From assembly GCA_033763315.1 (NCBI GenBank), contig JANRKS010000022.1, positions 32,001 to 96,000 of the forward strand: a stretch of 64,000 bases of DNA. The letters are read 5' to 3'. A model generated the notes under the pieces. That model was given only the letters and a program-made list of their open reading frames with translations, did no database searches and had not been told where the DNA came from. Of the stretch, positions 1 through 64,000 are shown piece by piece (positions within the stretch are counted from its first letter, which is position 1; every line of letters starts with the position of its first letter). Made by a program: the position numbers and the translations under genes. This DNA is from Deltaproteobacteria bacterium (GTDB taxonomy: Bacteria; Myxococcota_A; Polyangia; Fen-1088).

Positions 1-2
1 CG

Positions 3-1607
3 CAAGTTGAAAACCTTGCCAACCCCAACATCATCGACATCTTTTGGGAAAATAGGGAGCGCTTCAATCCGCTTGAGAGCTCGGCGCAACCGAATCAAGA
101 TCAAAGCGCGCTCGACCAGTTTCAAAATGCCCACCCCGTGGGATCGCCGTTCCGAAATCGTTTGCAACAAGAGCTCACGCGCATCGGCAGCCCCTTGCCC
201 CCAGAGGCGATCGTCAATCGCGCCATTTCGCAAACGTGCGCTGGATGCCACGCCCTGAGCAACAACGCCGCGATCGGCAGCAACACTTCGCCGCTAGCAT
301 TCCCCACGAGCGCCGATGGCTTTACGCATGTGACCGAAAACATCGTGGGTGGCCCCGTGCCGCGCTTCGCGATTTCCCCGGCACTGCGGGATGTGTTTTT
401 GCCGGCTCGGCTCGGGAAGCTCAACGCGTTTCTCTCGTTTGCCCCGGCACCGGTGCTGGCCAAGCAAACGCTTCAGCCCGTTGTCGTGGATGGTCACTTG
501 AATGAGGCCGCATGGGAGCTTCTGCAGCCGGTGACGAAAAACACGGTGGGGGCATCGGGCAACCAGGTGAGCTACGCGGTCACCTGGAATCCGAATTTTC
601 TCTTCGTGGGCATTCGGGTCCAGGATGACCGTCTTAGCAACGATTCCGCCGATCCGTGGCAAGACGATTCTGCGGAGGTTTATCTTGATGCCGACAACAA
701 CCGCAGCACCAGCTATGACTCCTTTGATCGACAGTTCGTTAAGGGTTGGAATGATGCGGGCCTCTTCGAGCGCGCCGGGCGCACAAGTGGTGTGTTGTCC
801 GCGACGGCAGCCATCGTGGGTGGATACAGTGTTGAGTTCGCCATTCCCTGGTCGGCCCTGGGCGTATCGGCCACGGCGGGCCGCACCTTTGGCTTTGACA
901 TCGCTGTCAACGATGATGACGATGGCATCGATCGCGAAGGGCAAATGATGTGGAACGGTGATAACAACAACTGGGCCAGCACGGTGCGATTCGGCAGTGT
1001 CACTTTAAGCGCGGTCACGGCACCCACGAACGCCAACGTTGCGAAGGTTTCAACGCCACCTGTGATCGACGGCCGACTGAGCGAATCGGCTTGGGCGTTG
1101 CCCTCGGTGGCGACCAAGGTTGATAAACCCGTATTAGGCAGCATCGCGGGCAACCGCGTGACGTGGAACGCTTTGTGGGACAGCACAGGCCTCTACGTCG
1201 GGGCGCGCGTTCTGGACGACACGTTGTTCGTCGATTCGGCGGATCCCTGGCAGGACGACTCGATCGAGTTGTACTTCGATGGCGATCGCAACCGCAGCAC
1301 CACCTACGACGCGTTTGATCGACAGTATGTGATCCGCCTTGATGCCACGTCGCTGTTTGAGCGATTTGGACGCACAAGCAACGTTGCATTCGCAACTTCA
1401 CGCATCCCAGGAGGCTACACCGTGGAGGTCAAAGTGCCTTGGAGCGAGCTTGGCAGCATCCCGTTTGGAAATCGTCTCGTCGGATTTGACGTGGCATTCA
1501 ATGACGACGACAACGGCGGCAACCGCGAAGGCCAGGCCGTTTGGAACGGCACCGCCGACAACTGGACGAACACTTCCAACTTCGGCACGTTGATCCTGCG
1601 CGAGTAG
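3..1607 (+). CDS. 5'-truncated protein: c-type heme (CxxCH) domain followed by two CBM9-like (DOMON-type) sugar-binding domains
   Basis: Frame is open from position 3 (QVENLANPNIID...) into ORF 138..1607. It has a CAGCH motif, then two similar repeats: VDGxLxExAW...DPWQDDSxExYxD...GYxVExxxPW...GFDxAxNDDD...NW...FG. Confidence 0.75.
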   Translation, partial: QVENLANPNIIDIFWENRERFNPLESSAQPNQDQSALDQFQNAHPVGSPFRNRLQQELTRIGSPLPPEAIVNRAISQTCAGCHALSNNAAIGSNTSPLAFPTSADGFTHVTENIVGGPVPRFAISPALRDVFLPARLGKLNAFLSFAPAPVLAKQTLQPVVVDGHLNEAAWELLQPVTKNTVGASGNQVSYAVTWNPNFLFVGIRVQDDRLSNDSADPWQDDSAEVYLDADNNRSTSYDSFDRQFVKGWNDAGLFERAGRTSGVLSATAAIVGGYSVEFAIPWSALGVSATAGRTFGFDIAVNDDDDGIDREGQMMWNGDNNNWASTVRFGSVTLSAVTAPTNANVAKVSTPPVIDGRLSESAWALPSVATKVDKPVLGSIAGNRVTWNALWDSTGLYVGARVLDDTLFVDSADPWQDDSIELYFDGDRNRSTTYDAFDRQYVIRLDATSLFERFGRTSNVAFATSRIPGGYTVEVKVPWSELGSIPFGNRLVGFDVAFNDDDNGGNREGQAVWNGTADNWTNTSNFGTLILRE

Positions 1608-1621
1608 AGACACGATAAACA

Positions 1622-1655
1622 AGGCGTTCGCGTGTCTTGGACCACGCGGACGCCT
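1622..1655. terminator. Stem-loop between convergent genes; likely intrinsic terminator
   Basis: AGGCGTTCGCGTG-N8-CACGCGGACGCCT, a 13-bp stem with one G:U, with an A-rich flank at 1617-1621. Confidence 0.5.
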
Positions 1656-1696
1656 ATTGGTGCCCCCGAACGAGGCGCCGTGACCATCGGCCACGG

Positions 1697-4600
1697 CTAT
1701 CGGGCCACGCAAGACGCAGGCTGGGGTGCCGTTATGAGCTGGCTTGTGGGCGCATCGTCAAGCACCACGTTCCGAAAAGAAACCTTCGCGGGGATGCCAC
1801 CGTGCAATTGCAAGGCAATCAGGCCTCGCGCTTCGCCCCGCGGGTCGTCAATGCAAGATGCAACATGACCATTGATCGCTGTGATGATGCGGCTGCCAAT
1901 GGCGAGGATCTCGTAACTGTTGTAATCGTTTGGCTTCACGATGCCCTTGCTTAGCGTTTCCTGCGTAAGCCACTGCCGACCTCGCTCGTGGTAAAGCCTC
2001 CCCCAGTAAGCGTTTGCGGGCCCTCCGATGTCGGCTTGATAGCCGCGCACACCTTCGTGCCCATCCTCGTAACGAATTCGCGCCGAACGAAATTGGATGC
2101 CACTGTTGTTCCCCGCCGACTCAAGTAGGACTTCGGCCTGCAGACGAAAATCGCTGACGGGAATCGAATAGATCAAGAACTCATTGTGTGGCAAATCCCC
2201 CGCCACCCTGCCTACGATTGCCGCTGAATCCGTTCCGGGGCGTTCAACGCGCCACAAATCAGGCCTTCCCACCCACCCGTGCAACGTGCGACCGTCAAAG
2301 ATATTCTGCTTGGTGCTCAAGGCGCTCGCGTGACCACGTGATTGCAGGTATGCGATGAGATCCTGCATCTCGGCTGCGGTCATGAGATCGCCTAAGCCCT
2401 CGGGCATGAACGAGTTGGATGGGGTGTCAACCCGGGCAATCGTACGCAAGGCACGTATCTCGCCCGTTTGCAGTTCCAACGTCGCCACATCTCCCGCCGC
2501 GTTCCAATGCAACTGGGTGCCTTCGAGAACTGTGCCGTCCTTGAGGGTGACCACATACACCTGAAACTCCGGTGATAACTCCGCGGAAGGTTGCAGGATC
2601 GATTGCGTGATACGCGTACGATCCGTGGAGAGTCCAATTTGGTCGAGGGGAGGCCCCAACCGCCCACCTTGCCCGTCGATCGAATGGCAGCGCGTACAGC
2701 CAACACCTGGATGGCGAAAGACGAACTGACCAAGGAGCGGATCACCGCCCGCCTCAAGCGACTTGTTATAGGCCTGCACGTCCTTGGAGCGGCTCTCAAG
2801 GGTCGCCGCGGGTGACAAAGCAAAGGCCAAAGCGGCGGCGAGGCGAGGATCCGCTGGCTCCGCTTGACGTTGTTCAAAAGCTGCGCGCACGGCTGGATTT
2901 GCGACAAAGACGCGCAAAGAGCGCGCAACCAAGATTGCAACGTCAGCTTCCGGGTCACGCAGCAGAGGCAGCAGTTCCTTGACGTTGTTGGGGTGAACGG
3001 CCACCTGTGCAATGGCTGTGAGCCGCAACGGAACCGCAGCGTTGGGGTCCTTCGCCATGCCAATCAACCGATTGGACGCAACCGTTGTTTGTGGCAAAGC
3101 GCGCAGAGCCGGCAACCGCATCCGCGGAGACGGTCCGTGCACAAGGCCGATGAGCCAGTCCACCTGATCGGGCGACGCTTTGGTCAATTGCAGCAACGCC
3201 AAGGCACGGACTTCTTCGGGCAAACTTTCATCCTTGACCAACGCTTGCACAAGGCCAGGCGGTGCTTGTGCGGCATTGTCGGGCCACGCCCCGGACCACA
3301 CGCGAGGCGGCGGCTCAGCGTAAAGCTGTTCGGTGGCGAGGTACCCTCTTACGAGACTCGGGCTGACCACAGCTTGGGCGATCGCTTTGCGAAGCGAACT
3401 GCGGTCCTTTCGCTCAAGCGTTTCGCCCACCCAACGCAGGGCCACTTGCCGAACATCCACATCCTCATCGGCGAGCCACGCCGTGGAATCAAACACTGCG
3501 GTTTCGCCGGACAAGCGGCGCCAACGCAAGGCCAGCAGGGCCGCCAGACGTTCGCATGGCTTTGGCGAGGCTGCAAGTGAAGTGATTGAGTCTGGGCGGG
3601 TGGCCAATCGGAACACAAAGGCCGCGCGCACGAAATCGTCGTTCCCGCATGCGAACCTGCGCCAACGAAGAGGTGCGTCGCTGCTTGTGAGCAGACGTTG
3701 CATTTGGATCTCAAGTGGCGCAAGGCGTGGCACTGGCGTCAGGGCCAGGCCAGGAGCGCGCCGCCGCAGCCTCCAAAGGCGACCATCACCGTGATTCGGA
3801 TACTCCTGATGCACCCAATCTGAAATGAAGACATCACCGCTTGTGGCGCTTGCGAGGCCCACGGGCCGAAAACTCGCGTCGCCTTCGATCAAGTTGTCAC
3901 GCTTGCCACGAAACGTCGCGCCTGCGTTGGACAATGAAAAGCGTTCGATCCGGTTGTCGGCCCACGACGCCACCCACATCTCACGTTCACCTTTTGTGAG
4001 CAAGCCCCCAGGAGATTCGCCCGTGCCGCCGACGTAGCCGAGCGTTCCCGGAAGCTCACCATTCCACGCCACATGCGGATGAAGGCCACTGTTGCCGTAG
4101 CGTGCAGCAAAACCATAATCGCCCCCTGCGATGATGTGTAAGAGTCGGTTAGGCCCGCGGGAATTTGGATCGTTGTCGGTGGCCCACAGCCGACCTCGGC
4201 GATCGACGTGAAGGCCGAACGGATTCCAAAAACCGGTGGCCACCAAGGTTAAACCGCCTCCATCCAAACGAACACGAACAATGTCGCCTCCGGTGCCCAT
4301 ACCGGCAAGGCGTCGGCCATCGCTCCCAACGTAGGTATACGGGGCACCGCCAATGTTCCCACGCGAAACGTAAAGCCAACCGTCGCGCGAAACGGCCACG
4401 CCGAGGAGGCCCGAATGTGGATAACGATTGGGAGATTCCAATCGTAAAAGCGTGACTTGGGTCTCCGCGCGATCATCATGGTCTTTGTCAAACAGCGCCA
4501 CAACCGCGTCTCGGGTCACCACAATGAGGTGACCGGGTTTCACGAAAGCCAAGTTCATGGCGTCGCGGAACGGACCGTCAGCGAACACGGAGATGAGCTC

Positions 4601-4876
4601 CCCTCGCCCGTCGTTGTTAACGTCGGAAAAGATCTTGACCCGATCGTGCGGTGGCCCGGCGTAGCCCGCCGGAGGCATGTGCGTGTGAGACTCGATCACA
4701 AACAAGCGATCGCGCTCATCGGTGGCCACGCCGGTAGGGGTGACGATATCGGGAGCCTGTGCGAACAGCGACAGCTCATAGGCAGGATCCGAAACCTTGG
4801 GGGCCGCCGCGTGTGCCGTGCAGGTGTGCCAAGCGCCAAGGCCTGCCACGAGCAGCGCCAGGGAAAGGTTTTTCAA
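1697..4876 (-). CDS. PVC-type heme-binding CxxCH protein (beta-propeller dehydrogenase-like domain, HEAT repeats, cytochrome c) with C-terminal DUF1080/3-keto-disaccharide hydrolase-like domain
   Basis: Signal peptide; LFAQAPDIVTPTG...GFWNPFG...DNDP...GGDYG propeller motifs; CTRCH with LGPPL...MPEGL; C-terminal IFDGRTLHGW...NNSGIQFRS...GYQADIG...GLIALQLH. Confidence 0.85.
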   Translation of the reverse strand: MKNLSLALLVAGLGAWHTCTAHAAAPKVSDPAYELSLFAQAPDIVTPTGVATDERDRLFVIESHTHMPPAGYAGPPHDRVKIFSDVNNDGRGELISVFADGPFRDAMNLAFVKPGHLIVVTRDAVVALFDKDHDDRAETQVTLLRLESPNRYPHSGLLGVAVSRDGWLYVSRGNIGGAPYTYVGSDGRRLAGMGTGGDIVRVRLDGGGLTLVATGFWNPFGLHVDRRGRLWATDNDPNSRGPNRLLHIIAGGDYGFAARYGNSGLHPHVAWNGELPGTLGYVGGTGESPGGLLTKGEREMWVASWADNRIERFSLSNAGATFRGKRDNLIEGDASFRPVGLASATSGDVFISDWVHQEYPNHGDGRLWRLRRRAPGLALTPVPRLAPLEIQMQRLLTSSDAPLRWRRFACGNDDFVRAAFVFRLATRPDSITSLAASPKPCERLAALLALRWRRLSGETAVFDSTAWLADEDVDVRQVALRWVGETLERKDRSSLRKAIAQAVVSPSLVRGYLATEQLYAEPPPRVWSGAWPDNAAQAPPGLVQALVKDESLPEEVRALALLQLTKASPDQVDWLIGLVHGPSPRMRLPALRALPQTTVASNRLIGMAKDPNAAVPLRLTAIAQVAVHPNNVKELLPLLRDPEADVAILVARSLRVFVANPAVRAAFEQRQAEPADPRLAAALAFALSPAATLESRSKDVQAYNKSLEAGGDPLLGQFVFRHPGVGCTRCHSIDGQGGRLGPPLDQIGLSTDRTRITQSILQPSAELSPEFQVYVVTLKDGTVLEGTQLHWNAAGDVATLELQTGEIRALRTIARVDTPSNSFMPEGLGDLMTAAEMQDLIAYLQSRGHASALSTKQNIFDGRTLHGWVGRPDLWRVERPGTDSAAIVGRVAGDLPHNEFLIYSIPVSDFRLQAEVLLESAGNNSGIQFRSARIRYEDGHEGVRGYQADIGGPANAYWGRLYHERGRQWLTQETLSKGIVKPNDYNSYEILAIGSRIITAINGHVASCIDDPRGEARGLIALQLHGGIPAKVSFRNVVLDDAPTSQLITAPQPASCVAR

Positions 4877-5733
4877 AGATAACTCCGTGCGATGTGAATG
4901 CCTTCGGCAAGCTCAGCCAGGGGCACGTCGCCCGCGGCTCGCGCATATTCGATCACCCAAAAGCCTTGGTATCCAGCGTCTCGAAGCCCTTGCAGCATTG
5001 CCTGTAGCGGCACCAAACCCTTTCCGTATGGGGTCACGTGGTGTCGCCCAGGCCCGTCGCAATCTTTCACATCCACGTGAAAGATCTTGCGACCGAAGCG
5101 TTGAATCAACGGCACGGGGTCAACCCCGCTGGCCACGAAATGCGCCATATCGAGACACATGCCAAGCGAGGAATGTGGTAGCGCCGAGAAAAACGCTTCG
5201 AAGTCTTCAGGGAACTCGATGTTGTTCTCAAAATGATTCTCAAGCGCGATTCGAACGTGTGCGGCTTGCGCCGCTGGCAGCACTTGCGCCAAGACGTTCA
5301 TGATTCCTGCGGTGCCGCCACGGGTGCCGCGCGCCTCCCCCGTGGCCTTGATAAGAGAACATCCCCATGCTTTGCAAATTTCGATCAGCCACAACCAACG
5401 ACTTACTTCTCGGGCAATTTCTGGTTCATCGGCCCCCACGAAGGCATTGACCTGCAAACTGATGGGCCGCAGCTTTTGGCGATCGCAAATCGCCTTAATT
5501 CGTTTAACAGAATGGGGCGTGAGCTGATCTGCGTGCCACAAATTGAATTCGATATTGTTCATACCCAAAAGCGGCGCCGCCTTAAATGTCTTAGCGAAGT
5601 TCGTGGGACCAAAGCCTTCGATGCAAATCGTGGCCAGTGCGAGTTCAGGATGGCCACGTCGACGCGCAGAAGGCGCGCCGATCTCGCTCGCAGCTCCCGC
5701 CACCGCGAGAAACTCCCGCCGCGATGTCATCAT
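4873..5733 (-). CDS. Sugar phosphate isomerase/epimerase family protein (xylose-isomerase-like TIM barrel) with Tat-like N-terminus
   Basis: Start ATG overlaps the upstream stop (ATGA); SRREFL motif; metal-binding motifs ALENH, LDMAH, HVDVKD, VIEY. Confidence 0.8.
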   Translation of the reverse strand: MMTSRREFLAVAGAASEIGAPSARRRGHPELALATICIEGFGPTNFAKTFKAAPLLGMNNIEFNLWHADQLTPHSVKRIKAICDRQKLRPISLQVNAFVGADEPEIAREVSRWLWLIEICKAWGCSLIKATGEARGTRGGTAGIMNVLAQVLPAAQAAHVRIALENHFENNIEFPEDFEAFFSALPHSSLGMCLDMAHFVASGVDPVPLIQRFGRKIFHVDVKDCDGPGRHHVTPYGKGLVPLQAMLQGLRDAGYQGFWVIEYARAAGDVPLAELAEGIHIARSYL

Positions 5734-6866
5734 ACGCAAAACTCCGGCAACGACATCACTTGGCCCCCCGCCAGTGCCGAGGCATGCCCCAGCAAGCCCA
5801 CACACGTCCAGTTGGCCGAGGTCTGCGCGTCTGGGAAAGGCGGTCGCTCACCTCGCAACGCGGAGACGAACGCGTGCACAAGGTGCGGGTGTGAGCCACC
5901 ATGGCCGTCACCTTGCAAGAATGAAAGGTGTTGATTGCTTGAGGCGTCGTACACACCGTGACGTGTGAACGGGCGCAGAGCTTCAGGCAGCAACCGAGCG
6001 AAATCCGGCACCGTAATGCGCTCGGGGATCGCAGGTTCGGGCCTTCCCTTGTGGTGTAGCACCGGGCTTTCGTTTGCCAACAAAGGCCACTCAAAACTCG
6101 CCAAAGATCCGTATACATCAAAGCTTTCGCGATACTGGCGCGCGGTGGAAAACAACGACCGATAGATGCGCGCCCCTACGTCTGAATTCGCCACCTCGAT
6201 GTGGCAGCTTTCCACGGCGAAGGGCGATCCATATTTCTGAGCGGCGGCATCATCAATGCGTCCTGAACCGAGCCCGCTCACGTGTTTCGCACGGCCGCCT
6301 ATCAAGGCAAGACACGGCCCCACACAATGGGTGGCGTAGTGAAGTGGTGGCAGCCCTTCCCAATACCCAGGCCAGCCATCCATGTCTTGTTGGTGACTGG
6401 CCTGGACAAACTGCAGCCGTCCGAGCGTCCCATCGTCAAGCAACGACTTAACGTGGAGGAATTCGCGCGCATACACCACGGTCTCCATCATCATGTACTG
6501 CAAGCCCGTGGTGCGACAGAGCTTCACGATGGTTTCGCAATCTTGCACGCTGGTCGCCATCGGCACGGTGCATGCCACGTGTTTGCCCGCGCGCAAAGCC
6601 GCGATGGTGGCGGGGCCATGGTCAGGGATGGGTGTGTTGATGTGGACCGCATCAACTTCAGGGTCGGCCAGAACTTGACCCAGCGATTCATAGGTCTTCG
6701 GAATCTGATAGCGCTCGGCGAGTTGCCGCATGGGCTCCACACGACGCTGGCAAATGCCGATCAATTCGGCATGGGGATGCGCCTGGTAAATCGGCAAAAA
6801 CTCGGCTCCGAACCCCAGGCCCACGACCACCACTTTCACTTTTTCACCTGAACGCACAATGGGCAT
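5730..6866 (-). CDS. Gfo/Idh/MocA family NAD(P)-dependent oxidoreductase
   Basis: VVVVGLGFG Rossmann motif; VDAVHINTP..H...ALRAGKHVACTVPMA. Start re-assigned to the ATG at 6866. Confidence 0.88.
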   Translation of the reverse strand: MPIVRSGEKVKVVVVGLGFGAEFLPIYQAHPHAELIGICQRRVEPMRQLAERYQIPKTYESLGQVLADPEVDAVHINTPIPDHGPATIAALRAGKHVACTVPMATSVQDCETIVKLCRTTGLQYMMMETVVYAREFLHVKSLLDDGTLGRLQFVQASHQQDMDGWPGYWEGLPPLHYATHCVGPCLALIGGRAKHVSGLGSGRIDDAAAQKYGSPFAVESCHIEVANSDVGARIYRSLFSTARQYRESFDVYGSLASFEWPLLANESPVLHHKGRPEPAIPERITVPDFARLLPEALRPFTRHGVYDASSNQHLSFLQGDGHGGSHPHLVHAFVSALRGERPPFPDAQTSANWTCVGLLGHASALAGGQVMSLPEFCV

Positions 6867-6881
6867 GCATCGATTCTGCTG

Positions 6882-6899
6882 GGCAACTTTGAGGTTGCC
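6882..6899. promoter_or_regulatory. Inverted repeat, candidate operator upstream of the oxidoreductase operon
   Basis: GGCAAC-N6-GTTGCC in the short gap between the regulator stop and the oxidoreductase start. Confidence 0.25.
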
Positions 6900-6930
6900 A
6901 TGAGAAACCCGCCCCAAAAATTGTGTTTTT

Positions 6931-8088
6931 TTACGACGCGCGTTTCGGACGATACCGCCGTCGAAAGTGCAGCGGTGTCTCCTTGAACCACCGCCGGAAT
7001 TGCACGCACAGATATTCAGCGTGTGTGTATCCCGTGCGTTGGGCGATCTCATAGATAGCCAAATCCGTTTCCGCGAGCAGTTGCTTTACGGCTGCCAGGC
7101 GACATCGTGCGATTTCATCGGCCGGCGAATGGCCAACAGCGCTGAGAAATCGTGCATCAAAAACGCGCCTCGATAGCCTTGAGCCCGCAAGGACGTCGGG
7201 GACTTTGATGCCCTCTTGCGCGTGGTCTCGAATGAAGCGCAAGGCTTGCCGCACAACCTGATCCGCAACGGCCAGGGTTTCAGTAGACTGACGTTCGGAG
7301 ATTCCTAGCGGCGGGATTCGTATTGCCACCGCGGCCACCGCACGGCCCGTCATCAATAGCTGTAGAGTCTGGGCCGCGCGCTCGCCGGCGCCGCGCGCGT
7401 CGGGCCGCACGCTTGTCAACGATGGCGTGCAGAGGGCACAGAGCAACGGGTCGTCGTCCACTCCGATCACAGCCACTGACTCAGGCACCGCCACGCCCCC
7501 CGCCTTACAAACCTGCAGAACTTCTCGCGCCAAGGAATCATAAGCCGCCATCAAGCCCACGGGTGGAAGCAACCCACGCAGCCAACGCGCGAGGTTGCGA
7601 CGCTTTTGTGACGAGTCAAAGACATCGACCTCGTGGCCATGCTGGCGAGCCAGACTCGTGAACGCCTCCCCGCGCCAGCGAGACCAGTTGAAACCTCGAT
7701 CACCCACAAAGGCAAAGCGGCGAAAGCCTCGCTGCCGCAGGTGCTCAAAAGCCATCTGCGCAATGGCCACGTCATCCGTTTCCACCCAGGGCACGATCTG
7801 CGGCGACAAGCGCGCAGAGCTAACGTCAACCACGGGCACACCCAAGGCCATGACTGCGTGTGAGACGCGCGCGTTTTCGAGGCGTGCGATAACGCCATCT
7901 CCTTTCCAGCCCGCCAGGTCCCCGGGGCTCCCCCGAGCGTGCTCAACCAGATCCACGGCCCAAGGCAAACGCTGCTCCCGGAGAAAGGATCCGATGCCCT
8001 CTAACAGCCCGCGCGCGTAGGCGTTGGAGGTTTCAATGACCAATGCAACGCGTTTTGCTTTGCCTGCGCGGCCGGCCGTGCGTGTCAT
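6931..8088 (-). CDS. XylR-type transcriptional regulator (periplasmic-binding-protein-like sensor plus AraC HTH)
   Basis: RVALVIETSNAYARGLLEGI, DGVIAR, VPESVAVIGVDDD, LTSVRPD; C-terminal AraC HTH (LLAETDLAIYEIAQRTGY...FRR...TPLHFRR). Start at ATG 8088. Confidence 0.88.
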   Translation of the reverse strand: MTRTAGRAGKAKRVALVIETSNAYARGLLEGIGSFLREQRLPWAVDLVEHARGSPGDLAGWKGDGVIARLENARVSHAVMALGVPVVDVSSARLSPQIVPWVETDDVAIAQMAFEHLRQRGFRRFAFVGDRGFNWSRWRGEAFTSLARQHGHEVDVFDSSQKRRNLARWLRGLLPPVGLMAAYDSLAREVLQVCKAGGVAVPESVAVIGVDDDPLLCALCTPSLTSVRPDARGAGERAAQTLQLLMTGRAVAAVAIRIPPLGISERQSTETLAVADQVVRQALRFIRDHAQEGIKVPDVLAGSRLSRRVFDARFLSAVGHSPADEIARCRLAAVKQLLAETDLAIYEIAQRTGYTHAEYLCVQFRRWFKETPLHFRRRYRPKRAS

Positions 8089-8537
8089 GTCACTTGGGGA
8101 ACCTAAGGCGAGGCGTCCGTGAACGGACGATGCCACAAAGCCAGAACTATCGCACACGATAGCCTTAGCTTTGGAAAAATCCTGACTTAGCCACACTTAG
8201 TCGCGTTAATGACTGTTCATTAAGGCCGGCCTTAAAGAGGTTTTACGATGGGTTAGTGACCGCTCGCGGTGCACTAGACGCTGTCACGAATCTTAGGCCT
8301 CACCTCGCCGCCCGCAAAAATTGCGAAGGGCGTATATGTCGGCGTGAAACAGAGCGACCTCGGTCCACAACGGAATTTTCCCTGCCACCAATCCGACAGA
8401 TCGGCGCATCTCGAGCCAATCGTAACCTCCCGTACTGCCTGATTCGGCGCAGCCGTCACCCCAGCGCGCGACCATGTTCATTACGCCATAAACGACTTGC
8501 ACATCTCTTGGGCGTTCCCCCGCAGCAGCAGGATCCC

Positions 8538-9614
8538 CTACTGACCCGTGACCGCGAAGCAGTTGAAACCACCATAGCCGCCGCCCGCGCCCACGGTCTT
8601 TGTGCCGTTGCTGGCTTTGAGCTCAGTGTCGATGCCTTTGCCACAACCACCTGCGGGGTGATCGCTGATCCAGTGGCGACCATTGTTGTTGGAGCGAGGC
8701 CAAGCGTGACCGATCATGGGCGGAGGCAGGTTCTGGTCTGTGCTTGTCCAATCGTTGCAGGTGCTTCCCGTGCCGGCCGCGTACTTGCCGTTCTTGTCCG
8801 AGCCCGTGAGCATGTCGTGGTTGTCCACCGACATGGCGGGTCGAATCGGATCGCCGTTTTCGTCGGTGAACATGATCGCTAGCGCCGGATCACCGCCCTT
8901 GGGCCGGCCGCCCGTGGCCGTGTTGTCGGGGATCAAGTCGGCCACCGTCTTTGCGAACAGCTTGTTGTTAAAGTCGTACCAGGGGCCTTTGCCGACCCGA
9001 TCGATGGCGTTCACGGGCTGCCCATTCGGACCGGCTTTGACGCTCAAGAAGGCATGCCATGTCTTTTGATCGCCGGGGTTGGTTTTCTGGGCAAGCTTCG
9101 TGCAAATGTTGTCGGCCCCCGCTAGGCCTCCCAAGTCGCCGCCCAAGCCGTTCACCTTGTCGGTCGCAAAAGACACAATGCCAGCTTGGCTCGTGGTGAA
9201 GAAAGTGAACCAAGGACGCTTGTCAGAAGCCGCGGTGCCTCCCGCCCCTGCCGCCGATCCGGCCGCCCCTCCTCCCATGCCGCCACCCATTCCCCCAGAA
9301 CCGCCAGCCTGCATGCCGCCGCTGCTTCCCCCACCACTTCCGCCTGAGCCCGAGCCGCCCACATTGCTGCCGCCGGATCCGCCGTCCGTTTTGGCGGCAC
9401 CCCCACCGCCGCCTTTTCCTCCTGCGCTGCTGCCACCTGATTCGGTGTCTCCGCCATTGCTTTCACCGCCATTGCCGCCATTGCCTTCATCATCGCCACC
9501 ACCACCTGACGAGCAATGCAGCGCCAAGGCCGCGATGCCCCCAAGAAGAGCTAAGCGAGACGTGGGGCGCAACGCGATACCACACAAAGCCATCGAACCA
9601 TTCTTCGTTTTCAT
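8538..9614 (-). CDS. Lipoprotein with Gly/Ser-rich linker and C-terminal endostatin/C-type-lectin-fold (DUF1554-like) domain
   Basis: Hydrophobic leader ending ALHC; long Gly-rich spacer; GDLGGLAGADNIC..LA...TWHAFLS...NAIDRVGKGPWY...CNDWTS...FNCFA. Confidence 0.7.
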   Translation of the reverse strand: MKTKNGSMALCGIALRPTSRLALLGGIAALALHCSSGGGGDDEGNGGNGGESNGGDTESGGSSAGGKGGGGGAAKTDGGSGGSNVGGSGSGGSGGGSSGGMQAGGSGGMGGGMGGGAAGSAAGAGGTAASDKRPWFTFFTTSQAGIVSFATDKVNGLGGDLGGLAGADNICTKLAQKTNPGDQKTWHAFLSVKAGPNGQPVNAIDRVGKGPWYDFNNKLFAKTVADLIPDNTATGGRPKGGDPALAIMFTDENGDPIRPAMSVDNHDMLTGSDKNGKYAAGTGSTCNDWTSTDQNLPPPMIGHAWPRSNNNGRHWISDHPAGGCGKGIDTELKASNGTKTVGAGGGYGGFNCFAVTGQ

Positions 9615-9654
9615 GGTGGATCCTTTCCGAACATAAGGAAGGTGGACAAGTGAT

Positions 9655-10713
9655 TCATTTACAGACGCGACGTACGTCTTCGCAGGTCTTGCCCATGGGG
9701 CAGTCCTCGGTGGTCCGGCACGAAGTCACGCCGTCAACGGCGAGATCAAGTACGGCCTCAGCGGTGACGTTAAACTCGACGCATCCGTTACCAACCGTTT
9801 TTGATTCAACCGAACGGCGCTTCAATGTCATCGTCGGAAATCCCGAAACACCCAGGGTCGAGAGCGCATCAACCAAGGCTGCGGGTATCTCGAACGAGCC
9901 TGTGTCGGGGGCGTCGCACTCAAGTTGCTGTGAGGTGGTGCCGTGGTTGTCAAGACTCACCACCATGTACACGCGCGCGCCGGAGCTCACGAGGGGCGGC
10001 TTCCACGAAAGGGTGATAGGCAAACCCTTCTTAACGGCAGGCGTGGTGGAGGTGACCTCAAGCGGCGCGATCCCTTTCGTGCTCAATGTGAACGCGGGAT
10101 AATCGCCGCCTGACGATGACAACGTGACGTCAGCACCCTCCGTTACGCCGGGGTATGCGATCGTTTCTTTGTTCGTGTAGAACTTGGTGCCCGACGGCGT
10201 CGCCGTCAGCGCTTGGGTTAAACCTGTGAGCGTGAGGGTGCCCAAGTCCTTTTGTTTGGGGCTTGCCACACACTTGGAATCAAGCCCACACAATGGTGTG
10301 TCACCCGTGCATGCCGGTGAACATTGCCTGATTGTTTGCTTCGAGACGCGGCAGACGCCGGAGGACTGCGTGACAGAGAAGACTTCCAGTGGGTTCACAC
10401 CGTCCTTTACGCTGCCCTGAAAGATGGTAAGCGAGGTGCCGTTATCGGTTTTCATGCCAAGCTCGAATTGGCCCACTTTCGACGTAGGGTCGCACGGCCG
10501 GTAGTTCGCCTCTTGGGGCTGCGTGGCCCCGCCCGCACCTGTGGCCCCGCCCCCCCCGCTGCCGCCGGTTGCGCCCTTGCCGCCCGACCCGCCCGCGCCC
10601 TCGTCCGAGCCGCCGCAGGCCACCGCCGCCACGCAGACGAGCACCGCTACCCACAAATTGGCTATTCTGGGCCCTGTCAAAGCCGCTAAACGAGAAGAAC
10701 ATGCCGAATTCAT
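9655..10713 (-). CDS. Cys-rich lipoprotein of unknown function
   Basis: Lipobox-like AVAC followed by a Gly linker; paired Cys motifs including C-terminal CRTTEDCPMGKTC...VC. Start ATG 10713 is uncertain. Confidence 0.65.
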   Translation of the reverse strand: MNSACSSRLAALTGPRIANLWVAVLVCVAAVACGGSDEGAGGSGGKGATGGSGGGGATGAGGATQPQEANYRPCDPTSKVGQFELGMKTDNGTSLTIFQGSVKDGVNPLEVFSVTQSSGVCRVSKQTIRQCSPACTGDTPLCGLDSKCVASPKQKDLGTLTLTGLTQALTATPSGTKFYTNKETIAYPGVTEGADVTLSSSGGDYPAFTLSTKGIAPLEVTSTTPAVKKGLPITLSWKPPLVSSGARVYMVVSLDNHGTTSQQLECDAPDTGSFEIPAALVDALSTLGVSGFPTMTLKRRSVESKTVGNGCVEFNVTAEAVLDLAVDGVTSCRTTEDCPMGKTCEDVRRVCK

Positions 10714-10989
10714 TGGGTTAATCAAAGCCCGAATTGGAGCGGGACAAGGTAAAAAAGCGGGCTTTTGAGCTGAATGTGAGGCGCGAAGCATGTTTGAACC
10801 GGCAGGTTTGTGGCGCTTTGTGTGCCGATTCCGTCAAAGTTTCGCGGACGAAAGGCAACAAAAACGAATGTTTCGGCTTCGGTCACATGGCATTTGGGCA
10901 AAGCAATCCGTTACGAAAAGTGCTACGACCTCGGGCTCAATCTTTAGAAACCCACCCCCTGCTTTCGCGAAAAGCAAACGAGGAAACGC

Positions 10990-12063
10990 ATGTCCAAGAT
11001 GAAATTGAAGCCTGGCGTTTTGACGGGTTCCGCCGTCAAAGAAGTTTTCGCTTACATGAAGGAGACGCAATGCGCCCTTCCTGCGGTCAACGTCATCGGC
11101 TCGAACAGCACCACGGCCGCGTTCCAGGCCGCCAAAGAAGCCAACGCCCCCGTCATCATTCAGTACTCGAACGGCGGCGCGCAGTTCAACGCAGGCAAGG
11201 CGATGGTGAACGACAAACTTCAAGCCTGCATCGCGGGCGCCGTGGCAGGTGCCCACTACGTGCGTTCATTGTCTGAGGCCTACGGCGTTCCGGTGATCTT
11301 GCACACCGACCACGCTTCGGAAAAATTCATTCCTTGGGTGGAAGGCATGTTGGATCACAGCGAAAAGTATTTCGCCGTGAACAAAGAGCCGCTGTTCAGC
11401 TCGCACATGTTGGACCTCAGCGAAATGCCGCTCAAGGAGAATCTGGAGATCTCCGCACGCGTGCTTTCGCGGATGGCGAAGATGGGCATGCTGCTTGAGA
11501 TCGAGCTTGGCGTCACCGGCGGCGAAGAAGACGGCGTTGATAACAGCGAGATCGACAACTCGAAGCTTTACACGCAGCCCTCTGAAGTCATGGCCGCGTA
11601 CGACGCTTTGAAGCCAATCGGTGGCTTCACGGTCGCGGCCTCGTTTGGCAACACGCACGGCGTGTACAAGCCCGGCAACGTGAAGTTGCGGCCAGACATT
11701 TTGAAAAACTCACAAGACGTGATCCAAAAGGAACGCAAGACGGGCCCCAAGCCTGTTGATTTCGTGTTCCACGGTGGTTCTGGTTCATCGCCCGAAGAGA
11801 TCAAGGCCGCAGTGAGCTATGGCGTGATCAAGATGAACATCGACACAGACACGCAATGGGCGTTCTGTGAGCCGATCCGTAAATACATGGATGACAAGAA
11901 AGCTTACTTGCAGTCGCAGCTCGGCAACCCCGAAGGCGAAGACAAGCCCAATAAGAAGTACATCGATCCCCGCGGCTGGCTGTGGCTCGGCGAAAAGGGC
12001 ATGACAGCACGCCTGGTGCAGGCCTTCAAAGATCTGAACTCATTCGGCCAATTCGAGTTCTAA
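10990..12063 (+). CDS. fbaA: Class II fructose-bisphosphate aldolase
   Basis: LPAVNV, ILHTDH, FSSHMLDLS, EIELGVTGGEEDG, SFGNTHGVYKPGNV, VFHGGSGS, KMNIDTDTQWA, PNKKYIDPR. Confidence 0.96.
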   Translation: MSKMKLKPGVLTGSAVKEVFAYMKETQCALPAVNVIGSNSTTAAFQAAKEANAPVIIQYSNGGAQFNAGKAMVNDKLQACIAGAVAGAHYVRSLSEAYGVPVILHTDHASEKFIPWVEGMLDHSEKYFAVNKEPLFSSHMLDLSEMPLKENLEISARVLSRMAKMGMLLEIELGVTGGEEDGVDNSEIDNSKLYTQPSEVMAAYDALKPIGGFTVAASFGNTHGVYKPGNVKLRPDILKNSQDVIQKERKTGPKPVDFVFHGGSGSSPEEIKAAVSYGVIKMNIDTDTQWAFCEPIRKYMDDKKAYLQSQLGNPEGEDKPNKKYIDPRGWLWLGEKGMTARLVQAFKDLNSFGQFEF

Positions 12064-12083
12064 AAACGCCGCCGGCACAACAC

Positions 12084-12125
12084 AAAGGGCGCCCCCGGTT
12101 CATGCCAGGGCGCCCTTTCGTTTTT
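12084..12125 (+). terminator. Intrinsic terminator after fbaA, probably bidirectional
   Basis: AAAGGGCGCCC...GGGCGCCCTTT stem followed by CGTTTTT; lies between convergent genes. Confidence 0.8.
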
Positions 12126-12130
12126 GCTGC

Positions 12131-14179
12131 TTACTGTCCGCGCCCGGGATGCGGTCGTGCTTGTTTGATCCACACCGTAGGTGTTTTTCCGCTGCCCATG
12201 TCGTCGAATTTAAACTCCACGTCCATGGCGTAAAAGCCCGCGGCCGTGCCGTAGGCGGGCCGGAAGTATTCGTGCACCTTGTCGAGCGCCCCGCCAAGCT
12301 CAAACATTTGCTCACGCGTGATCACCGTTTTACCCGAGCCCACAAGCGAGGAGTGGGCCAAATAGACCGCGGGCTGACCTGGCGAGTAATAATGATAGAT
12401 CAGTTCATCAGTCGTTGTCTTGGAACCGGGCAACACCACCGATGTTTCACCTTTTTGCACGTTGACGTAGAAGGCCGGCTCTAGGCCGGAGGTGTCAAAA
12501 GGGTTTGCCGTCAGAGCCACACCGTTGGCCTCCTCGTCCACAAACGAGACGCTGCACAGGATGGCCATGCCAACGGACTTGTGATCGATGCTGCGATATT
12601 CACGCTCTTCAAACGCGCGAAACAACCACACGCTGGCCCACGTGCTCTTCAGAGCCCTCAGAACGGGACGATCCGGATCTTCGACCTGCCCCGCGTACGA
12701 CTCATACAAACCCGCGCCTGTGAAGCCTTCAAGGTCTTCGGCGTTGGTGCTGGAACGAAACTTCATGCGCGTTCTCGGAAATTCGGTCTTTAGTTTTGCG
12801 AACAACGCTGCCTCAAACGCAGGATCAACCTTCCCCTTAATGATGTCTGCGCGAATGGCAGTCAGTTGTTTATCGCGCGTGGCGGGATCGCTTTTGAACA
12901 AAGGATCGGCCAACATCGCAGCGATCTTTGCCGAGATGCCGTTTTGATCCAGGTGCTGTTGGTAATAGAAGACGGGAATGCCAAAGGCACGGGGAACCGG
13001 AAGACCTGGAATGTGCTTTAGCGAAGAAAAGTGTGCGGCTTTGCCTCCGTAAGAAGGGATCGCCGTTTTGATGGCTTCTCGCAACGGCAAGCTCCCGTCG
13101 TTGGGCACGAGATCTTCGATGTTCTTAAGCGCGGTGACCGTCAAGTCCATGCGGGGCACGCCCACAGCGGCGGGTTTATTCGTCTCCCACCACGCGTCTG
13201 CTTCCGCCACCGGAACTTCAACAATCGTATAAGCAAAGGCCCCCACTTCCAGCTTTACCCATTTGTCCTTCAGCGCCGTAAGCGCCGGGTTGGTAACGGC
13301 TCCGCGCAAACTCATGTTTGGGGTGCGGCGGTTTTGGGAAAGCACGTTTAAATGCGACAGCGGCGTTTGGAAATCTTGCGTGATGATGCCCACCACTGTG
13401 GCGATGTCGTTCGGCACTCGATCCAGAACCACGATGTCGCGGAACGAAAGGTAAGTTTTGTGCAGATCGGCTTCCTTTACAAAACGCAACCGACCGTAAG
13501 ACGTTGCAATGTTGAGCGGTTGGTAATCGATGCCCGTAAAAAGGATCTCGTTGACCAAGAAAGGTACCTCTGGAGGCAGCGTGGCTGCGGTGGCCTCAGC
13601 GGTATCGGACGTGGGGTGAATCACTAAGTCGGTGCCGAAGTACGTTGCGGCTTTGACGGCCGCAAACAACTTGGTTTGCATGGCTGCGTTCGCCGTGTCG
13701 TAGGGAGCTAGCTCTAAGGTCCACACCTTCGCTTGATCGTAGTAGGTGACAGCCGCCAAGATGAAGCGACGATCGGGTGAGTAATATTCAGTTTGGTTGA
13801 ACGACGACAAAGGCGGCACCACGGGTTTGCCGTTGCCTGACAGAGCCATCGACGCAAATTTGTAGTGAACGGGAAACTTTGTGGTGTTCTGAAAATAAAG
13901 CTTATCGCCATCAGCTTGATCCAAAATGACTTTCATCGACCGCGCACCGGGAATGGTTGCGTCCAAAGGCGCGGCAGACAGCTGCACAAAGTCCTCGCGG
14001 CAACCGATGCGATCGAGAAAATCAGGCATGGACGCAGACGGAGCAACGCAGGCGCCTTCAGGGGCCTTGGCCACGGGGACCGCTTGTAAACCGGGGATGC
14101 TGCGTTCTGATTCACCGCCGCCGCAAGCAGCGACAACGACGAACGCAAACCAGAGCGCGCAAAGACCGTGTTTGTTCAT
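12131..14179 (-). CDS. Lipoprotein with phosphohistidine-like domain and C-terminal PEP/pyruvate-binding (PPDK_N, ATP-grasp) domain; dikinase-like
   Basis: Leader MNKHGLCALWFAFVVVAAC (lipobox VAAC); GIITQDFQTPLSHLNVLSQNRRTP His motif; YGGKAAHF, VPRAFGIP, FRSSTNAEDLEGFTGAGLYES, WASVW, MDVEFK, WIKQARP. Confidence 0.82.
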   Translation of the reverse strand: MNKHGLCALWFAFVVVAACGGGESERSIPGLQAVPVAKAPEGACVAPSASMPDFLDRIGCREDFVQLSAAPLDATIPGARSMKVILDQADGDKLYFQNTTKFPVHYKFASMALSGNGKPVVPPLSSFNQTEYYSPDRRFILAAVTYYDQAKVWTLELAPYDTANAAMQTKLFAAVKAATYFGTDLVIHPTSDTAEATAATLPPEVPFLVNEILFTGIDYQPLNIATSYGRLRFVKEADLHKTYLSFRDIVVLDRVPNDIATVVGIITQDFQTPLSHLNVLSQNRRTPNMSLRGAVTNPALTALKDKWVKLEVGAFAYTIVEVPVAEADAWWETNKPAAVGVPRMDLTVTALKNIEDLVPNDGSLPLREAIKTAIPSYGGKAAHFSSLKHIPGLPVPRAFGIPVFYYQQHLDQNGISAKIAAMLADPLFKSDPATRDKQLTAIRADIIKGKVDPAFEAALFAKLKTEFPRTRMKFRSSTNAEDLEGFTGAGLYESYAGQVEDPDRPVLRALKSTWASVWLFRAFEEREYRSIDHKSVGMAILCSVSFVDEEANGVALTANPFDTSGLEPAFYVNVQKGETSVVLPGSKTTTDELIYHYYSPGQPAVYLAHSSLVGSGKTVITREQMFELGGALDKVHEYFRPAYGTAAGFYAMDVEFKFDDMGSGKTPTVWIKQARPHPGRGQ

Positions 14180-14186
14180 GGAGCAC

Positions 14187-14864
14187 CTAAATGTCAAATG
14201 CATACGACAACACGAGGATGTGCAACGACGGATCGCCAACGTCCAAAAGCTTGTCTTCGTAACGATACTCGAAGCCCAAGCGGTGGTTGTTTACCTCAAA
14301 GTCCACTCCGGCCTCCAAACGATACTTATGGAAGCCCGTGCCATCTTGACCAGCAATGGCATAAAAGAGCTCGGTGCCCACGAAGGGGTCCCAGAAGCTA
14401 TCGGTGTCGTAGCCAAAAAGCAGCTCGTCGCGGAACCAATGGCGGTTGTCGGCGGAAAAATCCGAGCTGCGTTGTTCTTGGTAGCGCAGCCGATTCGAAA
14501 CCTTGAACTTGTGGCTTTTCGTTTTGACTCGGACATCGGCGTAAACGCGGTGCCATTCCACAAAGCGTTCAAAGCGGTTGCGCATCTGTAAGTAGCGGTA
14601 ACCAAGCGTTACACGCAGCCACTTCTTGATGTCGTAGTTCCCAGAGAGATCAGGCATCACATTGTCCACGCGCCACGGATCGGTGTGAAACCGGATGTGC
14701 TGATCGAAATCGAGGCGGAGGCGTTTGTTGAAGTTGTAGCGGACACCCACTTTTGTCCACAGCTCTTCGTCAGCGGCTTGCGCAGGCGACGGACGCACCA
14801 TGGGGATCAGCAACGCTGCCCAAAGACATGCAGAAGATACGAGTTTAAATGCAAGACGAAGCAT
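14187..14864 (-). CDS. DUF2490-like outer-membrane beta-barrel protein
   Basis: Signal peptide (AQA); amphipathic strands; NRLRYQEQ, WFRDEL, PFVGTELFY, KYRLEAG; C-terminal YAFDI. Confidence 0.7.
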   Translation of the reverse strand: MLRLAFKLVSSACLWAALLIPMVRPSPAQAADEELWTKVGVRYNFNKRLRLDFDQHIRFHTDPWRVDNVMPDLSGNYDIKKWLRVTLGYRYLQMRNRFERFVEWHRVYADVRVKTKSHKFKVSNRLRYQEQRSSDFSADNRHWFRDELLFGYDTDSFWDPFVGTELFYAIAGQDGTGFHKYRLEAGVDFEVNNHRLGFEYRYEDKLLDVGDPSLHILVLSYAFDI

Positions 14865-14872
14865 GTAAAACT

Positions 14873-15478
14873 TTACGGGCGATGAAAAACAGTGAGGTGA
14901 ACGGTATCCCGCAACAGATCGATCTGCCCCACGGAAACGCGATGAATTTTGAGACCCGTGCGCGCGTGTAAATCGGCAATCAGCTCTGTGCGTTTCTCCG
15001 GCCGAAGCAGATCCAGTTTGTCGTAAAGCACCAATTGCTCGTCTTCAATTCCACCAAACGAGGCCCGTTCAAGAATCACGATGGCCAGCACCGTGATCAC
15101 GTTGACGAACAAAAGTTCAGACACGCTGATCTTCTTGTTCGATAGGCCATTCCAAATGCCTACGCCAATCAGCACGAACAGATAGGTCAGATCGCGGCTG
15201 CGCATGGCTTCGGTACGGTAGCGTAAGATGCCGAACACCGCGAAAAGGCCCAGAGCAAACCCCAGTTCGATGGGCACCTTGCGCAGCAACGTGCAGATGA
15301 ACAGGGTGACCAAGTTCAACATATAGAACACGAAGACGTATTCGCGCCGTCGGTACATCGGGTAATACACGCCCCGGATGACAACCGTGGCCACGAGCAA
15401 ATCGAGGATCAGACGCGTCAGCAGCTTTCCAAAATCTTCGGCATCTAGGAACGCACTCGCACCAAACAATTCAAGCAT
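14873..15478 (-). CDS. DUF4956-like integral membrane protein
   Basis: About five hydrophobic segments; signature GFALGLFAVFGILRYRT...RDLTYLF; soluble tail LIADLHARTGLKI..VSVGQIDLLRD. Overlaps the VTC gene stop. Confidence 0.82.
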   Translation of the reverse strand: MLELFGASAFLDAEDFGKLLTRLILDLLVATVVIRGVYYPMYRRREYVFVFYMLNLVTLFICTLLRKVPIELGFALGLFAVFGILRYRTEAMRSRDLTYLFVLIGVGIWNGLSNKKISVSELLFVNVITVLAIVILERASFGGIEDEQLVLYDKLDLLRPEKRTELIADLHARTGLKIHRVSVGQIDLLRDTVHLTVFHRP

Positions 15479-16238
15479 GCACAAGCCTTTCAATCATTCG
15501 CACAGCCGGACGGAAGGCGTTTACTCGGGTCGCCAATCCCAAAAACGCCACACCGAGAGAGTATTTGCTGAAAGATCGCGCGCGCGCCGATACATCGTGC
15601 AGGGCCTCAGTGAAAGGCGTGCGGCTAAGCGCGTTGGCTTGTTTGATCTCGGTGACCACAAGACGCGATAAATCTTTGCTTACGCTTCCGACCGCAAACG
15701 ACAAAAATATGTCCGAGGTGACGCGTTCACCCAGCACGGGATCAAGCAACGTCAACCGCAAAAAGTTGGTGCCCAGCAGCGGACGCAACGCAGCCGGATC
15801 AAGTTGCGTGTGTTTGCGGATGAAGTTGTAATTGGAAGCCGCAATGGCGTCTTGGCCAAACGTAATCTGTTTCCGTTCCTTCAGGGTCTCGCCCCGGTTT
15901 GTCTTTTGTTTCACTTCGAGATACGAGACTTGGCGATCAGGATAGTGCCGAATGCGCACTTTGAAGCGCGGCCGCTTGCCCCGCGCGTGCTGCATGAACA
16001 TGAACATATCGGGTGTATCGAAATACACGGTCTGGTAGGTGGCTAACGGGCGGCCGGCGGTGGGGAGCACTCGGTACTTCCCCTTCACTTGCTCAAGGAC
16101 CTGCTCCAGTTGTTTGTCACGAAGCACAAACTTTCGGTCGAAGCGGCGCTGCAAGGCCGTGGCCTCAACGTCGGCCCAGGAGGCGGCGGGGAAAGCCGAC
16201 AACAAGACCTCGTCACTGAGATATTGGGGAACGTTCAC
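15471..16238 (-). CDS. VTC-domain (polyphosphate polymerase, CYTH/TTM fold) protein
   Basis: RFDRKF, YQTVYFDT, RFKVRIRHY, YLEVKQK, ERVTSD, VTEIK, FSKY motifs; GTG start at 16238 preceded by GGGAGA. Confidence 0.85.
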   Translation of the reverse strand: MNVPQYLSDEVLLSAFPAASWADVEATALQRRFDRKFVLRDKQLEQVLEQVKGKYRVLPTAGRPLATYQTVYFDTPDMFMFMQHARGKRPRFKVRIRHYPDRQVSYLEVKQKTNRGETLKERKQITFGQDAIAASNYNFIRKHTQLDPAALRPLLGTNFLRLTLLDPVLGERVTSDIFLSFAVGSVSKDLSRLVVTEIKQANALSRTPFTEALHDVSARARSFSKYSLGVAFLGLATRVNAFRPAVRMIERLVHA

Positions 16239-16416
16239 TGCAGATCTCCCAAGGCGCAGCCGCGATGCCAACCGCCGAGCTGAAAGACTAACCTATTGCG
16301 ACGATGAAGTGACAATCGAGTAAATTTTCCGTCAATGCGGTATGTGGGCGGCAGGGCCCCACTTCATCAGCTTTTTTCACGATTTTGTGAGACTCCAGTC
16401 GCACAAAGGCACGGCC

Positions 16417-17601
16417 CTACGGGGCAAGCCAGCGGAACAGTTCTGTGTTTTCGATGGCGGCGGGAAACTGCGCGGCCCCCACCCCCGCCGCGAACAACGG
16501 CACCGGCGCGGCGGTGTGCCAGGTCTCCGCGAAGCTGTGGCGGGGCAGAACGCCCGCCTGGGGTGGCTCGTCGGCCAAAGACAGGCCGCCCGTTTCGTGA
16601 TCGGCCGTGACCACAATCAAGGTGTCACCACGGCCCGCTTGCCATGCAAGTGCGGCCGCCACCGCGCGATCGAGCTCGAGAACCGACGCCACCACATGCT
16701 GCAAATCGTGGGCATGCGCAGCCGTATCGGTGCCTTCATTTTCGACCAGCAAGAAGAACCCCACGGGGTTGCGTGAAAGGAAGCTGATGGCCGTGGCCGC
16801 GACGCCCGAAAGCGCAGGGGGCGTGCTTTCATAGAGCCAGGCAAGCTTGACGGTGCCGGGCATGGGTAACTCCGTTGGAGCTTCGGTGATTGCGGTATAT
16901 CCGGCGGCCGCCGCCACCACGTTGTCAGCATTGACGACGGCCTCGGCGGCCAAAAAATCGGGCCTCACCACGTCGAACAGATCGTGCGCGATGCCATCGT
17001 AGGCATAACGAGAGCTCTGGTGCGCGATGAACGCGGCTGGCGTGGCATCCACGATCGGCGTCTCACGCGTCACAAGGCCGGTGGCCGCACCCAAGGCCTT
17101 CCGCAGCTCAAGCGCCGTGGGCAACGGCGCTCCTCCACCAGGAAGCTGTAAGCCAAGAACTTCATTTTGCACTTTTCTGCCGGTGGCGAACGCTGTGGCC
17201 CCCGCCGCGGAATCGGTGATGCCACCCAAGGCATTGCGGGTAAACATGCGCCCCTTCGTGGGCAAGGTTTCCATCGTCAGGGGCGCAGTGTTGCCATTGG
17301 CAAAGCGACGGGCCGCCTCCACCTGCGCGAAGCCCATGCCATCGCCAATGAACAGAATCACATTGCGCGCGAACGGGGGGCGAGGGGCGGCACGGCGCAG
17401 GTCAGCGGCGAAGGCAGCGTCGTTGGCGCCGGGCCAGCCGCCATCCTCAGCCACACCCGCAGGCGTGCGCGCGTCGGCGCCCAGACCCAGACGCGGTTCA
17501 CGAAACGAATGATCGCCTTCATGGCACGCGGCCAAGCCGGAAAGCACAAGCAGAACGGAAGGCAAAACAACAACGCTTCTCACCTGCAACCGCGTGAACA
17601 T
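16417..17601 (-). CDS. phoA: Alkaline phosphatase (PhoA type), lipoprotein
   Basis: Lipobox LAAC; NVILFIGDGMG, ITDSAAGATAFATG (catalytic Ser), DATPAAF, GFFLLVE, DTAAH, LIVVTADHETGG. Confidence 0.88.
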   Translation of the reverse strand: MFTRLQVRSVVVLPSVLLVLSGLAACHEGDHSFREPRLGLGADARTPAGVAEDGGWPGANDAAFAADLRRAAPRPPFARNVILFIGDGMGFAQVEAARRFANGNTAPLTMETLPTKGRMFTRNALGGITDSAAGATAFATGRKVQNEVLGLQLPGGGAPLPTALELRKALGAATGLVTRETPIVDATPAAFIAHQSSRYAYDGIAHDLFDVVRPDFLAAEAVVNADNVVAAAAGYTAITEAPTELPMPGTVKLAWLYESTPPALSGVAATAISFLSRNPVGFFLLVENEGTDTAAHAHDLQHVVASVLELDRAVAAALAWQAGRGDTLIVVTADHETGGLSLADEPPQAGVLPRHSFAETWHTAAPVPLFAAGVGAAQFPAAIENTELFRWLAP

Positions 17602-17607
17602 GCAGCG

Positions 17608-17613
17608 ATTATA
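17608..17613 (-). promoter_or_regulatory. Perfect -10 hexamer (TATAAT) 6 nt upstream of the phosphatase ATG; possible leaderless promoter
   Basis: Minus strand reads TATAAT-cgctgc-ATG with no Shine-Dalgarno sequence. Confidence 0.45.
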
Positions 17614-17621
17614 GACTCGCT

Positions 17622-20600
17622 TTAGGTCAACAGGGTGGCAAGACGTTTCACCACGTCGGCGGCGTCGGGCGCGGTCGAGGCGGCCACACGCATGGTTTCC
17701 TCAGCAAGCGGTTGCGGTAGGACCTCTTTGAGCAACGCCCACGCGGCCTCACACCGGCGTTTGGCTGAAGCGGCGTCTGGCGCAAACGCGGCCAGTTCTG
17801 ACAACGCCGCGTAGATTTCGGAAGCAGCGGGCCACACGGGCGGAGCGATCTTCGCCGCCAAGACGGCATCGCCAGCCGCGGCGCTGGCCAAACACAAGAT
17901 GAGGCTCAACTGCTCCGCCTGTGCCGCTTCCCGGCCTTCTTCGTTGGCTTGCAGATCAGCAGCGACGCCGGCCACATCTAACACTTCGCCGCGTTGCCAA
18001 TAAAACGGCACCAGCCGGACCAAAGCCGGAGCGAAAGTGGGATCCATATCGGCCGAGCGCAAGTAGGCGTCCATCGCGCCCGTGGACTCCTGCAATGAAA
18101 CGCGCCGCAACTCGCCTTCACGGAACAACGCGCGCGCGCGCTCACGGGGCAACGTGTAAAGCCGTGACAATCGGTTCCACAAGGACGCCGCCGATACGTG
18201 ATCGCCCAGCATCTCTGCCGCCTGGGTCAACCGCTGCAAGGCCGTCAAACGTGTGGGTTCAAGACGCGTGGCTTCTTCAAGGTAGGTGCGCGCGGCAGCC
18301 GCGTTGTCCAGCGCGAGCAAGCATTCGCCCATGCGCTCACAAAGCGCGACCCGGCGGCCCACCGCCTCAGCCGGCAAACTCTGCAGCACGGGCGCGAGAA
18401 GCTTGACCACTTCAGCGTGGTCTTCGCGCAGGTAAGCAAATTCAGCCAAGGCTTCGCTCGCACCTGCATGCGTGGGCTCAAGCTCAAGCACCTTGCGGTA
18501 GTTCGCCTCGGCGGCCGCCTCGTCGCCAAACATTTCGGCCAGCTCGGCGCGGCGGAACGCCAACAACACGGGTTCGATCACGCCTGTGTGATCAGGCTTT
18601 TCACTGAGCGCTTCGTACGCGCGCCGTGCCTCAGCCCAATCTTGCAAGCGGTAAGACAGCTCGGCAAAAGCGCCAAGCGCACCAACGTGGTTCGGATCCG
18701 CAGCCAGCGCTTCATCAAGATCAGCCACCGCGGCGTCCAAAGCTTTTTGGCTGACGGCAAAAGCCGCACGCGCCACAAGCCAACCCGCACGTATCGGCGC
18801 AGGCACAGGTTCAGCCAACGCGCGCGCAAAACGCTCTTCGGCGGCCGCATGATCATCTTGTGTGATCGCGTGTTGAGCGAGCTTGAGCCACAGGCGGCCC
18901 TTGACCGTGGGCTCAAGTTCACTGGGCGGCGCCAGCAGAGCGGCGATCTTATCTTCATGGCCGCTGACGTCACCCAGCGCTTCATAGAGCGCGGCCAACT
19001 GTTGTGCCGCGGCGGCGTCCACGGGTCCGCGTTCTGCCAAACGTTCAAGTAAGGGCAACGGCCCAAGGCCGCCGGGCAAACCTAGATCCGCCAGCTGTAG
19101 GAAGGCATCGCGATCCGCCGCGGTAAGCGCACCATCCACGCCTGCGGCACCAGGCGCCAAACGCGCTGAAGCTTCTGCCAAAACCGCAGCCACATCACTT
19201 TCGTTGCCCACCTTGCGAGCCAACTCCGCGCGCAGAGCCAGACCCGCGACGGGCAACGTGGGCAAAGGCCAGCCCTGCAAGACAGCATAGGCCGCGGGCA
19301 CCCCGGCCTCCCCCTCAAGGCGCGCGCGCGCACGTTCAACCACCAACGCAGGCTCTTCGATGGCCGGCGCCAGTGGCGCGAGTTCAACAGCGGAGCCGGG
19401 AGCGTTCACAAAGTCAGACGCCGTTTCGTTGTCGGGCGTCGGTGTTGACGAATGCGCTTCGGTTGACGAGGGCTCGATCAAACCAGCGCGGGCCAGCACT
19501 TCGTCGGCCTGCTGCCATGCGCCCCGTGCCAACAACAAACGCCCTAAACTATCGCCCGCCTCTTTGAGTACGGCCGGTGATTGCATCAGCGCGCGCAACA
19601 TGTCTTCGGCACGTTCAACGTCTTTGCCCGAACGCCACAACGCGCGCGCAATTTCAAGCTTGAGCACCAAGGGATCGGGCTCGCGTGGTTCGGTGGAATC
19701 GCTTTGCTGTTCGCTCACCGCAAGCAAGCGTTCGAGCGTCAAAAGCAGTTCGTCAAAACGCGATTCGCGCCGGCACAGTTCAATCAGCCGCTTTTGTGTT
19801 TCAAGATCCTCGGGCGCCGCGACCAAGCGGCGACGATACACCGCCAAGGCTTCATCTGAACGGCCCAACCGCTCAAGCGCGCGTGCATAGGCCATTTCAA
19901 TTTCGTGCTGCTCGGGTGACAGTGGCGCCGCCAACTCAAGACGCCCGGCCAACGCCTTGACCAGCGCTTCTGCGAATCCAGCGGAATCAAGCCCGTCAAC
20001 AAGCAGCGCCAAATCGGCGCCGTGGGGCTCTTGCGCCAGCGCGCGTTCAAGATGTGCCTCGGCGTCCGCGAGGGAGCCGGTCAAGCGATCCCAACGCGAC
20101 AAGCGCAAGTGTGCGTTCGCCTTGTCTCGGCTCGACACCAGACCACGGCCATCAGGGCGGCCCGCAACACGCAGCAAGCGTTCAGAAATTGTGGCGGCTT
20201 CGTCGAGGCGGCCTTCATCCCACGCGCGCGCCGCCCCCCACAACAATGACGGCACGTGCTCGGCGTCGACTTCAAGCGCGCGTGCGTAGGCGGCGTCGGC
20301 TTGCGCCGGATCCGCCAAATGTTGAGCGTAAACCCAACCGAGTTTTGCAAAAGCATCGCGGCGCTCAGCAAGGCGCGTGTTGGCGGCATGCGCCTGCAAA
20401 GTTCGCGCAACCAATTCCCATTCGCCACGCGCTTCGTAGGCCTCTTGCAGCGCGCGCCACGCTTCGCCGCGCGAAGGATCCCGTTCCGATGCCGACTGCC
20501 AGGCGGCCAGCGCCGCGTCCTTGGATTCGGCTTGCTCGAACAGCTTTGCGGCCGCGATCCAAACCTCGGCAACACGTTCACTCTCGTTCGAACCTGCGCG

Positions 20601-23033
20601 GGGCGTGCCGGCTTGTTCGATTGACTGCACCAGCGCCTTCGCCGCAGCCGAAGGCTTGCCTTGTGCCGACCACAACTGCGACGACCGCTGGCCGAGCTCC
20701 AAACACACGTCAAATGCGGCCGCGCCCTCGAGACCTTTCTCGAACGCGGCGAGCGCCGCTTCGTCATCGCCTTGCGCTTCGGCCAAGCGGCCTCGCATCA
20801 AAGCAAGCTCACCGTGCAAGGGTCCGGCGGCGCCCGTGGTGGAGCTGAGGTAACCCTCGATGATGCGCACCAAATCGGCGGCCACGGCGGCGTGTTGCTC
20901 GGCGGGGCCGGCGGTTTCGGCCAACCACTCTTCGGCCCACGCGATCGCGGCGCGCGCGCCGGCGTTGGTGCCCGTGGCGGACGCGGTGGCCAAAGCGCGC
21001 GTCACGAAATCGGATTGGCCCGCACGATCCGCCACGTCACGGGCGCGCCCCAACACGGCGGCGAAGATCACGGGATCGGTGATGCGCTCCAGGGCGCGTT
21101 CGAAGCGAACCAGCACGTCGCCAAGATCTTCAGCTGCCGCTTGGGCGGCCAATTCGTCCAACGCGCCAAGATGGGCCGGATTGCTGCGCAACACATCGTC
21201 AAGCGCCACGCGGCCTCGCGCCTTATCGCCAAGCACGCGGCCCAACAAACCTGCGCGCTCTACGTCTAGATCAAGCTTATCATCGCCTTCGGACACAGCG
21301 CTTGCGGACGCGAGCAACTGGGCGGCTTCTTCGCCACGCCCCAGGCGCGACAGCACACGCGCGCGCTGCTGCAGCCATGCAACGGCGCCGGGTTGCAACG
21401 TAAGTGCCTGGGCCCAATGCGCTTCAGCGGCCGCGTCCACGCCCGCTGATTCTTCACACTGCGCAAGCGCCGCCAGCGCTTCGGCTTGTGAGTCGGTGGC
21501 GCGCATGGCAGCGAACAAAGCCACCGCTTTTTCAAGGGCAAGCCTGGCGCCGTCATGGTTGCGTGAAGCTTTGCGCGCGCGGCCCAAGCCGAGCCACGCC
21601 GGCGCCAACATTTCATCAAGCACCACGGCCTCGGCAAAACGTTCGGCGGCCTTATCAACTTGCCCAAGCTCATCGAACAACACTTGACCCGCGTCGCACA
21701 GAAGCTTCGCGCGTGCGACGGGGCTGGGCTCTTCGAGCTCGCGGCGCCGCAACAACGCAAGCCACTCACTCCAGCGCTTTTGCACGCCGAAAATGCGGCG
21801 CAGAACGTCCAGCGCACGCGGGTGCCCGGGCCGCGCCACGCGCACCGATTCGAGCAAGCCCAACGCGCGCTCGGTTTGCCCCGCCTCCAAGTAAGCTTCG
21901 GCAGCGGCGGTGAGCGCCGTGGCCGCTTCCAAGCTGGGCAAGGCTTCGCCGGCTTGGGCCAATTGTTCGTAAAGTTCGGCAGCTTCTGCGGAACGCCCCT
22001 GGGCCAATGCCGAAACGGCGCGCGCCAACAAAGCGGGCGCGAAACCGGGCATGCGCGCCAACAGCGCACTGGCCAGCTCTTCAGCTTCACGCAGCGATTG
22101 GGGCGTGATGCACAGCAGTTGCAGCAAACGCGTGGCGACGAAAACGTTGCCCGAGTGAAGCGTCGCCGCACGACGGTAAAGCGCCAGCGCCGCGGCCACA
22201 TCACCTGTGGCCAAATGCGATTCCGCCTCGGCAAACAAGCTGCGGCCTTCTTCATACGCGGCACGCCCGCCTGAGTGGGTGGATGACGAGCCGAACGAAA
22301 ACTCGTCGTCGTCGTCCGCGGCGCGCGTCAACGGTGCAAACCGCAACAACACGCGGTCCCCACCATGTCCAAGCGGCAGCAAACCCAAGCCGCCACGCCC
22401 AGGCATGCGCCAGCCGCGCATCGGAAACAGATCCAGCAGCGCCAACTCAAGCGGCTCGACCACCACTTCGGTGGGCCCTTGCAGGTACGCAAACGGCGGC
22501 CGATCCGCAGGACCGTGATCAAGAATGGATCCACACACGGCTTTGAGCAGCGCTGTGATCACCTGCGGCGCACCGATGGGCAAAAAGCCGTGTAAACGCA
22601 GATCGTAAACCGCCACGCGCAAACGCCGCGGCTGCAGAACGCGGAAATAACCGGCCGCCAGCAGCTCGGCGCCGTGGCTGCCCACCTCAACGCGCGCTTG
22701 CAGCGTGAACCCATCAGGTCCCATCTCGACGATCGGCCGCAAGATGCCAACCTGAGCCAGCGGTGCGCGCGCCAAAAGCCGCACAACATCGTTGGCACTT
22801 AACGAAAGCGTAAGCTGGTTTAGCTGGCAGCGGCGGTTGGCAAAGCGGGTCGAGCCGCCCGACAAATCAAAAGGAAAGCGCAGGTTGGGCACTGTCATCG
22901 CCAGCGCGTCCACACGCCCTACATGCGACAGGCCGAATGACGTGAGCGAAAGCTGCCCCTGCCCGCTTTCGATTTGAACCACGAGAGGAAGCGCGTTTCG
23001 TGCCGCCGCCGGGGCCTCTGGACGCGCGGTCAC
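17622..23033 (-). CDS. Giant tetratricopeptide-repeat protein (1803 aa) with non-TPR N-terminal domain
   Basis: Long Ala/Leu-rich helical repeats (AxxxYxRALxxxPxxxxA) throughout; beta-rich N-terminus containing PNLRFPFDLSGG. Confidence 0.8.
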   Translation of the reverse strand: MTARPEAPAAARNALPLVVQIESGQGQLSLTSFGLSHVGRVDALAMTVPNLRFPFDLSGGSTRFANRRCQLNQLTLSLSANDVVRLLARAPLAQVGILRPIVEMGPDGFTLQARVEVGSHGAELLAAGYFRVLQPRRLRVAVYDLRLHGFLPIGAPQVITALLKAVCGSILDHGPADRPPFAYLQGPTEVVVEPLELALLDLFPMRGWRMPGRGGLGLLPLGHGGDRVLLRFAPLTRAADDDDEFSFGSSSTHSGGRAAYEEGRSLFAEAESHLATGDVAAALALYRRAATLHSGNVFVATRLLQLLCITPQSLREAEELASALLARMPGFAPALLARAVSALAQGRSAEAAELYEQLAQAGEALPSLEAATALTAAAEAYLEAGQTERALGLLESVRVARPGHPRALDVLRRIFGVQKRWSEWLALLRRRELEEPSPVARAKLLCDAGQVLFDELGQVDKAAERFAEAVVLDEMLAPAWLGLGRARKASRNHDGARLALEKAVALFAAMRATDSQAEALAALAQCEESAGVDAAAEAHWAQALTLQPGAVAWLQQRARVLSRLGRGEEAAQLLASASAVSEGDDKLDLDVERAGLLGRVLGDKARGRVALDDVLRSNPAHLGALDELAAQAAAEDLGDVLVRFERALERITDPVIFAAVLGRARDVADRAGQSDFVTRALATASATGTNAGARAAIAWAEEWLAETAGPAEQHAAVAADLVRIIEGYLSSTTGAAGPLHGELALMRGRLAEAQGDDEAALAAFEKGLEGAAAFDVCLELGQRSSQLWSAQGKPSAAAKALVQSIEQAGTPRAGSNESERVAEVWIAAAKLFEQAESKDAALAAWQSASERDPSRGEAWRALQEAYEARGEWELVARTLQAHAANTRLAERRDAFAKLGWVYAQHLADPAQADAAYARALEVDAEHVPSLLWGAARAWDEGRLDEAATISERLLRVAGRPDGRGLVSSRDKANAHLRLSRWDRLTGSLADAEAHLERALAQEPHGADLALLVDGLDSAGFAEALVKALAGRLELAAPLSPEQHEIEMAYARALERLGRSDEALAVYRRRLVAAPEDLETQKRLIELCRRESRFDELLLTLERLLAVSEQQSDSTEPREPDPLVLKLEIARALWRSGKDVERAEDMLRALMQSPAVLKEAGDSLGRLLLARGAWQQADEVLARAGLIEPSSTEAHSSTPTPDNETASDFVNAPGSAVELAPLAPAIEEPALVVERARARLEGEAGVPAAYAVLQGWPLPTLPVAGLALRAELARKVGNESDVAAVLAEASARLAPGAAGVDGALTAADRDAFLQLADLGLPGGLGPLPLLERLAERGPVDAAAAQQLAALYEALGDVSGHEDKIAALLAPPSELEPTVKGRLWLKLAQHAITQDDHAAAEERFARALAEPVPAPIRAGWLVARAAFAVSQKALDAAVADLDEALAADPNHVGALGAFAELSYRLQDWAEARRAYEALSEKPDHTGVIEPVLLAFRRAELAEMFGDEAAAEANYRKVLELEPTHAGASEALAEFAYLREDHAEVVKLLAPVLQSLPAEAVGRRVALCERMGECLLALDNAAAARTYLEEATRLEPTRLTALQRLTQAAEMLGDHVSAASLWNRLSRLYTLPRERARALFREGELRRVSLQESTGAMDAYLRSADMDPTFAPALVRLVPFYWQRGEVLDVAGVAADLQANEEGREAAQAEQLSLILCLASAAAGDAVLAAKIAPPVWPAASEIYAALSELAAFAPDAASAKRRCEAAWALLKEVLPQPLAEETMRVAASTAPDAADVVKRLATLLT

Positions 23034-23671
23034 GCAGGTCTACCTTGAGGCACAGGAGCGGCGTCTTCCAAGCCGTAAAGCCGACGCCCGCGGCGACCAC
23101 CGAAAAACGCCATGATGACCACACAAAACAGGATCCCAAACAAAGCGGTGACCAGCGGCATGATCACGGCCAGCGCTTTGATCGTGGCCTCTACTTCGCC
23201 AGCGGACGAACCGGAAATGGTCGACGACAGGCGTCGCGCCAATTCGGGCGCCACCCGCACTATCTCCGGACGAACCACAGCCAAACCAAACACCGCGTTG
23301 ACTGCATGATAAAGCACACCCACCCAAGCAGCCAAAAGCGCCAGCATACGGCCCCTCGGATCTAGGGTGAAAATCGACGCCACCACATAGAGCACGAGCA
23401 TGGCTATGCCCAATTGAAAGCCGGCCAGCGCTTTGACCAAGAGCGGGTGCCGTTGCTCCACCCGCTGCATTGCCACTTCAATCGCTTTGGCGGGGGCTTC
23501 GTCGGCTGGGATCGCAGCGTTTGACTGTGCCAGCACCACGCCAGGCTGCCCGCGCAAAGTCACCAGCCCTGACAGACCCAGCCGCGTGGCCGACATCAAC
23601 ATCAGGGCTGCGACCAAGACCAACCAGGGCGGTCGGTGTTGGGGCGCCCGAGCCAGTCGTGCGCCCGTCAT
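23030..23671 (-). CDS. Hypothetical membrane protein (about 4 TM)
   Basis: Four hydrophobic stretches; tightly packed between the ppiD-like and TPR genes. Confidence 0.65.
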   Translation of the reverse strand: MTGARLARAPQHRPPWLVLVAALMLMSATRLGLSGLVTLRGQPGVVLAQSNAAIPADEAPAKAIEVAMQRVEQRHPLLVKALAGFQLGIAMLVLYVVASIFTLDPRGRMLALLAAWVGVLYHAVNAVFGLAVVRPEIVRVAPELARRLSSTISGSSAGEVEATIKALAVIMPLVTALFGILFCVVIMAFFGGRRGRRLYGLEDAAPVPQGRPA

Positions 23672-23672
23672 C

Positions 23673-25319
23673 TCAGATTCCGAAAGGCGAAGCCGGCGTG
23701 CAGGGCTTGTAGTCGACAAGACCCTTCTTGCCGTCGGGGTAAACCAAGATTTGATCGTTCACTTTGATGCCCGAAGATTGCTGCACTTGCTTGCAGCGGT
23801 TTTGCGACCACTCGGTCATGACCTGGTAGCTCTTCACCGTTTCGGCCATCTGCGTCTCAGTGGCTTTGCTCTTCTCAAACTCTGCAGGGTCCGCCGTTTT
23901 GCGCTCCTTGAGGCGCACAACCACGAAGCTGCTTGCCACTTCCACAGGGCCGAAGAATGGCGATTCGGGCGTCAAAGCCCACGCCGCCTTGGCGAGTTCA
24001 GCCGAACGACCGATGCCTTCGATGCTGATGCCCTCGCGCATGAACAAGCCTGTTTCTTCCGCGCGTGGGGCGTCGCCCACGGGTGGCGCGCCTTCGGCTG
24101 GGGATGGGAACACATCTTTGAGCGTTTTCGCCGGATCTTTGCCAGCCGCTTCTTTGGCCTTCGCCAAGGCAGACTCGGCCGCCGCTTTGGCCTTCGCCGT
24201 CGCTTGGTCCTTGCGCAAAGCCTCTTCTGCCAACTCAAGCTTCACTTGATCATACGCCAGATCACCTTCGCGAGCGCCCAGCACCTTAACCACATAAACC
24301 GAGCCTTCGGCCGTCTTCGGGCCCAAAACGGCGTTGTCTGCCGCTGCCATCACTTCAGTCCACAGGTCGGCGCCCAAACCTTCGGAGCCTTCGCGGCGCC
24401 AGGCGGGAGGAGCCACGGTCACGTTCGACTTGGCGTCGGCGGTCAAAGGCTTGGCGGCAAGGGCCAGGGCTTGTCCCGCTTTACCGGCTGAGGCAACGGC
24501 TTCGAGTTTCTTCGTCGCGGCTTGCTTGTCGGCGTCTGCAGCGTCAGCCGCCAAAGCCAGCTTCACCACTTCGATCTTCTTTTCCTTGGGCAGCTTGGTG
24601 TAGCGGAAGGCCTTATCCTTTTCGTAGGTGGCCTTAAGTTCAGCTTCGTGGGCGGCGGCGTACGCGGCCACGTCTTGCGCCGACGGAGCGACGGCGGCCT
24701 CGAACTTCCCCACGGGGAAGCGCAGGTATTCAAGGTTTAACTGGGTGTTGCGGTGTTCCCATTCAGCCTTCACCTCGGTGGGGGAAACCGTGAGGCCTCC
24801 TTTAAGGAAGGCGCGCACGCGTTCGGCCTGAAGCTCCCGCTGTTGCATTTCAAGGAAGGTGGCGGGCGTGAAGCCGTAGTAGCGGATGAAGCGCGTGAAA
24901 TCGTCGTAGCTAAAGCCGGGTTCATTTGAGAATGCTTTTGCGCCACCAAACAACAAGAACTTGCCCGTGGCGACGAAATCTTCCGCCTCTTCGCGGCTGA
25001 CCACCAAACCAAGTTCATTGGCCTGCTGGGCCAAAAGCTCGCGATCGATCAAGCGGTCGAGGACAATCTCGCGCACGCGGGCTTGCTTGGCTTGTTCCCC
25101 ATCAAAGCGGTCTCCGCCAGCCAACAAAAACGCCGTGCGGTACTCTTGTGCGGTCACCTCGCGTTTGCCCACCTTCACGGCATAATCCACGGTGCTGCCG
25201 GGGGCGTTGAAGCCTCCTAACGACTGCGGTCCGAAGCTGATGATAAACACCGCGATGATGATGCCGAACAACGCATAGATGAGCAGGCTTCGGGAGTGTT
25301 GACGCATCTGCTCGAGCAT
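23673..25319 (-). CDS. ppiD: SurA N-terminal domain / PpiD-like periplasmic chaperone
   Basis: MLEQMR...LIYALFGIIIAVFIISFG anchor; LDRLIDRELLAQQANELGLVVS; degenerate rotamase regions. Confidence 0.75.
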   Translation of the reverse strand: MLEQMRQHSRSLLIYALFGIIIAVFIISFGPQSLGGFNAPGSTVDYAVKVGKREVTAQEYRTAFLLAGGDRFDGEQAKQARVREIVLDRLIDRELLAQQANELGLVVSREEAEDFVATGKFLLFGGAKAFSNEPGFSYDDFTRFIRYYGFTPATFLEMQQRELQAERVRAFLKGGLTVSPTEVKAEWEHRNTQLNLEYLRFPVGKFEAAVAPSAQDVAAYAAAHEAELKATYEKDKAFRYTKLPKEKKIEVVKLALAADAADADKQAATKKLEAVASAGKAGQALALAAKPLTADAKSNVTVAPPAWRREGSEGLGADLWTEVMAAADNAVLGPKTAEGSVYVVKVLGAREGDLAYDQVKLELAEEALRKDQATAKAKAAAESALAKAKEAAGKDPAKTLKDVFPSPAEGAPPVGDAPRAEETGLFMREGISIEGIGRSAELAKAAWALTPESPFFGPVEVASSFVVVRLKERKTADPAEFEKSKATETQMAETVKSYQVMTEWSQNRCKQVQQSSGIKVNDQILVYPDGKKGLVDYKPCTPASPFGI

Positions 25320-25338
25320 GGAAACTGGGCCTCCGTAG

Positions 25339-26625
<1,287 letters not shown>

Positions 26626-26683
26626 TGCGGCAAGCGGCCTCGGCCGCGTGAGCTCTTGTTGATTCGATCGCTGTGTGTTTGTG

Positions 26684-27580
26684 ATGACCGGCACCCGACA
26701 AAAATTGCGAGAGGTGGCCGTGGTAACGGCAACGCTGCTCGTGTCGCTGTTTCTGCTGCGCCAGAGCGCGAAGAACCCAGGCGAACTGTCCACCTTGGAT
26801 CGCGGGATTCTGCATCTGCTATCGCCTGTGCAAGGGGCGCTTTCATCTTTGGGCCGCAACATTGGCAACTTGGCGGGCCGCTACGTGGATCTGGTGCACG
26901 TGCGGTCTGAAAACGAAAACCTGCGGCGCGAAAACAGCCGCTTGCGTGCGGAGCTGCTTGAGGCCAAACGCGGCGCTGCGCAAAGCATTCGGCTGCAAAA
27001 GCTGCTTGACCTACGCAACGCCATCGCGTCGGAGACAATCTCGGCCCGCGTGGTGGCCATCGATACGTCGCCGTATTTCCGCGTGGCACGCGTGACCCTG
27101 GATCGAGGCGAAGGCGCGCTCACGCGTGGCATGCCTGTGATCACACCTGAAGGCGTGGTGGGCCGCATCGATCGCGTGGCCGGCAACACCGCTGACATTC
27201 AGTTGGCCGTGGATCCTCGATTTGCGCTGGATGTGTTTTTGCCGCGCACGCGCAGCCGGGGCATCTTGCGGGGCAAAGCCGGTGAAAACGGCTACCGCAG
27301 CGTTGTTGAATACTTGGCGCGCGGCGAAGAAGTGCAAGAAGGCGACATCGTGGTGACGAGTGGTTTGGGCGGCAACTTCCCGCGTGATCTGCCAGTGGGG
27401 CGCATCAGCAAGATCACTCATGGCAGCTCCCTACACCAAGAGGTGGAAGTGACACCCGATGTGGACTTCGTGCGTTTGTCTGAAGTGCTGGTGGTGATTG
27501 CCCCCGCACCAGCCCCCGATCCCGACGCAGGCACGCGCCGTGCGGTCACCCCTGCCCGCGGGATTACGGTTTACAAATGA
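26684..27580 (+). CDS. mreC: Rod shape-determining protein MreC
   Basis: N-terminal TM, coiled coil ENENLRREN, GMPVITPEGVVGRI, GDIVVTSGLGGNFP; follows mreB. Confidence 0.92.
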   Translation: MTGTRQKLREVAVVTATLLVSLFLLRQSAKNPGELSTLDRGILHLLSPVQGALSSLGRNIGNLAGRYVDLVHVRSENENLRRENSRLRAELLEAKRGAAQSIRLQKLLDLRNAIASETISARVVAIDTSPYFRVARVTLDRGEGALTRGMPVITPEGVVGRIDRVAGNTADIQLAVDPRFALDVFLPRTRSRGILRGKAGENGYRSVVEYLARGEEVQEGDIVVTSGLGGNFPRDLPVGRISKITHGSSLHQEVEVTPDVDFVRLSEVLVVIAPAPAPDPDAGTRRAVTPARGITVYK

Positions 27581-28128
27581 GAGCCACCGCCACCCTCATC
27601 GTCGCCATGATCTTGGTGCTGTTGCAATCCACAGTCTTGGAGCTGGCGCCCGTGCACATCGTCACCCCAGCGTGTGGCCTCTTGGTGGTGTTGCACGTGT
27701 CGTTTTCAGAACGGTGGTCGCTGTCGTCGGCGGCCCTGCTTTCTTTTGCGCTTGGTTATTTGTTCGATTTGGTGTCGGGCGCCCCGTTGGGCGTGCACGC
27801 ATTTGTGTATTTGTTGCTCAGCCAAGGCGCGCGTTTGATGTCCACGCGCGTGCTTATGCGCGGCGTGATCTTGAGCGCCGGCATCGCGTTCCTGGCCGGC
27901 CTGCTCTCCGGCTTGATCGTTGTGGTTGTGCGTGCCCAGCTGAACCCTGAGGGCGGTTACGAAGGTTTGGGCGAAGCACCTGTGGAAGCCTTGCTCACGG
28001 GTCTATTCGCGCCGCCTCTGATGTGGATGTTGCGCCAGCTTGAAGGCCGCTTGGATCCGGCGCGTCTGCGCGTGGGCCTGGCCCGCCGCCGCAAGCGTTC
28101 GTTAAGCCACGCCGCCACACAACGCTAA
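27577..28128 (+). CDS. mreD: Rod shape-determining protein MreD
   Basis: Hydrophobic; GYLFDLVSGAPLGVHA motif; lies between mreC and mrdA. Confidence 0.88.
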   Translation: MRATATLIVAMILVLLQSTVLELAPVHIVTPACGLLVVLHVSFSERWSLSSAALLSFALGYLFDLVSGAPLGVHAFVYLLLSQGARLMSTRVLMRGVILSAGIAFLAGLLSGLIVVVVRAQLNPEGGYEGLGEAPVEALLTGLFAPPLMWMLRQLEGRLDPARLRVGLARRRKRSLSHAATQR

Positions 28129-28142
28129 GTTTTACGGCCGTT

Positions 28143-30125
28143 ATGGAAATCGCGGGACAAAACGCCGAACTGCCGGAGATCAGGCGACGCACACGATACT
28201 TTGCATTGCTTGTGCTGTTGGTGTTCGGCGCTTTAGGCACACGGCTGTTCTTCCTGCAGGTGCTTGAAGGCGATTCGTTTTACCGCGTGACCGCCGACAG
28301 CGTGATCCGCACTGAAATTTTGCCCGCGTTGCGCGGCGAGATCCGCGACCACCGCGGCCGCGTGTTGGCTTCGACGCGACCGGCGTACAACGTTGAGGTG
28401 GTGCCGTCGCGCTTGGACCGCGCCACGTATACGCAACTGCTGAAGATATTGGCAGACCACGATGAAGATCTGCCAGACTGGGATACGTTTTTGGCGCGTG
28501 TGGGTGACAAGAAGGACCGCCCGTTCATTGTGGCCACCGATGTCTCGCGCGAGACGATGGCGCAATTGGAGACATCGATGGATAGCCGCGGCGTTACCGT
28601 GCGCACCGAGGCGCGGCGGTTTTATCCGAATGGCCCGCTGGCCGCGAACACGCTGGGGTACCTGAACGAAGTGTCGGCCGAAGAGCTGCGCACGCTGAAA
28701 GATGAAGGTTACCGCCCCGGCGATCTGGCGGGACGCACGGGGCTTGAAAAGCAGTGGGAGCCTTACCTGCGCGGGCGAAAGGGGTTGCGTAAATACGTGG
28801 TTCCCCGACGCGGCATCGACCCCAGCACAATTGCGATCTCAGATCTTGTGTCGGGCCCCACAGAAGTGGCGCCGGTGCCAGGCGAGAACCTTGTGCTCAC
28901 GCTGGATCTCGATGTGCAAAAGGCCGCCGAGCGATCGCTGGCGCAATACCGCGCGGCCGCCGCCGTTGTGTTGGATGTCAAGACGGGCCGCATCTTGGCG
29001 ATGGTGTCGCGGCCTGGCTACGATCCCAACTCGATGTCGGGCAGCTTGAGTTCAGAAGCGGCGGCGCGTTTGTTCAGCGATCCGTTTCGACCTCTGCGTG
29101 ACCGCTGCCTGAGTGACACGTTCAACCCCGGCTCCACGTTCAAGGCCATCTCTGCAATATCGGCGATAGAGGAAGGTGTGATCACCGCGGAAGAGCGCAC
29201 CAAGTGCTACCAGTTTGTGCAAGTGGGGCGCCGCCGCTTTCGTTGCACCAAAGCTCACGGCATCGTGAATTTGCAACAGGCCATCATTCAAAGCTGCAAC
29301 GTTTTCTTCTATGAGTTGGCCATGCGCCCCGGGATGATGGGGCACCTTTCGCATTACGCAGCGATGTTGGGCCTCGGCGTGCCCACAGGCCTCGGGCTCA
29401 ACGGCGAGCAGGCTGGCTTTGTGCCCACCGAAGAGTGGCACCGCCAACAAGAGCCAACGTCATCACAGCAAGGCTTCATGATCGGCCACGCGTTGAACAC
29501 GGCCATTGGCGAAGGCGCCACGCGCGTCACGCCGATGCAGATGGCCCTGGTTTACGCCACCATCGCGGCCGACGGCGTGCTGTGGTTGCCACAGATCATC
29601 GAACGCATCGAAACCAATGATGGCCGCGTGGTGGAGGAGTTCGAGCCACGCGTGCGCAGCCACCTGACGATCGGCGCCGACACTTTGAACATCGTGCGTA
29701 AGGCGCTGGTGGGCGTGGTGAACAACCCCAAAGGCACGGCCTACAAAGCGCGTTCAAACAAGGTGACCGTGGCAGGCAAAACCGGCACGGCGCAAGCCAA
29801 CCAGATGCGCAACGTCAAGACCGGTGAACTGCCACCGATCTATGCGCGCCAAGATCACGCGTGGTTCGCTGGGTTCGCGCCGGCTGAGGCTCCTCAGATT
29901 GCGTTTGCGGTGTTGGTGGAGCACGGCGGTCACGGCGGTGATGTGGCGGCGCCCGCGGCCATCGCGATCGCCGAACGATACATGGAACTCAAAGCGGAAC
30001 GCGAAGCCGCTGACAACAAGGTGCTGCCCGTGCGGCCCAGCGCCGCCCCCACCCCGCCCGCCGCAGCCGCTCCCAACGGTGCCACGGCCGCGGAAGGGCC
30101 ACCTCCGCGCCGGCTCTCACCCTGA
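28143..30125 (+). CDS. mrdA: Penicillin-binding protein 2
   Basis: RGEIRD..GRVLA dimerisation domain; transpeptidase motifs STFK, SCN, KTGT. Confidence 0.95.
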   Translation: MEIAGQNAELPEIRRRTRYFALLVLLVFGALGTRLFFLQVLEGDSFYRVTADSVIRTEILPALRGEIRDHRGRVLASTRPAYNVEVVPSRLDRATYTQLLKILADHDEDLPDWDTFLARVGDKKDRPFIVATDVSRETMAQLETSMDSRGVTVRTEARRFYPNGPLAANTLGYLNEVSAEELRTLKDEGYRPGDLAGRTGLEKQWEPYLRGRKGLRKYVVPRRGIDPSTIAISDLVSGPTEVAPVPGENLVLTLDLDVQKAAERSLAQYRAAAAVVLDVKTGRILAMVSRPGYDPNSMSGSLSSEAAARLFSDPFRPLRDRCLSDTFNPGSTFKAISAISAIEEGVITAEERTKCYQFVQVGRRRFRCTKAHGIVNLQQAIIQSCNVFFYELAMRPGMMGHLSHYAAMLGLGVPTGLGLNGEQAGFVPTEEWHRQQEPTSSQQGFMIGHALNTAIGEGATRVTPMQMALVYATIAADGVLWLPQIIERIETNDGRVVEEFEPRVRSHLTIGADTLNIVRKALVGVVNNPKGTAYKARSNKVTVAGKTGTAQANQMRNVKTGELPPIYARQDHAWFAGFAPAEAPQIAFAVLVEHGGHGGDVAAPAAIAIAERYMELKAEREAADNKVLPVRPSAAPTPPAAAAPNGATAAEGPPPRRLSP

Positions 30126-30134
30126 GGTTTCGTA

Positions 30135-31235
30135 ATGTTGAAAGTGTTCTCCTGGCGCAAGCTGGTGTTTCGGTTTGATTGGACCTTGGTGCTGGCCGTC
30201 ATGATGGTCATCTTCTTGGGGCTCGTGAACCTGTGGGGCTCCGTCAAAGATCAACAATACTTGTTGTTTGCGCGGCAGCTGTCGTGGCTGGGATTGGGCT
30301 TGCTGCTGTTCTTCGTGATCGCTTCAATCGATTACAGGATCATCGCACGATACGCGTATGTGCTTTACGGCATAGGCGCGTTGCTACTTGTTTCTGTGCT
30401 GATCGCGGGCAAAGTTGTGGCAGGCGCGCGACGCTGGTTTGATCTGGGGCCGTCGCACTTTCAGCCTTCTGAAATTATGAAGGTGGTTGTGATCTTGGCG
30501 GTGGGCAAATACCTCAACGACACGCCCTTGCAAGATGGCCGCACGTGGCAGCACCTGGCTGTACCGGCGGCGATCGTGGGTCTGCCTGTATTGTTGATCG
30601 CGGCGCAACCCGATCTCGGCACGGCGATGATGGTGCTCCTTATCTTCATGTCCGTGATGATCACGGCACGGCTCAAAGCCAAAACGATGTTGGGCTTGGG
30701 CGCGTTGGCGGCGCTCGCCATTGCACCGATCTGGGAGTACGGCCTGCATGATTACCAAAAAGGGCGCGTGCTGGCGTTCATCAATCCCAACCTGGATCCG
30801 GCGACGGCTTGGCAGCCACGCCAGGCGATGAACGCGGTGGGCTCGGGCCGCTTTATTGGCAAGGGTTTCTTGGAAGGATCGCAGATTCGCTTGCGCAACT
30901 TGCCAGCTTTGTGGACCGACTTCCCCTTCGCCGTCTGGGCCGAGGAATGGGGCTTTGTGGGCTGCGCCGTGGTTTTGTGCGCCTATGCGTTTTTGATATT
31001 GCGCGCACTGCGGGTGGCTTCCGAAGCGCGTGATCGCTTCGGCGCCGCTGTGTGCGTGGGCACCGCGGCCATTATCTTTTGGCAGGTGAGCGTGAACATC
31101 GGCATGGTTACAGGCGTGCTGCCCGTGGTGGGCGTGACCCTACCGTTGATCAGCTACGGCGGCTCCAGTGTGTTAACAGTGTTGGTGTCGCTGGGGCTGG
31201 TGATGAACGTTTCGGTTCGTCGTTACTCGTATTAG
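30135..31235 (+). CDS. rodA: SEDS peptidoglycan polymerase RodA
   Basis: RRWF, FQPSEIMK, QPDLGT, GSGRFIGKG, TDF.FAV..EEWG, GVTLPLISYGGSS. Confidence 0.95.
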   Translation: MLKVFSWRKLVFRFDWTLVLAVMMVIFLGLVNLWGSVKDQQYLLFARQLSWLGLGLLLFFVIASIDYRIIARYAYVLYGIGALLLVSVLIAGKVVAGARRWFDLGPSHFQPSEIMKVVVILAVGKYLNDTPLQDGRTWQHLAVPAAIVGLPVLLIAAQPDLGTAMMVLLIFMSVMITARLKAKTMLGLGALAALAIAPIWEYGLHDYQKGRVLAFINPNLDPATAWQPRQAMNAVGSGRFIGKGFLEGSQIRLRNLPALWTDFPFAVWAEEWGFVGCAVVLCAYAFLILRALRVASEARDRFGAAVCVGTAAIIFWQVSVNIGMVTGVLPVVGVTLPLISYGGSSVLTVLVSLGLVMNVSVRRYSY

Positions 31236-32431
31236 AACCAAGTGGTTGCCCCAAGGGTGAGCGTGTCTTGCGACCTTCGATTGGCGACGTACGGTACCAC
31301 GTTGCCAACGCCCGCCACGTTGGATCCAAAATAGATGTCGCCTCCTGCGTGATCATGCCGGAACTCGAGACGGAACGAGGCACGGTCGTGCGGCCGATAA
31401 TCGATCGTCGCGGTGCCTGACGAAACCCAAGCCGTGGGCCAGAAGATCGGCGATTCTCGGCCCTCGCCGTTTTGCGCGACGTCCTGCCGAAACGCATCGG
31501 CTCGCAACGCGAGGAAAAGGCGATCGACAAGGAGGATGCGGCCGTATATTGCACCCGCTGCCCAATGGCTTCCACCAAAGCGGGTGCGCTCGAAACCCCC
31601 ATTGGCGTGAACCATGGCAGACACGCGTGGGCTCACATGCCAGGTAAGATGTGCGTCCACCAAATGCCGCCACCCGCTGCCTTCTGACGCCGCCGGGGCG
31701 CGCTCGACGCCGCCGAAGTAAAGCAGCGACAAGATCACTTTCGGTTGCGTATAGGCCAGCTGCAACGAGAGTGATTTCTGACTGTTGTTGTCGACGACGG
31801 AATTCCAGCCGTTGTAAATCGCTGCGGTGGCCGCCCAAGCCTTTGACAAGGCGTACTGCAGCCGTACCCCTGTATGATAAAACGGCAGCCCATAGAACAG
31901 ATTTGAACGCGACCAGTTCCAATTGTCTCGCACGGCCATCGACTCTGGGCCTATGGGCGACAGGAAAACGCCAGCCGAAGCCGTGACCGCGTCGCCAAAG
32001 TGATACCCGACGTACGCCTGCTGAACGTACTTCCAAAGTTCGATGTTGGTGGCGTTGGCGCCATCGGCTCCCGCCAGCCTGGGCTCAGCCAAATAGTAGG
32101 TGGAAGGCGTGTGTCCCACTTGCAAGGTCAGACGTCCAACCAGTGCCGCTTCATCCCACGCCGCGTCCAGCGCCACGTTCGACAACGTGAAGCTATTGTG
32201 CCTGTTGTCGAAGCCACGAAAGTTGGTGATGCCATTGCTTGGGCGATTGAAGTTCCATTGGTAGAGCGCCTCGACGTAGCCACCAACGACGTAGTTAGGT
32301 TTGGGTGAGAGTTGGTTTTGATCATTTGCCATCTGCTGAGCGTGCAGGCGACCGCTGCACAGGGCGAAGCAAAGGCCTGTCACGATCGTTGAATAACGAG
32401 TTTGAAGCCTGAACAATGAAGACTTGGTCAT
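31232..32431 (-). CDS. Putative outer-membrane beta-barrel porin (BBP2/DUF1597-like)
   Basis: Signal peptide; GYVEALYQWNFNRP, QQAY, GVFLSPIGPES..RDNWNWSRS...PFYHTG, NGWN, RLEFRHD; C-terminal Phe. Confidence 0.75.
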   Translation of the reverse strand: MTKSSLFRLQTRYSTIVTGLCFALCSGRLHAQQMANDQNQLSPKPNYVVGGYVEALYQWNFNRPSNGITNFRGFDNRHNSFTLSNVALDAAWDEAALVGRLTLQVGHTPSTYYLAEPRLAGADGANATNIELWKYVQQAYVGYHFGDAVTASAGVFLSPIGPESMAVRDNWNWSRSNLFYGLPFYHTGVRLQYALSKAWAATAAIYNGWNSVVDNNSQKSLSLQLAYTQPKVILSLLYFGGVERAPAASEGSGWRHLVDAHLTWHVSPRVSAMVHANGGFERTRFGGSHWAAGAIYGRILLVDRLFLALRADAFRQDVAQNGEGRESPIFWPTAWVSSGTATIDYRPHDRASFRLEFRHDHAGGDIYFGSNVAGVGNVVPYVANRRSQDTLTLGATTWF

Positions 32432-32524
32432 GACACTCACTTTTGCAAAGGGTGTTCCGCTCGCAAGCGCCTTACGCTGGGCCCTGCCACCCATGCTGCC
32501 CTGTGTTTTGCAGGGTATGCACGG

Positions 32525-34399
32525 TCATACCGTTGCGGTCGGCACCTTGAACCAAAAGCACGTCCCCTCAGCCGGTTGGCTTCGAACACCTATGGACCCA
32601 CCGTGGGCCTGCACAATTCCCTTGGCTATGAAAAGCCCGAGGCCCGAGCCTCCCTCGGGACTGCCTGGCACCCGGTAAAATTTTTCGAAGAGGCCAGCTT
32701 GGTGAGCCACCGGAATCCCGGGACCAGCGTCGATGATCTCGAACATCACGCAGGTAGGAGGCTTAGAACGATGATCTTCGAACGGCACCTCTGGCTGTTC
32801 CGCAGAAACCCGCACGATGACGCTCGAACCTGCCGGAGAATAGCGAATGGCATTGCTGAGAATGTTTGTGAACACCAAGGCGATGCGATCAACGTCGACG
32901 AATACCTCCGGCAAGCCGGGCGGTATCTCCGCTGCAAGTTTGACATTGGCGTGTTCAGCAGCAGAACGGTGAACATCCAGGGCCATACTTACGAGCCCCT
33001 CAGGTTCTATGTTGCGCCGCTGAAGATCGATGTGTCCAGATTCGAGACGCGCCAAATTTAATAAGTCGTCGACGATGGTCTGAAGGCGTTCGCAATCTTC
33101 GCGTGCCGCAAACAGCAAGTCGGCTTGATTTGGCGTCAAGGGCCCCACCGTCTCTTCGGTGCAAAGGTGCAAGCTCATGCGCAGGGAAGTCAACGGTGTC
33201 CGAAACTCGTGCGCCACAGTGGCCACAACGTTGTTCTTGAGCTCATCGAAGCGGAACAGGCGCGTGGCGTCCTGCAAAACGATGGCCGCGCCGACGATGC
33301 TGCCAGTGTCGCCGTATATCGGGGAGCCGCGCGGCAAGAAAATGCGTTCGCCGTCGGTGGTTTTTGCAACCCGTATCGCGTCCTCGAACCCGCGGGGAAT
33401 ATAGGCCCCCTTGCCCGAGAAAACGTGCACGCGCAGCCTATCAACCACCGCCTGCACGCGTGGGTCGACGTCTGCCAGCAGGCCGGCGTCACCACCCTCG
33501 TTTGATAGAGACAGCAGCTGCACTGCCGCTTGATTGACGACCTGGGGGCGTCCTTGTTGGTCAAGTATCACCACAGGGTCGGGCAGGCCGTCGATCGCAG
33601 CCTGCGCCGCATGTTGCGCCGCCAGCAGTTCCCCCAGTGAGCTGGCACGATACTGTGCCAAGCGGTCCGCCATGCTATTGAACTCCTTCGCCAAGACCAC
33701 AATTTCGTCGTTGCCTACGACATCTGCCCGAGCCTTCAGATCGCCCTGCCCGAATCTACGCACGGCGGCCGTCACAACACCCAACGGACGCAAAGATCTT
33801 GTCGTGAGCCAAGCTGAAGCCATGAGGCCTAAAATCAGAGCCGACAACACCACGAGCACGACAAGCTGCTCGAAGCGTTCGGCACTTTGTTCGGCGCGGC
33901 TGCTCTTGCGCACCATCGCGTCTTGGTTCACGGCCAAGATGTCGTCACACAAACGCTTGATAAGTTCCAACTTCGGCGCCAGCCTTTTCAGGTAATGGAC
34001 ATCGCGCGCGTCTGGATCCGCGAGCGCATCGAACGTCTGTAGGTCGTTTGTGAATTCAGTCCACGCCGCACGCACCTGCGCCACAGCTAAACCTTCCCCG
34101 GGCTCTGTTATGTTGCCCTCCTCGACGACCAATTCTCGTTCGAAGGCAGCACGGTGGTCCGAGGGTTGAGTGACGTGAAGATGGGCGCGTCTCGTAAGCT
34201 TGACCAGCGACAAACCGCCCAGCCGCTCAATCGCCTCCTTCATGCGTTGCACCGCCAGAACGCTGCGGTAATTGTCAGCAAGGATAAGGCGGGTGTTATC
34301 TCCGAGCCGCAGGGTCACAAAGGCTGACACTGTTCCGACAACGATTAAAGCGATCGCCAAGGGCGCTTGTGCCAGAACCAACTTGAGTCGCAGTTTCAT
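32525..34399 (-). CDS. Membrane sensor histidine kinase (2 TM, HAMP, PAS-like, HisKA, HATPase); KinB-like
   Basis: ILADNYRSV periplasmic motif; HAMP DEIVVLAKEFNSMA; H-box AHEFRTPLT; NILSNAIRYS, DAGPGI, GSGLGLFI. Confidence 0.92.
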   Translation of the reverse strand: MKLRLKLVLAQAPLAIALIVVGTVSAFVTLRLGDNTRLILADNYRSVLAVQRMKEAIERLGGLSLVKLTRRAHLHVTQPSDHRAAFERELVVEEGNITEPGEGLAVAQVRAAWTEFTNDLQTFDALADPDARDVHYLKRLAPKLELIKRLCDDILAVNQDAMVRKSSRAEQSAERFEQLVVLVVLSALILGLMASAWLTTRSLRPLGVVTAAVRRFGQGDLKARADVVGNDEIVVLAKEFNSMADRLAQYRASSLGELLAAQHAAQAAIDGLPDPVVILDQQGRPQVVNQAAVQLLSLSNEGGDAGLLADVDPRVQAVVDRLRVHVFSGKGAYIPRGFEDAIRVAKTTDGERIFLPRGSPIYGDTGSIVGAAIVLQDATRLFRFDELKNNVVATVAHEFRTPLTSLRMSLHLCTEETVGPLTPNQADLLFAAREDCERLQTIVDDLLNLARLESGHIDLQRRNIEPEGLVSMALDVHRSAAEHANVKLAAEIPPGLPEVFVDVDRIALVFTNILSNAIRYSPAGSSVIVRVSAEQPEVPFEDHRSKPPTCVMFEIIDAGPGIPVAHQAGLFEKFYRVPGSPEGGSGLGLFIAKGIVQAHGGSIGVRSQPAEGTCFWFKVPTATV

Positions 34400-35553
34400 T
34401 TTTCCTCCTCGACTCGTGTCGCCATAACGTGAACGTCCAATCCATTCGCCTCCCGCACCAGGCGCAGGGGAACAGAGAGGCCCAACACCTGCTTCCAGGC
34501 TGCTTGATGCGACCGCCCGACCACGATGTGACCCACGCTGTGTGAGCGGGCGAAATCAATCAACGCGGCCACCGGATTCTTGTTGTGTAGACGTACAACC
34601 TCAGCGCCTAGCTCGCGGGCAAGTTCTGTGTTTTCCATCAACCGCCTCTGCGCTTCTGAATCAATCTGGGTTGGCGACTCTTGTGGCGTTTCAACGAACA
34701 CGGCAAACCAGTCCGTGCTCAACCGACCGGCCAAGCGCGAACCTTTGCGCACAAGTTGTGCGCCCCAAGGCGAACCTGACGCCAGGCACACCATGACGCG
34801 CGATCCTGGGGCATCCTGTCGCGGCTTAGCCGTGCTCGGCGCGGGTCGAAGTGAGGCACGCTCTAGGCTCTCGGCCACTTCGCGCAGCGCAAGTTCGCGC
34901 AAATGAGCCAAATTTTTTTCGTTGAAGAAGTTTCCCAACGCCGCCGAAATCTTATCCTGGGCGTAGATCTTTCCGGCTTGCAGGCGCTGAAGCAAGTCCT
35001 CTACGGCGAGGTCAAGATTCACCGTCTGATCGGCTTGCTTAAGAAAGCTATCCGGGATGGTTTCGCGTATCACTGTGCCCGTGAGTCGCTCGACTAGATC
35101 CTTTAGGCTTTCAAGATGCTGAACGTTGAAAGCGCCGATCACGTTGATGCCGGCGTCCATAAGTTCGAGCACATCTTGATATCGTTTGCGGTTTCGGCTC
35201 CCTGGCACATTTGTGTGGGCCAGTTCGTCAACAATGGCCACGGCAGGATTCCGCTTGAGAATGTTGTTCAGGCTCATTTCCTCGAACGGCACGCCTCGAT
35301 GTTCCATCTGGCGTCGCGGCACCACCTCCAGGCCTTCGAGCTTGCGTTCTGTATCCACCCGGCCGTGCGTCTCGACGAACCCAACCACGGCATCCACGCC
35401 CCGAGCGCGCAAGGCATGCACTTCTTCCAGCATGCGATAGGTCTTGCCAACGCCAGCCGCAAAGCCGATGTAGAGCTTCAACTTGCCGCGCTTGCCTCGT
35501 TCCACCAACTCGAGGAAATCCTCGGGGCGGGCGCGTTCCTGTCCTTGAGCCAT
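34396..35553 (-). CDS. kdpD: Stand-alone KdpD N-terminal sensor domain plus Usp domain (no TM or kinase part)
   Basis: GKLKLYIGFAAGVGKTYRML, VETHGR, VDELAHTNVPGSRNRKRYQDV, NVQHLESL, LRELALREVA; Usp tail with HIVVGRS. Confidence 0.88.
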   Translation of the reverse strand: MAQGQERARPEDFLELVERGKRGKLKLYIGFAAGVGKTYRMLEEVHALRARGVDAVVGFVETHGRVDTERKLEGLEVVPRRQMEHRGVPFEEMSLNNILKRNPAVAIVDELAHTNVPGSRNRKRYQDVLELMDAGINVIGAFNVQHLESLKDLVERLTGTVIRETIPDSFLKQADQTVNLDLAVEDLLQRLQAGKIYAQDKISAALGNFFNEKNLAHLRELALREVAESLERASLRPAPSTAKPRQDAPGSRVMVCLASGSPWGAQLVRKGSRLAGRLSTDWFAVFVETPQESPTQIDSEAQRRLMENTELARELGAEVVRLHNKNPVAALIDFARSHSVGHIVVGRSHQAAWKQVLGLSVPLRLVREANGLDVHVMATRVEEEK

Positions 35554-35636
35554 AGCCACGAAGCTGGTCTGTAAGCGACGAAAGTTCAAGCTCTGCCTGC
35601 GGTTACGTGCGCGTTTGGCGACGCTTTTTTTGTGCT

Positions 35637-35682
35637 CCTGCGAAACGCAACGGTTAAGGGAATCGTTCCTGCATTTTGCAGG
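35637..35682. promoter_or_regulatory. Tandem palindromes; candidate enhancer for the sigma54 activator
   Basis: TGCG-AAA-CGCA (35639-35649) and CCTGCA-TTT-TGCAGG (35668-35682); centres 31 bp apart. Confidence 0.5.
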
Positions 35683-35721
35683 GAGGCGAGTGGGTGGCCC
35701 CGCTGCGCGCGGGGGCTTTCA

Positions 35722-35739
35722 TCGGCATGGTTCTGGCAT
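35722..35739 (+). promoter_or_regulatory. Putative sigma54 (-24/-12) promoter of the kdp operon
   Basis: TCGGCATGGTTCTGGCAT: GG (35724-25) and GC (35736-37) separated by exactly 10 nt; a sigma54 activator is encoded at the end of the operon. Confidence 0.6.
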
Positions 35740-35750
35740 AAGGGGACAGC

Positions 35751-35834
35751 ATGACCGACTTCATCTTTGTTTTGGCCACGATGGCTTTCTTCGCCTTGAC
35801 GATGGCCTACGCCAACGCCTGCAAAAACTTATGA
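35751..35834 (+). CDS. 27-aa hydrophobic peptide upstream of kdpF
   Basis: MTDFIFVLATMAFFALTMAYANACKNL; single TM-like stretch; below the ORF-track cut-off. Confidence 0.6.
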   Translation: MTDFIFVLATMAFFALTMAYANACKNL

Positions 35835-35865
35835 ACCCCAACGTCCAGATCAACGGAGAGCCGCG

Positions 35866-35955
35866 ATGATTCTTGATTACGTCCTAGGTGGCACGGTGTC
35901 TTTGTGCCTGCTTGTGTATCTCGTATACGCGCTTTTGCGCCCTGAGCGCTTTTAA
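35866..35955 (+). CDS. kdpF: K+-transporting ATPase subunit F
   Basis: MILDYVLGGTVSLCLLVYLVYALLRPERF carries the YLxYALxxPExF signature; GGAGAG RBS; directly before kdpA. Confidence 0.9.
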   Translation: MILDYVLGGTVSLCLLVYLVYALLRPERF

Positions 35956-35966
35956 GGAGACCGACG

Positions 35967-37682
35967 ATGACCCTATCGGGATGGTTGCAGATCTTCGTTA
36001 TTTTTCTTGCGGTTTTGGCCGTCACCAAACCGCTTGGCGCTTTCATGTTCCGCGTGTTCGAGTCTCCAAATCGACCGGCGCCGAGGACGCTGGGTCGAAT
36101 CGAGGGCATTCTTCTTCGCCTGTGCGGCGTGCCGGCAACGGCCACCCAAAGTTGGAAAGCTTATGGGGCCACGCTGTTCGCCTTTAGCTTCCTCGGCATG
36201 TTGGTCACATACGCACTTCTGCGGTTCCAGCACGCGCTGCCGCTAAACCCACAGGGCTTCGCGGCCACGTCCGAGCACTTGGCCTTCAACACCGCCGCAA
36301 GTTTTCTTTCCAACACCAACTGGCAGTCGTACAGCGGCGAGTCCACCATGAGCTACCTGTCACAGATGATGGCGCTCGCGTGGCACAACTTCACATCAGC
36401 GGGCGCCGGCATTGGCGTGGCGTTGGTGCTGGCGCGAGGACTTACGCGCAAAGCGGGAGCAGAATCTGGCGTGGGCCACTTCGTGGTCGACCTCATTCGC
36501 GCGCTGGTTTATGTGCTTTTGCCGTTGTCGATCGTTTTTTGCCTCGCGTTCATATCGCAAGGTGTGATCCAGAACTTCTCTCCCTACCTAACGGTACACA
36601 CGCTGCAGGGTGCAGAACAGACGCTGGCCATGGGCCCGGTGGCTTCTCAGGAAGTCATAAAGCAGCTTGGCACCAACGGCGGCGGCTTCTTCAACGCCAA
36701 TAGCGCCCACCCGTTTGAGAACCCCAACGGCATCATCAATTTCCTGCAGATGTTCCTCATCTTCTGCATTCCCGCGGGCTTGACTTATACCTTTGGTCGC
36801 ATGGCCAAAGATCAGAAGCAGGGCTGGGCTTTGTTTGGCGCAATGTCAGCGTTGTTCTTGGTGGGTGTGGCGGTTTCGTATTACAGCGAAAGCGGCGCCA
36901 ACCCTGCGTTGGCCAACCTTAGCCTCGATCATGCGGCCGGGAATATGGAAGGCAAAGAAGTGCGCTTCGGCATCGCAAATTCGGCGCTGTTTGCCACCGT
37001 CACCACCGATGCCTCATGCGGTGCCGTGAACGCCATGCATGACAGCTTCACACCATTGGGCGGCATGGTGCCGCTTGTGAACATGATGTTGGGCGAAGTG
37101 ATTTTTGGCGGTGTGGGAGCTGGCCTTTACGGCATGCTGATCATGGTGCTGCTTTCCGTGTTTATCGCGGGCCTAATGGTGGGCAGGACGCCGGAATACT
37201 TGGGCAAGAAGATCGAAGCGGCCGAGATGAAAGCGGTCATGCTGTACGCGCTGATCTTCCCCATGGTGATTCTTGGCTTTGCTGGCTGGGCCGCCGTATC
37301 TCAGTGGGGAACAGGCGCACTAAACAACGCCGGGCCCCATGGCCTATCTGAGATTCTCTACGCGTACACCAGCGCCACGGCTAACAATGGTTCAGCGTTC
37401 GCGGGCTTAAGCGCCAACGTGCCGCATTGGAACACGACGCTTGCTTTCGCGATGTTGTTTGGCCGCTTTCTCATGATTGTGCCCGTGTTGGCGATTGGGG
37501 GATCGATGTTGGGCAAGCGCGTGGTGGCACCGGGGCTTGGCACGTTCCCCACCGGCGGTGGGCTTTTTGCGGCCCTGCTGGTTGCCGTGGTGGTTGTGGT
37601 GGGCGCCTTGACGTTCTTCCCCGCGCTGACCCTTGGGCCCATCGTTGAGCATTTTCTTGCGGCTTCCGGAAAGGTTTTTTAG
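35967..37682 (+). CDS. kdpA: K+-transporting ATPase subunit A
   Basis: [70 protein letters not shown]. Confidence 0.97.
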
Positions 37683-37684
37683 TT

Positions 37685-39751
37685 ATGGCAACTGCACAAG
37701 AGATTCGACACAAGCCCTTATCACTGCTTGATGGAAAGATCCTAAAGCAGGCGGCCATCAGCAGCGTGATCAAGCTGTCGCCCGGGCAGGTCATGCGCAA
37801 CCCCGTCATGTTCGTGGTCGAGGTGGGCAGCGTGCTCACAACGATTCTCGCCGTTCGCGACGTGGCTTCGCCTTCCGCAGACGCAGCCCCGCTGTGGTTC
37901 ACCATTGCCGTCACTCTATGGCTGTGGTTCACGCTGTTGTTTGCGAACTTCGCTGAGGCCGTTGCCGAGGGGCGCGGCAAGGCGCAGGCCGATTCTTTGC
38001 GCAAGATGCGCACCCAAGTGCAGGCGCGGCGGCTATCAGACAACGGTAAAGAACAACTTGTGGGGGCCGCGGAGCTGCGCGCAGGTGATCGTGTTGTTGT
38101 TGAAGCCGGCCAAGTGATTCCGGGCGATGGTGAAGTTGTCGAAGGCGTGGCTTCGGTGGACGAGTCAGCCATCACCGGCGAGTCGGCGCCGGTCATTCGA
38201 GAAAGCGGTGGCGATCGGTCGTCGGTGACGGGAGGCACCAAGGTGCTCTCTGACCGCATCGTTGTTCGCATCACCTCCAACCCGGGTGAAGCGTTCCTCG
38301 ATCGCATGATCGCGCTGGTGGAAGGCGCTTCACGGCAAAAAACGCCCAATGAAATTGCTCTACACATTCTGCTGGTGGGCCTGACGGTGGTGTTCCTGTT
38401 TGCTTGCGTGACCTTGGTGCCGCTTGCGCTTTATGGTGGCATCAAGCTTTCATCAACCGTAATCGTGGCGTTGCTTGTGTGTTTGATTCCGACCACCATC
38501 GGCGGTTTGCTGTCGGCGATCGGCATCGCGGGAATGGATCGCTTGATTCGCAAAAATGTCATCGCCACCAGTGGTAGGGCCATCGAAGCCGCCGGCGATG
38601 TGGATGTGCTTTTGCTCGATAAAACCGGGACGATCACCGTCGGGAACCGCATGGCCACGGCTTTCGTTCCTGTGTCAGGTGTATCGAAGGCCGCGTTGGC
38701 GGAAGCGGCGCAGCTTGCGAGCCTTGCCGACGAGACACCCGAAGGCAGGTCTATCGTGATATTTGCCAAGCAGGACCAGGGCCTGCGCGAGCGCGCCGCA
38801 AACGAACTGGTCGGCGCGACGTTTGTCGCCTTCTCGGCCAATACGCGTATGAGCGGATGCGATGTGGGGACGCGCCAGGTGCGCAAGGGCGCGGTGGATT
38901 CTGTGCGCGCTTGGGTTGAGGCCCAAGGGGGCTTGGTTCCAAGCGATCTCGACGCGTTGGCGAGTGCGATCGGCAACGAAGGCGGCACGCCGTTGGCAGT
39001 GGCGGATGGCGCCAAGATCTTGGGTATTGTGGCCCTCAGTGACGTGGTGAAAACGGGCATCAAAGAGCGCTTCGGACGCTTCCGCGCCATGGGCATTCGC
39101 ACTGTGATGATCACAGGTGACAACCCTCGAACCGCCGCGGCCATCTCGAAAGAGGCCGGCGTCGATGATTATCTGGCTGAAGCCACACCTGAAGCGAAAA
39201 TGCGTTTGATCAAGGAAGAACAGGCGAAGGGGCATTTGGTGGCGATGACCGGCGACGGCACGAACGACGCTCCAGCCTTGGCCCAAGCTGATGTGGGCGT
39301 GGCCATGGGCACCGGCACGCAAGCGGCCAAGGAGGCCGGCAACATGGTGGACCTCGATTCAAACCCAACCAAACTGCTCGAGGTCATTGAAGTTGGTAAG
39401 CAGCTCCTGATGACTCGCGGCGCGTTGACCACGTTCTCTATTGCCAACGACGTTGCGAAATACTTCGCCATACTTCCGGCGTTGTTTGTGGTCACTTATC
39501 CTGAGATCTCGCCGCTCAACGTGATGCGTTTGGCGTCGCCTTCCAGCGCCATTCTTTCCGCGGTGATCTTCAACGCGATCATCATCGTGGCCCTCATACC
39601 CTTGGCGTTGCGAGGCGTACCTTACCGGCCGCTTGGTGCGGCGGCTCTGTTTCGTCGCTCAATGCTGGTATACGGGGTTGGTGGAATCATTGCTCCTTTC
39701 ATCGGCATCAAGATCATTGATTTAATCTTGGTTGCCCTTCACTTGGTTTAA
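37685..39751 (+). CDS. kdpB: K+-transporting P-type ATPase subunit B
   Basis: [47 protein letters not shown]. Confidence 0.97.
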
Positions 39752-39763
39752 AGCGGGGTCACT

Positions 39764-40408
39764 ATGGCAATGGGAACCGAAACTATGGAAGCGAACGCCC
39801 CTCAACTTGAAACGTCTTCGTTAAAGTCAACCATGCTGGTGTCTTTGCGAGCCACGCTCGTCACCCTCATCGTCACTGGGTTGATCTACCCGTTCGTGAT
39901 GACCGGGCTTGGGCAACTCATCTTTCCGAAACAGGCCGCGGGCAGCCTTGTTCATGATGGTCGGGGGCAGGTTGTGGGCTCTACACTCATCGGTCAGGCA
40001 TTTTCGGCGCCAGGGTATTTTCAAACGCGACCCTCGGCGGCAGGCAACGGGTACGACGCCACGTCGTCCTCGGGATCGAATTTGGGTGGCTCATCCGCCA
40101 AACTTCGGGCACGGGTGGAAGCGGACATCGCCCGCTTGCGTTCGGAGAATCCGGATGCGCCGGGGCTCGTGCCTGTGGAACTGGTGACGGCTTCCGCGAG
40201 CGGCCTCGATCCGCATATTTCTCCCGCAGCGGCACGTTGGCAGATGCCCCGGGTGGCCAAGGCGCGCGGGGTGAACGTAGAACGAATCCAGGCCCTTGTG
40301 GCAGACGCAACCACGGGACGCGATCTGGGGCTGTGGGGCGAAAGTCGTGTGAATGTGTTGATGTTGAACCTGGCATTGGACAAACTACTCGGCGCTCCGA
40401 ACAAATAA
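39764..40408 (+). CDS. kdpC: K+-transporting ATPase subunit C
   Basis: YP..MTG..Q..FP..A.GSL, YFQTRPSA, SGSNLG, VTASASGLDPHIS, RVNVLMLNLALD. Confidence 0.96.
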   Translation: MAMGTETMEANAPQLETSSLKSTMLVSLRATLVTLIVTGLIYPFVMTGLGQLIFPKQAAGSLVHDGRGQVVGSTLIGQAFSAPGYFQTRPSAAGNGYDATSSSGSNLGGSSAKLRARVEADIARLRSENPDAPGLVPVELVTASASGLDPHISPAAARWQMPRVAKARGVNVERIQALVADATTGRDLGLWGESRVNVLMLNLALDKLLGAPNK

Positions 40409-40432
40409 TCGCGTACTTAGCGCTCACAACCC

Positions 40433-41800
40433 ATGAACGGCCTTTCCATACTCATCATCGATGACGAAAAGAACATTCGTCATACGTTGAGGATCTGCCT
40501 TGAGACCATGGGCGTGTCGGTGGTTGAAGCGGGATCGCCGGCGGCCGCGAAAGAGGCCGCCTCGCGTGGCCTCTTCGACATCGTATTCTTGGATTTGAAG
40601 CTTGGCACTCATAGCGGCCTAGACTTGATTCCGACGTTGCTTGAGCTTAACCCCAACGTCGTCATCATTGTGATCACCGCCTACGCCACGGTGGAGACCG
40701 CGGTCGACGCGATCCGCAAAGGGGCTTGGGATTATTTGCCAAAGCCCTTCACACCCGCCCAGATCCGGCACTTGGTTGATAAAGCCAAGACGCAACGATC
40801 GCTTGCAGCGAAGATCGCAAACCTTGAGCACCAACTGCAGGCGGAAACGCCCGAGATCGATCTAAAGCCGCAAGCGCCCGCAATGCACGCCGCGATTGCC
40901 ATCGTAGAACGAGCCGCCGCTTCCGATGTGGCCGTGTTGCTACGCGGTGAAAATGGCACCGGCAAGGGCGTATTGGCCCGCACGCTGCACCTGCAAAGCC
41001 CGCGTCGGGAACATCCGTTTGTGACCGTCAATTGCCCCACGTTGACCGAAGAATTGTTGGCCAGCGAATTGTTTGGGCACGCCAAAGGGGCCTTCACCGG
41101 TGCCGTTCGCGACCAACCGGGGCGCGTGGAGATGGCGGAGCACGGCACGCTATTTCTAGATGAAATTGGCGAGCTGCCACCCACCTTGCAAGCGAAACTA
41201 CTGCGCTTTCTGCAGGAAAAAGCCTTTGAACGCGTTGGCGAGAATCGGACGCGCAAGGCGGATGTTCGTGTGGTTGCGGCCACCAATCGCGATCTGGAAG
41301 CCGACGTCGCCAGCGGTCGCTTTCGCGAAGATCTGCTGTTTCGCTTAAACGTCATCGAGGTCAAGGTACCCTCCCTGCGGGATCGGCCTGAAGACATTTT
41401 GCCTCTTGCCGACCGCTTCCTTCATTTCTTTGCGAAAACAACGGGCCGTCGCGTGCCAACTCTATCAGCGGCGGCCAAAACCGTGCTTAAGGAATACGCT
41501 TGGCCGGGCAATGTTCGCGAACTCCGCAACGCCATCGAGCGAGCGTTGATCTTGTGGCCCGCGGATGTGCTTGAGCCTCAGTCGTTCCCAGCGCGCATCG
41601 CAGGCGCGCGCAGCAAAGGGCCTTCCGTAGGCGGCAAGTACACGCTGGAAGAAATCGAGCGGGCCCACGTAAACTTGGTCGTCGCGCAGTGCCGCACCAT
41701 GGAAGACGCGGCTGCCGTTTTAGGGATCGACGATTCGACGCTCTGGCGAAAACGAAAGCGCTATGAGGAACACGATCTTTCTGCGGAAGCTGTCAAATGA
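40433..41800 (+). CDS. Sigma54-dependent response regulator (REC-AAA+-Fis HTH), AlgB/NtrC-like
   Basis: IIDDE...FLDLKL receiver; GENGTGK, ELFGHAKGAFTGA, LFLDEIGE, AATNRDL, WPGNVRELRN; C-terminal HTH. Confidence 0.94.
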   Translation: MNGLSILIIDDEKNIRHTLRICLETMGVSVVEAGSPAAAKEAASRGLFDIVFLDLKLGTHSGLDLIPTLLELNPNVVIIVITAYATVETAVDAIRKGAWDYLPKPFTPAQIRHLVDKAKTQRSLAAKIANLEHQLQAETPEIDLKPQAPAMHAAIAIVERAAASDVAVLLRGENGTGKGVLARTLHLQSPRREHPFVTVNCPTLTEELLASELFGHAKGAFTGAVRDQPGRVEMAEHGTLFLDEIGELPPTLQAKLLRFLQEKAFERVGENRTRKADVRVVAATNRDLEADVASGRFREDLLFRLNVIEVKVPSLRDRPEDILPLADRFLHFFAKTTGRRVPTLSAAAKTVLKEYAWPGNVRELRNAIERALILWPADVLEPQSFPARIAGARSKGPSVGGKYTLEEIERAHVNLVVAQCRTMEDAAAVLGIDDSTLWRKRKRYEEHDLSAEAVK

Positions 41801-42053
41801 TGAACTTTGCAAGCGACGTCATCGCCCGAAAAAAAGCAAACCTTCCGCCTCGGCCGTTCGGAGAGTTCTGTGCCCCTACATCAAGTAGGGTGGGGACCAC
41901 GTGGTGACCGCATCGGGCTTCCCGACGTCGCGGGCGTGCACATCCATCGGTCAGAGGCAGCCCCCTGTATCGAAATTGTAGGGAAAAGAATTCGTCCGTT
42001 ATCGAACCGCGCAGAAGGTTCTTTTCTTAGGATGGGGCCGGATGCCGCGTTGG

Positions 42054-42509
42054 TCAAGAGCGGGATTTTGGCAAGTGTCCTGAATCTGGAAAAAGCCTAT
42101 GAATCGCTTCATGCCGATGCGATGACGGCGCTGGCAGCGGAGCTGATGTATCCAAAGCGTCTTCTGGGCAAACTTCAACGCAACGGTTACACGAAATGCA
42201 CCGCAGTTCGTCTATCTCGAACAGCAAAGGCTGCGGCCGCGCGCCAGGCGCCACCAAAGCACGCTCAACTGTGAGACAATTCGTCGGGCAAGCGGCTGCG
42301 CACAGGCCGCACGCCACGCAGCGAGGCGTTTCGTCTTTGAGGAGTTTGAGGCGCAAACCACCCGGTGCAGGTGGCACCGCCGGTGCGGGCGCCGGCTGTT
42401 CAATCATATGCGCAGCGGTGGCCCACAAACCAGCGCCGACGCCCAACAGATCGCGGAACAACCCCCCAGGCCGCGGGCGCGCCACCAACACGAAGCGCGG
42501 GCTCTTCAT
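42054..42509 (-). CDS. nuoI: NuoI-like 2x[4Fe-4S] subunit (divergent)
   Basis: CVACGLCAAACP and CISCNRCVEVCPEDA; ATGA overlap with nuoH. Confidence 0.75.
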   Translation of the reverse strand: MKSPRFVLVARPRPGGLFRDLLGVGAGLWATAAHMIEQPAPAPAVPPAPGGLRLKLLKDETPRCVACGLCAAACPTNCLTVERALVAPGARPQPLLFEIDELRCISCNRCVEVCPEDALDTSAPLPAPSSHRHEAIHRLFPDSGHLPKSRS

Positions 42510-43624
42510 GCGGCCCCCGTGTTGTGCACGAACACACGCCAAACCAAAGCGAACGCCAACGTGAGCACACCCAACGGCACCAAACGCCGCCACACAAGGT
42601 CCAAGATCTGATCAGGGCGCGGCCTCACCACGGCACCGCGTGCCACTTGTTGAACCGAGCACGCCAGGGCCACCTTCGCCGCGAACGAAAGCCACGACAC
42701 GAACACAAAGATGGCGTGCATCGCGTGCGTCGACAGCCAACCCTCGCCGGGAAAATGCCACGCGCCGAAGAACACCGTCACCACCAACGCGCTGGCGAAC
42801 ACCGAACGCACAAGTTCGGCCAGACGAAACAAGCCCGCGCGCATGCCGGAGTACTCAACCAGCGCGCCAATCACTTCGCCACGCCCATCGTCTAGGCTAA
42901 ACGGCGTGCGAGGCGCACCGACAACAAGGGCTGTCCACAACACCAAGAACGCAAGCAGATGAGGCACACTCCAGATCGCCCACTGCCACGGCCACTGTCC
43001 TTGCGCCGCTACATAATCGGCGGGGTTTAAAGATCCCGTCAGCACCGCGAGGCTCAACAACGCCAGACCGACGGGCACGCCATAAGAGGCGGTCTGAAAA
43101 ATGTGCCGTAGTCCGGAAAACAAGGCCCATTTGCTCCGCGACGACCAGCCCGCCATGGCGGCGCCAAACACGAACAACATCGAGCCCACGACGAACATCA
43201 CCAAGCCTTCGTCGATCTCGATCACCTGCATTGGCAGCGCTTGGGGGCACGCGTTTGGCGGCACGGTTTGCCACAACTGCCCGAGGCACACAGGCGCTGA
43301 CAACGGCAACGTGGCGCCCAAGCAAAGCGCGCATGCCAACGCCCACAGCGGCGCCACCACAAACAGCCCGCGGTAGCCCTGTGGCGGGATCAGATCTTCT
43401 TTGAAGATAAGTTTGATCGCATCGACGAACACCAAGGATAGGCCTTTGGCACGCAAGGCCCCACGCGTGCCCAGCAGTGCGCCACGTGACACGAGCAAAG
43501 GTGATTCACGCCGCTCAAGCGCGGCCAGCACGAATGAAAGGCCCACACCCGTGATCACCACAAAGATCATTTTGAGCAGCGACCACAGCAAAACAAAACC
43601 AAACGTGCCTGAGGCGGCGTTCAT
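42506..43624 (-). CDS. nuoH: NuoH-like membrane subunit (divergent)
   Basis: DAIKLIFKED, AGWSSRSKW...GLR...Q..SY, RTPF, VEYSG.R..LF. Confidence 0.8.
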   Translation of the reverse strand: MNAASGTFGFVLLWSLLKMIFVVITGVGLSFVLAALERRESPLLVSRGALLGTRGALRAKGLSLVFVDAIKLIFKEDLIPPQGYRGLFVVAPLWALACALCLGATLPLSAPVCLGQLWQTVPPNACPQALPMQVIEIDEGLVMFVVGSMLFVFGAAMAGWSSRSKWALFSGLRHIFQTASYGVPVGLALLSLAVLTGSLNPADYVAAQGQWPWQWAIWSVPHLLAFLVLWTALVVGAPRTPFSLDDGRGEVIGALVEYSGMRAGLFRLAELVRSVFASALVVTVFFGAWHFPGEGWLSTHAMHAIFVFVSWLSFAAKVALACSVQQVARGAVVRPRPDQILDLVWRRLVPLGVLTLAFALVWRVFVHNTGAA

Positions 43625-45144
43625 GTTTGTGACTCCTCGATCAACGAGGGGTGACGGCGCAACAGATGCCCGCGCACGTCCGTAAGGTTATCGAAACCCA
43701 GTTCCACGCCCAGGCGGCGCGCCAGGTGGTTGATCAGTTCCCAACCGGGTAAGGCATCCCCCTGTGGCGCGCTCACGGGCCTCAACGCCTGTGGGTGCCC
43801 TGCCCCATTGACGAAGCTGCCCTGCGTTTCTGTGAACGGCGCCAGCGGGAAGGCGACTTTCGCGATCGGGACCAATGGATCTTCATACACGCTGGCCACA
43901 ACCAAAACCGGCGCGTTTTGCAGGGCTTGCACAAGCGCGGCGAACCCAGGCGGTGCCAGCTCGATGGGGCCAACAACCAACACAGCGGTCACCGTGCCCG
44001 CGTTGAGATCGATTGGCAGTTGTTCAAGCGCAACAGCACGGTTGGCAAGCACGGCGACCGCCGCGCGGTTGGCGCTTTTGTCACCAGATACAAGCGGCGG
44101 CAGAGGTTGACCATCGTTGTGCGCCCACACATACGTTCGCGTGGCCAAGGCGCGCTCGATGGCGAAGGCAGAGATGGCACACAAATCAAACGTGGACGCC
44201 TGCGCCGATAGCACCACGCCCAGAGTGCCTGCTTTCATCGCTGGCGCCAGCAAAGCTGACGCGGCATCAAGGGCGCGATCCCATGAAACCACCGCGCCAC
44301 CCGCCACAGGCACCGACAGACGAGGCCACGGAGGGGGCAATGGCAACCGGTAGCCTTCGTCGCACAGAAAATGCGCGCCGCCACGTGAGGACACGCGGCG
44401 CAACTGACCGTGATCGTGATGCAACCACACAGGGCAGCCCGTGGCACAGCGGGGGCACACCGAGGGCGTGGCCTGCGTGGTCCAGCGTTGTGTCTGCGGC
44501 ACACGCTTAGCCGTAAACACGCCCGTAGGACACAGCTCGGTGAAGGCCAACGCGTAAGGCGCGTTGAGCTTCTCCTCTTCGTTTACCACCAAGACCGGGG
44601 CGTGGCCTGGTTCCGCTTGCAAAGACAACAACGGCACCTTGAGCACGTGGTTCGCAAATGAGGTGCAACGCGTGCAGCCGACGCACAATTCTTTGTGCAA
44701 CACCACTTCATCGCCCAAGGCATCGCTGTGCGTGCCCGCCGGCAACGCGTTTAACGTTATGGCTGGCGATGGCACGGGTGCGCTGCGCGCCAACGCGTCT
44801 TGCAACCCACACGCACCCGATTGGTGGCAGACGGAACACGCGCTTGGGTGCTTCGCTGCCACCTGGGCCAGGGCTTGACGTCGTGCCACCACTGCCGCTT
44901 TGCCGCGGGTGTTGATCACGGCGTCTGCACGCAGCGGTTCGCGGCAAGCGCGCACCACCATGCCGTTGGCAATCACCTGGCAACTACCGCACGTGCCTGC
45001 GCTACTCACACTATCATGCGCGCACAAAGCCACCACGCCCGCTCCTGCCGCTTCACACGCTTGCAGCACGGTGGCAGGCGACGCCACGCGCACGACTTCA
45101 CCATCCACCGTGGCAAGCAACGCTGGCGCGCTTAGCGATCGCAT
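43621..45144 (-). CDS. nuoG: NuoG-like Fe-S subunit (divergent, shortened)
   Basis: 2Fe-2S motif C..AGTCGSC..RAC; HPSACSVC..GAC; CVGCTRC..LCPTG; CPRCATGC..LCDEG; C-terminal ETQGSFVN. Start is uncertain. Confidence 0.75.
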   Translation of the reverse strand: MRSLSAPALLATVDGEVVRVASPATVLQACEAAGAGVVALCAHDSVSSAGTCGSCQVIANGMVVRACREPLRADAVINTRGKAAVVARRQALAQVAAKHPSACSVCHQSGACGLQDALARSAPVPSPAITLNALPAGTHSDALGDEVVLHKELCVGCTRCTSFANHVLKVPLLSLQAEPGHAPVLVVNEEEKLNAPYALAFTELCPTGVFTAKRVPQTQRWTTQATPSVCPRCATGCPVWLHHDHGQLRRVSSRGGAHFLCDEGYRLPLPPPWPRLSVPVAGGAVVSWDRALDAASALLAPAMKAGTLGVVLSAQASTFDLCAISAFAIERALATRTYVWAHNDGQPLPPLVSGDKSANRAAVAVLANRAVALEQLPIDLNAGTVTAVLVVGPIELAPPGFAALVQALQNAPVLVVASVYEDPLVPIAKVAFPLAPFTETQGSFVNGAGHPQALRPVSAPQGDALPGWELINHLARRLGVELGFDNLTDVRGHLLRRHPSLIEESQT

Positions 45145-46370
45145 TCGCCCCCCACAACGTTAAACAAACAATAGGTCGGCACGACATCGGACACCGCGTG
45201 GGTGGGCAAGATGTGGCTCAACATTGCGGCGTTCGCAAAGCTTGGCGCGCGCACACGACACTTCACGGGGCGCGTACCGCCCTTTGAAACGATGAAGAAA
45301 CCAAGCTCTCCGTTGGCGGCTTCAGTGGCGCTGTAGACCTCGCCGGCCGGCACAAACGGCCCTTGCGTGGCCAGCGATTGCAGCGCCGCCTGCGCCCACA
45401 CCTGCGTTTGCCTCACTTCCAAAGCGGGTGGAACAAAGGTGGGATCGTCGAGCAACACAGGCCCCGGGGACAAGCGGCCGATCGCCTGCTCCACAATTCG
45501 CAACGACTGCCGCAGCTCCTCCATACGCACGGCGTAGCGATCCCAGTTGTCGCCATGTTCGCCAAGCGGCACATCAAAGTCGTAATCGTCGTACGCAAAA
45601 TAGGGCGCGTCCTTGCGCACGTCACATGCCACACCACTGGCACGCGCCACAGGGCCAGTGAGCCCCCACCCACGCGCTGTGGCTGCATCGATCGCACAAA
45701 TGCCGCGGGTGCGTTCGCGAAACATCGGGTTCTCACCCAGCAGCCGATCCACGCGCCACACGATCCGCCGCAAACCGGGAGAAAACGCACGGAACGCTGA
45801 TACCCAATCATCGGGTAGATCGCGGGCCACTCCCCCCAAACGAATGTACGGGGCCCCAAGCCGCGGCCCCGCGGCCGCTTCCAGCAAACGCCACAAGCGC
45901 GCCCGCGCGTCCATCATCAGATAAAACGCGTTCGAGGCGCCAAGCGACAATGCGGTGGCCCCCAAACACGTGAGGTGATCACCGATGCGTGAAAGTTCCC
46001 CGACGATCACGCGCAAACGCAAAGCCCGCAGCGGAATATCGGCTTGCACACCCAGCAAACGCTCAACCGCCAGAGCGTAACCGGCGGCGTTGAGCAGCGG
46101 TGATACGTAATTGAGCCGTTCAACAAGCAACAAAGTCTGGTCGTAAGGAGAGGATTCAGCTTCCTTTTCAAAACCACGGTGAAGCAAGCCCACTTGCACG
46201 TCGGCGGCGCGAATGGCCTCGCCTTCCACTTCAAGCACGATGCGCGTGGAGCCACGCAACACCGGATGTGAAGGGCCCAACACCAAACCCAAGGAATCGC
46301 CACCCGCCGACGGCAGATCCAAAACCAAGCGGTGGGCACGCTCTTTTCGCCGGTGTTTTATGGGTGCCAC
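45132..46370 (-). CDS. nuoD: NuoD-like subunit (divergent)
   Basis: GPSHP, GLLHRGFEKEAE, ERLNY, ELSRIGDHL, TGPVARASG..DVRKD.PY..Y, EAANGELG, RAPSF, GECDR. Confidence 0.85.
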   Translation of the reverse strand: MAPIKHRRKERAHRLVLDLPSAGGDSLGLVLGPSHPVLRGSTRIVLEVEGEAIRAADVQVGLLHRGFEKEAESSPYDQTLLLVERLNYVSPLLNAAGYALAVERLLGVQADIPLRALRLRVIVGELSRIGDHLTCLGATALSLGASNAFYLMMDARARLWRLLEAAAGPRLGAPYIRLGGVARDLPDDWVSAFRAFSPGLRRIVWRVDRLLGENPMFRERTRGICAIDAATARGWGLTGPVARASGVACDVRKDAPYFAYDDYDFDVPLGEHGDNWDRYAVRMEELRQSLRIVEQAIGRLSPGPVLLDDPTFVPPALEVRQTQVWAQAALQSLATQGPFVPAGEVYSATEAANGELGFFIVSKGGTRPVKCRVRAPSFANAAMLSHILPTHAVSDVVPTYCLFNVVGGECDR

Positions 46371-46373
46371 GGC

Positions 46374-46901
46374 TTAACCCTGCCCTAATTTTGACAGCGG
46401 CCCCACGCGCACCAGTGGTTGCCGGCGTTGCTTTTCGTAGTCCTTGCGCAACGGGTGCCCCATGAATTCGGCGTAGAGCAAGATCCGCCGCAGATCGGGA
46501 TGCTCTGTCACGCGCAAACCATAAAGATCGAAGGCTTCACGCTCGAACCAATTGGCCCCCGGCCACAACGATGTGACGCTGGGCAAAGCCAGCTCACTCG
46601 CACGCAAGCGCGTACGCAAAGCGACACGCGTGCCGCCGCCGGCGGCAAGCACAAGCTGCACCACGAAGCGCCCCGGCGCCCGCGGCGAAGTGTTCGGCAG
46701 CCACAAATCAGTGACGGTGAGATCGATAAACGTGGCGCAGCCTTCGCGGTGCAGCCAGGCCGCGCTCGTAAGCCACGCACCGCGCGCCACTTCGATCCAC
46801 ACAAGCCCTGGGCTGCTGCCCGTGGCAACGGCGGGGTGACCTTGGTCGCGCAGCAAAGCTTGCAACGACGACCAATCGTGCAACGCCACAGCCACCGTCA
46901 C
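46374..46901 (-). CDS. nuoC: NuoC-like subunit
   Basis: [22 protein letters not shown]...[10 protein letters not shown]...GHPLRKDY; GTG start overlaps the nuoB stop. Confidence 0.85.
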
Positions 46902-47446
46902 GCTGGCTTTCCTTTGCCACGTTTCCGGGGCGGCGCCTTTGGCTTGCGTTGCGGTAGGTGCGGCCGAATGCGAACCAAGGATCCCGTGGCGGCGGGCATC
47001 TCTTGCGCGGGTTGGCCGCCGATGCGTGTGCGCAATTCTTTGAGCGCCCACAAGAATTGTTCAGGGCGAGGCGGGCAGCCCGGAACATACACATCCACAG
47101 GCACCACCTGATCCGCTCCGGGCACAACGGCGTAGTTTTGGTAAAGCCCGCCGCTGGCGGCGCACGCACCAAAGGCAATCACCCATTTGGGATCGCCCAT
47201 CTGTTCGTACACCCGCCGCAACGCGGGCGCTTGCCGTTCGGTGATTGTGCCCACCACCACCAGCAGATCGGCTTGGCGCGGGGAGGCTTTCGGCAAAGCA
47301 AAGCCGAAGCGCGACGAGCCGTGCCCCACAGTGGCCATGAACTCAACGCCACAACACGCACTGAGAAACGGATACTGTTCGACCGAGTGCTTGCGGGCCC
47401 ACGCCACAACGGCGTCCACACGGGTTGTATGGATCTCAAGTTGCAT
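46898..47446 (-). CDS. nuoB: NuoB-like subunit
   Basis: [55 protein letters not shown]. Confidence 0.88.
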
Positions 47447-47865
47447 CAGGAATTCCAGGCACCGGCACGCGTGCCGCGCACGTGCAGCCACGCCACCAGC
47501 AGCACAACCGCGAAGGTCAGCCCCGCCGCCCACAAGTTGCTGCCAGGCACACAATCCGCCGCCACCGCACAGGCAGGGCCTGGCCTCCAGGCGCGCTGCC
47601 CAACAAGCATGGCCCACGGCAGCAACAGTGCCACCGCCATGTCAAAAACCAGAAAGGCCAGCAACATGGGGTAAAGCCGCAGCGCCATGGGTGCGTGCGC
47701 GTCGCCCAGCGCTTCTCCGCCGCCTTCAAACGACAGGCCCTTGGCCGATCCCGGCGCCGCACGGCGGTTCGGCCCAAATCGACCCGCGAACAAAGAGACA
47801 GCCGCGCCAACCCCAGCGCTCACCAAAACGGCCACCACGGCGGGCAAATACTCTGCGGTCCTCAT
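47446..47865 (-). CDS. nuoA: NuoA-like subunit (divergent)
   Basis: Three TMs; FLVFD....LLPWA; first gene of the nuo run with TGATG coupling to nuoB. Confidence 0.7.
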   Translation of the reverse strand: MRTAEYLPAVVAVLVSAGVGAAVSLFAGRFGPNRRAAPGSAKGLSFEGGGEALGDAHAPMALRLYPMLLAFLVFDMAVALLLPWAMLVGQRAWRPGPACAVAADCVPGSNLWAAGLTFAVVLLVAWLHVRGTRAGAWNS

Positions 47866-47969
47866 CGTCCCACCTGCCCTTCCATTAAACGGCCGCGCGC
47901 CGCTCCCGTCAAAGAAGTGCGGAAGAACCGCGGAAGACCGCACATTTACACATTTGACCAAGACGGGGT

Positions 47970-48000
47970 TTGACGTAGGCCCTACACATTTTTATACCAT
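47970..48000 (+). promoter_or_regulatory. Candidate sigma70 promoter for the dsbA-like gene
   Basis: TTGACG (47970-75), 17-nt spacer, TATACC/TACCAT, shortly before ATG 48008. Confidence 0.4.
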
Positions 48001-48007
48001 TGCAGCA

Positions 48008-48961
48008 ATGCACGCACACCGGCCCCGGATTCTTGGAGGCCGCCCCTTGGGGTTGGCACTGTTGTTGGCGCTTCTTTGCCCCATGGTGGCGGTGGCGTGC
48101 TCGAAACGCACACCAGACGTTCATGTGGCACAAGCGGCACCCGCTCCCACAGCCAACGCCAATACGGCGGAGGCACCAAAGGGGGCCGCAGCGGACGACG
48201 AAACCCCGCCCCCGGGCATCGACCTTTCGTCACTGGATTCGTTCGAGCGCAAGGTGTTCTTCCGCGTCGTCAACAAGGAAGCCTCGGCGTGCGGCAAAGC
48301 CCACAGCCTGATGTTTTCGTTAAAGAACGACCCTGGTTGTCGCAAATCTTTCTATGCCGCCCGCTACGTGGCGCGATTGGTGGAAGGAGGCTTCACAGAT
48401 TCAGAAGTCACTGAGGCGGTTGATAAGCGTTTTCGCAATCCCACCGTCGTGAAGCTGGATCCGACGGGAGCTCCGATCAAAGGCAGCAGCACCGGGCGAG
48501 TAACGTTGGTGGAGTTCGTTGACTACGAATGCCCGCACTGCAAACGCGTGCAACCGGTTTTGCGGCAAGTGGTGGATGAATTTCCAAATGACGTGCGGGT
48601 GGTCATGAAGCATTACCCGTTGTCGCAGCACACGAACGCGCGCTTGGCGGCCACAGCGGCCGTGGCGGCCCACATGCAGGGCAAGTTTTGGCCTTACAGC
48701 GAAAAGGTGTGGGAAAACTCTGAGTTTCTTACGCCCGCGCTGCTTGAAAAACTGGCCAAGGACGTGGGCCTTGATGTGACCAAATGGCGCAAAGATTCAG
48801 AATCGGAAGCCGCCAACGCCATTGTCGAAAAGGACAAAGCCCAAGGCGGTGCCGCCGGCATCCGGTCAACACCCACCATCTACATCAACGGCAAACTATT
48901 CACAGACTCAAGAGACGTGGAAAGCCTCCGAGATTGGATCACGGAAGAGCTGGGGCGCTAA
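48008..48961 (+). CDS. DsbA-family thioredoxin-fold lipoprotein
   Basis: Lipobox AVAC; TLVEFVDYECPHC, KHYPL, QGKFW, GIRSTPTIYINGK; extra N-terminal Cys pair (ACGKAHSL...GC). Confidence 0.88.
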   Translation: MHAHRPRILGGRPLGLALLLALLCPMVAVACSKRTPDVHVAQAAPAPTANANTAEAPKGAAADDETPPPGIDLSSLDSFERKVFFRVVNKEASACGKAHSLMFSLKNDPGCRKSFYAARYVARLVEGGFTDSEVTEAVDKRFRNPTVVKLDPTGAPIKGSSTGRVTLVEFVDYECPHCKRVQPVLRQVVDEFPNDVRVVMKHYPLSQHTNARLAATAAVAAHMQGKFWPYSEKVWENSEFLTPALLEKLAKDVGLDVTKWRKDSESEAANAIVEKDKAQGGAAGIRSTPTIYINGKLFTDSRDVESLRDWITEELGR

Positions 48962-48965
48962 CCGC

Positions 48966-49526
48966 ATGACACAGGTTGGTTTTTCGCGACGCCACTTTGG
49001 CAAAACGGTGGGTGGCGGTTTGCTGGCGCTGCCGTTTGTTGGGTGCGCCACAGGTGGTGCAGGGGTTGGCACCACGGGGCAAGCGGTGGGCGCCGTGGTG
49101 GTGGGGCAACCCATCCCCGATCTCAAACTCGCCGGTGTGGGCGGCCGTGGAAGCACAAGCCTTGTGGCGCTGCGAGGCCAGGTTGTGCTGTTGGACGTTT
49201 GGGCGTCCTGGTGCGAGCCCTGCAAAGTGGAGCTGCCGATGTTAGACGACATCGCGCGACGCTTGTCCGGCAAGAATGTGGTGGTGGCCGCGGTGTCGAT
49301 CGATCAGGAGGTGGAGAACATGCGCCTGTTCGTAGCCACTCGGAAGAAGTGGGCCTTGCGGTTCTTTCACGATCCGGCGGGCGCCGTGGCCGAACGTTTG
49401 GCCCCTCCGAAGATGCCCACGTCGTACGTGATCGATCAGCAGGGTGTGGTCCGCATGGTGAACACGGGCTTCGAGCGCTCGGATGCCAAACGCATCGAAC
49501 AGCGCTTGGTGACTCTGGCGGGCTGA
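48966..49526 (+). CDS. TlpA-family disulfide reductase, exported
   Basis: SRRHF Tat-like leader with FVGC; LRGQVVLLDVWASWCEPCKVELP; MPTSYVID..GVVR. Confidence 0.88.
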   Translation: MTQVGFSRRHFGKTVGGGLLALPFVGCATGGAGVGTTGQAVGAVVVGQPIPDLKLAGVGGRGSTSLVALRGQVVLLDVWASWCEPCKVELPMLDDIARRLSGKNVVVAAVSIDQEVENMRLFVATRKKWALRFFHDPAGAVAERLAPPKMPTSYVIDQQGVVRMVNTGFERSDAKRIEQRLVTLAG

Positions 49527-49571
49527 CAGAGTTTAGGGAAACGCGCGACCTTCCGATCAGGGTGGGTCGAC

Positions 49572-51860
49572 GTGGCGTGCAGAAGTGACAAACACAACCG
49601 GCAGAGGCTTTCAGCGGCCGCCGTTTTGCTGCTGCTGACGGCATCCCCCGGCCCAAGCATGGCGCAAACGCCGTCACGAACGCCTGCGCCCACCAAAACA
49701 CTGCCTGGCGGTCCTGTGCGCATTCGTGTGTCGCCTAGTGGCAGCATCGAGCTGGCAGCGCCACCTCAAGTCGTGACGCCAGCGAAGCCTGCGCCCGCCG
49801 CACGCGTATCCGCGCCCGCCGCCCCAAAGCCTGCAGCGCCCGCAGCAGCAACGCCCGCACCTGTGGTAAACGCCGCGCCACGGCCCAAAGCGCCCAGCTT
49901 GCCCGAGGCGCCCCCGCGGCCCACGCCCACAACGGTGCCTACGAACGACGCCGCAAACCCGTTCGCGCGCGTGCGGTTGCAAGGCCCCGTGACACCCGCG
50001 TTGGCGGCGGGGCTCAAGAAGCTCGCCACACCCAAGGAGGCGCCCCCACCCGCAGCCTCAGAGGTGCCAGACGTGGCCGATGAAACGGCGGCACCGGTTC
50101 CGTTTCATCAAGGCCTGGCACCGCTGCGGCCGCGAACGATGGCGCCAGACCAGGGGCCAACGTTGCTGCTGCCGCCTGCGCGTCCGTTCTTCGTTGAAGG
50201 TGAGCTCGAGGCATTCGTGGTTCGCCCGGTCACGCGGCGCAATTTCGTGGGCGTGGGCGCTGGCGTGTCGTCGATTCCCAATGACGCCAACACACTGCTG
50301 AACACCTTCTTCATCTCGATCGAGCCGCAAGTGGATGTCGTGAACGAGGCCTACAACTGGAAGCTTGGTTTAGGCGCTCCTTTGAATTTGCGCTTGCTCG
50401 ATACGCGTGGCGCTTTTGAGCAATGCCTTGATGGTGCGCGCGCGCTGCGAGCGCAAGGCGGCACACAAGACGCCGTTTCGGCGTACACCGGCTCGTGTTT
50501 GATCGATAGCAAAGACAACCTCACGCAAGGCATCGGCACGCTTCGCAAGGAAGACTGGGATGAGACCTCTGACTACGCCAAGGTGATGCGTTACTTCACG
50601 GTTGGCAAACCTGAAAACGACTTCTTTTTGAACATCAGCCGCCAGTTCGATCAATCGCTCGCGCATGGCACTGTGATCCGCGACTACAACGCGAACATCA
50701 ATTTCAACACGTCGCGCTTGGGCGCCACGATGGACTTTAACCGCGCCGCGATCGGCATCCAAGGCCTGGCGAACGATCTTGTGCGCCCCGACGTTCTCGG
50801 ATTGATGCTGTTTTTGCGGCCGTTTCGGCCATTCTCCGAAAACGTTTTGATGCGGAGCCTTTCAATGGGCTTCACCTACGCGCACGGAGTGAACCAGCCG
50901 CGGCGCCTGCTGTACGAACCAGGATTGTTTGCGCCCGCGTTCGACCAGCCGATTCCGAAGGTGGACGATAAGCTGAACATGATGGGCGCCGAATTTGGCG
51001 CGATCGATGTGTATGGCGTGGATCTGGAAGCCAAAGTGGTGCGGCTTTCGGAAAACGATCTCAAGATCTACGGCGACTTTCAAAAGATGAAAGGGTTCGG
51101 CTCAGGCATGACGTTGGGCGCGCTGTTTCGTTATTCAAAAGGCCAGCCCGCCACCCAAGCGCTGCGGGCACGCGCTGAACTGCAGTATTTCTCCGCCGAT
51201 TATCTGCCCAGTTACTTTGATACGTACCACGACATCTTCCAGAACCAATACCTGCCGGCGACCTACACAGGCTCGAACGGCTTAAGCTACAGCCCCACCA
51301 AGTGGCAATACCTTGAAGCCGCGCGCGGCGGCAAACCGCGGATTGGCGGATACTTTGAGGTCACGCATTCATTCTTGGACAAGTTGACGCTGGGCGTGGC
51401 GGGCCGCATTTGGCGCCCCGTGGGCTCACCCACCGACGCGAACTTCGATGGCCTTCGCTTTCCTGATTACGGCCCCAAGTGCACGAGCAAGAACGACGGC
51501 GACCTGGATTGCGGCAGCAAAACCGTGCAAGTGGCCGACAAGGGCTTCACGTCTTTGCGTCTGCGCGCTGAGCTGCCCTTCCGCAAGTTCCTGCAGGCCT
51601 TCGCGAGCTACGAAGTCTTCTCCGCGAGCCAAGAAGGCAGCTTGGGTGCTTTCAAACTCGACGGCGACAACGAAATCTTGTTTGGCGGCGCGCGCTTGAT
51701 GTTACTGCCGTTCTTGTTCTTCCAGGCCGAGACGCGGCGCTACTTCTTTCTCCAACGCGTGACCAACATCAACCTCGATACGGCCACCGTGGAACAAGAC
51801 CAGCGCTACCACGCCAACTGGACCTTCGCGTTTAGCATTTACGCCGGCTACGAGTTCTAA
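49572..51860 (+). CDS. Putative outer-membrane beta-barrel protein with Pro/Ala-rich N-terminal linker
   Basis: Signal-like leader; long Pro/Ala spacer; alternating-hydrophobic strands; C-terminal YAGYEF (BAM-signal-like). Confidence 0.65.
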   Translation: MACRSDKHNRQRLSAAAVLLLLTASPGPSMAQTPSRTPAPTKTLPGGPVRIRVSPSGSIELAAPPQVVTPAKPAPAARVSAPAAPKPAAPAAATPAPVVNAAPRPKAPSLPEAPPRPTPTTVPTNDAANPFARVRLQGPVTPALAAGLKKLATPKEAPPPAASEVPDVADETAAPVPFHQGLAPLRPRTMAPDQGPTLLLPPARPFFVEGELEAFVVRPVTRRNFVGVGAGVSSIPNDANTLLNTFFISIEPQVDVVNEAYNWKLGLGAPLNLRLLDTRGAFEQCLDGARALRAQGGTQDAVSAYTGSCLIDSKDNLTQGIGTLRKEDWDETSDYAKVMRYFTVGKPENDFFLNISRQFDQSLAHGTVIRDYNANINFNTSRLGATMDFNRAAIGIQGLANDLVRPDVLGLMLFLRPFRPFSENVLMRSLSMGFTYAHGVNQPRRLLYEPGLFAPAFDQPIPKVDDKLNMMGAEFGAIDVYGVDLEAKVVRLSENDLKIYGDFQKMKGFGSGMTLGALFRYSKGQPATQALRARAELQYFSADYLPSYFDTYHDIFQNQYLPATYTGSNGLSYSPTKWQYLEAARGGKPRIGGYFEVTHSFLDKLTLGVAGRIWRPVGSPTDANFDGLRFPDYGPKCTSKNDGDLDCGSKTVQVADKGFTSLRLRAELPFRKFLQAFASYEVFSASQEGSLGAFKLDGDNEILFGGARLMLLPFLFFQAETRRYFFLQRVTNINLDTATVEQDQRYHANWTFAFSIYAGYEF

Positions 51861-52687
51861 CGAGCGTCACCTGCAGCGTCGAGGCCCGCGTCGGCCGGGT
51901 TTCGAGGGCCATCGCCAACTGTGATCCGAAGGTTGTCGATCGCCCACGATTCATCGTCGTCGAACGCCATAATTTTATCGTTGGTCAAAGCGAACACCAC
52001 AGTGGCCGTGGGTGACGAATGCGGGATGCCTGAGAAGGCCGGCTCCAAAGCCATGTCATAGGCACTGTCCAGCCAGTAGGGTCCCTTGGAAAAGCCAAGA
52101 TCCACCCTTCGCGCCAACTCCACACCCGGAGCGGGCACATAGCTTTGCAGTGCATAGGTGATGTGGCCTGTAGCTGCCTCGATAAAACCTGTGTTAGCAA
52201 ACGATTGTTCAAAGATGGGATTGCCATCAAGAGTCACCAACAAAATATCTCCGCCGCCATCGGGTGACGTGCCATCCAACGAATCGATCGCCGCGAGCAA
52301 GAACTTGATGTCTATGGACGTATGCGGCGCCAAGGGCGACAACGTCACCACCACCTTCTTTTGCAGGGGGCACCACAAGAACGTTGTGGCGAACCTGTTC
52401 GTGGGCGAGCCCAGCGTCGCGAAACCCTGCGTGGGCTTGAGTTTGCAATCGCCGATGTTCACCTGTGGCGGAACCACACCTTCAAGGTCGCTGTAGAACG
52501 ACCGCAATGGTTCGGGCGGCACGGTGCCGTCGACCGACGCGAGCGCTTCGCCATCAACCGCCGCGTCCACAGCGCCATCGATCTGGCTGGCGCCGTCCCG
52601 GGCACCTACGCCTTGCGCCTGTTCGTCGCTGCAACCTGCCACCGACATCGCAAACCCCACCGCCGCAATCCACATAAAACGCCCCAT
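51857..52687 (-). CDS. Hypothetical lipoprotein with beta-sandwich-like domain
   Basis: Lipobox VAGC; FLLAAIDSLDG ... DESWAIDNLRI motifs. Confidence 0.6.
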   Translation of the reverse strand: MGRFMWIAAVGFAMSVAGCSDEQAQGVGARDGASQIDGAVDAAVDGEALASVDGTVPPEPLRSFYSDLEGVVPPQVNIGDCKLKPTQGFATLGSPTNRFATTFLWCPLQKKVVVTLSPLAPHTSIDIKFLLAAIDSLDGTSPDGGGDILLVTLDGNPIFEQSFANTGFIEAATGHITYALQSYVPAPGVELARRVDLGFSKGPYWLDSAYDMALEPAFSGIPHSSPTATVVFALTNDKIMAFDDDESWAIDNLRITVGDGPRNPADAGLDAAGDAR

Positions 52688-52794
52688 GCCGCCAGCTTAG
52701 AATATGTGGCGGGAATTTTCTGCTCTTTTGCAGCCTCGCCTGGTCTGCTACGCGGGGCCTCAGGCGCCAGCAGCCCAGCGTGCGATTCATGAAG

Positions 52795-54054
52795 TTACGG
52801 CGGCGCCGCGGCCCCCAACCACTTTTGCACCACGCCCACGGTGAGCCCATCACGGTCGGAATGGACGCCATGACCGTCGCCGTTTGGCCGGCCGGCGGGC
52901 ACCAACTGCCAAAAGAAACCGAGTGTGCCTCCGGTGGAAGCAAACAGGCGCTCCAGCCACGCGTCGTAGACCACGGCACGGACGTCGTCGGTGACGACGT
53001 CGCCTTGCCCCGCCAATCCGTATTCACCCAAATAAGCAACCTTATCGTTCGCACGCGCGATGCTGTCGTGGCGCGCAATCCACACCGCCGCGTCACCGCT
53101 CGATGTGAGCCCCCAAGAACGCGGGTAAAAGTGCGAGCTCAACAAATCAAGTGATGGAATGGCGGCCAAGCGGTGAAAGCTGGCGCCCATTCCTCCACTA
53201 ACGGCGTAGGTGTTTGACAGGCCCCGGTAAAGATTGGGCGTGTCGTCAAAGCCTTCGCCGCCATCGGCGATCAAATGGTTTGGAAACATGGTTTTTGCGA
53301 ACCGCGACAGGCGAGCCACGGTATCGGTTAAGGCGCTGGTGCCCACGCATGATTCGCAGCGAAACTCGTTGCCCAACTCCCACGCCATGATCGTGGGTTC
53401 ATCTTTGTAAGCCACGCCCGTGTATACGTTCACGCGCGACGACAGCAGCGCGACGTACTGACGCCACAGGGCTTGAAAGCTGCGGTCGGAGAAAAAATCG
53501 TTCTTCGATTTGCCCACCCACGCCGCCATGGCGGGCAACCCGCCATACTCCGGCCAATTGTTGGTCAATGTTAAAATGAGACGAATGCCGCGCGCCTTCG
53601 CTTCAGCCACAGCGCGATCCAAACCGCGCAGCCCCACTTCGCGAAACTGATCGGGGCCTGTGCGAATGGCAGAGCGATCGCGAGCCTCATTGAACGCCCA
53701 CAGCCGCGCCACGGGCAAACGCAAGCACACCATCGTATCGAGCGCTTGCAGCGCAACGCTTTCCGAATCACGTTCGCCCAGTTCGGCATTCGCAAACAGC
53801 TGCTGCAAGTAATAGGCGTTTGTGCCGCCCACGCGAAAAGGGCGGCCTTGCACCCACAGCGCGGCGCCCTGTTTCTGCACAAAGCCGGCGATGGGGGGCA
53901 GCGGCGCGCATGTGCCGGGAAACGTTTCTACATCAGGCGCGGCGTCCGGCGGAAAATACACACCAGACTCTTCGTCATCGCCGGGTCCGGCGCAGGCGCC
54001 CGCCAAGGCTGCAAAGGCAGCGGCGAAGGCGGCGGCAACGAACAAACGGCGCAC
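52795..54054 (-). CDS. Glycoside hydrolase family 5 (beta-mannanase-like) lipoprotein
   Basis: Lipobox AGAC; GTNAYY, RLWAFNE, LTNNW..YGG, RVNVYTGVAYKDEPTIMAWELGNE, HFYP, LGEYG, FWQL. Confidence 0.85.
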   Translation of the reverse strand: MRRLFVAAAFAAAFAALAGACAGPGDDEESGVYFPPDAAPDVETFPGTCAPLPPIAGFVQKQGAALWVQGRPFRVGGTNAYYLQQLFANAELGERDSESVALQALDTMVCLRLPVARLWAFNEARDRSAIRTGPDQFREVGLRGLDRAVAEAKARGIRLILTLTNNWPEYGGLPAMAAWVGKSKNDFFSDRSFQALWRQYVALLSSRVNVYTGVAYKDEPTIMAWELGNEFRCESCVGTSALTDTVARLSRFAKTMFPNHLIADGGEGFDDTPNLYRGLSNTYAVSGGMGASFHRLAAIPSLDLLSSHFYPRSWGLTSSGDAAVWIARHDSIARANDKVAYLGEYGLAGQGDVVTDDVRAVVYDAWLERLFASTGGTLGFFWQLVPAGRPNGDGHGVHSDRDGLTVGVVQKWLGAAAPP

Positions 54055-54093
54055 GGGTTGATTATGACCCGAAACGCAAACCGGCGCGCGCCG

Positions 54094-54279
54094 CTAGTTC
54101 ATCGCGTTGACACGCATCACGCCATCGTCGGACGAATCCGCGCTGGTGGAGCAGTTGCGGATCGAAAATTGATCGGCGCCGAACTTCTCAAGGCCCCATT
54201 CCAGGGCGTCTTCAAGCTCCTCAAACACAGCGGAGGGCTCGTTGGCTCCATCGGGAAAAATTCCGTAACGGCAGGTCAT
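54094..54279 (-). CDS. Small hypothetical protein (61 aa)
   Basis: ATG start; fills an otherwise empty gap; GC3-rich codons; protein-like YGIFP...AVFEELEDALEWGLEKFG. Confidence 0.5.
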   Translation of the reverse strand: MTCRYGIFPDGANEPSAVFEELEDALEWGLEKFGADQFSIRNCSTSADSSDDGVMRVNAMN

Positions 54280-54455
54280 GTTAAGCGCTCACTTGTTGGT
54301 GACGGCGTCACGCTGGCCGTTTCCCCAAACCGGATCAACCGCACCTTCGGACGTGTATCCAACTCATAGCGAAGTTTTGCAGACACCGCTGCGAAAAATT
54401 GTGTGGCAAATGCAAACGAACACATGACGCAGGTTTGCTTGGTATGAAATGACTT

Positions 54456-54992
54456 ATGTCGAAATGGGAAGATAAGGTGCTGGCGGAAACAAAGTTTCTT
54501 CGCTTGGTGCAGCGCGATGGTTGGAGCTTTGTGCAGCGGCCCAACGCCACGGGCGTGGTGTCGATCGTTGCGCTGACGGACGAAGGCGAAATCGTGTTCG
54601 TCGAACAGTTTCGCAAGCCACTTGATGCTTACACAATCGAATTGCCCGCGGGATTGGCGGGAGATGAGCCTGGCCATGAAGAAGAAGCCTTGGCGCATTC
54701 AGCCGCGCGCGAGTTGGAAGAAGAAACCGGATTTGTCGCAGAGCGCGTCACGCACTTGATCGACTGCCCCACGTCGGCGGGCATGACCGACGAAGTGGTG
54801 TCGTTTTTCTTGGCCACGGGCCTGCGTCGCGTGGGACCGGGCGGCGGCGTCGAAAACGAAAACATCACCGTACACATCGTGCCGCTCAAAGACGCACACG
54901 CTTTTTTGCTCAATTGTGCCGCCACGGGCAAATCGGTGGCGGCCAAGGCTTTTGCCGGGTTGCACTTCGCGCACGTGGCAACGCGCGCGTAA
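54456..54992 (+). CDS. Nudix hydrolase (ADP-ribose pyrophosphatase-like)
   Basis: VEQFRKP, IELPAGL, Nudix box AARELEEETG, ENENI. Confidence 0.9.
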   Translation: MSKWEDKVLAETKFLRLVQRDGWSFVQRPNATGVVSIVALTDEGEIVFVEQFRKPLDAYTIELPAGLAGDEPGHEEEALAHSAARELEEETGFVAERVTHLIDCPTSAGMTDEVVSFFLATGLRRVGPGGGVENENITVHIVPLKDAHAFLLNCAATGKSVAAKAFAGLHFAHVATRA

Positions 54993-55001
54993 CGTGCAAC
55001 A

Positions 55002-56042
55002 TTATTTTAATTCCGGAATGCCCTTAAGCGCGGCGGCCACGCTGTCGCTTGCGCGTTCCCACGCCTGCACCAAAGTGTCGTAGAACACGTCCTCGTCGCT
55101 GTTGTCGATCGCTTTGTGTTCCTCAATCCACTTGATTGTGCGCTTCATGCCTTCAAGGAATGGGATCGTGTAACGAAAGCCGAGATCTTCGCGCGCCCGG
55201 CTATTGTCGAAGATGTTGTGCAGATAAAAGTTGGTTTGGCACCAACCCGCGCGCTGCGGTGAGACGCGCATCAGCACGTCCGACGGTATGTAGATCTTGC
55301 GCGGCGGCGGCAGGCCAGCCGCAAGGGAGATCTTGTCGGTGTACGCGTTCCAGGTCATCCATTCTTCGCCCGCGGTGTGGTAAGACTGGCCGAACGTTTT
55401 CGCATTGCCAATTGCGTTGACGAAGGCACGCGCCACATCGTCGACGTGGCATGAAACCCACAGCGATGATCCATCGCCGTGCACAATCACAGGTTTGCCC
55501 TTTTTGATGCGATCAAGGTACGTGCGGTTGCCCAACAGGCTGTTGATGATGCCGCCACCCTCGCCATAGGTGTGAGCCGGCCGAATCACAGTCAATGCAA
55601 AGTCGCCGCGTTCGTGAGCCTCGCGCAAGATTCGTTCGCACTGCACTTTGGCCTTGCCGTAGTCGTTGAGTCCGGCGTGAGGCTCCGCCTCGGTGATCGG
55701 ATATTGACTGGCCGGCTTTTGGTAAACGTCGACGGTGCTGCAGAAGATCACTTGCTTGGCGCGTCCCCGGCACGCGTCGACCAAAGACGCGGCTTCCTCG
55801 GGCAGAAAGCCGATCATATCGATCACCACATCAAACGCCGGCCCCTCACGCAGCTTGGCAACGAAGTCCGCCGCATTCTTGCGGTCGCCTGTGATCAGCC
55901 GCGGCTCACCCGGCAACGGTAACTTTGGGCCGCTTTTCCCGCGGTTGAAGTGCCACAGCTCGACGTCAGGCCGGCTCGCGAGCAACTGCGTTGAAATGGC
56001 GGTGCTGATGAGGCCGGTGCCTCCCACGATTAAGACGCGCAT
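55002..56042 (-). CDS. NAD-dependent epimerase/dehydratase family protein
   Basis: MRVLIVGGTGLIS, FDVVIDM, FCSTVDVY, YGKAK (YxxxK), IRPAHTYG. Confidence 0.88.
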   Translation of the reverse strand: MRVLIVGGTGLISTAISTQLLASRPDVELWHFNRGKSGPKLPLPGEPRLITGDRKNAADFVAKLREGPAFDVVIDMIGFLPEEAASLVDACRGRAKQVIFCSTVDVYQKPASQYPITEAEPHAGLNDYGKAKVQCERILREAHERGDFALTVIRPAHTYGEGGGIINSLLGNRTYLDRIKKGKPVIVHGDGSSLWVSCHVDDVARAFVNAIGNAKTFGQSYHTAGEEWMTWNAYTDKISLAAGLPPPRKIYIPSDVLMRVSPQRAGWCQTNFYLHNIFDNSRAREDLGFRYTIPFLEGMKRTIKWIEEHKAIDNSDEDVFYDTLVQAWERASDSVAAALKGIPELK

Positions 56043-56141
56043 GTTTGATTCCTGGGGTCTGCAACGATCGTATAGGGCGACCAATGGCGACGCCCTTTCT
56101 GAGCGATACGATTTGTGAGATATTGTGATCTATTGAAAGCC

Positions 56142-57542
56142 ATGTACACGGAAAAAGCATTGCCCGGGCCCGCGTGGAACTTGAATCAAGGCGCCTTGCG
56201 CGTTCATGAGAACCGCCGCCAACTTGTGCATACCAACGGGCAGCCGTTCTTCTGGCTTGCCGACACGGCGTGGGAATTGTTCCACCGCACGACGCGCGAA
56301 GAGGCGGCTTTGTATCTGGATAAGCGACGCGGCCAAGGCTTCACAGTGGTGCAAGCTGTGGCGTTGGCCGAGCTAGATGGTTTGCGTGCGCCCAATAGCT
56401 ATGGCCACACGCCGCTTTTAGATATGGACCCCGCGCGGCCCGACATCAGCGGTGATCGCAATTATTGGACCCACGTGGATGACGTGTTCGACATCGCCGA
56501 AGCGCACGGCATCACCATCGCGTTTTTACCCACGTGGGGCGATAAGGTGGGGCCCAAAGAGTGGGGCATTGGCCCCGAGGTGTTCACGTGCGAGAACGCC
56601 TTTGCCTATGGACGCTTTCTTGGCGCCCGTTATGGCAGGCGTAAGAACCTGGTGTGGGTGATCGGTGGCGATCGCTTTTTGGTTTATCAAGGCCGCGATC
56701 ATCGTCCGGTGTGGCGCGCGTTGGTGGCTGGAATCAAGGAGGGCGAAGGAGACGCGCACAACCTAATGACGTTTCACCCCGTGGGGGGCCAATCGTCGTC
56801 GTTGTGGCTGCATGATGAGCCGTGGCTCGACTTCAACATGATGCAGTCGGGACACGCCAAGCGGGGCGACAGCAATCACGACATGATCAGAGCCGATCTG
56901 GCGCGCCCACCCTATAAGCCAGTGGTGGATGGAGAGCCTCGTTATGAAGACCACCCCGTGGACTTCAAAGACGACAACGGTTGGTTCACCGACGCGGACG
57001 TGCGGCAGGCGGCGTATTCGGCTTTGTTCGCGGGCGCCTGCGGGCACACGTATGGTTGCCATCCGGTGTGGCAAATGCTGGATGGGGATCGAACGCCGAT
57101 CACGCGGGCGCGTCGGTCATGGAAGGAAGCCATCGACCTGCCGGGCGCGTGGGATATGCAACACGTTCGCACGCTTGTGCTCTCGCGGCCGGTTTTAGGG
57201 CGCATGGCCGATCCGTCGTTGGTTGCCGATGGCCAGGGCGAAGGCATCGATCGCGTTGAAGCGTGCCGAGACAGCGAGGGCAAATACGCGCTGATCTACG
57301 TGCCCACCGGACGTCCTGTGACGGTGAATCTGGCACGCCTGCGCGTATCAGAACAAGCCGACGGCGTGCAGGCCCACTGGTTCGATCCACGCACCGGACA
57401 GTGGCTCGCGGGCCCAAAGCGATCGGCAACCCGACTCACCGTGAAACAAACGTTCTTTCCGCCTGCGGTGGCGGCCGGCCCTGGCAACGATTTCGTGCTG
57501 GTGCTCGACCGCCTCGACGAGACCCCAAAGGGCAACCTCTAA
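56142..57542 (+). CDS. Glycoside hydrolase family 140 (apiosidase-like, DUF4038) with C-terminal putative collagen-binding domain
   Basis: GQPFFWLADTAWELFHR, GFTVVQAVALAE, LPTWGD, WVIGGD, LMTFHP, DFNMMQSGH, KPVVDGEPRYE, GHTYG, WFDPRTG. Confidence 0.88.
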   Translation: MYTEKALPGPAWNLNQGALRVHENRRQLVHTNGQPFFWLADTAWELFHRTTREEAALYLDKRRGQGFTVVQAVALAELDGLRAPNSYGHTPLLDMDPARPDISGDRNYWTHVDDVFDIAEAHGITIAFLPTWGDKVGPKEWGIGPEVFTCENAFAYGRFLGARYGRRKNLVWVIGGDRFLVYQGRDHRPVWRALVAGIKEGEGDAHNLMTFHPVGGQSSSLWLHDEPWLDFNMMQSGHAKRGDSNHDMIRADLARPPYKPVVDGEPRYEDHPVDFKDDNGWFTDADVRQAAYSALFAGACGHTYGCHPVWQMLDGDRTPITRARRSWKEAIDLPGAWDMQHVRTLVLSRPVLGRMADPSLVADGQGEGIDRVEACRDSEGKYALIYVPTGRPVTVNLARLRVSEQADGVQAHWFDPRTGQWLAGPKRSATRLTVKQTFFPPAVAAGPGNDFVLVLDRLDETPKGNL

Positions 57543-57548
57543 CAGGCC

Positions 57549-58751
57549 CTACTGGTACAGGAACACAACCTCGACGCGGTTGTTGCGCGCGCGGCCCGAC
57601 ACGCTCTTATTGTCCGACACCGGCTCGGCGCCGCCTTGGCCACTGGCCACAAGGCGCGTTGGCGCCACACCGCGCGACACCAAGGCCGTATATACAGATT
57701 GTGCCCGCGCGTGCGAGCGGGCAAGCAACGCGTCTGCGCCACCGCGATCGTCGGTGTGACCCACAACCTGCACGGGGAATGTGTTGTATTTGCTGATGAG
57801 CGCGCCAATGCGGGTCAGCACCGCCTCACTCCCGGGAACGATGGTGGTGCCACGCGCCTTGAACAACAGCGACGCGGGAATGTGCAGCACCAACCGCTGC
57901 AGCTGCCCACGCGCTTCGCGCCGCACCTCGATCGATTGAATCTGCGCGGCTTCGCCTGCCAACGATTCAGCCTGCGCCCGACGATCGTTGGCGGCCATCT
58001 CCTGCTCAAAAGCAGGCTTGGCGGCGGCAACCGCCGCGGCGGCACGTTGCCGGGCCATATCGGCACTCACACGCGCCGCATCCAATTGTGATTGCTGCAG
58101 CTCTTGTTGAGCGCGCGCCAGCATATCCACCGCGGATTGATAGGGCGCGGGCGCCAAGCGTTTGGCGTCAACGGTATCGGCTTCCTTGAGCGCCAGCTCG
58201 GCTGCCTGAAGTTTCTCCGTGGCTTCCGCACGCTGCTTCTCTTGCACAAGTTTTTGCGACAGATTCTTCTGCTCTGCCGAAGCCGTCTCGCGCTCTTTTT
58301 GCAGCTCGCCCATCAGCTTCTGACGCTCTTGCGCTTGCTTTTGCAGCTGCTCAAGCAAAGCGACTTGCTCGTTGAGTGCCTTATATTCAGCAGCCAGACG
58401 CGATTCCTCGTCCTGCACTTTTCGCTGCGCCCGTTGCGCGCGTTTAATGCGCTCGTTCGCTTCGGATTGTTGATGCAGGGCCAAGGCGTGTTTGATTTTG
58501 GCTTGGCCAAACAAAGACGCGTGCCGGGCTTGGTCTAATTCGTTGTCTTCCCAATAGTTGCGGGCTTGCGTCAAGAAGCGATCCGCGCGCTTCATCACAT
58601 TCGGCGCCACAACCTCGGCTTGTTTGGCCTGGGGATCGGAGCGCAAATGCTCGAACGCCACCAGTTCAGGGGGCTTGGGCGGCGTGGCACAACCGATCGG
58701 CGCCAACAGCAGGGGCCCGACAACAAGCAACAACAGCAGCCGGCCGTTCAT
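57549..58751 (-). CDS. OmpA-family lipoprotein with DUF4398-like helical/coiled-coil N-terminal part
   Basis: Lipobox PIGC; long coiled coil; C-terminal VVGHTD...RAQSV..L...GQG..PV..N....GRARNNRVEV. Confidence 0.85.
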   Translation of the reverse strand: MNGRLLLLLVVGPLLLAPIGCATPPKPPELVAFEHLRSDPQAKQAEVVAPNVMKRADRFLTQARNYWEDNELDQARHASLFGQAKIKHALALHQQSEANERIKRAQRAQRKVQDEESRLAAEYKALNEQVALLEQLQKQAQERQKLMGELQKERETASAEQKNLSQKLVQEKQRAEATEKLQAAELALKEADTVDAKRLAPAPYQSAVDMLARAQQELQQSQLDAARVSADMARQRAAAAVAAAKPAFEQEMAANDRRAQAESLAGEAAQIQSIEVRREARGQLQRLVLHIPASLLFKARGTTIVPGSEAVLTRIGALISKYNTFPVQVVGHTDDRGGADALLARSHARAQSVYTALVSRGVAPTRLVASGQGGAEPVSDNKSVSGRARNNRVEVVFLYQ

Positions 58752-59194
58752 TTGGACATGACCTCAAGCTGGGCTTTTTTCTGCCTCGCCGCCGCAATGG
58801 CTTGCTTCAGCTCTTCCACATGCTTGCGAGACGCTTCAAGCAGCGCCTCTTCTTTTTGAGCGGCAGCGGTGAGCTGACCCGCGGTGATCTGTTCGCGAAT
58901 CATGTCGGCTTGGGCGTCGCAGCGGTCAAGCACCTGGCGAACGGTGTCGTATTGCTTCTCCGACCGCAGCCGCCACGCTTCGTCAAGCCAGGTGGACAAA
59001 ACAGCAATCTCTTCGGCTGCCACACGCTGCTCGTCAATGCGTTGCAGGTCGGAGACGTTGCGGCGGGCTCGATCGATCATCGCCTGCAGATCATCTGCCT
59101 CACCACCCCACGCGAAAGGAGCCAGGGCCACGAGCAGGAGGCAAAAGCCACCCAGCCCCGTCCATGCCTTACGGATATTGTTAAGCTTCTTCAT
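58748..59194 (-). CDS. Exported helical hypothetical protein (DUF4398-like partner of the OmpA protein)
   Basis: ATG 59194; signal peptide ending AWG; helical; ATGA overlap with the OmpA gene. Confidence 0.65.
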   Translation of the reverse strand: MKKLNNIRKAWTGLGGFCLLLVALAPFAWGGEADDLQAMIDRARRNVSDLQRIDEQRVAAEEIAVLSTWLDEAWRLRSEKQYDTVRQVLDRCDAQADMIREQITAGQLTAAAQKEEALLEASRKHVEELKQAIAAARQKKAQLEVMSK

Positions 59195-59406
59195 GGTAGA
59201 CCTGCCCAGGAACCTAGAAGCATTGTGGTTCGACTGCAAGCGGCAATCCGACGCGGATCGGGGAAAGCGAGGGGTGAGCGGCCCCCCTAAACCCTTGGAT
59301 TGTAAGCCTGGGCGGCGGTGAGATCCGCCCTTGACGTGGCCACGCGCCCGGTGCATACCTTTGTCCCCCGACGTGGAGTGTGTGGGATGGAGTGTGGTCG
59401 GACTGT

Positions 59407-59482
59407 GGTGAGCGTAGTTCAATGGTAGAACATCGGATTGTGATTCCGAGGGTTGCGGGTTCGATCCCCGTCGTTCACCCCA
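59407..59482 (+). tRNA. tRNA-His(GUG)
   Basis: G-1 at 59407; acceptor stem GTGAGCG/CGTTCAC; anticodon arm TCGGA-TTGTGAT-TCCGA; T-arm GGTTCGATCC; C discriminator and encoded CCA. Confidence 0.97.
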
Positions 59483-59483
59483 C

Positions 59484-59517
59484 AAAGCCCTGGCGAGCCT
59501 AACGCTGGGGCTTTTTT
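59484..59517 (+). terminator. Intrinsic terminator after tRNA-His
   Basis: AAAGCCCTGGCG...CGCTGGGGCTTT stem followed by a T run. Confidence 0.75.
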
Positions 59518-59624
59518 GCGATCGGGGCGCCCGCGGCTTGTGCCACGACCCTGGCTGAGCCGAAGCGTCGACGCTCAGGATTTGACGCGGTTCCTCCGAG
59601 AACTGAGGATGCCCCTTGAGCCAC

Positions 59625-60635
59625 ATGATGCGAACCAGTGCTTTGGCGCCCCCTGCCCTCTTCGTTGCTGTATGCCTCGCCACCTTCTTTGGCGCGGCCC
59701 CCGTTGCGCTTGCGAACCCGGACGCGGGCAGCGTGTCCATCGCCAGCGTGGTCTTCGAAGGCAATCTTCCAGCCGAGGCACAGAAGATCTTTCTTGAACG
59801 AATGGCCGAAGGCCTGGCCAAAGCTGACGTGGCTTTGTTGGGCGGCCCGCGCACCGCACGCCCCACCCCCTGCACCGACAACGAGTGTTACCGCCGCTTG
59901 GCCGCGCGGGTTGGCTCTTCGTATTTGGTGGTTGCTCGGATCAACGAAAGCCAGAAGAATTACGAGATCGATCTGGAGCTGATCACCGGCGCGACGGGTC
60001 GCAGTTCGGGATACCACCGCCAGCGCTGCCAGATCTGTGGCTTGTCAGAAGCGGGCGAACGCATGTCGTTGGCGGCCTCCGCGCTCACAGAAAAGCTCAA
60101 AAGCCTGCTGCGCGAGCCGGGACACGTCGTGATCCGCGCGCGTCCGGCCACGGCGCGGGTGATTGTGAATGGGCAGCTCAAGGGTCAATCTCCGCAAGAA
60201 GTCACGCTGCCGGCGGGACGACACAAAGTGGTGCTTGAAGCGCCGGGGCACCGGCCCATGGAGCGTGAAATCGAAGTGGTGCCCGCCGTGGATCAAGAGC
60301 TGCTGATCGACATGATGAAGATTCCGAGCGAATTCCCCTATAAAACGGCGGGATGGTCGGCGCTTGCGACTGGCGTGGCCCTGATCGCTGCGGGCGTCGT
60401 CACCTATACGTATTATCAAGGTCGTCGAATCACGTGCTCGGACACGGAGAAGGACCCTTACGGCAACTGCAAGAAGATCCTCAGCGCTGATTGGCCGGCC
60501 GCCAGCATGATGGCCGCGGGTGCCTCGCTGGCCACGTTCGGTGGTGTGTGGCTTTACCTTGGGGCCCAGCAGGACACGAGCGGCAGCAACAACAGCAGCA
60601 CCGCCCTGAACGTTGGGTACAGCGGCCGCTTCTAG
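59625..60635 (+). CDS. PEGA domain-containing exported protein
   Basis: Signal peptide; VIRARPATARVIVNGQLKGQSP...LPAGRHKV..EAPGH; C-terminal hydrophobic hairpin and GYSGRF end. Confidence 0.8.
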   Translation: MMRTSALAPPALFVAVCLATFFGAAPVALANPDAGSVSIASVVFEGNLPAEAQKIFLERMAEGLAKADVALLGGPRTARPTPCTDNECYRRLAARVGSSYLVVARINESQKNYEIDLELITGATGRSSGYHRQRCQICGLSEAGERMSLAASALTEKLKSLLREPGHVVIRARPATARVIVNGQLKGQSPQEVTLPAGRHKVVLEAPGHRPMEREIEVVPAVDQELLIDMMKIPSEFPYKTAGWSALATGVALIAAGVVTYTYYQGRRITCSDTEKDPYGNCKKILSADWPAASMMAAGASLATFGGVWLYLGAQQDTSGSNNSSTALNVGYSGRF

Positions 60636-60651
60636 CGCGCTGCCAGGCGCC

Positions 60652-62877
60652 CTAGTGAAGCTTTGATTCTGCCTGCGCGAGGCGCTGTGCGACCAGCGTA
60701 TCGTTCGGGGCCAGCCGTTTGGCCACGCGGTAGGCTTCGATGGCATCGTGGTAGCGCAGCAATTTGAAGTTGGCGTCACCCAGCAGGCGAAGCGCATCGG
60801 CCGACCTGGGCGCCAGCTTCGCAGCGAAACGGGCATATTGCAGGGCATCTTCATAGCGGGCGCGCTCAAAACACACCTCGGCCAATCCTTGCAGGGCGCC
60901 CGCGTTGTTGGAATCTTCCGCGATCGCACGGTTGAAAGCTTTTTCGGCGGCTTCAAGCCGTGCCGAGCGCAGGTGAGTCCACCCTTCGGCAGCCTCTCGC
61001 TTCGACACAACAGGATCGTGATTCCCTTGCTCAAGATCGGCTGCCGGCGGTGCCTTGGCTTCGACTTTGGGTCGCGCGGGTTCAGCCGGAGCGGCCACCG
61101 CAGAGGGCTCCGCTTCACGGATTTGCACGGCCTCGGCACGTATGGCGGCGCCGCGATCGTCTGGATCAAGGCCCGCGATCACTTGGTAAAGCGGGCGTGC
61201 GGCTTCCACCTGCCCGCCCACCCAACTCTTATCCGCCAAACGGCGCAAACCATCTGCCAACTGGGCCGCTTCGTGGCCACCGGCATCCGCTTTGGACAGC
61301 GCCTTGATCGCCAGGCGCGCTTCTGAAAGCCGGCCTCGTCGCGCGGCGACGAACACATCGGCGGCCAACCGGCGTGCGTCGGCCGATTCTTCGTGCGCTT
61401 GCCAATTGGGGCGATCTGCAAACAACTTCGCTTCGTCAGCCGATAACTGAGCTTTGTTGAGCAAAGTCAGATCATTGGGCATGAAGCGCAAAGCGTCCCG
61501 GTACTTCACCAACGCGAGATCGCCCAACTCTACCTGCTCAAGCTCTTGCCCCATCGCTTGCAAGGCGGCGGCATAGTTCTCCCGCAGCAAACGTGCCCCA
61601 GGAGATTCGCGGCCCAACTTTTTGGCTTCGCTCTCAGCGTTGAGAATGTAATCCAACGCGGATGCCCCCATGGGCGTCACGTATTGCAGGCGTTTGACGG
61701 CTGTGTTGGCGCGCACGAGGTTGGCCGCCACCATCGGCGCTTCGTCGGTGCCCGTCACTTCCACGCGCACGGGTGTGTACACCACTTGGCGGCCACGTAT
61801 GACGCCAAAGTAAAGCGCCAGGCCCATCGCCAATACGGCGACGCTGGCCGTGGCAATGATGATCCCCCGCATCCGACGTGTGCTGGGCGATGGCATGCGT
61901 TCGGCCAGCGACGTGCGCCACGTGGGCTCGACCGCGGGCAGTTCCAGATCATCCCAAGCGGTCGTGAAGCCCGAGGCGATCTGTGCCTCGCACAACAGCG
62001 CTTCAACTTCGGCCATCGAATTGGGCCGATCATCGGGCCGCTTGGCCAACAGCCGCACGATCACCGACTCAAGAACCGCTGGCACCTTCTTCGCTGGGTT
62101 GCGGTTGGCGAAGGGTTCCGGGGGCTTCTCCACGTGCATGCGGAGGGTTTCAACGGGATCGGCGCCGCGAAACGGCGCGCTGCCGATCAGAATCTCGTAA
62201 GCCACCACGCCCAAGGAATAAATGTCGGCGCGGTGGTCGTAGCCTTTGGCGGTGATGCGTTCAGGTGAAACGTATTCAGGCGTGCCGGAAATTGTTTTGG
62301 CGCCCGGACGCACGTCTTCCATGAAACCCGCGATGCCAAAATCAACCACCTTGACGCAGTCGTTTCGTCTGCCGACGGTGAGCAGCATGACGTTGTCAGG
62401 TTTTACATCGAGGTGAATCACGCCTTTTTCATGCGTGGCACCAAGCGCCTTGGCCATTTGCCGCAAGATCGGCAGCGCGCGTTCGGCCTGTAGGGGCCCC
62501 GTCCTGCGCAGCACCTCGCCCAGCGACTGGCCCTCAAGGTACTCCATGACGAAGTACACACGGCCATCAGCCAGTTCACCAAAGTCGGTGACATCGGCGA
62601 TGTAGGGGCTCCCAATGCGCGAAGCCGTTCGCGCTTCGTGAAGAAAACCTGCGACGCGTTTGGGATCGCGCGCCGACGTCGAGAGCAACACCTTCAGCGC
62701 CACGCGCTTTTGTAGGTCAACGTGTTCTGCTTCATACACCGCGCCCAGTCCGCCCTTGCCAATGCCCGCTATCACGCGGTACCGCGTGCCAGGAATGACC
62801 TCGCCCAGCGGCAGGTCAGTGTCTGGCCGGATGCTGGTGATGTTGCGAGGGGGAGGCTGCAATGGAGGGTGGGGCAT
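60652..62877 (-). CDS. Membrane Ser/Thr protein kinase with C-terminal TPRs
   Basis: IGKGGLGAVY, VALKVL, IHLDVKPDN, DFGIA, GTPEYVSPE, DIYSLG; one TM; TPR tail. Confidence 0.93.
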   Translation of the reverse strand: MPHPPLQPPPRNITSIRPDTDLPLGEVIPGTRYRVIAGIGKGGLGAVYEAEHVDLQKRVALKVLLSTSARDPKRVAGFLHEARTASRIGSPYIADVTDFGELADGRVYFVMEYLEGQSLGEVLRRTGPLQAERALPILRQMAKALGATHEKGVIHLDVKPDNVMLLTVGRRNDCVKVVDFGIAGFMEDVRPGAKTISGTPEYVSPERITAKGYDHRADIYSLGVVAYEILIGSAPFRGADPVETLRMHVEKPPEPFANRNPAKKVPAVLESVIVRLLAKRPDDRPNSMAEVEALLCEAQIASGFTTAWDDLELPAVEPTWRTSLAERMPSPSTRRMRGIIIATASVAVLAMGLALYFGVIRGRQVVYTPVRVEVTGTDEAPMVAANLVRANTAVKRLQYVTPMGASALDYILNAESEAKKLGRESPGARLLRENYAAALQAMGQELEQVELGDLALVKYRDALRFMPNDLTLLNKAQLSADEAKLFADRPNWQAHEESADARRLAADVFVAARRGRLSEARLAIKALSKADAGGHEAAQLADGLRRLADKSWVGGQVEAARPLYQVIAGLDPDDRGAAIRAEAVQIREAEPSAVAAPAEPARPKVEAKAPPAADLEQGNHDPVVSKREAAEGWTHLRSARLEAAEKAFNRAIAEDSNNAGALQGLAEVCFERARYEDALQYARFAAKLAPRSADALRLLGDANFKLLRYHDAIEAYRVAKRLAPNDTLVAQRLAQAESKLH

Positions 62878-62995
62878 GCGATGCCTGCGAAATGTCTGAG
62901 GGCAGATTCAAAGCCGCCGTCAGTCCGAGCGTTAAACGCGCCTTAGTATAACGCAGCTTACGAAAAGCCGCCGCCCTCAACTTGTGTTGCCGCTT

Positions 62996-63775
62996 TCAGT
63001 GACTGAGTGTGTGCAGCGATTCGCCCGGGTTCACTTCAATCACCATCTCGACGCGGCGGTTGGCCTCGCGACCGTCAGGCGTCTTGTTGCTGGCACGTGG
63101 GATAGTGTCGGCAAACCCCACAGCGGACAACAACGTACCGTCGTAGCGGAAGGCGCGTTGAATGTAGCTTGCAACGGCGGCGGCGCGCGAAGCGGACAGC
63201 TCCCAGTTATCGCGAAATCGGCCGGTGAGGCGAGAATCATCGGTGTGGCCGCCCACACGAATGTGGCGTTTGAGGGCCGTCAGCTCCGAGGCGATCGCGT
63301 CGAGAACAGGCAACATCTGTGGCCGAATGGCCGCTTGAGCGGGATCAAAGAAACTGGCGGCGGACAAACGCACGATCAAGCGTTTGCCTTCGGTGTCTAT
63401 AACCACCGACTTCATCTTGTCGGGGCGCTCTTGCAGGAAGCTGGTGAGCTTGCGCTGCAGACGTTTGCGCAAGGATTCAACGAGCCGCGTGTCATCGATG
63501 AAGCGTGGCTTCTCCTTGCCTTGCAAGGGCGAATGCAACACCGAACTGTCGGTGGGCGGACCGGAGAAGATCGGCAACTCCTTCAAGCCACCGGTGCCTT
63601 TGAAGTGCATCGCGAATTTGATCGACTTTTCGGCGTCGATGGTCTTTTTCCGATCGACGCGGCTCGTGGCGTACATGACGACGAAGAACGCAAACAGCAA
63701 CGTAATGAAGTCGGCGTAGGAAACCAGCCAACGCTCGTGGTTCTCGTGCTCTTCGTGGTGCTGCCGTTTTGCCAC
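62996..63775 (-). CDS. motB: Flagellar-type stator protein MotB
   Basis: HENHERWLVSYADFITLLFAFFVVMYA (conserved Asp); OmpA-like GHTD, NWELSASRA, NRRVEM. Confidence 0.92.
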   Translation of the reverse strand: MAKRQHHEEHENHERWLVSYADFITLLFAFFVVMYATSRVDRKKTIDAEKSIKFAMHFKGTGGLKELPIFSGPPTDSSVLHSPLQGKEKPRFIDDTRLVESLRKRLQRKLTSFLQERPDKMKSVVIDTEGKRLIVRLSAASFFDPAQAAIRPQMLPVLDAIASELTALKRHIRVGGHTDDSRLTGRFRDNWELSASRAAAVASYIQRAFRYDGTLLSAVGFADTIPRASNKTPDGREANRRVEMVIEVNPGESLHTLSH

Positions 63776-63780
63776 GGATC

Positions 63781-63999
63781 TTAGTCTTTGTGTTCGGTGG
63801 CGTAGTGCCCGCCGGTCAAAGCGTTGAGTTTGTCTTCCAATACGCGTGGGTTAAGGCCCGCTTGAATGGAAAGCACACCTTCGGCGATCAGCGTTTTGCG
63901 CTCTTTTTCCAGGCCAACTTTGCGTTTCGCCTTGTTGGCCATGGGCAGAAAAAACAAGTTGGCCATACCGACGCCGTAGACCGTGGCCACGAATGCCAC
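63781..63999 (-). CDS. motA: Stator protein MotA, 3' end only (truncated by window edge)
   Basis: AFVATVYGVGMANLFFLPMANK...EGVLSIQAGLNPRVLEDKL, immediately upstream of motB. Confidence 0.88.
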   Translation of the reverse strand: MAFVATVYGVGMANLFFLPMANKAKRKVGLEKERKTLIAEGVLSIQAGLNPRVLEDKLNALTGGHYATEHKD

Positions 64000-64000
64000 C

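Follow-up and report, generated by a model that had tools for sequence, protein, structure and literature searches.

Recurrent linkage of an exported dikinase-like lipoprotein to a VTC/DUF4956 gene module in a Deltaproteobacteria bacterium, and its possible role in the cell envelope

Results

Gene organization of the locus

The window analyzed here is a stretch of 64,000 nucleotides from a Deltaproteobacteria bacterium (contig JANRKS010000022.1). On its minus strand, four packed genes encode a VTC-domain protein, a DUF4956 protein, a DUF2490 protein, and a PPDK_N (dikinase-like) lipoprotein, and they are preceded by the gene of a lipoprotein alkaline phosphatase. Two further lipoprotein genes, designated c1 and c3, are included in the following list.

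16417..17601, minus strand: alkaline phosphatase lipoprotein, 394 aa (Pfam match and lipobox)
15471..16238, minus strand: VTC-domain protein, 255 aa; probable start GTG 16238 (longest ORF, 15471-16271)
14873..15478, minus strand: DUF4956 protein, 201 aa; probable start ATG 15478 (longest ORF, 14873-15493)
14187..14864, minus strand: DUF2490 protein, a barrel candidate, 225 aa
12131..14179, minus strand: dikinase-like lipoprotein, 682 aa; probable start ATG 14179 (longest ORF, 12131-14239)
9655..10791, minus strand: Cys-rich lipoprotein c1, 378 aa (longest ORF)
8538..9614, minus strand: DUF1554/lectin-like lipoprotein c3, 358 aa

As read in the sequence, the start of the DUF4956 gene overlaps with the VTC stop codon by 8 nt (ATGCTTGA), while 8 nt separate the DUF4956 gene from the DUF2490 gene and 7 nt the DUF2490 gene from the dikinase-like gene. 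The tight packing reported in the preliminary description was thus confirmed. The sequence GGGAGA lies 6 nt 5′ of the probable GTG start of the VTC gene. The phosphatase stop and the VTC start are 145-178 nt apart; the two genes share an orientation without tight coupling. Pfam reproduced all five domain calls made earlier (PPDK_N, DUF2490, DUF4956, VTC, and Alk_phosphatase), and the lipoprotein alkaline phosphatase does lie upstream in the same orientation. The five genes described at first are real, but the gene set extends farther and also takes in c1 and c3. The compartments given below were assigned from lipoboxes, signal peptides, and a hydropathy scan.

The exported dikinase-like lipoprotein

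The dikinase-like protein (Pfam PPDK_N, 1.4e-25) has a lipobox, VVAAC, whose Cys19 is at least 90% conserved across the family; a signal peptide with the Cys was found by a strict pattern in at least 32 of 44 family members. C44 and C60 are invariant. The protein consists of an N-domain (about residues 45-222), a phosphohistidine swivel domain (about 218-335) carrying H276, and an ATP-grasp domain (about 347-682). In an AF2 model (pLDDT 88.6), the ATP-grasp domain resembles rifampin phosphotransferase (5hv1_A; Z 30.4, rmsd 2.4 Å, 291 residues), while residues 218-335 match the pyruvate kinase (PK) C-domain (2e28, Z 10.7), Enzyme I (2wqd, Z 10.0), and the phosphoryl-carrier domain of PPDK (2fm4, Z 8.0). 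A structure search found no solved relative of the N-domain. By hhalign, H276 falls on the catalytic His of PEP-utilizers domains, scoring 27.3, whereas shuffled templates reached at most 17.8 (z about 7 for the His domain). H276 is invariant and is modeled at the start of a helix (276-284), and the motifs QTPLSH, GGK, RSS..ED, and KQARP are likewise invariant. The protein, as modeled, is a lipoprotein with a swivel His domain followed by a complete ATP-grasp domain, just as the preliminary description had proposed. The intact ATP-binding motifs argue for the use of a nucleotide rather than the direct use of polyP.

The domain order, namely a substrate-binding part, a His domain, and a C-terminal ATP-binding domain, is that of the plant glucan, water dikinase (GWD) StGWD1 according to the accessible text of PMC13553574. 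In both proteins, the catalytic His stands at the start of a short helix and the ATP domain is nearest to rifampin phosphotransferase (PMC13553574). This comparison concerns domain order and structure, and the two sequences were not aligned directly. Unlike GWD, the window protein has neither CBM45 nor CBM20 in a domain scan, its N-domain has no solved relative, and it is an exported lipoprotein of 682 residues. Export is further supported by longer relatives of the window protein, which carry additional parts: GH11+CBM2+LTD, a Pel9A-like beta-helix, or fn3/Ig or FG-GAP domains.

Linkage between the dikinase and the VTC/DUF4956 genes

Whether this linkage recurs had been set beforehand as the refutation test of the proposal. 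In the neighborhood survey, VTC, DUF4956, or DUF2490 was found within 10 kb of the dikinase gene in 19 of 80 homologous loci (DUF4956 in 17, VTC in 14, and DUF2490 in 4). Among 84 sampled genomes holding both families, the dikinase and VTC/DUF4956 genes lie within 10 kb of each other in 10, compared with fewer than 1 expected by chance on a rough estimate. The closest counterpart, locus L106 of the same genus, has phosphatase-VTC-DUF4956-DUF2490-dikinase-c1-c3 unbroken on one strand, with 47-75% identity to the window proteins. Other orders are dikinase-VTC-DUF4956-DUF2490-like with a 33-nt gap (L097), VTC-DUF4956-c3-dikinase-DUF2252-DUF2490-LTD (L090), dikinase-DUF4956-like-HlyD (L038, L039, L054, and L063), and a divergent arrangement (L098).

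Could the dikinase set and the VTC module be independent genes that merely share variable genomic regions? In 61 of the 80 dikinase loci, none of the three genes lies within 10 kb, and the module has a patchy distribution in related organisms, with 2 of 18 genomes of the same family having it. In the window, the four genes have a G+C content of 0.54-0.55 against 0.57-0.67 in the flanks, and fbaA, on the opposite strand, separates c1 and c3 from the four-gene cluster and stands between the dikinase gene and c1. All of this would suit such independence. However, the linkage recurs, involving both VTC/DUF4956 subfamilies and no fewer than four gene orders, and the gaps can be as short as the 7 nt of the window and the 33 nt of L097. 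When mapped onto a FastTree tree of 87 dikinases, the linked state is spread over the tree and takes 14 changes to explain, no fewer than 11 of which are forced. DUF4956 is present in 84 of 101 dikinase genomes against 47 of 150, although these genomes are not phylogenetically independent. The absence of any functional tie is therefore judged to be very improbable. On the other hand, since 61 of the 80 loci are unlinked and 17 of the 101 dikinase-holding genomes have no DUF4956 match, the dikinase can work without the VTC module. The linkage is recurrent, not obligatory.

The VTC and DUF4956 proteins

The VTC protein (16238-15471; Pfam VTC, 8.5e-20) has a pI of 10.3, and no signal peptide was found by inspection of its sequence. 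A profile of its homologues matched the catalytic domain of yeast Vtc4 (3G3Q) over the whole tunnel with an E-value of 1.2e-21, and the degenerate Vtc2 and Vtc3 with 1.4e-11 and 1.9e-09. Residues K36, R95, R97, E108, K110, K120, R122, R161, R172, D176, E197, and K199 are invariant, and S224 and K225 are listed along with them as tunnel residues. The Vtc4 columns K200, R264, R266, K281, K294, R361, R373, E426, S457, and K458 show no or almost no variation, and the position of Y359 is occupied by Phe in the window protein. The protein is, by these sequence features, a cytoplasmic Vtc4-like triphosphate-tunnel enzyme with the Vtc4 tunnel residues kept.

The catalytic tunnel domain is common to this protein and the yeast VTC complex (Vtc4 with Vtc1/2/3; 3G3Q, 7YTJ, and 8I6V). 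Both enzymes have a membrane protein as their partner, which would be compatible with coupled synthesis and translocation, but is not proof of it. In contrast to yeast VTC, the window protein has neither an SPX domain nor a Vtc1-type membrane domain, the VTC match standing alone in 255 residues, and its membrane partner is DUF4956. Yeast VTC targets the vacuole, whereas the putative target of the window module is the periplasm or the surface. A genome search revealed that the genome also carries PPK1 and PPK2. Therefore, the VTC module is not the sole polyP route of the cell. In the searchable literature, I found no biochemical data on any bacterial VTC/DUF4956 protein; deletion of the VTC gene of S. 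intermedius gave no aggregation phenotype (PMC12345266, accessible text).

The DUF4956 gene (Pfam match, 1.4e-48) is the sole copy in the genome. According to the hydropathy scan, its product has about 4-5 transmembrane segments and a C-terminal soluble domain, and R86, R88, and F101 are invariant, within the GILRYRT loop. It is by prediction an inner-membrane protein, and its start overlaps the VTC stop. A streptococcal homologue is described as having an MgtC-like transmembrane domain plus an ACT domain (PMC12345266).

The candidate barrel, the phosphatase, and the lipoproteins c1 and c3

The DUF2490 protein (Pfam, 2.1e-22; weak OMP_b-brl match, 3.6e-4) has a signal peptide ending in AQA on inspection and is a candidate outer-membrane beta-barrel. 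A DUF2490 gene directly follows DUF4956 also in L001, L031, L045, L087, L094, L095, L097, L106, and L108. In 9 of the 19 linked loci, HlyD replaces the barrel, and in L101 a Porin_O_P protein takes its position. Thus, the VTC/DUF4956/DUF2490 core assumed earlier holds for some loci, while others have an HlyD adaptor or Porin_O_P instead.

The phosphatase matches Pfam Alk_phosphatase (1.6e-49) and NCBIfam PRK10518 (9.8e-36) and has the lipobox GLAAC on inspection. It adjoins VTC also in L106 and in L001, where it is on the opposite strand, and was not found in the other 79 of the 80 dikinase loci, nor in L083-L102. Its suggested role as an 'eraser' or recycler did not hold up as a general one, having a basis in only three loci (the window, L106, and L001).

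Some TTM enzymes with this basic tunnel are triphosphatases. A system of phosphate sensing or scavenging was considered, in which VTC would be a tri- or polyphosphatase or a sensor acting via the MgtC-like/ACT protein, the barrel would be a phosphate or anion porin, the phosphatase would free phosphate, and the dikinase set would be co-regulated under phosphate stress. The alkaline phosphatase beside VTC in three loci, Porin_O_P in the barrel position of L101, the Metallophos and DSP-phosphatase genes in L095 and L099, and the connection of MgtC with phosphate homeostasis (cited in PMC12345266) speak for it. It is nevertheless unlikely: nearly all dikinase loci are without the phosphatase, the residues match catalytic Vtc4 better than Vtc2 and Vtc3, and the module is constantly accompanied by exported enzymes of the kinase type rather than by uptake systems.

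The lipoprotein c1, which belongs to no named family, is the usual companion of the dikinase family: homologues occur in 65 of the 80 dikinase loci (59 within 5 kb), and c1 directly follows the dikinase gene in L106. Its nearest Atlas clusters are Myxococcota hypotheticals, and a scan of the homologue L069:7698-8753, rather than of the window copy, found no Pfam family. The second usual companion is c3, with homologues in 43 of the 80 loci; it follows c1 in L106. The feature and structure matches of c3 in the Atlas lead to clusters named lectin or DUF1554, and in one homologue Pfam matches DUF1554 weakly (0.0033).

Relationship to CotH

It had been suggested that the dikinase fills the slot of a CotH kinase. 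Indeed, CotH was not found in the window genome, where the dikinase is the sole linked ATP-grasp or kinase-type enzyme. Also in favor of the suggestion, a single DUF4956 subfamily is accompanied by CotH, by the dikinase, or by both. However, CotH and the dikinase are both present in 79 of 131 DUF4956 genomes and share one co-directional gene run, a putative operon, in L101. A CotH gene adjoins the cluster in a same-genus relative. A simple exchange of one enzyme for the other does not fit these cases.

The preliminary description knew of no such pathway. The CotH/VTC/DUF4956 trio is in print, both as accessory genes of Gram-positive pel loci, with VTC as a polyphosphate-polymerase domain (10.1101/768473 = PMC7112168), and as SIR_1592-1594 of S. 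intermedius (PMC12345266); its function is left unexplained in the accessible text of both. As in the window, adjacent VTC and DUF4956 genes stand there beside an exported phosphotransferase-type protein, with a connection to extracellular polysaccharide proteins. By contrast, the window cell is bounded by two membranes and has a candidate outer-membrane barrel, its exported enzyme is a His-domain/ATP-grasp dikinase instead of a CotH kinase, and its locus includes two additional lipoproteins and a phosphatase, with no pel genes nearby.

Streptococcal CotH and DUF4956 mutants change the levels of Pel polysaccharide (PMC12345266). This would also suit a different explanation, in which polyP is itself a surface product, a polyanion of the matrix or surface made and exported by VTC, DUF4956, and DUF2490 (or HlyD). 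The proteins that build or modify the matrix would then include the dikinase and CotH as well as the LTD, beta-helix, and lectin-like proteins; they would have regulation and location in common with polyP, and their nucleotide would have some other origin, for instance released ATP or vesicles. The neighborhoods encode an abundance of proteins for extracellular binding (LTD, Beta_helix, SGL propellers, Cthe_2159, and MopE), all nucleotide motifs of the ATP-grasp are retained in the dikinase, and HlyD or Porin_O_P in place of DUF2490 fits polyanion export. Yet this leaves unexplained why two unrelated ATP-dependent phosphotransferase families gather around the module. Moreover, to my knowledge, no source of extracellular ATP is known for the dikinase or CotH. 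I regard this explanation as rather doubtful.

Discussion

The reading preferred here, tentatively, is that of an accessory gene cluster of the Myxococcota envelope with two coupled units, in which a polyP-fed dikinase may phosphorylate a surface polymer. Unit 1 would comprise VTC, DUF4956, and DUF2490, a bacterial 'VTC-like' module known beside CotH kinases: a cytoplasmic tunnel enzyme with Vtc4 residues probably has its translation coupled to that of an MgtC-like inner-membrane protein, whose Arg-x-Arg loop is invariant, and the putative outer-membrane barrel follows. Unit 2 would comprise three lipoproteins, with the glucan, water-dikinase-type enzyme at the center and the lectin-like and Cys-rich proteins beside it. 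At the membrane, unit 1 would polymerize phosphate from cytoplasmic NTP, and the chain would be passed to the periplasm and the surface. There the exported dikinase, with no obvious ATP supply, may draw on this phosphoanhydride pool, directly or after conversion, load H276, and phosphorylate a polymer of the cell surface, which is probably a glycan. In loci that have it, the lipoprotein phosphatase might remove or recycle phosphate. The analysis itself establishes how the genes are arranged, which domains they encode, that catalytic residues are conserved, that export signals are present, and that the linkage recurs; I infer the polyP synthesis, the passage through DUF4956/DUF2490, the donor of the dikinase, and its target.

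The core VTC/DUF4956 module is known, and its linkage to an exported dikinase, on which no paper was found in the searchable literature, is the new element. If the preferred reading is true, it suggests that the VTC module brings phosphate-bond energy to the ATP-free cell envelope.

Gene layout and envelope placement

The observed gene cluster was confirmed and enlarged. The PPDK_N lipoprotein, hereafter the dikinase, and its neighbours are arranged as follows.

Features of the cluster (window coordinates)
16417-17601, minus strand: alkaline phosphatase, 394 aa, first in transcription order
15471-16271, minus strand: VTC-domain protein, 255-266 aa (Pfam VTC, 8.5e-20), likely start GTG 16238 behind GGGAGA
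14873-15478, minus strand: DUF4956 membrane protein (no other family matched at E <= 0.01)
14187-14864, minus strand: DUF2490 protein, with an ordinary signal peptide in the translation
12131-14179, minus strand: PPDK_N lipoprotein (dikinase), 682 aa (Pfam PPDK_N, 1.4e-25)
9655-10791, beyond the opposite-strand fbaA gene: c1, a Cys-rich lipoprotein without a named family
8538-9614, beyond the opposite-strand fbaA gene: c3, a DUF1554/lectin-like lipoprotein

The junctions are as the preliminary description gave them; the VTC and DUF4956 genes overlap by 8 nt (ATGCTTGA, read from the window sequence), and gaps of 8 nt (DUF4956-DUF2490) and 7 nt (DUF2490-dikinase) follow. The spacer between the phosphatase and VTC genes is 145-178 nt. 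VTC and DUF4956 are each present in one copy in the window genome. A promoter and terminator scan of window 8300-17800 gave counts not above those of shuffled sequence.

Compartments were judged from sequence features in the translations and from hydropathy. The dikinase and the phosphatase each have a signal peptide ending in a lipobox Cys, while the VTC protein has no signal peptide and is strongly basic (pI 10.3). A hydropathy scan of DUF4956 shows 4-5 hydrophobic segments and a soluble domain at the C-terminus. Among 44 dikinase homologues, Cys19 is kept in at least 90% and a strict lipobox in at least 32, and C44 and C60 are invariant. The dikinase is predicted to be exported from its signal peptide and lipobox.

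In the locus of a same-genus relative (L106), the phosphatase, VTC, DUF4956, DUF2490, dikinase, c1, and c3 genes form a row of seven genes on one strand without fbaA, and the proteins are 47-75% identical to those of the window. A class II fructose-bisphosphate aldolase gene, fbaA (window 10990-12063, plus strand; Pfam 1.4e-78), lies between the dikinase gene and c1 in the window. Since L106 has no gene at this position, a local rearrangement or insertion seems to have split the cluster in the window. Directly upstream of the phosphatase, the window encodes a 1803-aa TPR-rich protein (17622-23033, minus strand); the matching place in L106 holds a 321-aa ORF without a family and a divergent gene for CotH, the exported kinase family known beside VTC and DUF4956. 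Elsewhere in the window (1697-4876, minus strand), the translation gives a secreted protein of 1059 aa whose features are propeller-like repeats, a haem motif (CxxCH), and an undefined C-terminal domain.

The lipoprotein as a dikinase-type enzyme

Sequence and model identify the lipoprotein as a genuine enzyme of the dikinase type, with a predicted activity. An AlphaFold2 model was built from the 44 homologues (pLDDT 88.6). Its ATP-grasp part matches 5hv1_A at Z 30.4, with PDB profile matches to PEPS at 2e-16, and also resembles HpeI and PPDK in fold. The nucleotide motifs GGK, RSS..ED, D.E.K, and KQARP are invariant. Residues 218-335 resemble phosphohistidine swivel domains, namely the C-domain of pyruvate kinase (2e28, Z 10.7), Enzyme I (2wqd, Z 10.0), and the phosphoryl-carrier domain of PPDK (2fm4, Z 8.0 with 100 residues aligned).

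The Pfam PEP-utilizers family (PF00391) was not detected in the dikinase, whose residues 1-380 gave no Pfam match at E <= 10, and hhalign of the full-length alignment against PEP-utilizers returned a spurious 46-column match (probability 5.8%). Thus, residues 225-350 alone were compared with the three PEP-utilizers domains of the genome. The alignment covered 97 columns over the whole PEP-utilizers domain and placed the invariant H276 on the catalytic His with a score of 27.3, as compared with a mean of 11.5 (sd 2.3, maximum 17.8) for 60 column-shuffled templates and 14.0 for a reversed template. H276 begins the helix 276-284 in the AlphaFold2 model. According to one report, the catalytic His of StGWD1 likewise stands at a helix start, and glucan,water dikinase has the His domain before the ATP domain (PMC13553574). 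The dikinase model shares this order, its His domain preceding the ATP-binding domain, whereas the domain order of PPDK, PEPS, and RPH differs. No Pfam family corresponding to the CBM45/CBM20 starch-binding modules of glucan,water dikinase was found in residues 1-380. An antibiotic kinase of the rifampin-phosphotransferase type was also considered; it was ruled out by the differing domain order and by the predicted export of the dikinase.

The N-terminal domain (residues 45-222) carries the invariant residues K83, D87, H105, Y132, R137, E156, and D161, and was modelled well when folded alone (pLDDT 90.9). A fold search with it gave no match at Z >= 5 among 48,161 chains (best Z 4.2) in the April 2026 PDB, which possibly lacks the StGWD1 central domain. 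Foldseek with the same model gave no match at E <= 0.001. The domain thus lacks a convincing solved relative, which does not make it a new fold.

The family comprises 2091 proteins at E <= 1e-10 among 7999 candidates scored, and the sole annotation of its members is 'PEP/pyruvate-binding domain-containing protein'. Six longer relatives were found, and five of them (P0124 not among these) were scanned. The same N-terminal part and ATP-grasp domain are fused in them to extracellular modules: GH11 with CBM2 and LTD, a Pel9A-like beta-helix, and fn3/Ig or FG-GAP. The fusions hint at a glycan context for the dikinase. The dikinase core is joined to GH11 xylanase/CBM2/LTD in P0123 (1420 aa) and to the Pel9A-like beta-helix in P0121 (1202 aa); by their sequences, both are predicted secreted carbohydrate-active architectures with an ATP-grasp enzyme. 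The window genome also has a distant dikinase lipoprotein paralogue (32% identity) on another contig (C7:24703-26607). No VTC or DUF4956 gene (both are single-copy on the contig of the window) and no match to c1 or c3 was found on that contig.

Recurrent linkage of the dikinase with VTC and DUF4956

The preliminary description required that the dikinase be recurrently linked to VTC and DUF4956, and the surveys bear this out. The best 80 of 294 genomic dikinase relatives were kept, most of them titled Myxococcota. With iterated HMMs, VTC (14 loci), DUF4956 (17), or DUF2490 (4) was found no more than 10 kb away in 19 of the 80 loci; none of the three was found within 10 kb in the other 61, many of which have short flanks. 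The HMM survey replaced a first tblastn survey with the window proteins, which had overlooked a divergent VTC/DUF4956 subfamily and therefore gave linkage in only 4-5 of 80 loci. Of 251 sampled genomes of the phylum, 131 have DUF4956, 101 have the dikinase family, and 136 have CotH. Both DUF4956 and the dikinase occur in 84 genomes, and at least 10 of these, counted by eye from the listed rows, carry the two on one contig no more than 10 kb apart; I estimate fewer than one such pair by chance. The gene orders are diverse.

Gene orders at dikinase loci linked to VTC or DUF4956
L097: dikinase-VTC-DUF4956-DUF2490-like; gaps of 33 and 17 nt, last junction a 4-nt overlap; the last gene is DUF2490-like by an HMM built in this analysis and has no Pfam match at 1e-6
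L090: VTC-DUF4956-c3-dikinase-DUF2252-DUF2490-LTD
L094: dikinase-LTD-c1-SGL...DUF4956-DUF2490
L098: head-to-head orientation
L038, L039, L054, and L063: dikinase-DUF4956-like-HlyD
L101: SGL-dikinase-c1-Porin_O_P-CotH-99 aa-VTC-DUF4956; the dikinase and CotH genes lie in a single co-directional run, a putative operon

In a FastTree phylogeny with 87 dikinases, 14 changes are required to explain the linked label, at least 11 of them forced by well-supported branches; six rows (L090, L094, L097-L099, and L101) were added because they are linked, which inflates the linked count (26) but has no effect on how the label is spread over the 81 unselected rows. The dikinase is most often accompanied by c1 (65 of 80 loci) and c3 (43 of 80). 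Taken together, comparative genomics gives good support to a functional tie between the dikinase set and the VTC module, and I regard this tie as probable.

Loci of the divergent VTC/DUF4956 subfamily have one or two genes for HlyD-type adaptors immediately after the DUF4956-like gene, where a DUF2490 barrel would otherwise stand (L004, L023, L024, L035, L038, L039, L054, L063, and L064). This layout is a second envelope-spanning arrangement beside the same dikinase family. The DUF2252 protein of L090 (7650-9158) lies between the dikinase and DUF2490.

CotH and other exported partners

It had been proposed that the dikinase fills the slot of CotH beside the VTC/DUF4956/DUF2490 core. CotH (PF08757) was not found by a Pfam search of the window genome, which is 90.85% complete, and tblastn of that genome with four myxobacterial CotH proteins gave nothing. 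The window has the adjacent VTC and DUF4956 genes of the CotH/VTC/DUF4956 gene set, but the CotH gene of that set is absent from its cluster. Twelve DUF4956 genomes have no CotH; five of the 12 have the dikinase family, beside DUF4956 in three (the window genome, G120, and G237). CotH-VTC-DUF4956-DUF2490 operons are present in the same class (L087 and L108) and in other classes of the phylum (L085 and L095). When 22 canonical DUF4956 proteins are placed on a tree, the dikinase-linked rows are interspersed with the CotH-only rows; the partner label requires four changes, and 68 of 500 shuffles require no more. This interspersion and the CotH operons of the same class argue for one core with different exported partners, and this part of the proposal stands. 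The substitution does not, since 79 of the 131 DUF4956 genomes have both families. Both are also found locally in L101 and L106, the latter having its CotH gene (PF08757, 2.8e-28) divergently transcribed about 1 kb above the cluster. A strict replacement of CotH is ruled out by these cases; the dikinase is an additional partner.

According to a preprint, the set of CotH, polyphosphate (polyP) polymerase, and DUF4956 is accessory to Gram-positive pel operons (10.1101/768473). In Streptococcus intermedius, deletion of the DUF4956 gene raised Pel and deletion of the CotH gene lowered it, each deletion reduced aggregation, and deletion of the VTC gene had no aggregation phenotype (PMC12345266). 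A literature search, with supplements outside it, found no paper joining polyphosphate polymerase, dikinase, and lipoprotein, and none joining VTC domain, CotH, and polyphosphate. The cluster varies a module that is known but unexplained, with an exported dikinase as partner.

The VTC protein and DUF4956

A profile of 13 myxobacterial VTC homologues matches the catalytic domain of yeast Vtc4 (3G3Q; E 1.2e-21) along the whole tunnel, from position 32 to 265, whereas its matches to the non-catalytic Vtc2 and Vtc3 are far weaker (1.4e-11 and 1.9e-09). The profile was required, as phmmer with the single window VTC protein against the PDB gave chance-level rows only and no Vtc4 match. K36, R95, R97, K110, K120, R161, R172, E197, and K225 are invariant in the VTC protein. 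When mapped via the profile columns in the numbering of the 3G3Q chain, the columns of Vtc4 K200, R264, R266, E279, K281, K294, R296, R361, R373, E426, S457, and K458, which I take to be the residues that matter in the tunnel, are fully or almost fully conserved across 23 sequences, and the Y359 position is Phe. The window protein, which by its sequence may be a polymerase or only a hydrolase, shares with the eukaryotic VTC complex a Vtc4-type triphosphate-tunnel domain with its basic tunnel residues, but neither the SPX domain nor the Vtc1-type three-helix membrane domain of that complex was found in it by Pfam. Since PPK1 and PPK2 are both encoded in the window genome, the VTC module is an extra.

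In DUF4956, R86-x-R88 is invariant and lies in the GILRYRT loop. The streptococcal homologue is reported to consist of an MgtC-like domain and an ACT domain (PMC12345266).

The alkaline phosphatase

The alkaline phosphatase, earlier regarded as an eraser, adjoins VTC in the window, L106, and L001 (on the opposite strand in L001), but was not found in the other 79 dikinase loci or in L083-L102. The adjacency holds in three loci and does not extend to the family, and the eraser role is possible and thinly supported. Other phosphatase types occur, namely Metallophos near DUF2490 in L095 and DSP-PTPase beside the dikinase in L099 (6137-6733). With the DUF2252 gene of L090, they add to the genes for phosphate handling around the dikinase.

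Distribution

Canonical DUF4956 is present in 4 of 30 relatives, and in 2 of 18 within the same family. The cluster is accessory and patchily distributed. The G+C content of the four core genes is 0.54-0.55 (window 12001-16000), compared with 0.57-0.67 in the flanks. This lower G+C content and the patchy distribution make horizontal acquisition possible.

Proposed chemistry and implications

A second ATP-dependent phosphotransferase family, structurally unrelated to CotH, is found around the VTC/DUF4956 core, at times without CotH in the genome. The presence of two unrelated families at one core points to a shared need for a phosphate-bond supply, not to a CotH-specific role. That polyP is made, exported, and used as fuel is a tentative reading, rather doubtful at present. 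More speculative still, and unlikely as it stands, is the wider proposal of a VTC-type polymerase-translocase as an energy line into which CotH and the dikinase plug. Such an enzyme would supply polyP to the ATP-free envelope, and CotH kinases and the glucan,water dikinase-like enzyme, as unrelated exported phosphotransferases of the ATP type, would both draw on it. By reversible His chemistry, the dikinase would move phosphate from polyP onto a surface glycan. Alternatively, it might regenerate periplasmic ATP from AMP and polyP for partner kinases, which would fit L101, because the dikinase and CotH share one putative operon there.

The cluster offers a sharp experimental handle on the VTC/DUF4956 module and a simple test system, with H276 to label, a small tunnel enzyme to assay, and cultivable myxobacteria; the linked loci L038 and L039 come from records of Sorangium, which belongs to these. 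The finding bears on the source of the phosphoryl donor for exported kinases such as CotH outside the cytoplasm, and on a possible third, VTC-type bacterial route to polyphosphate.
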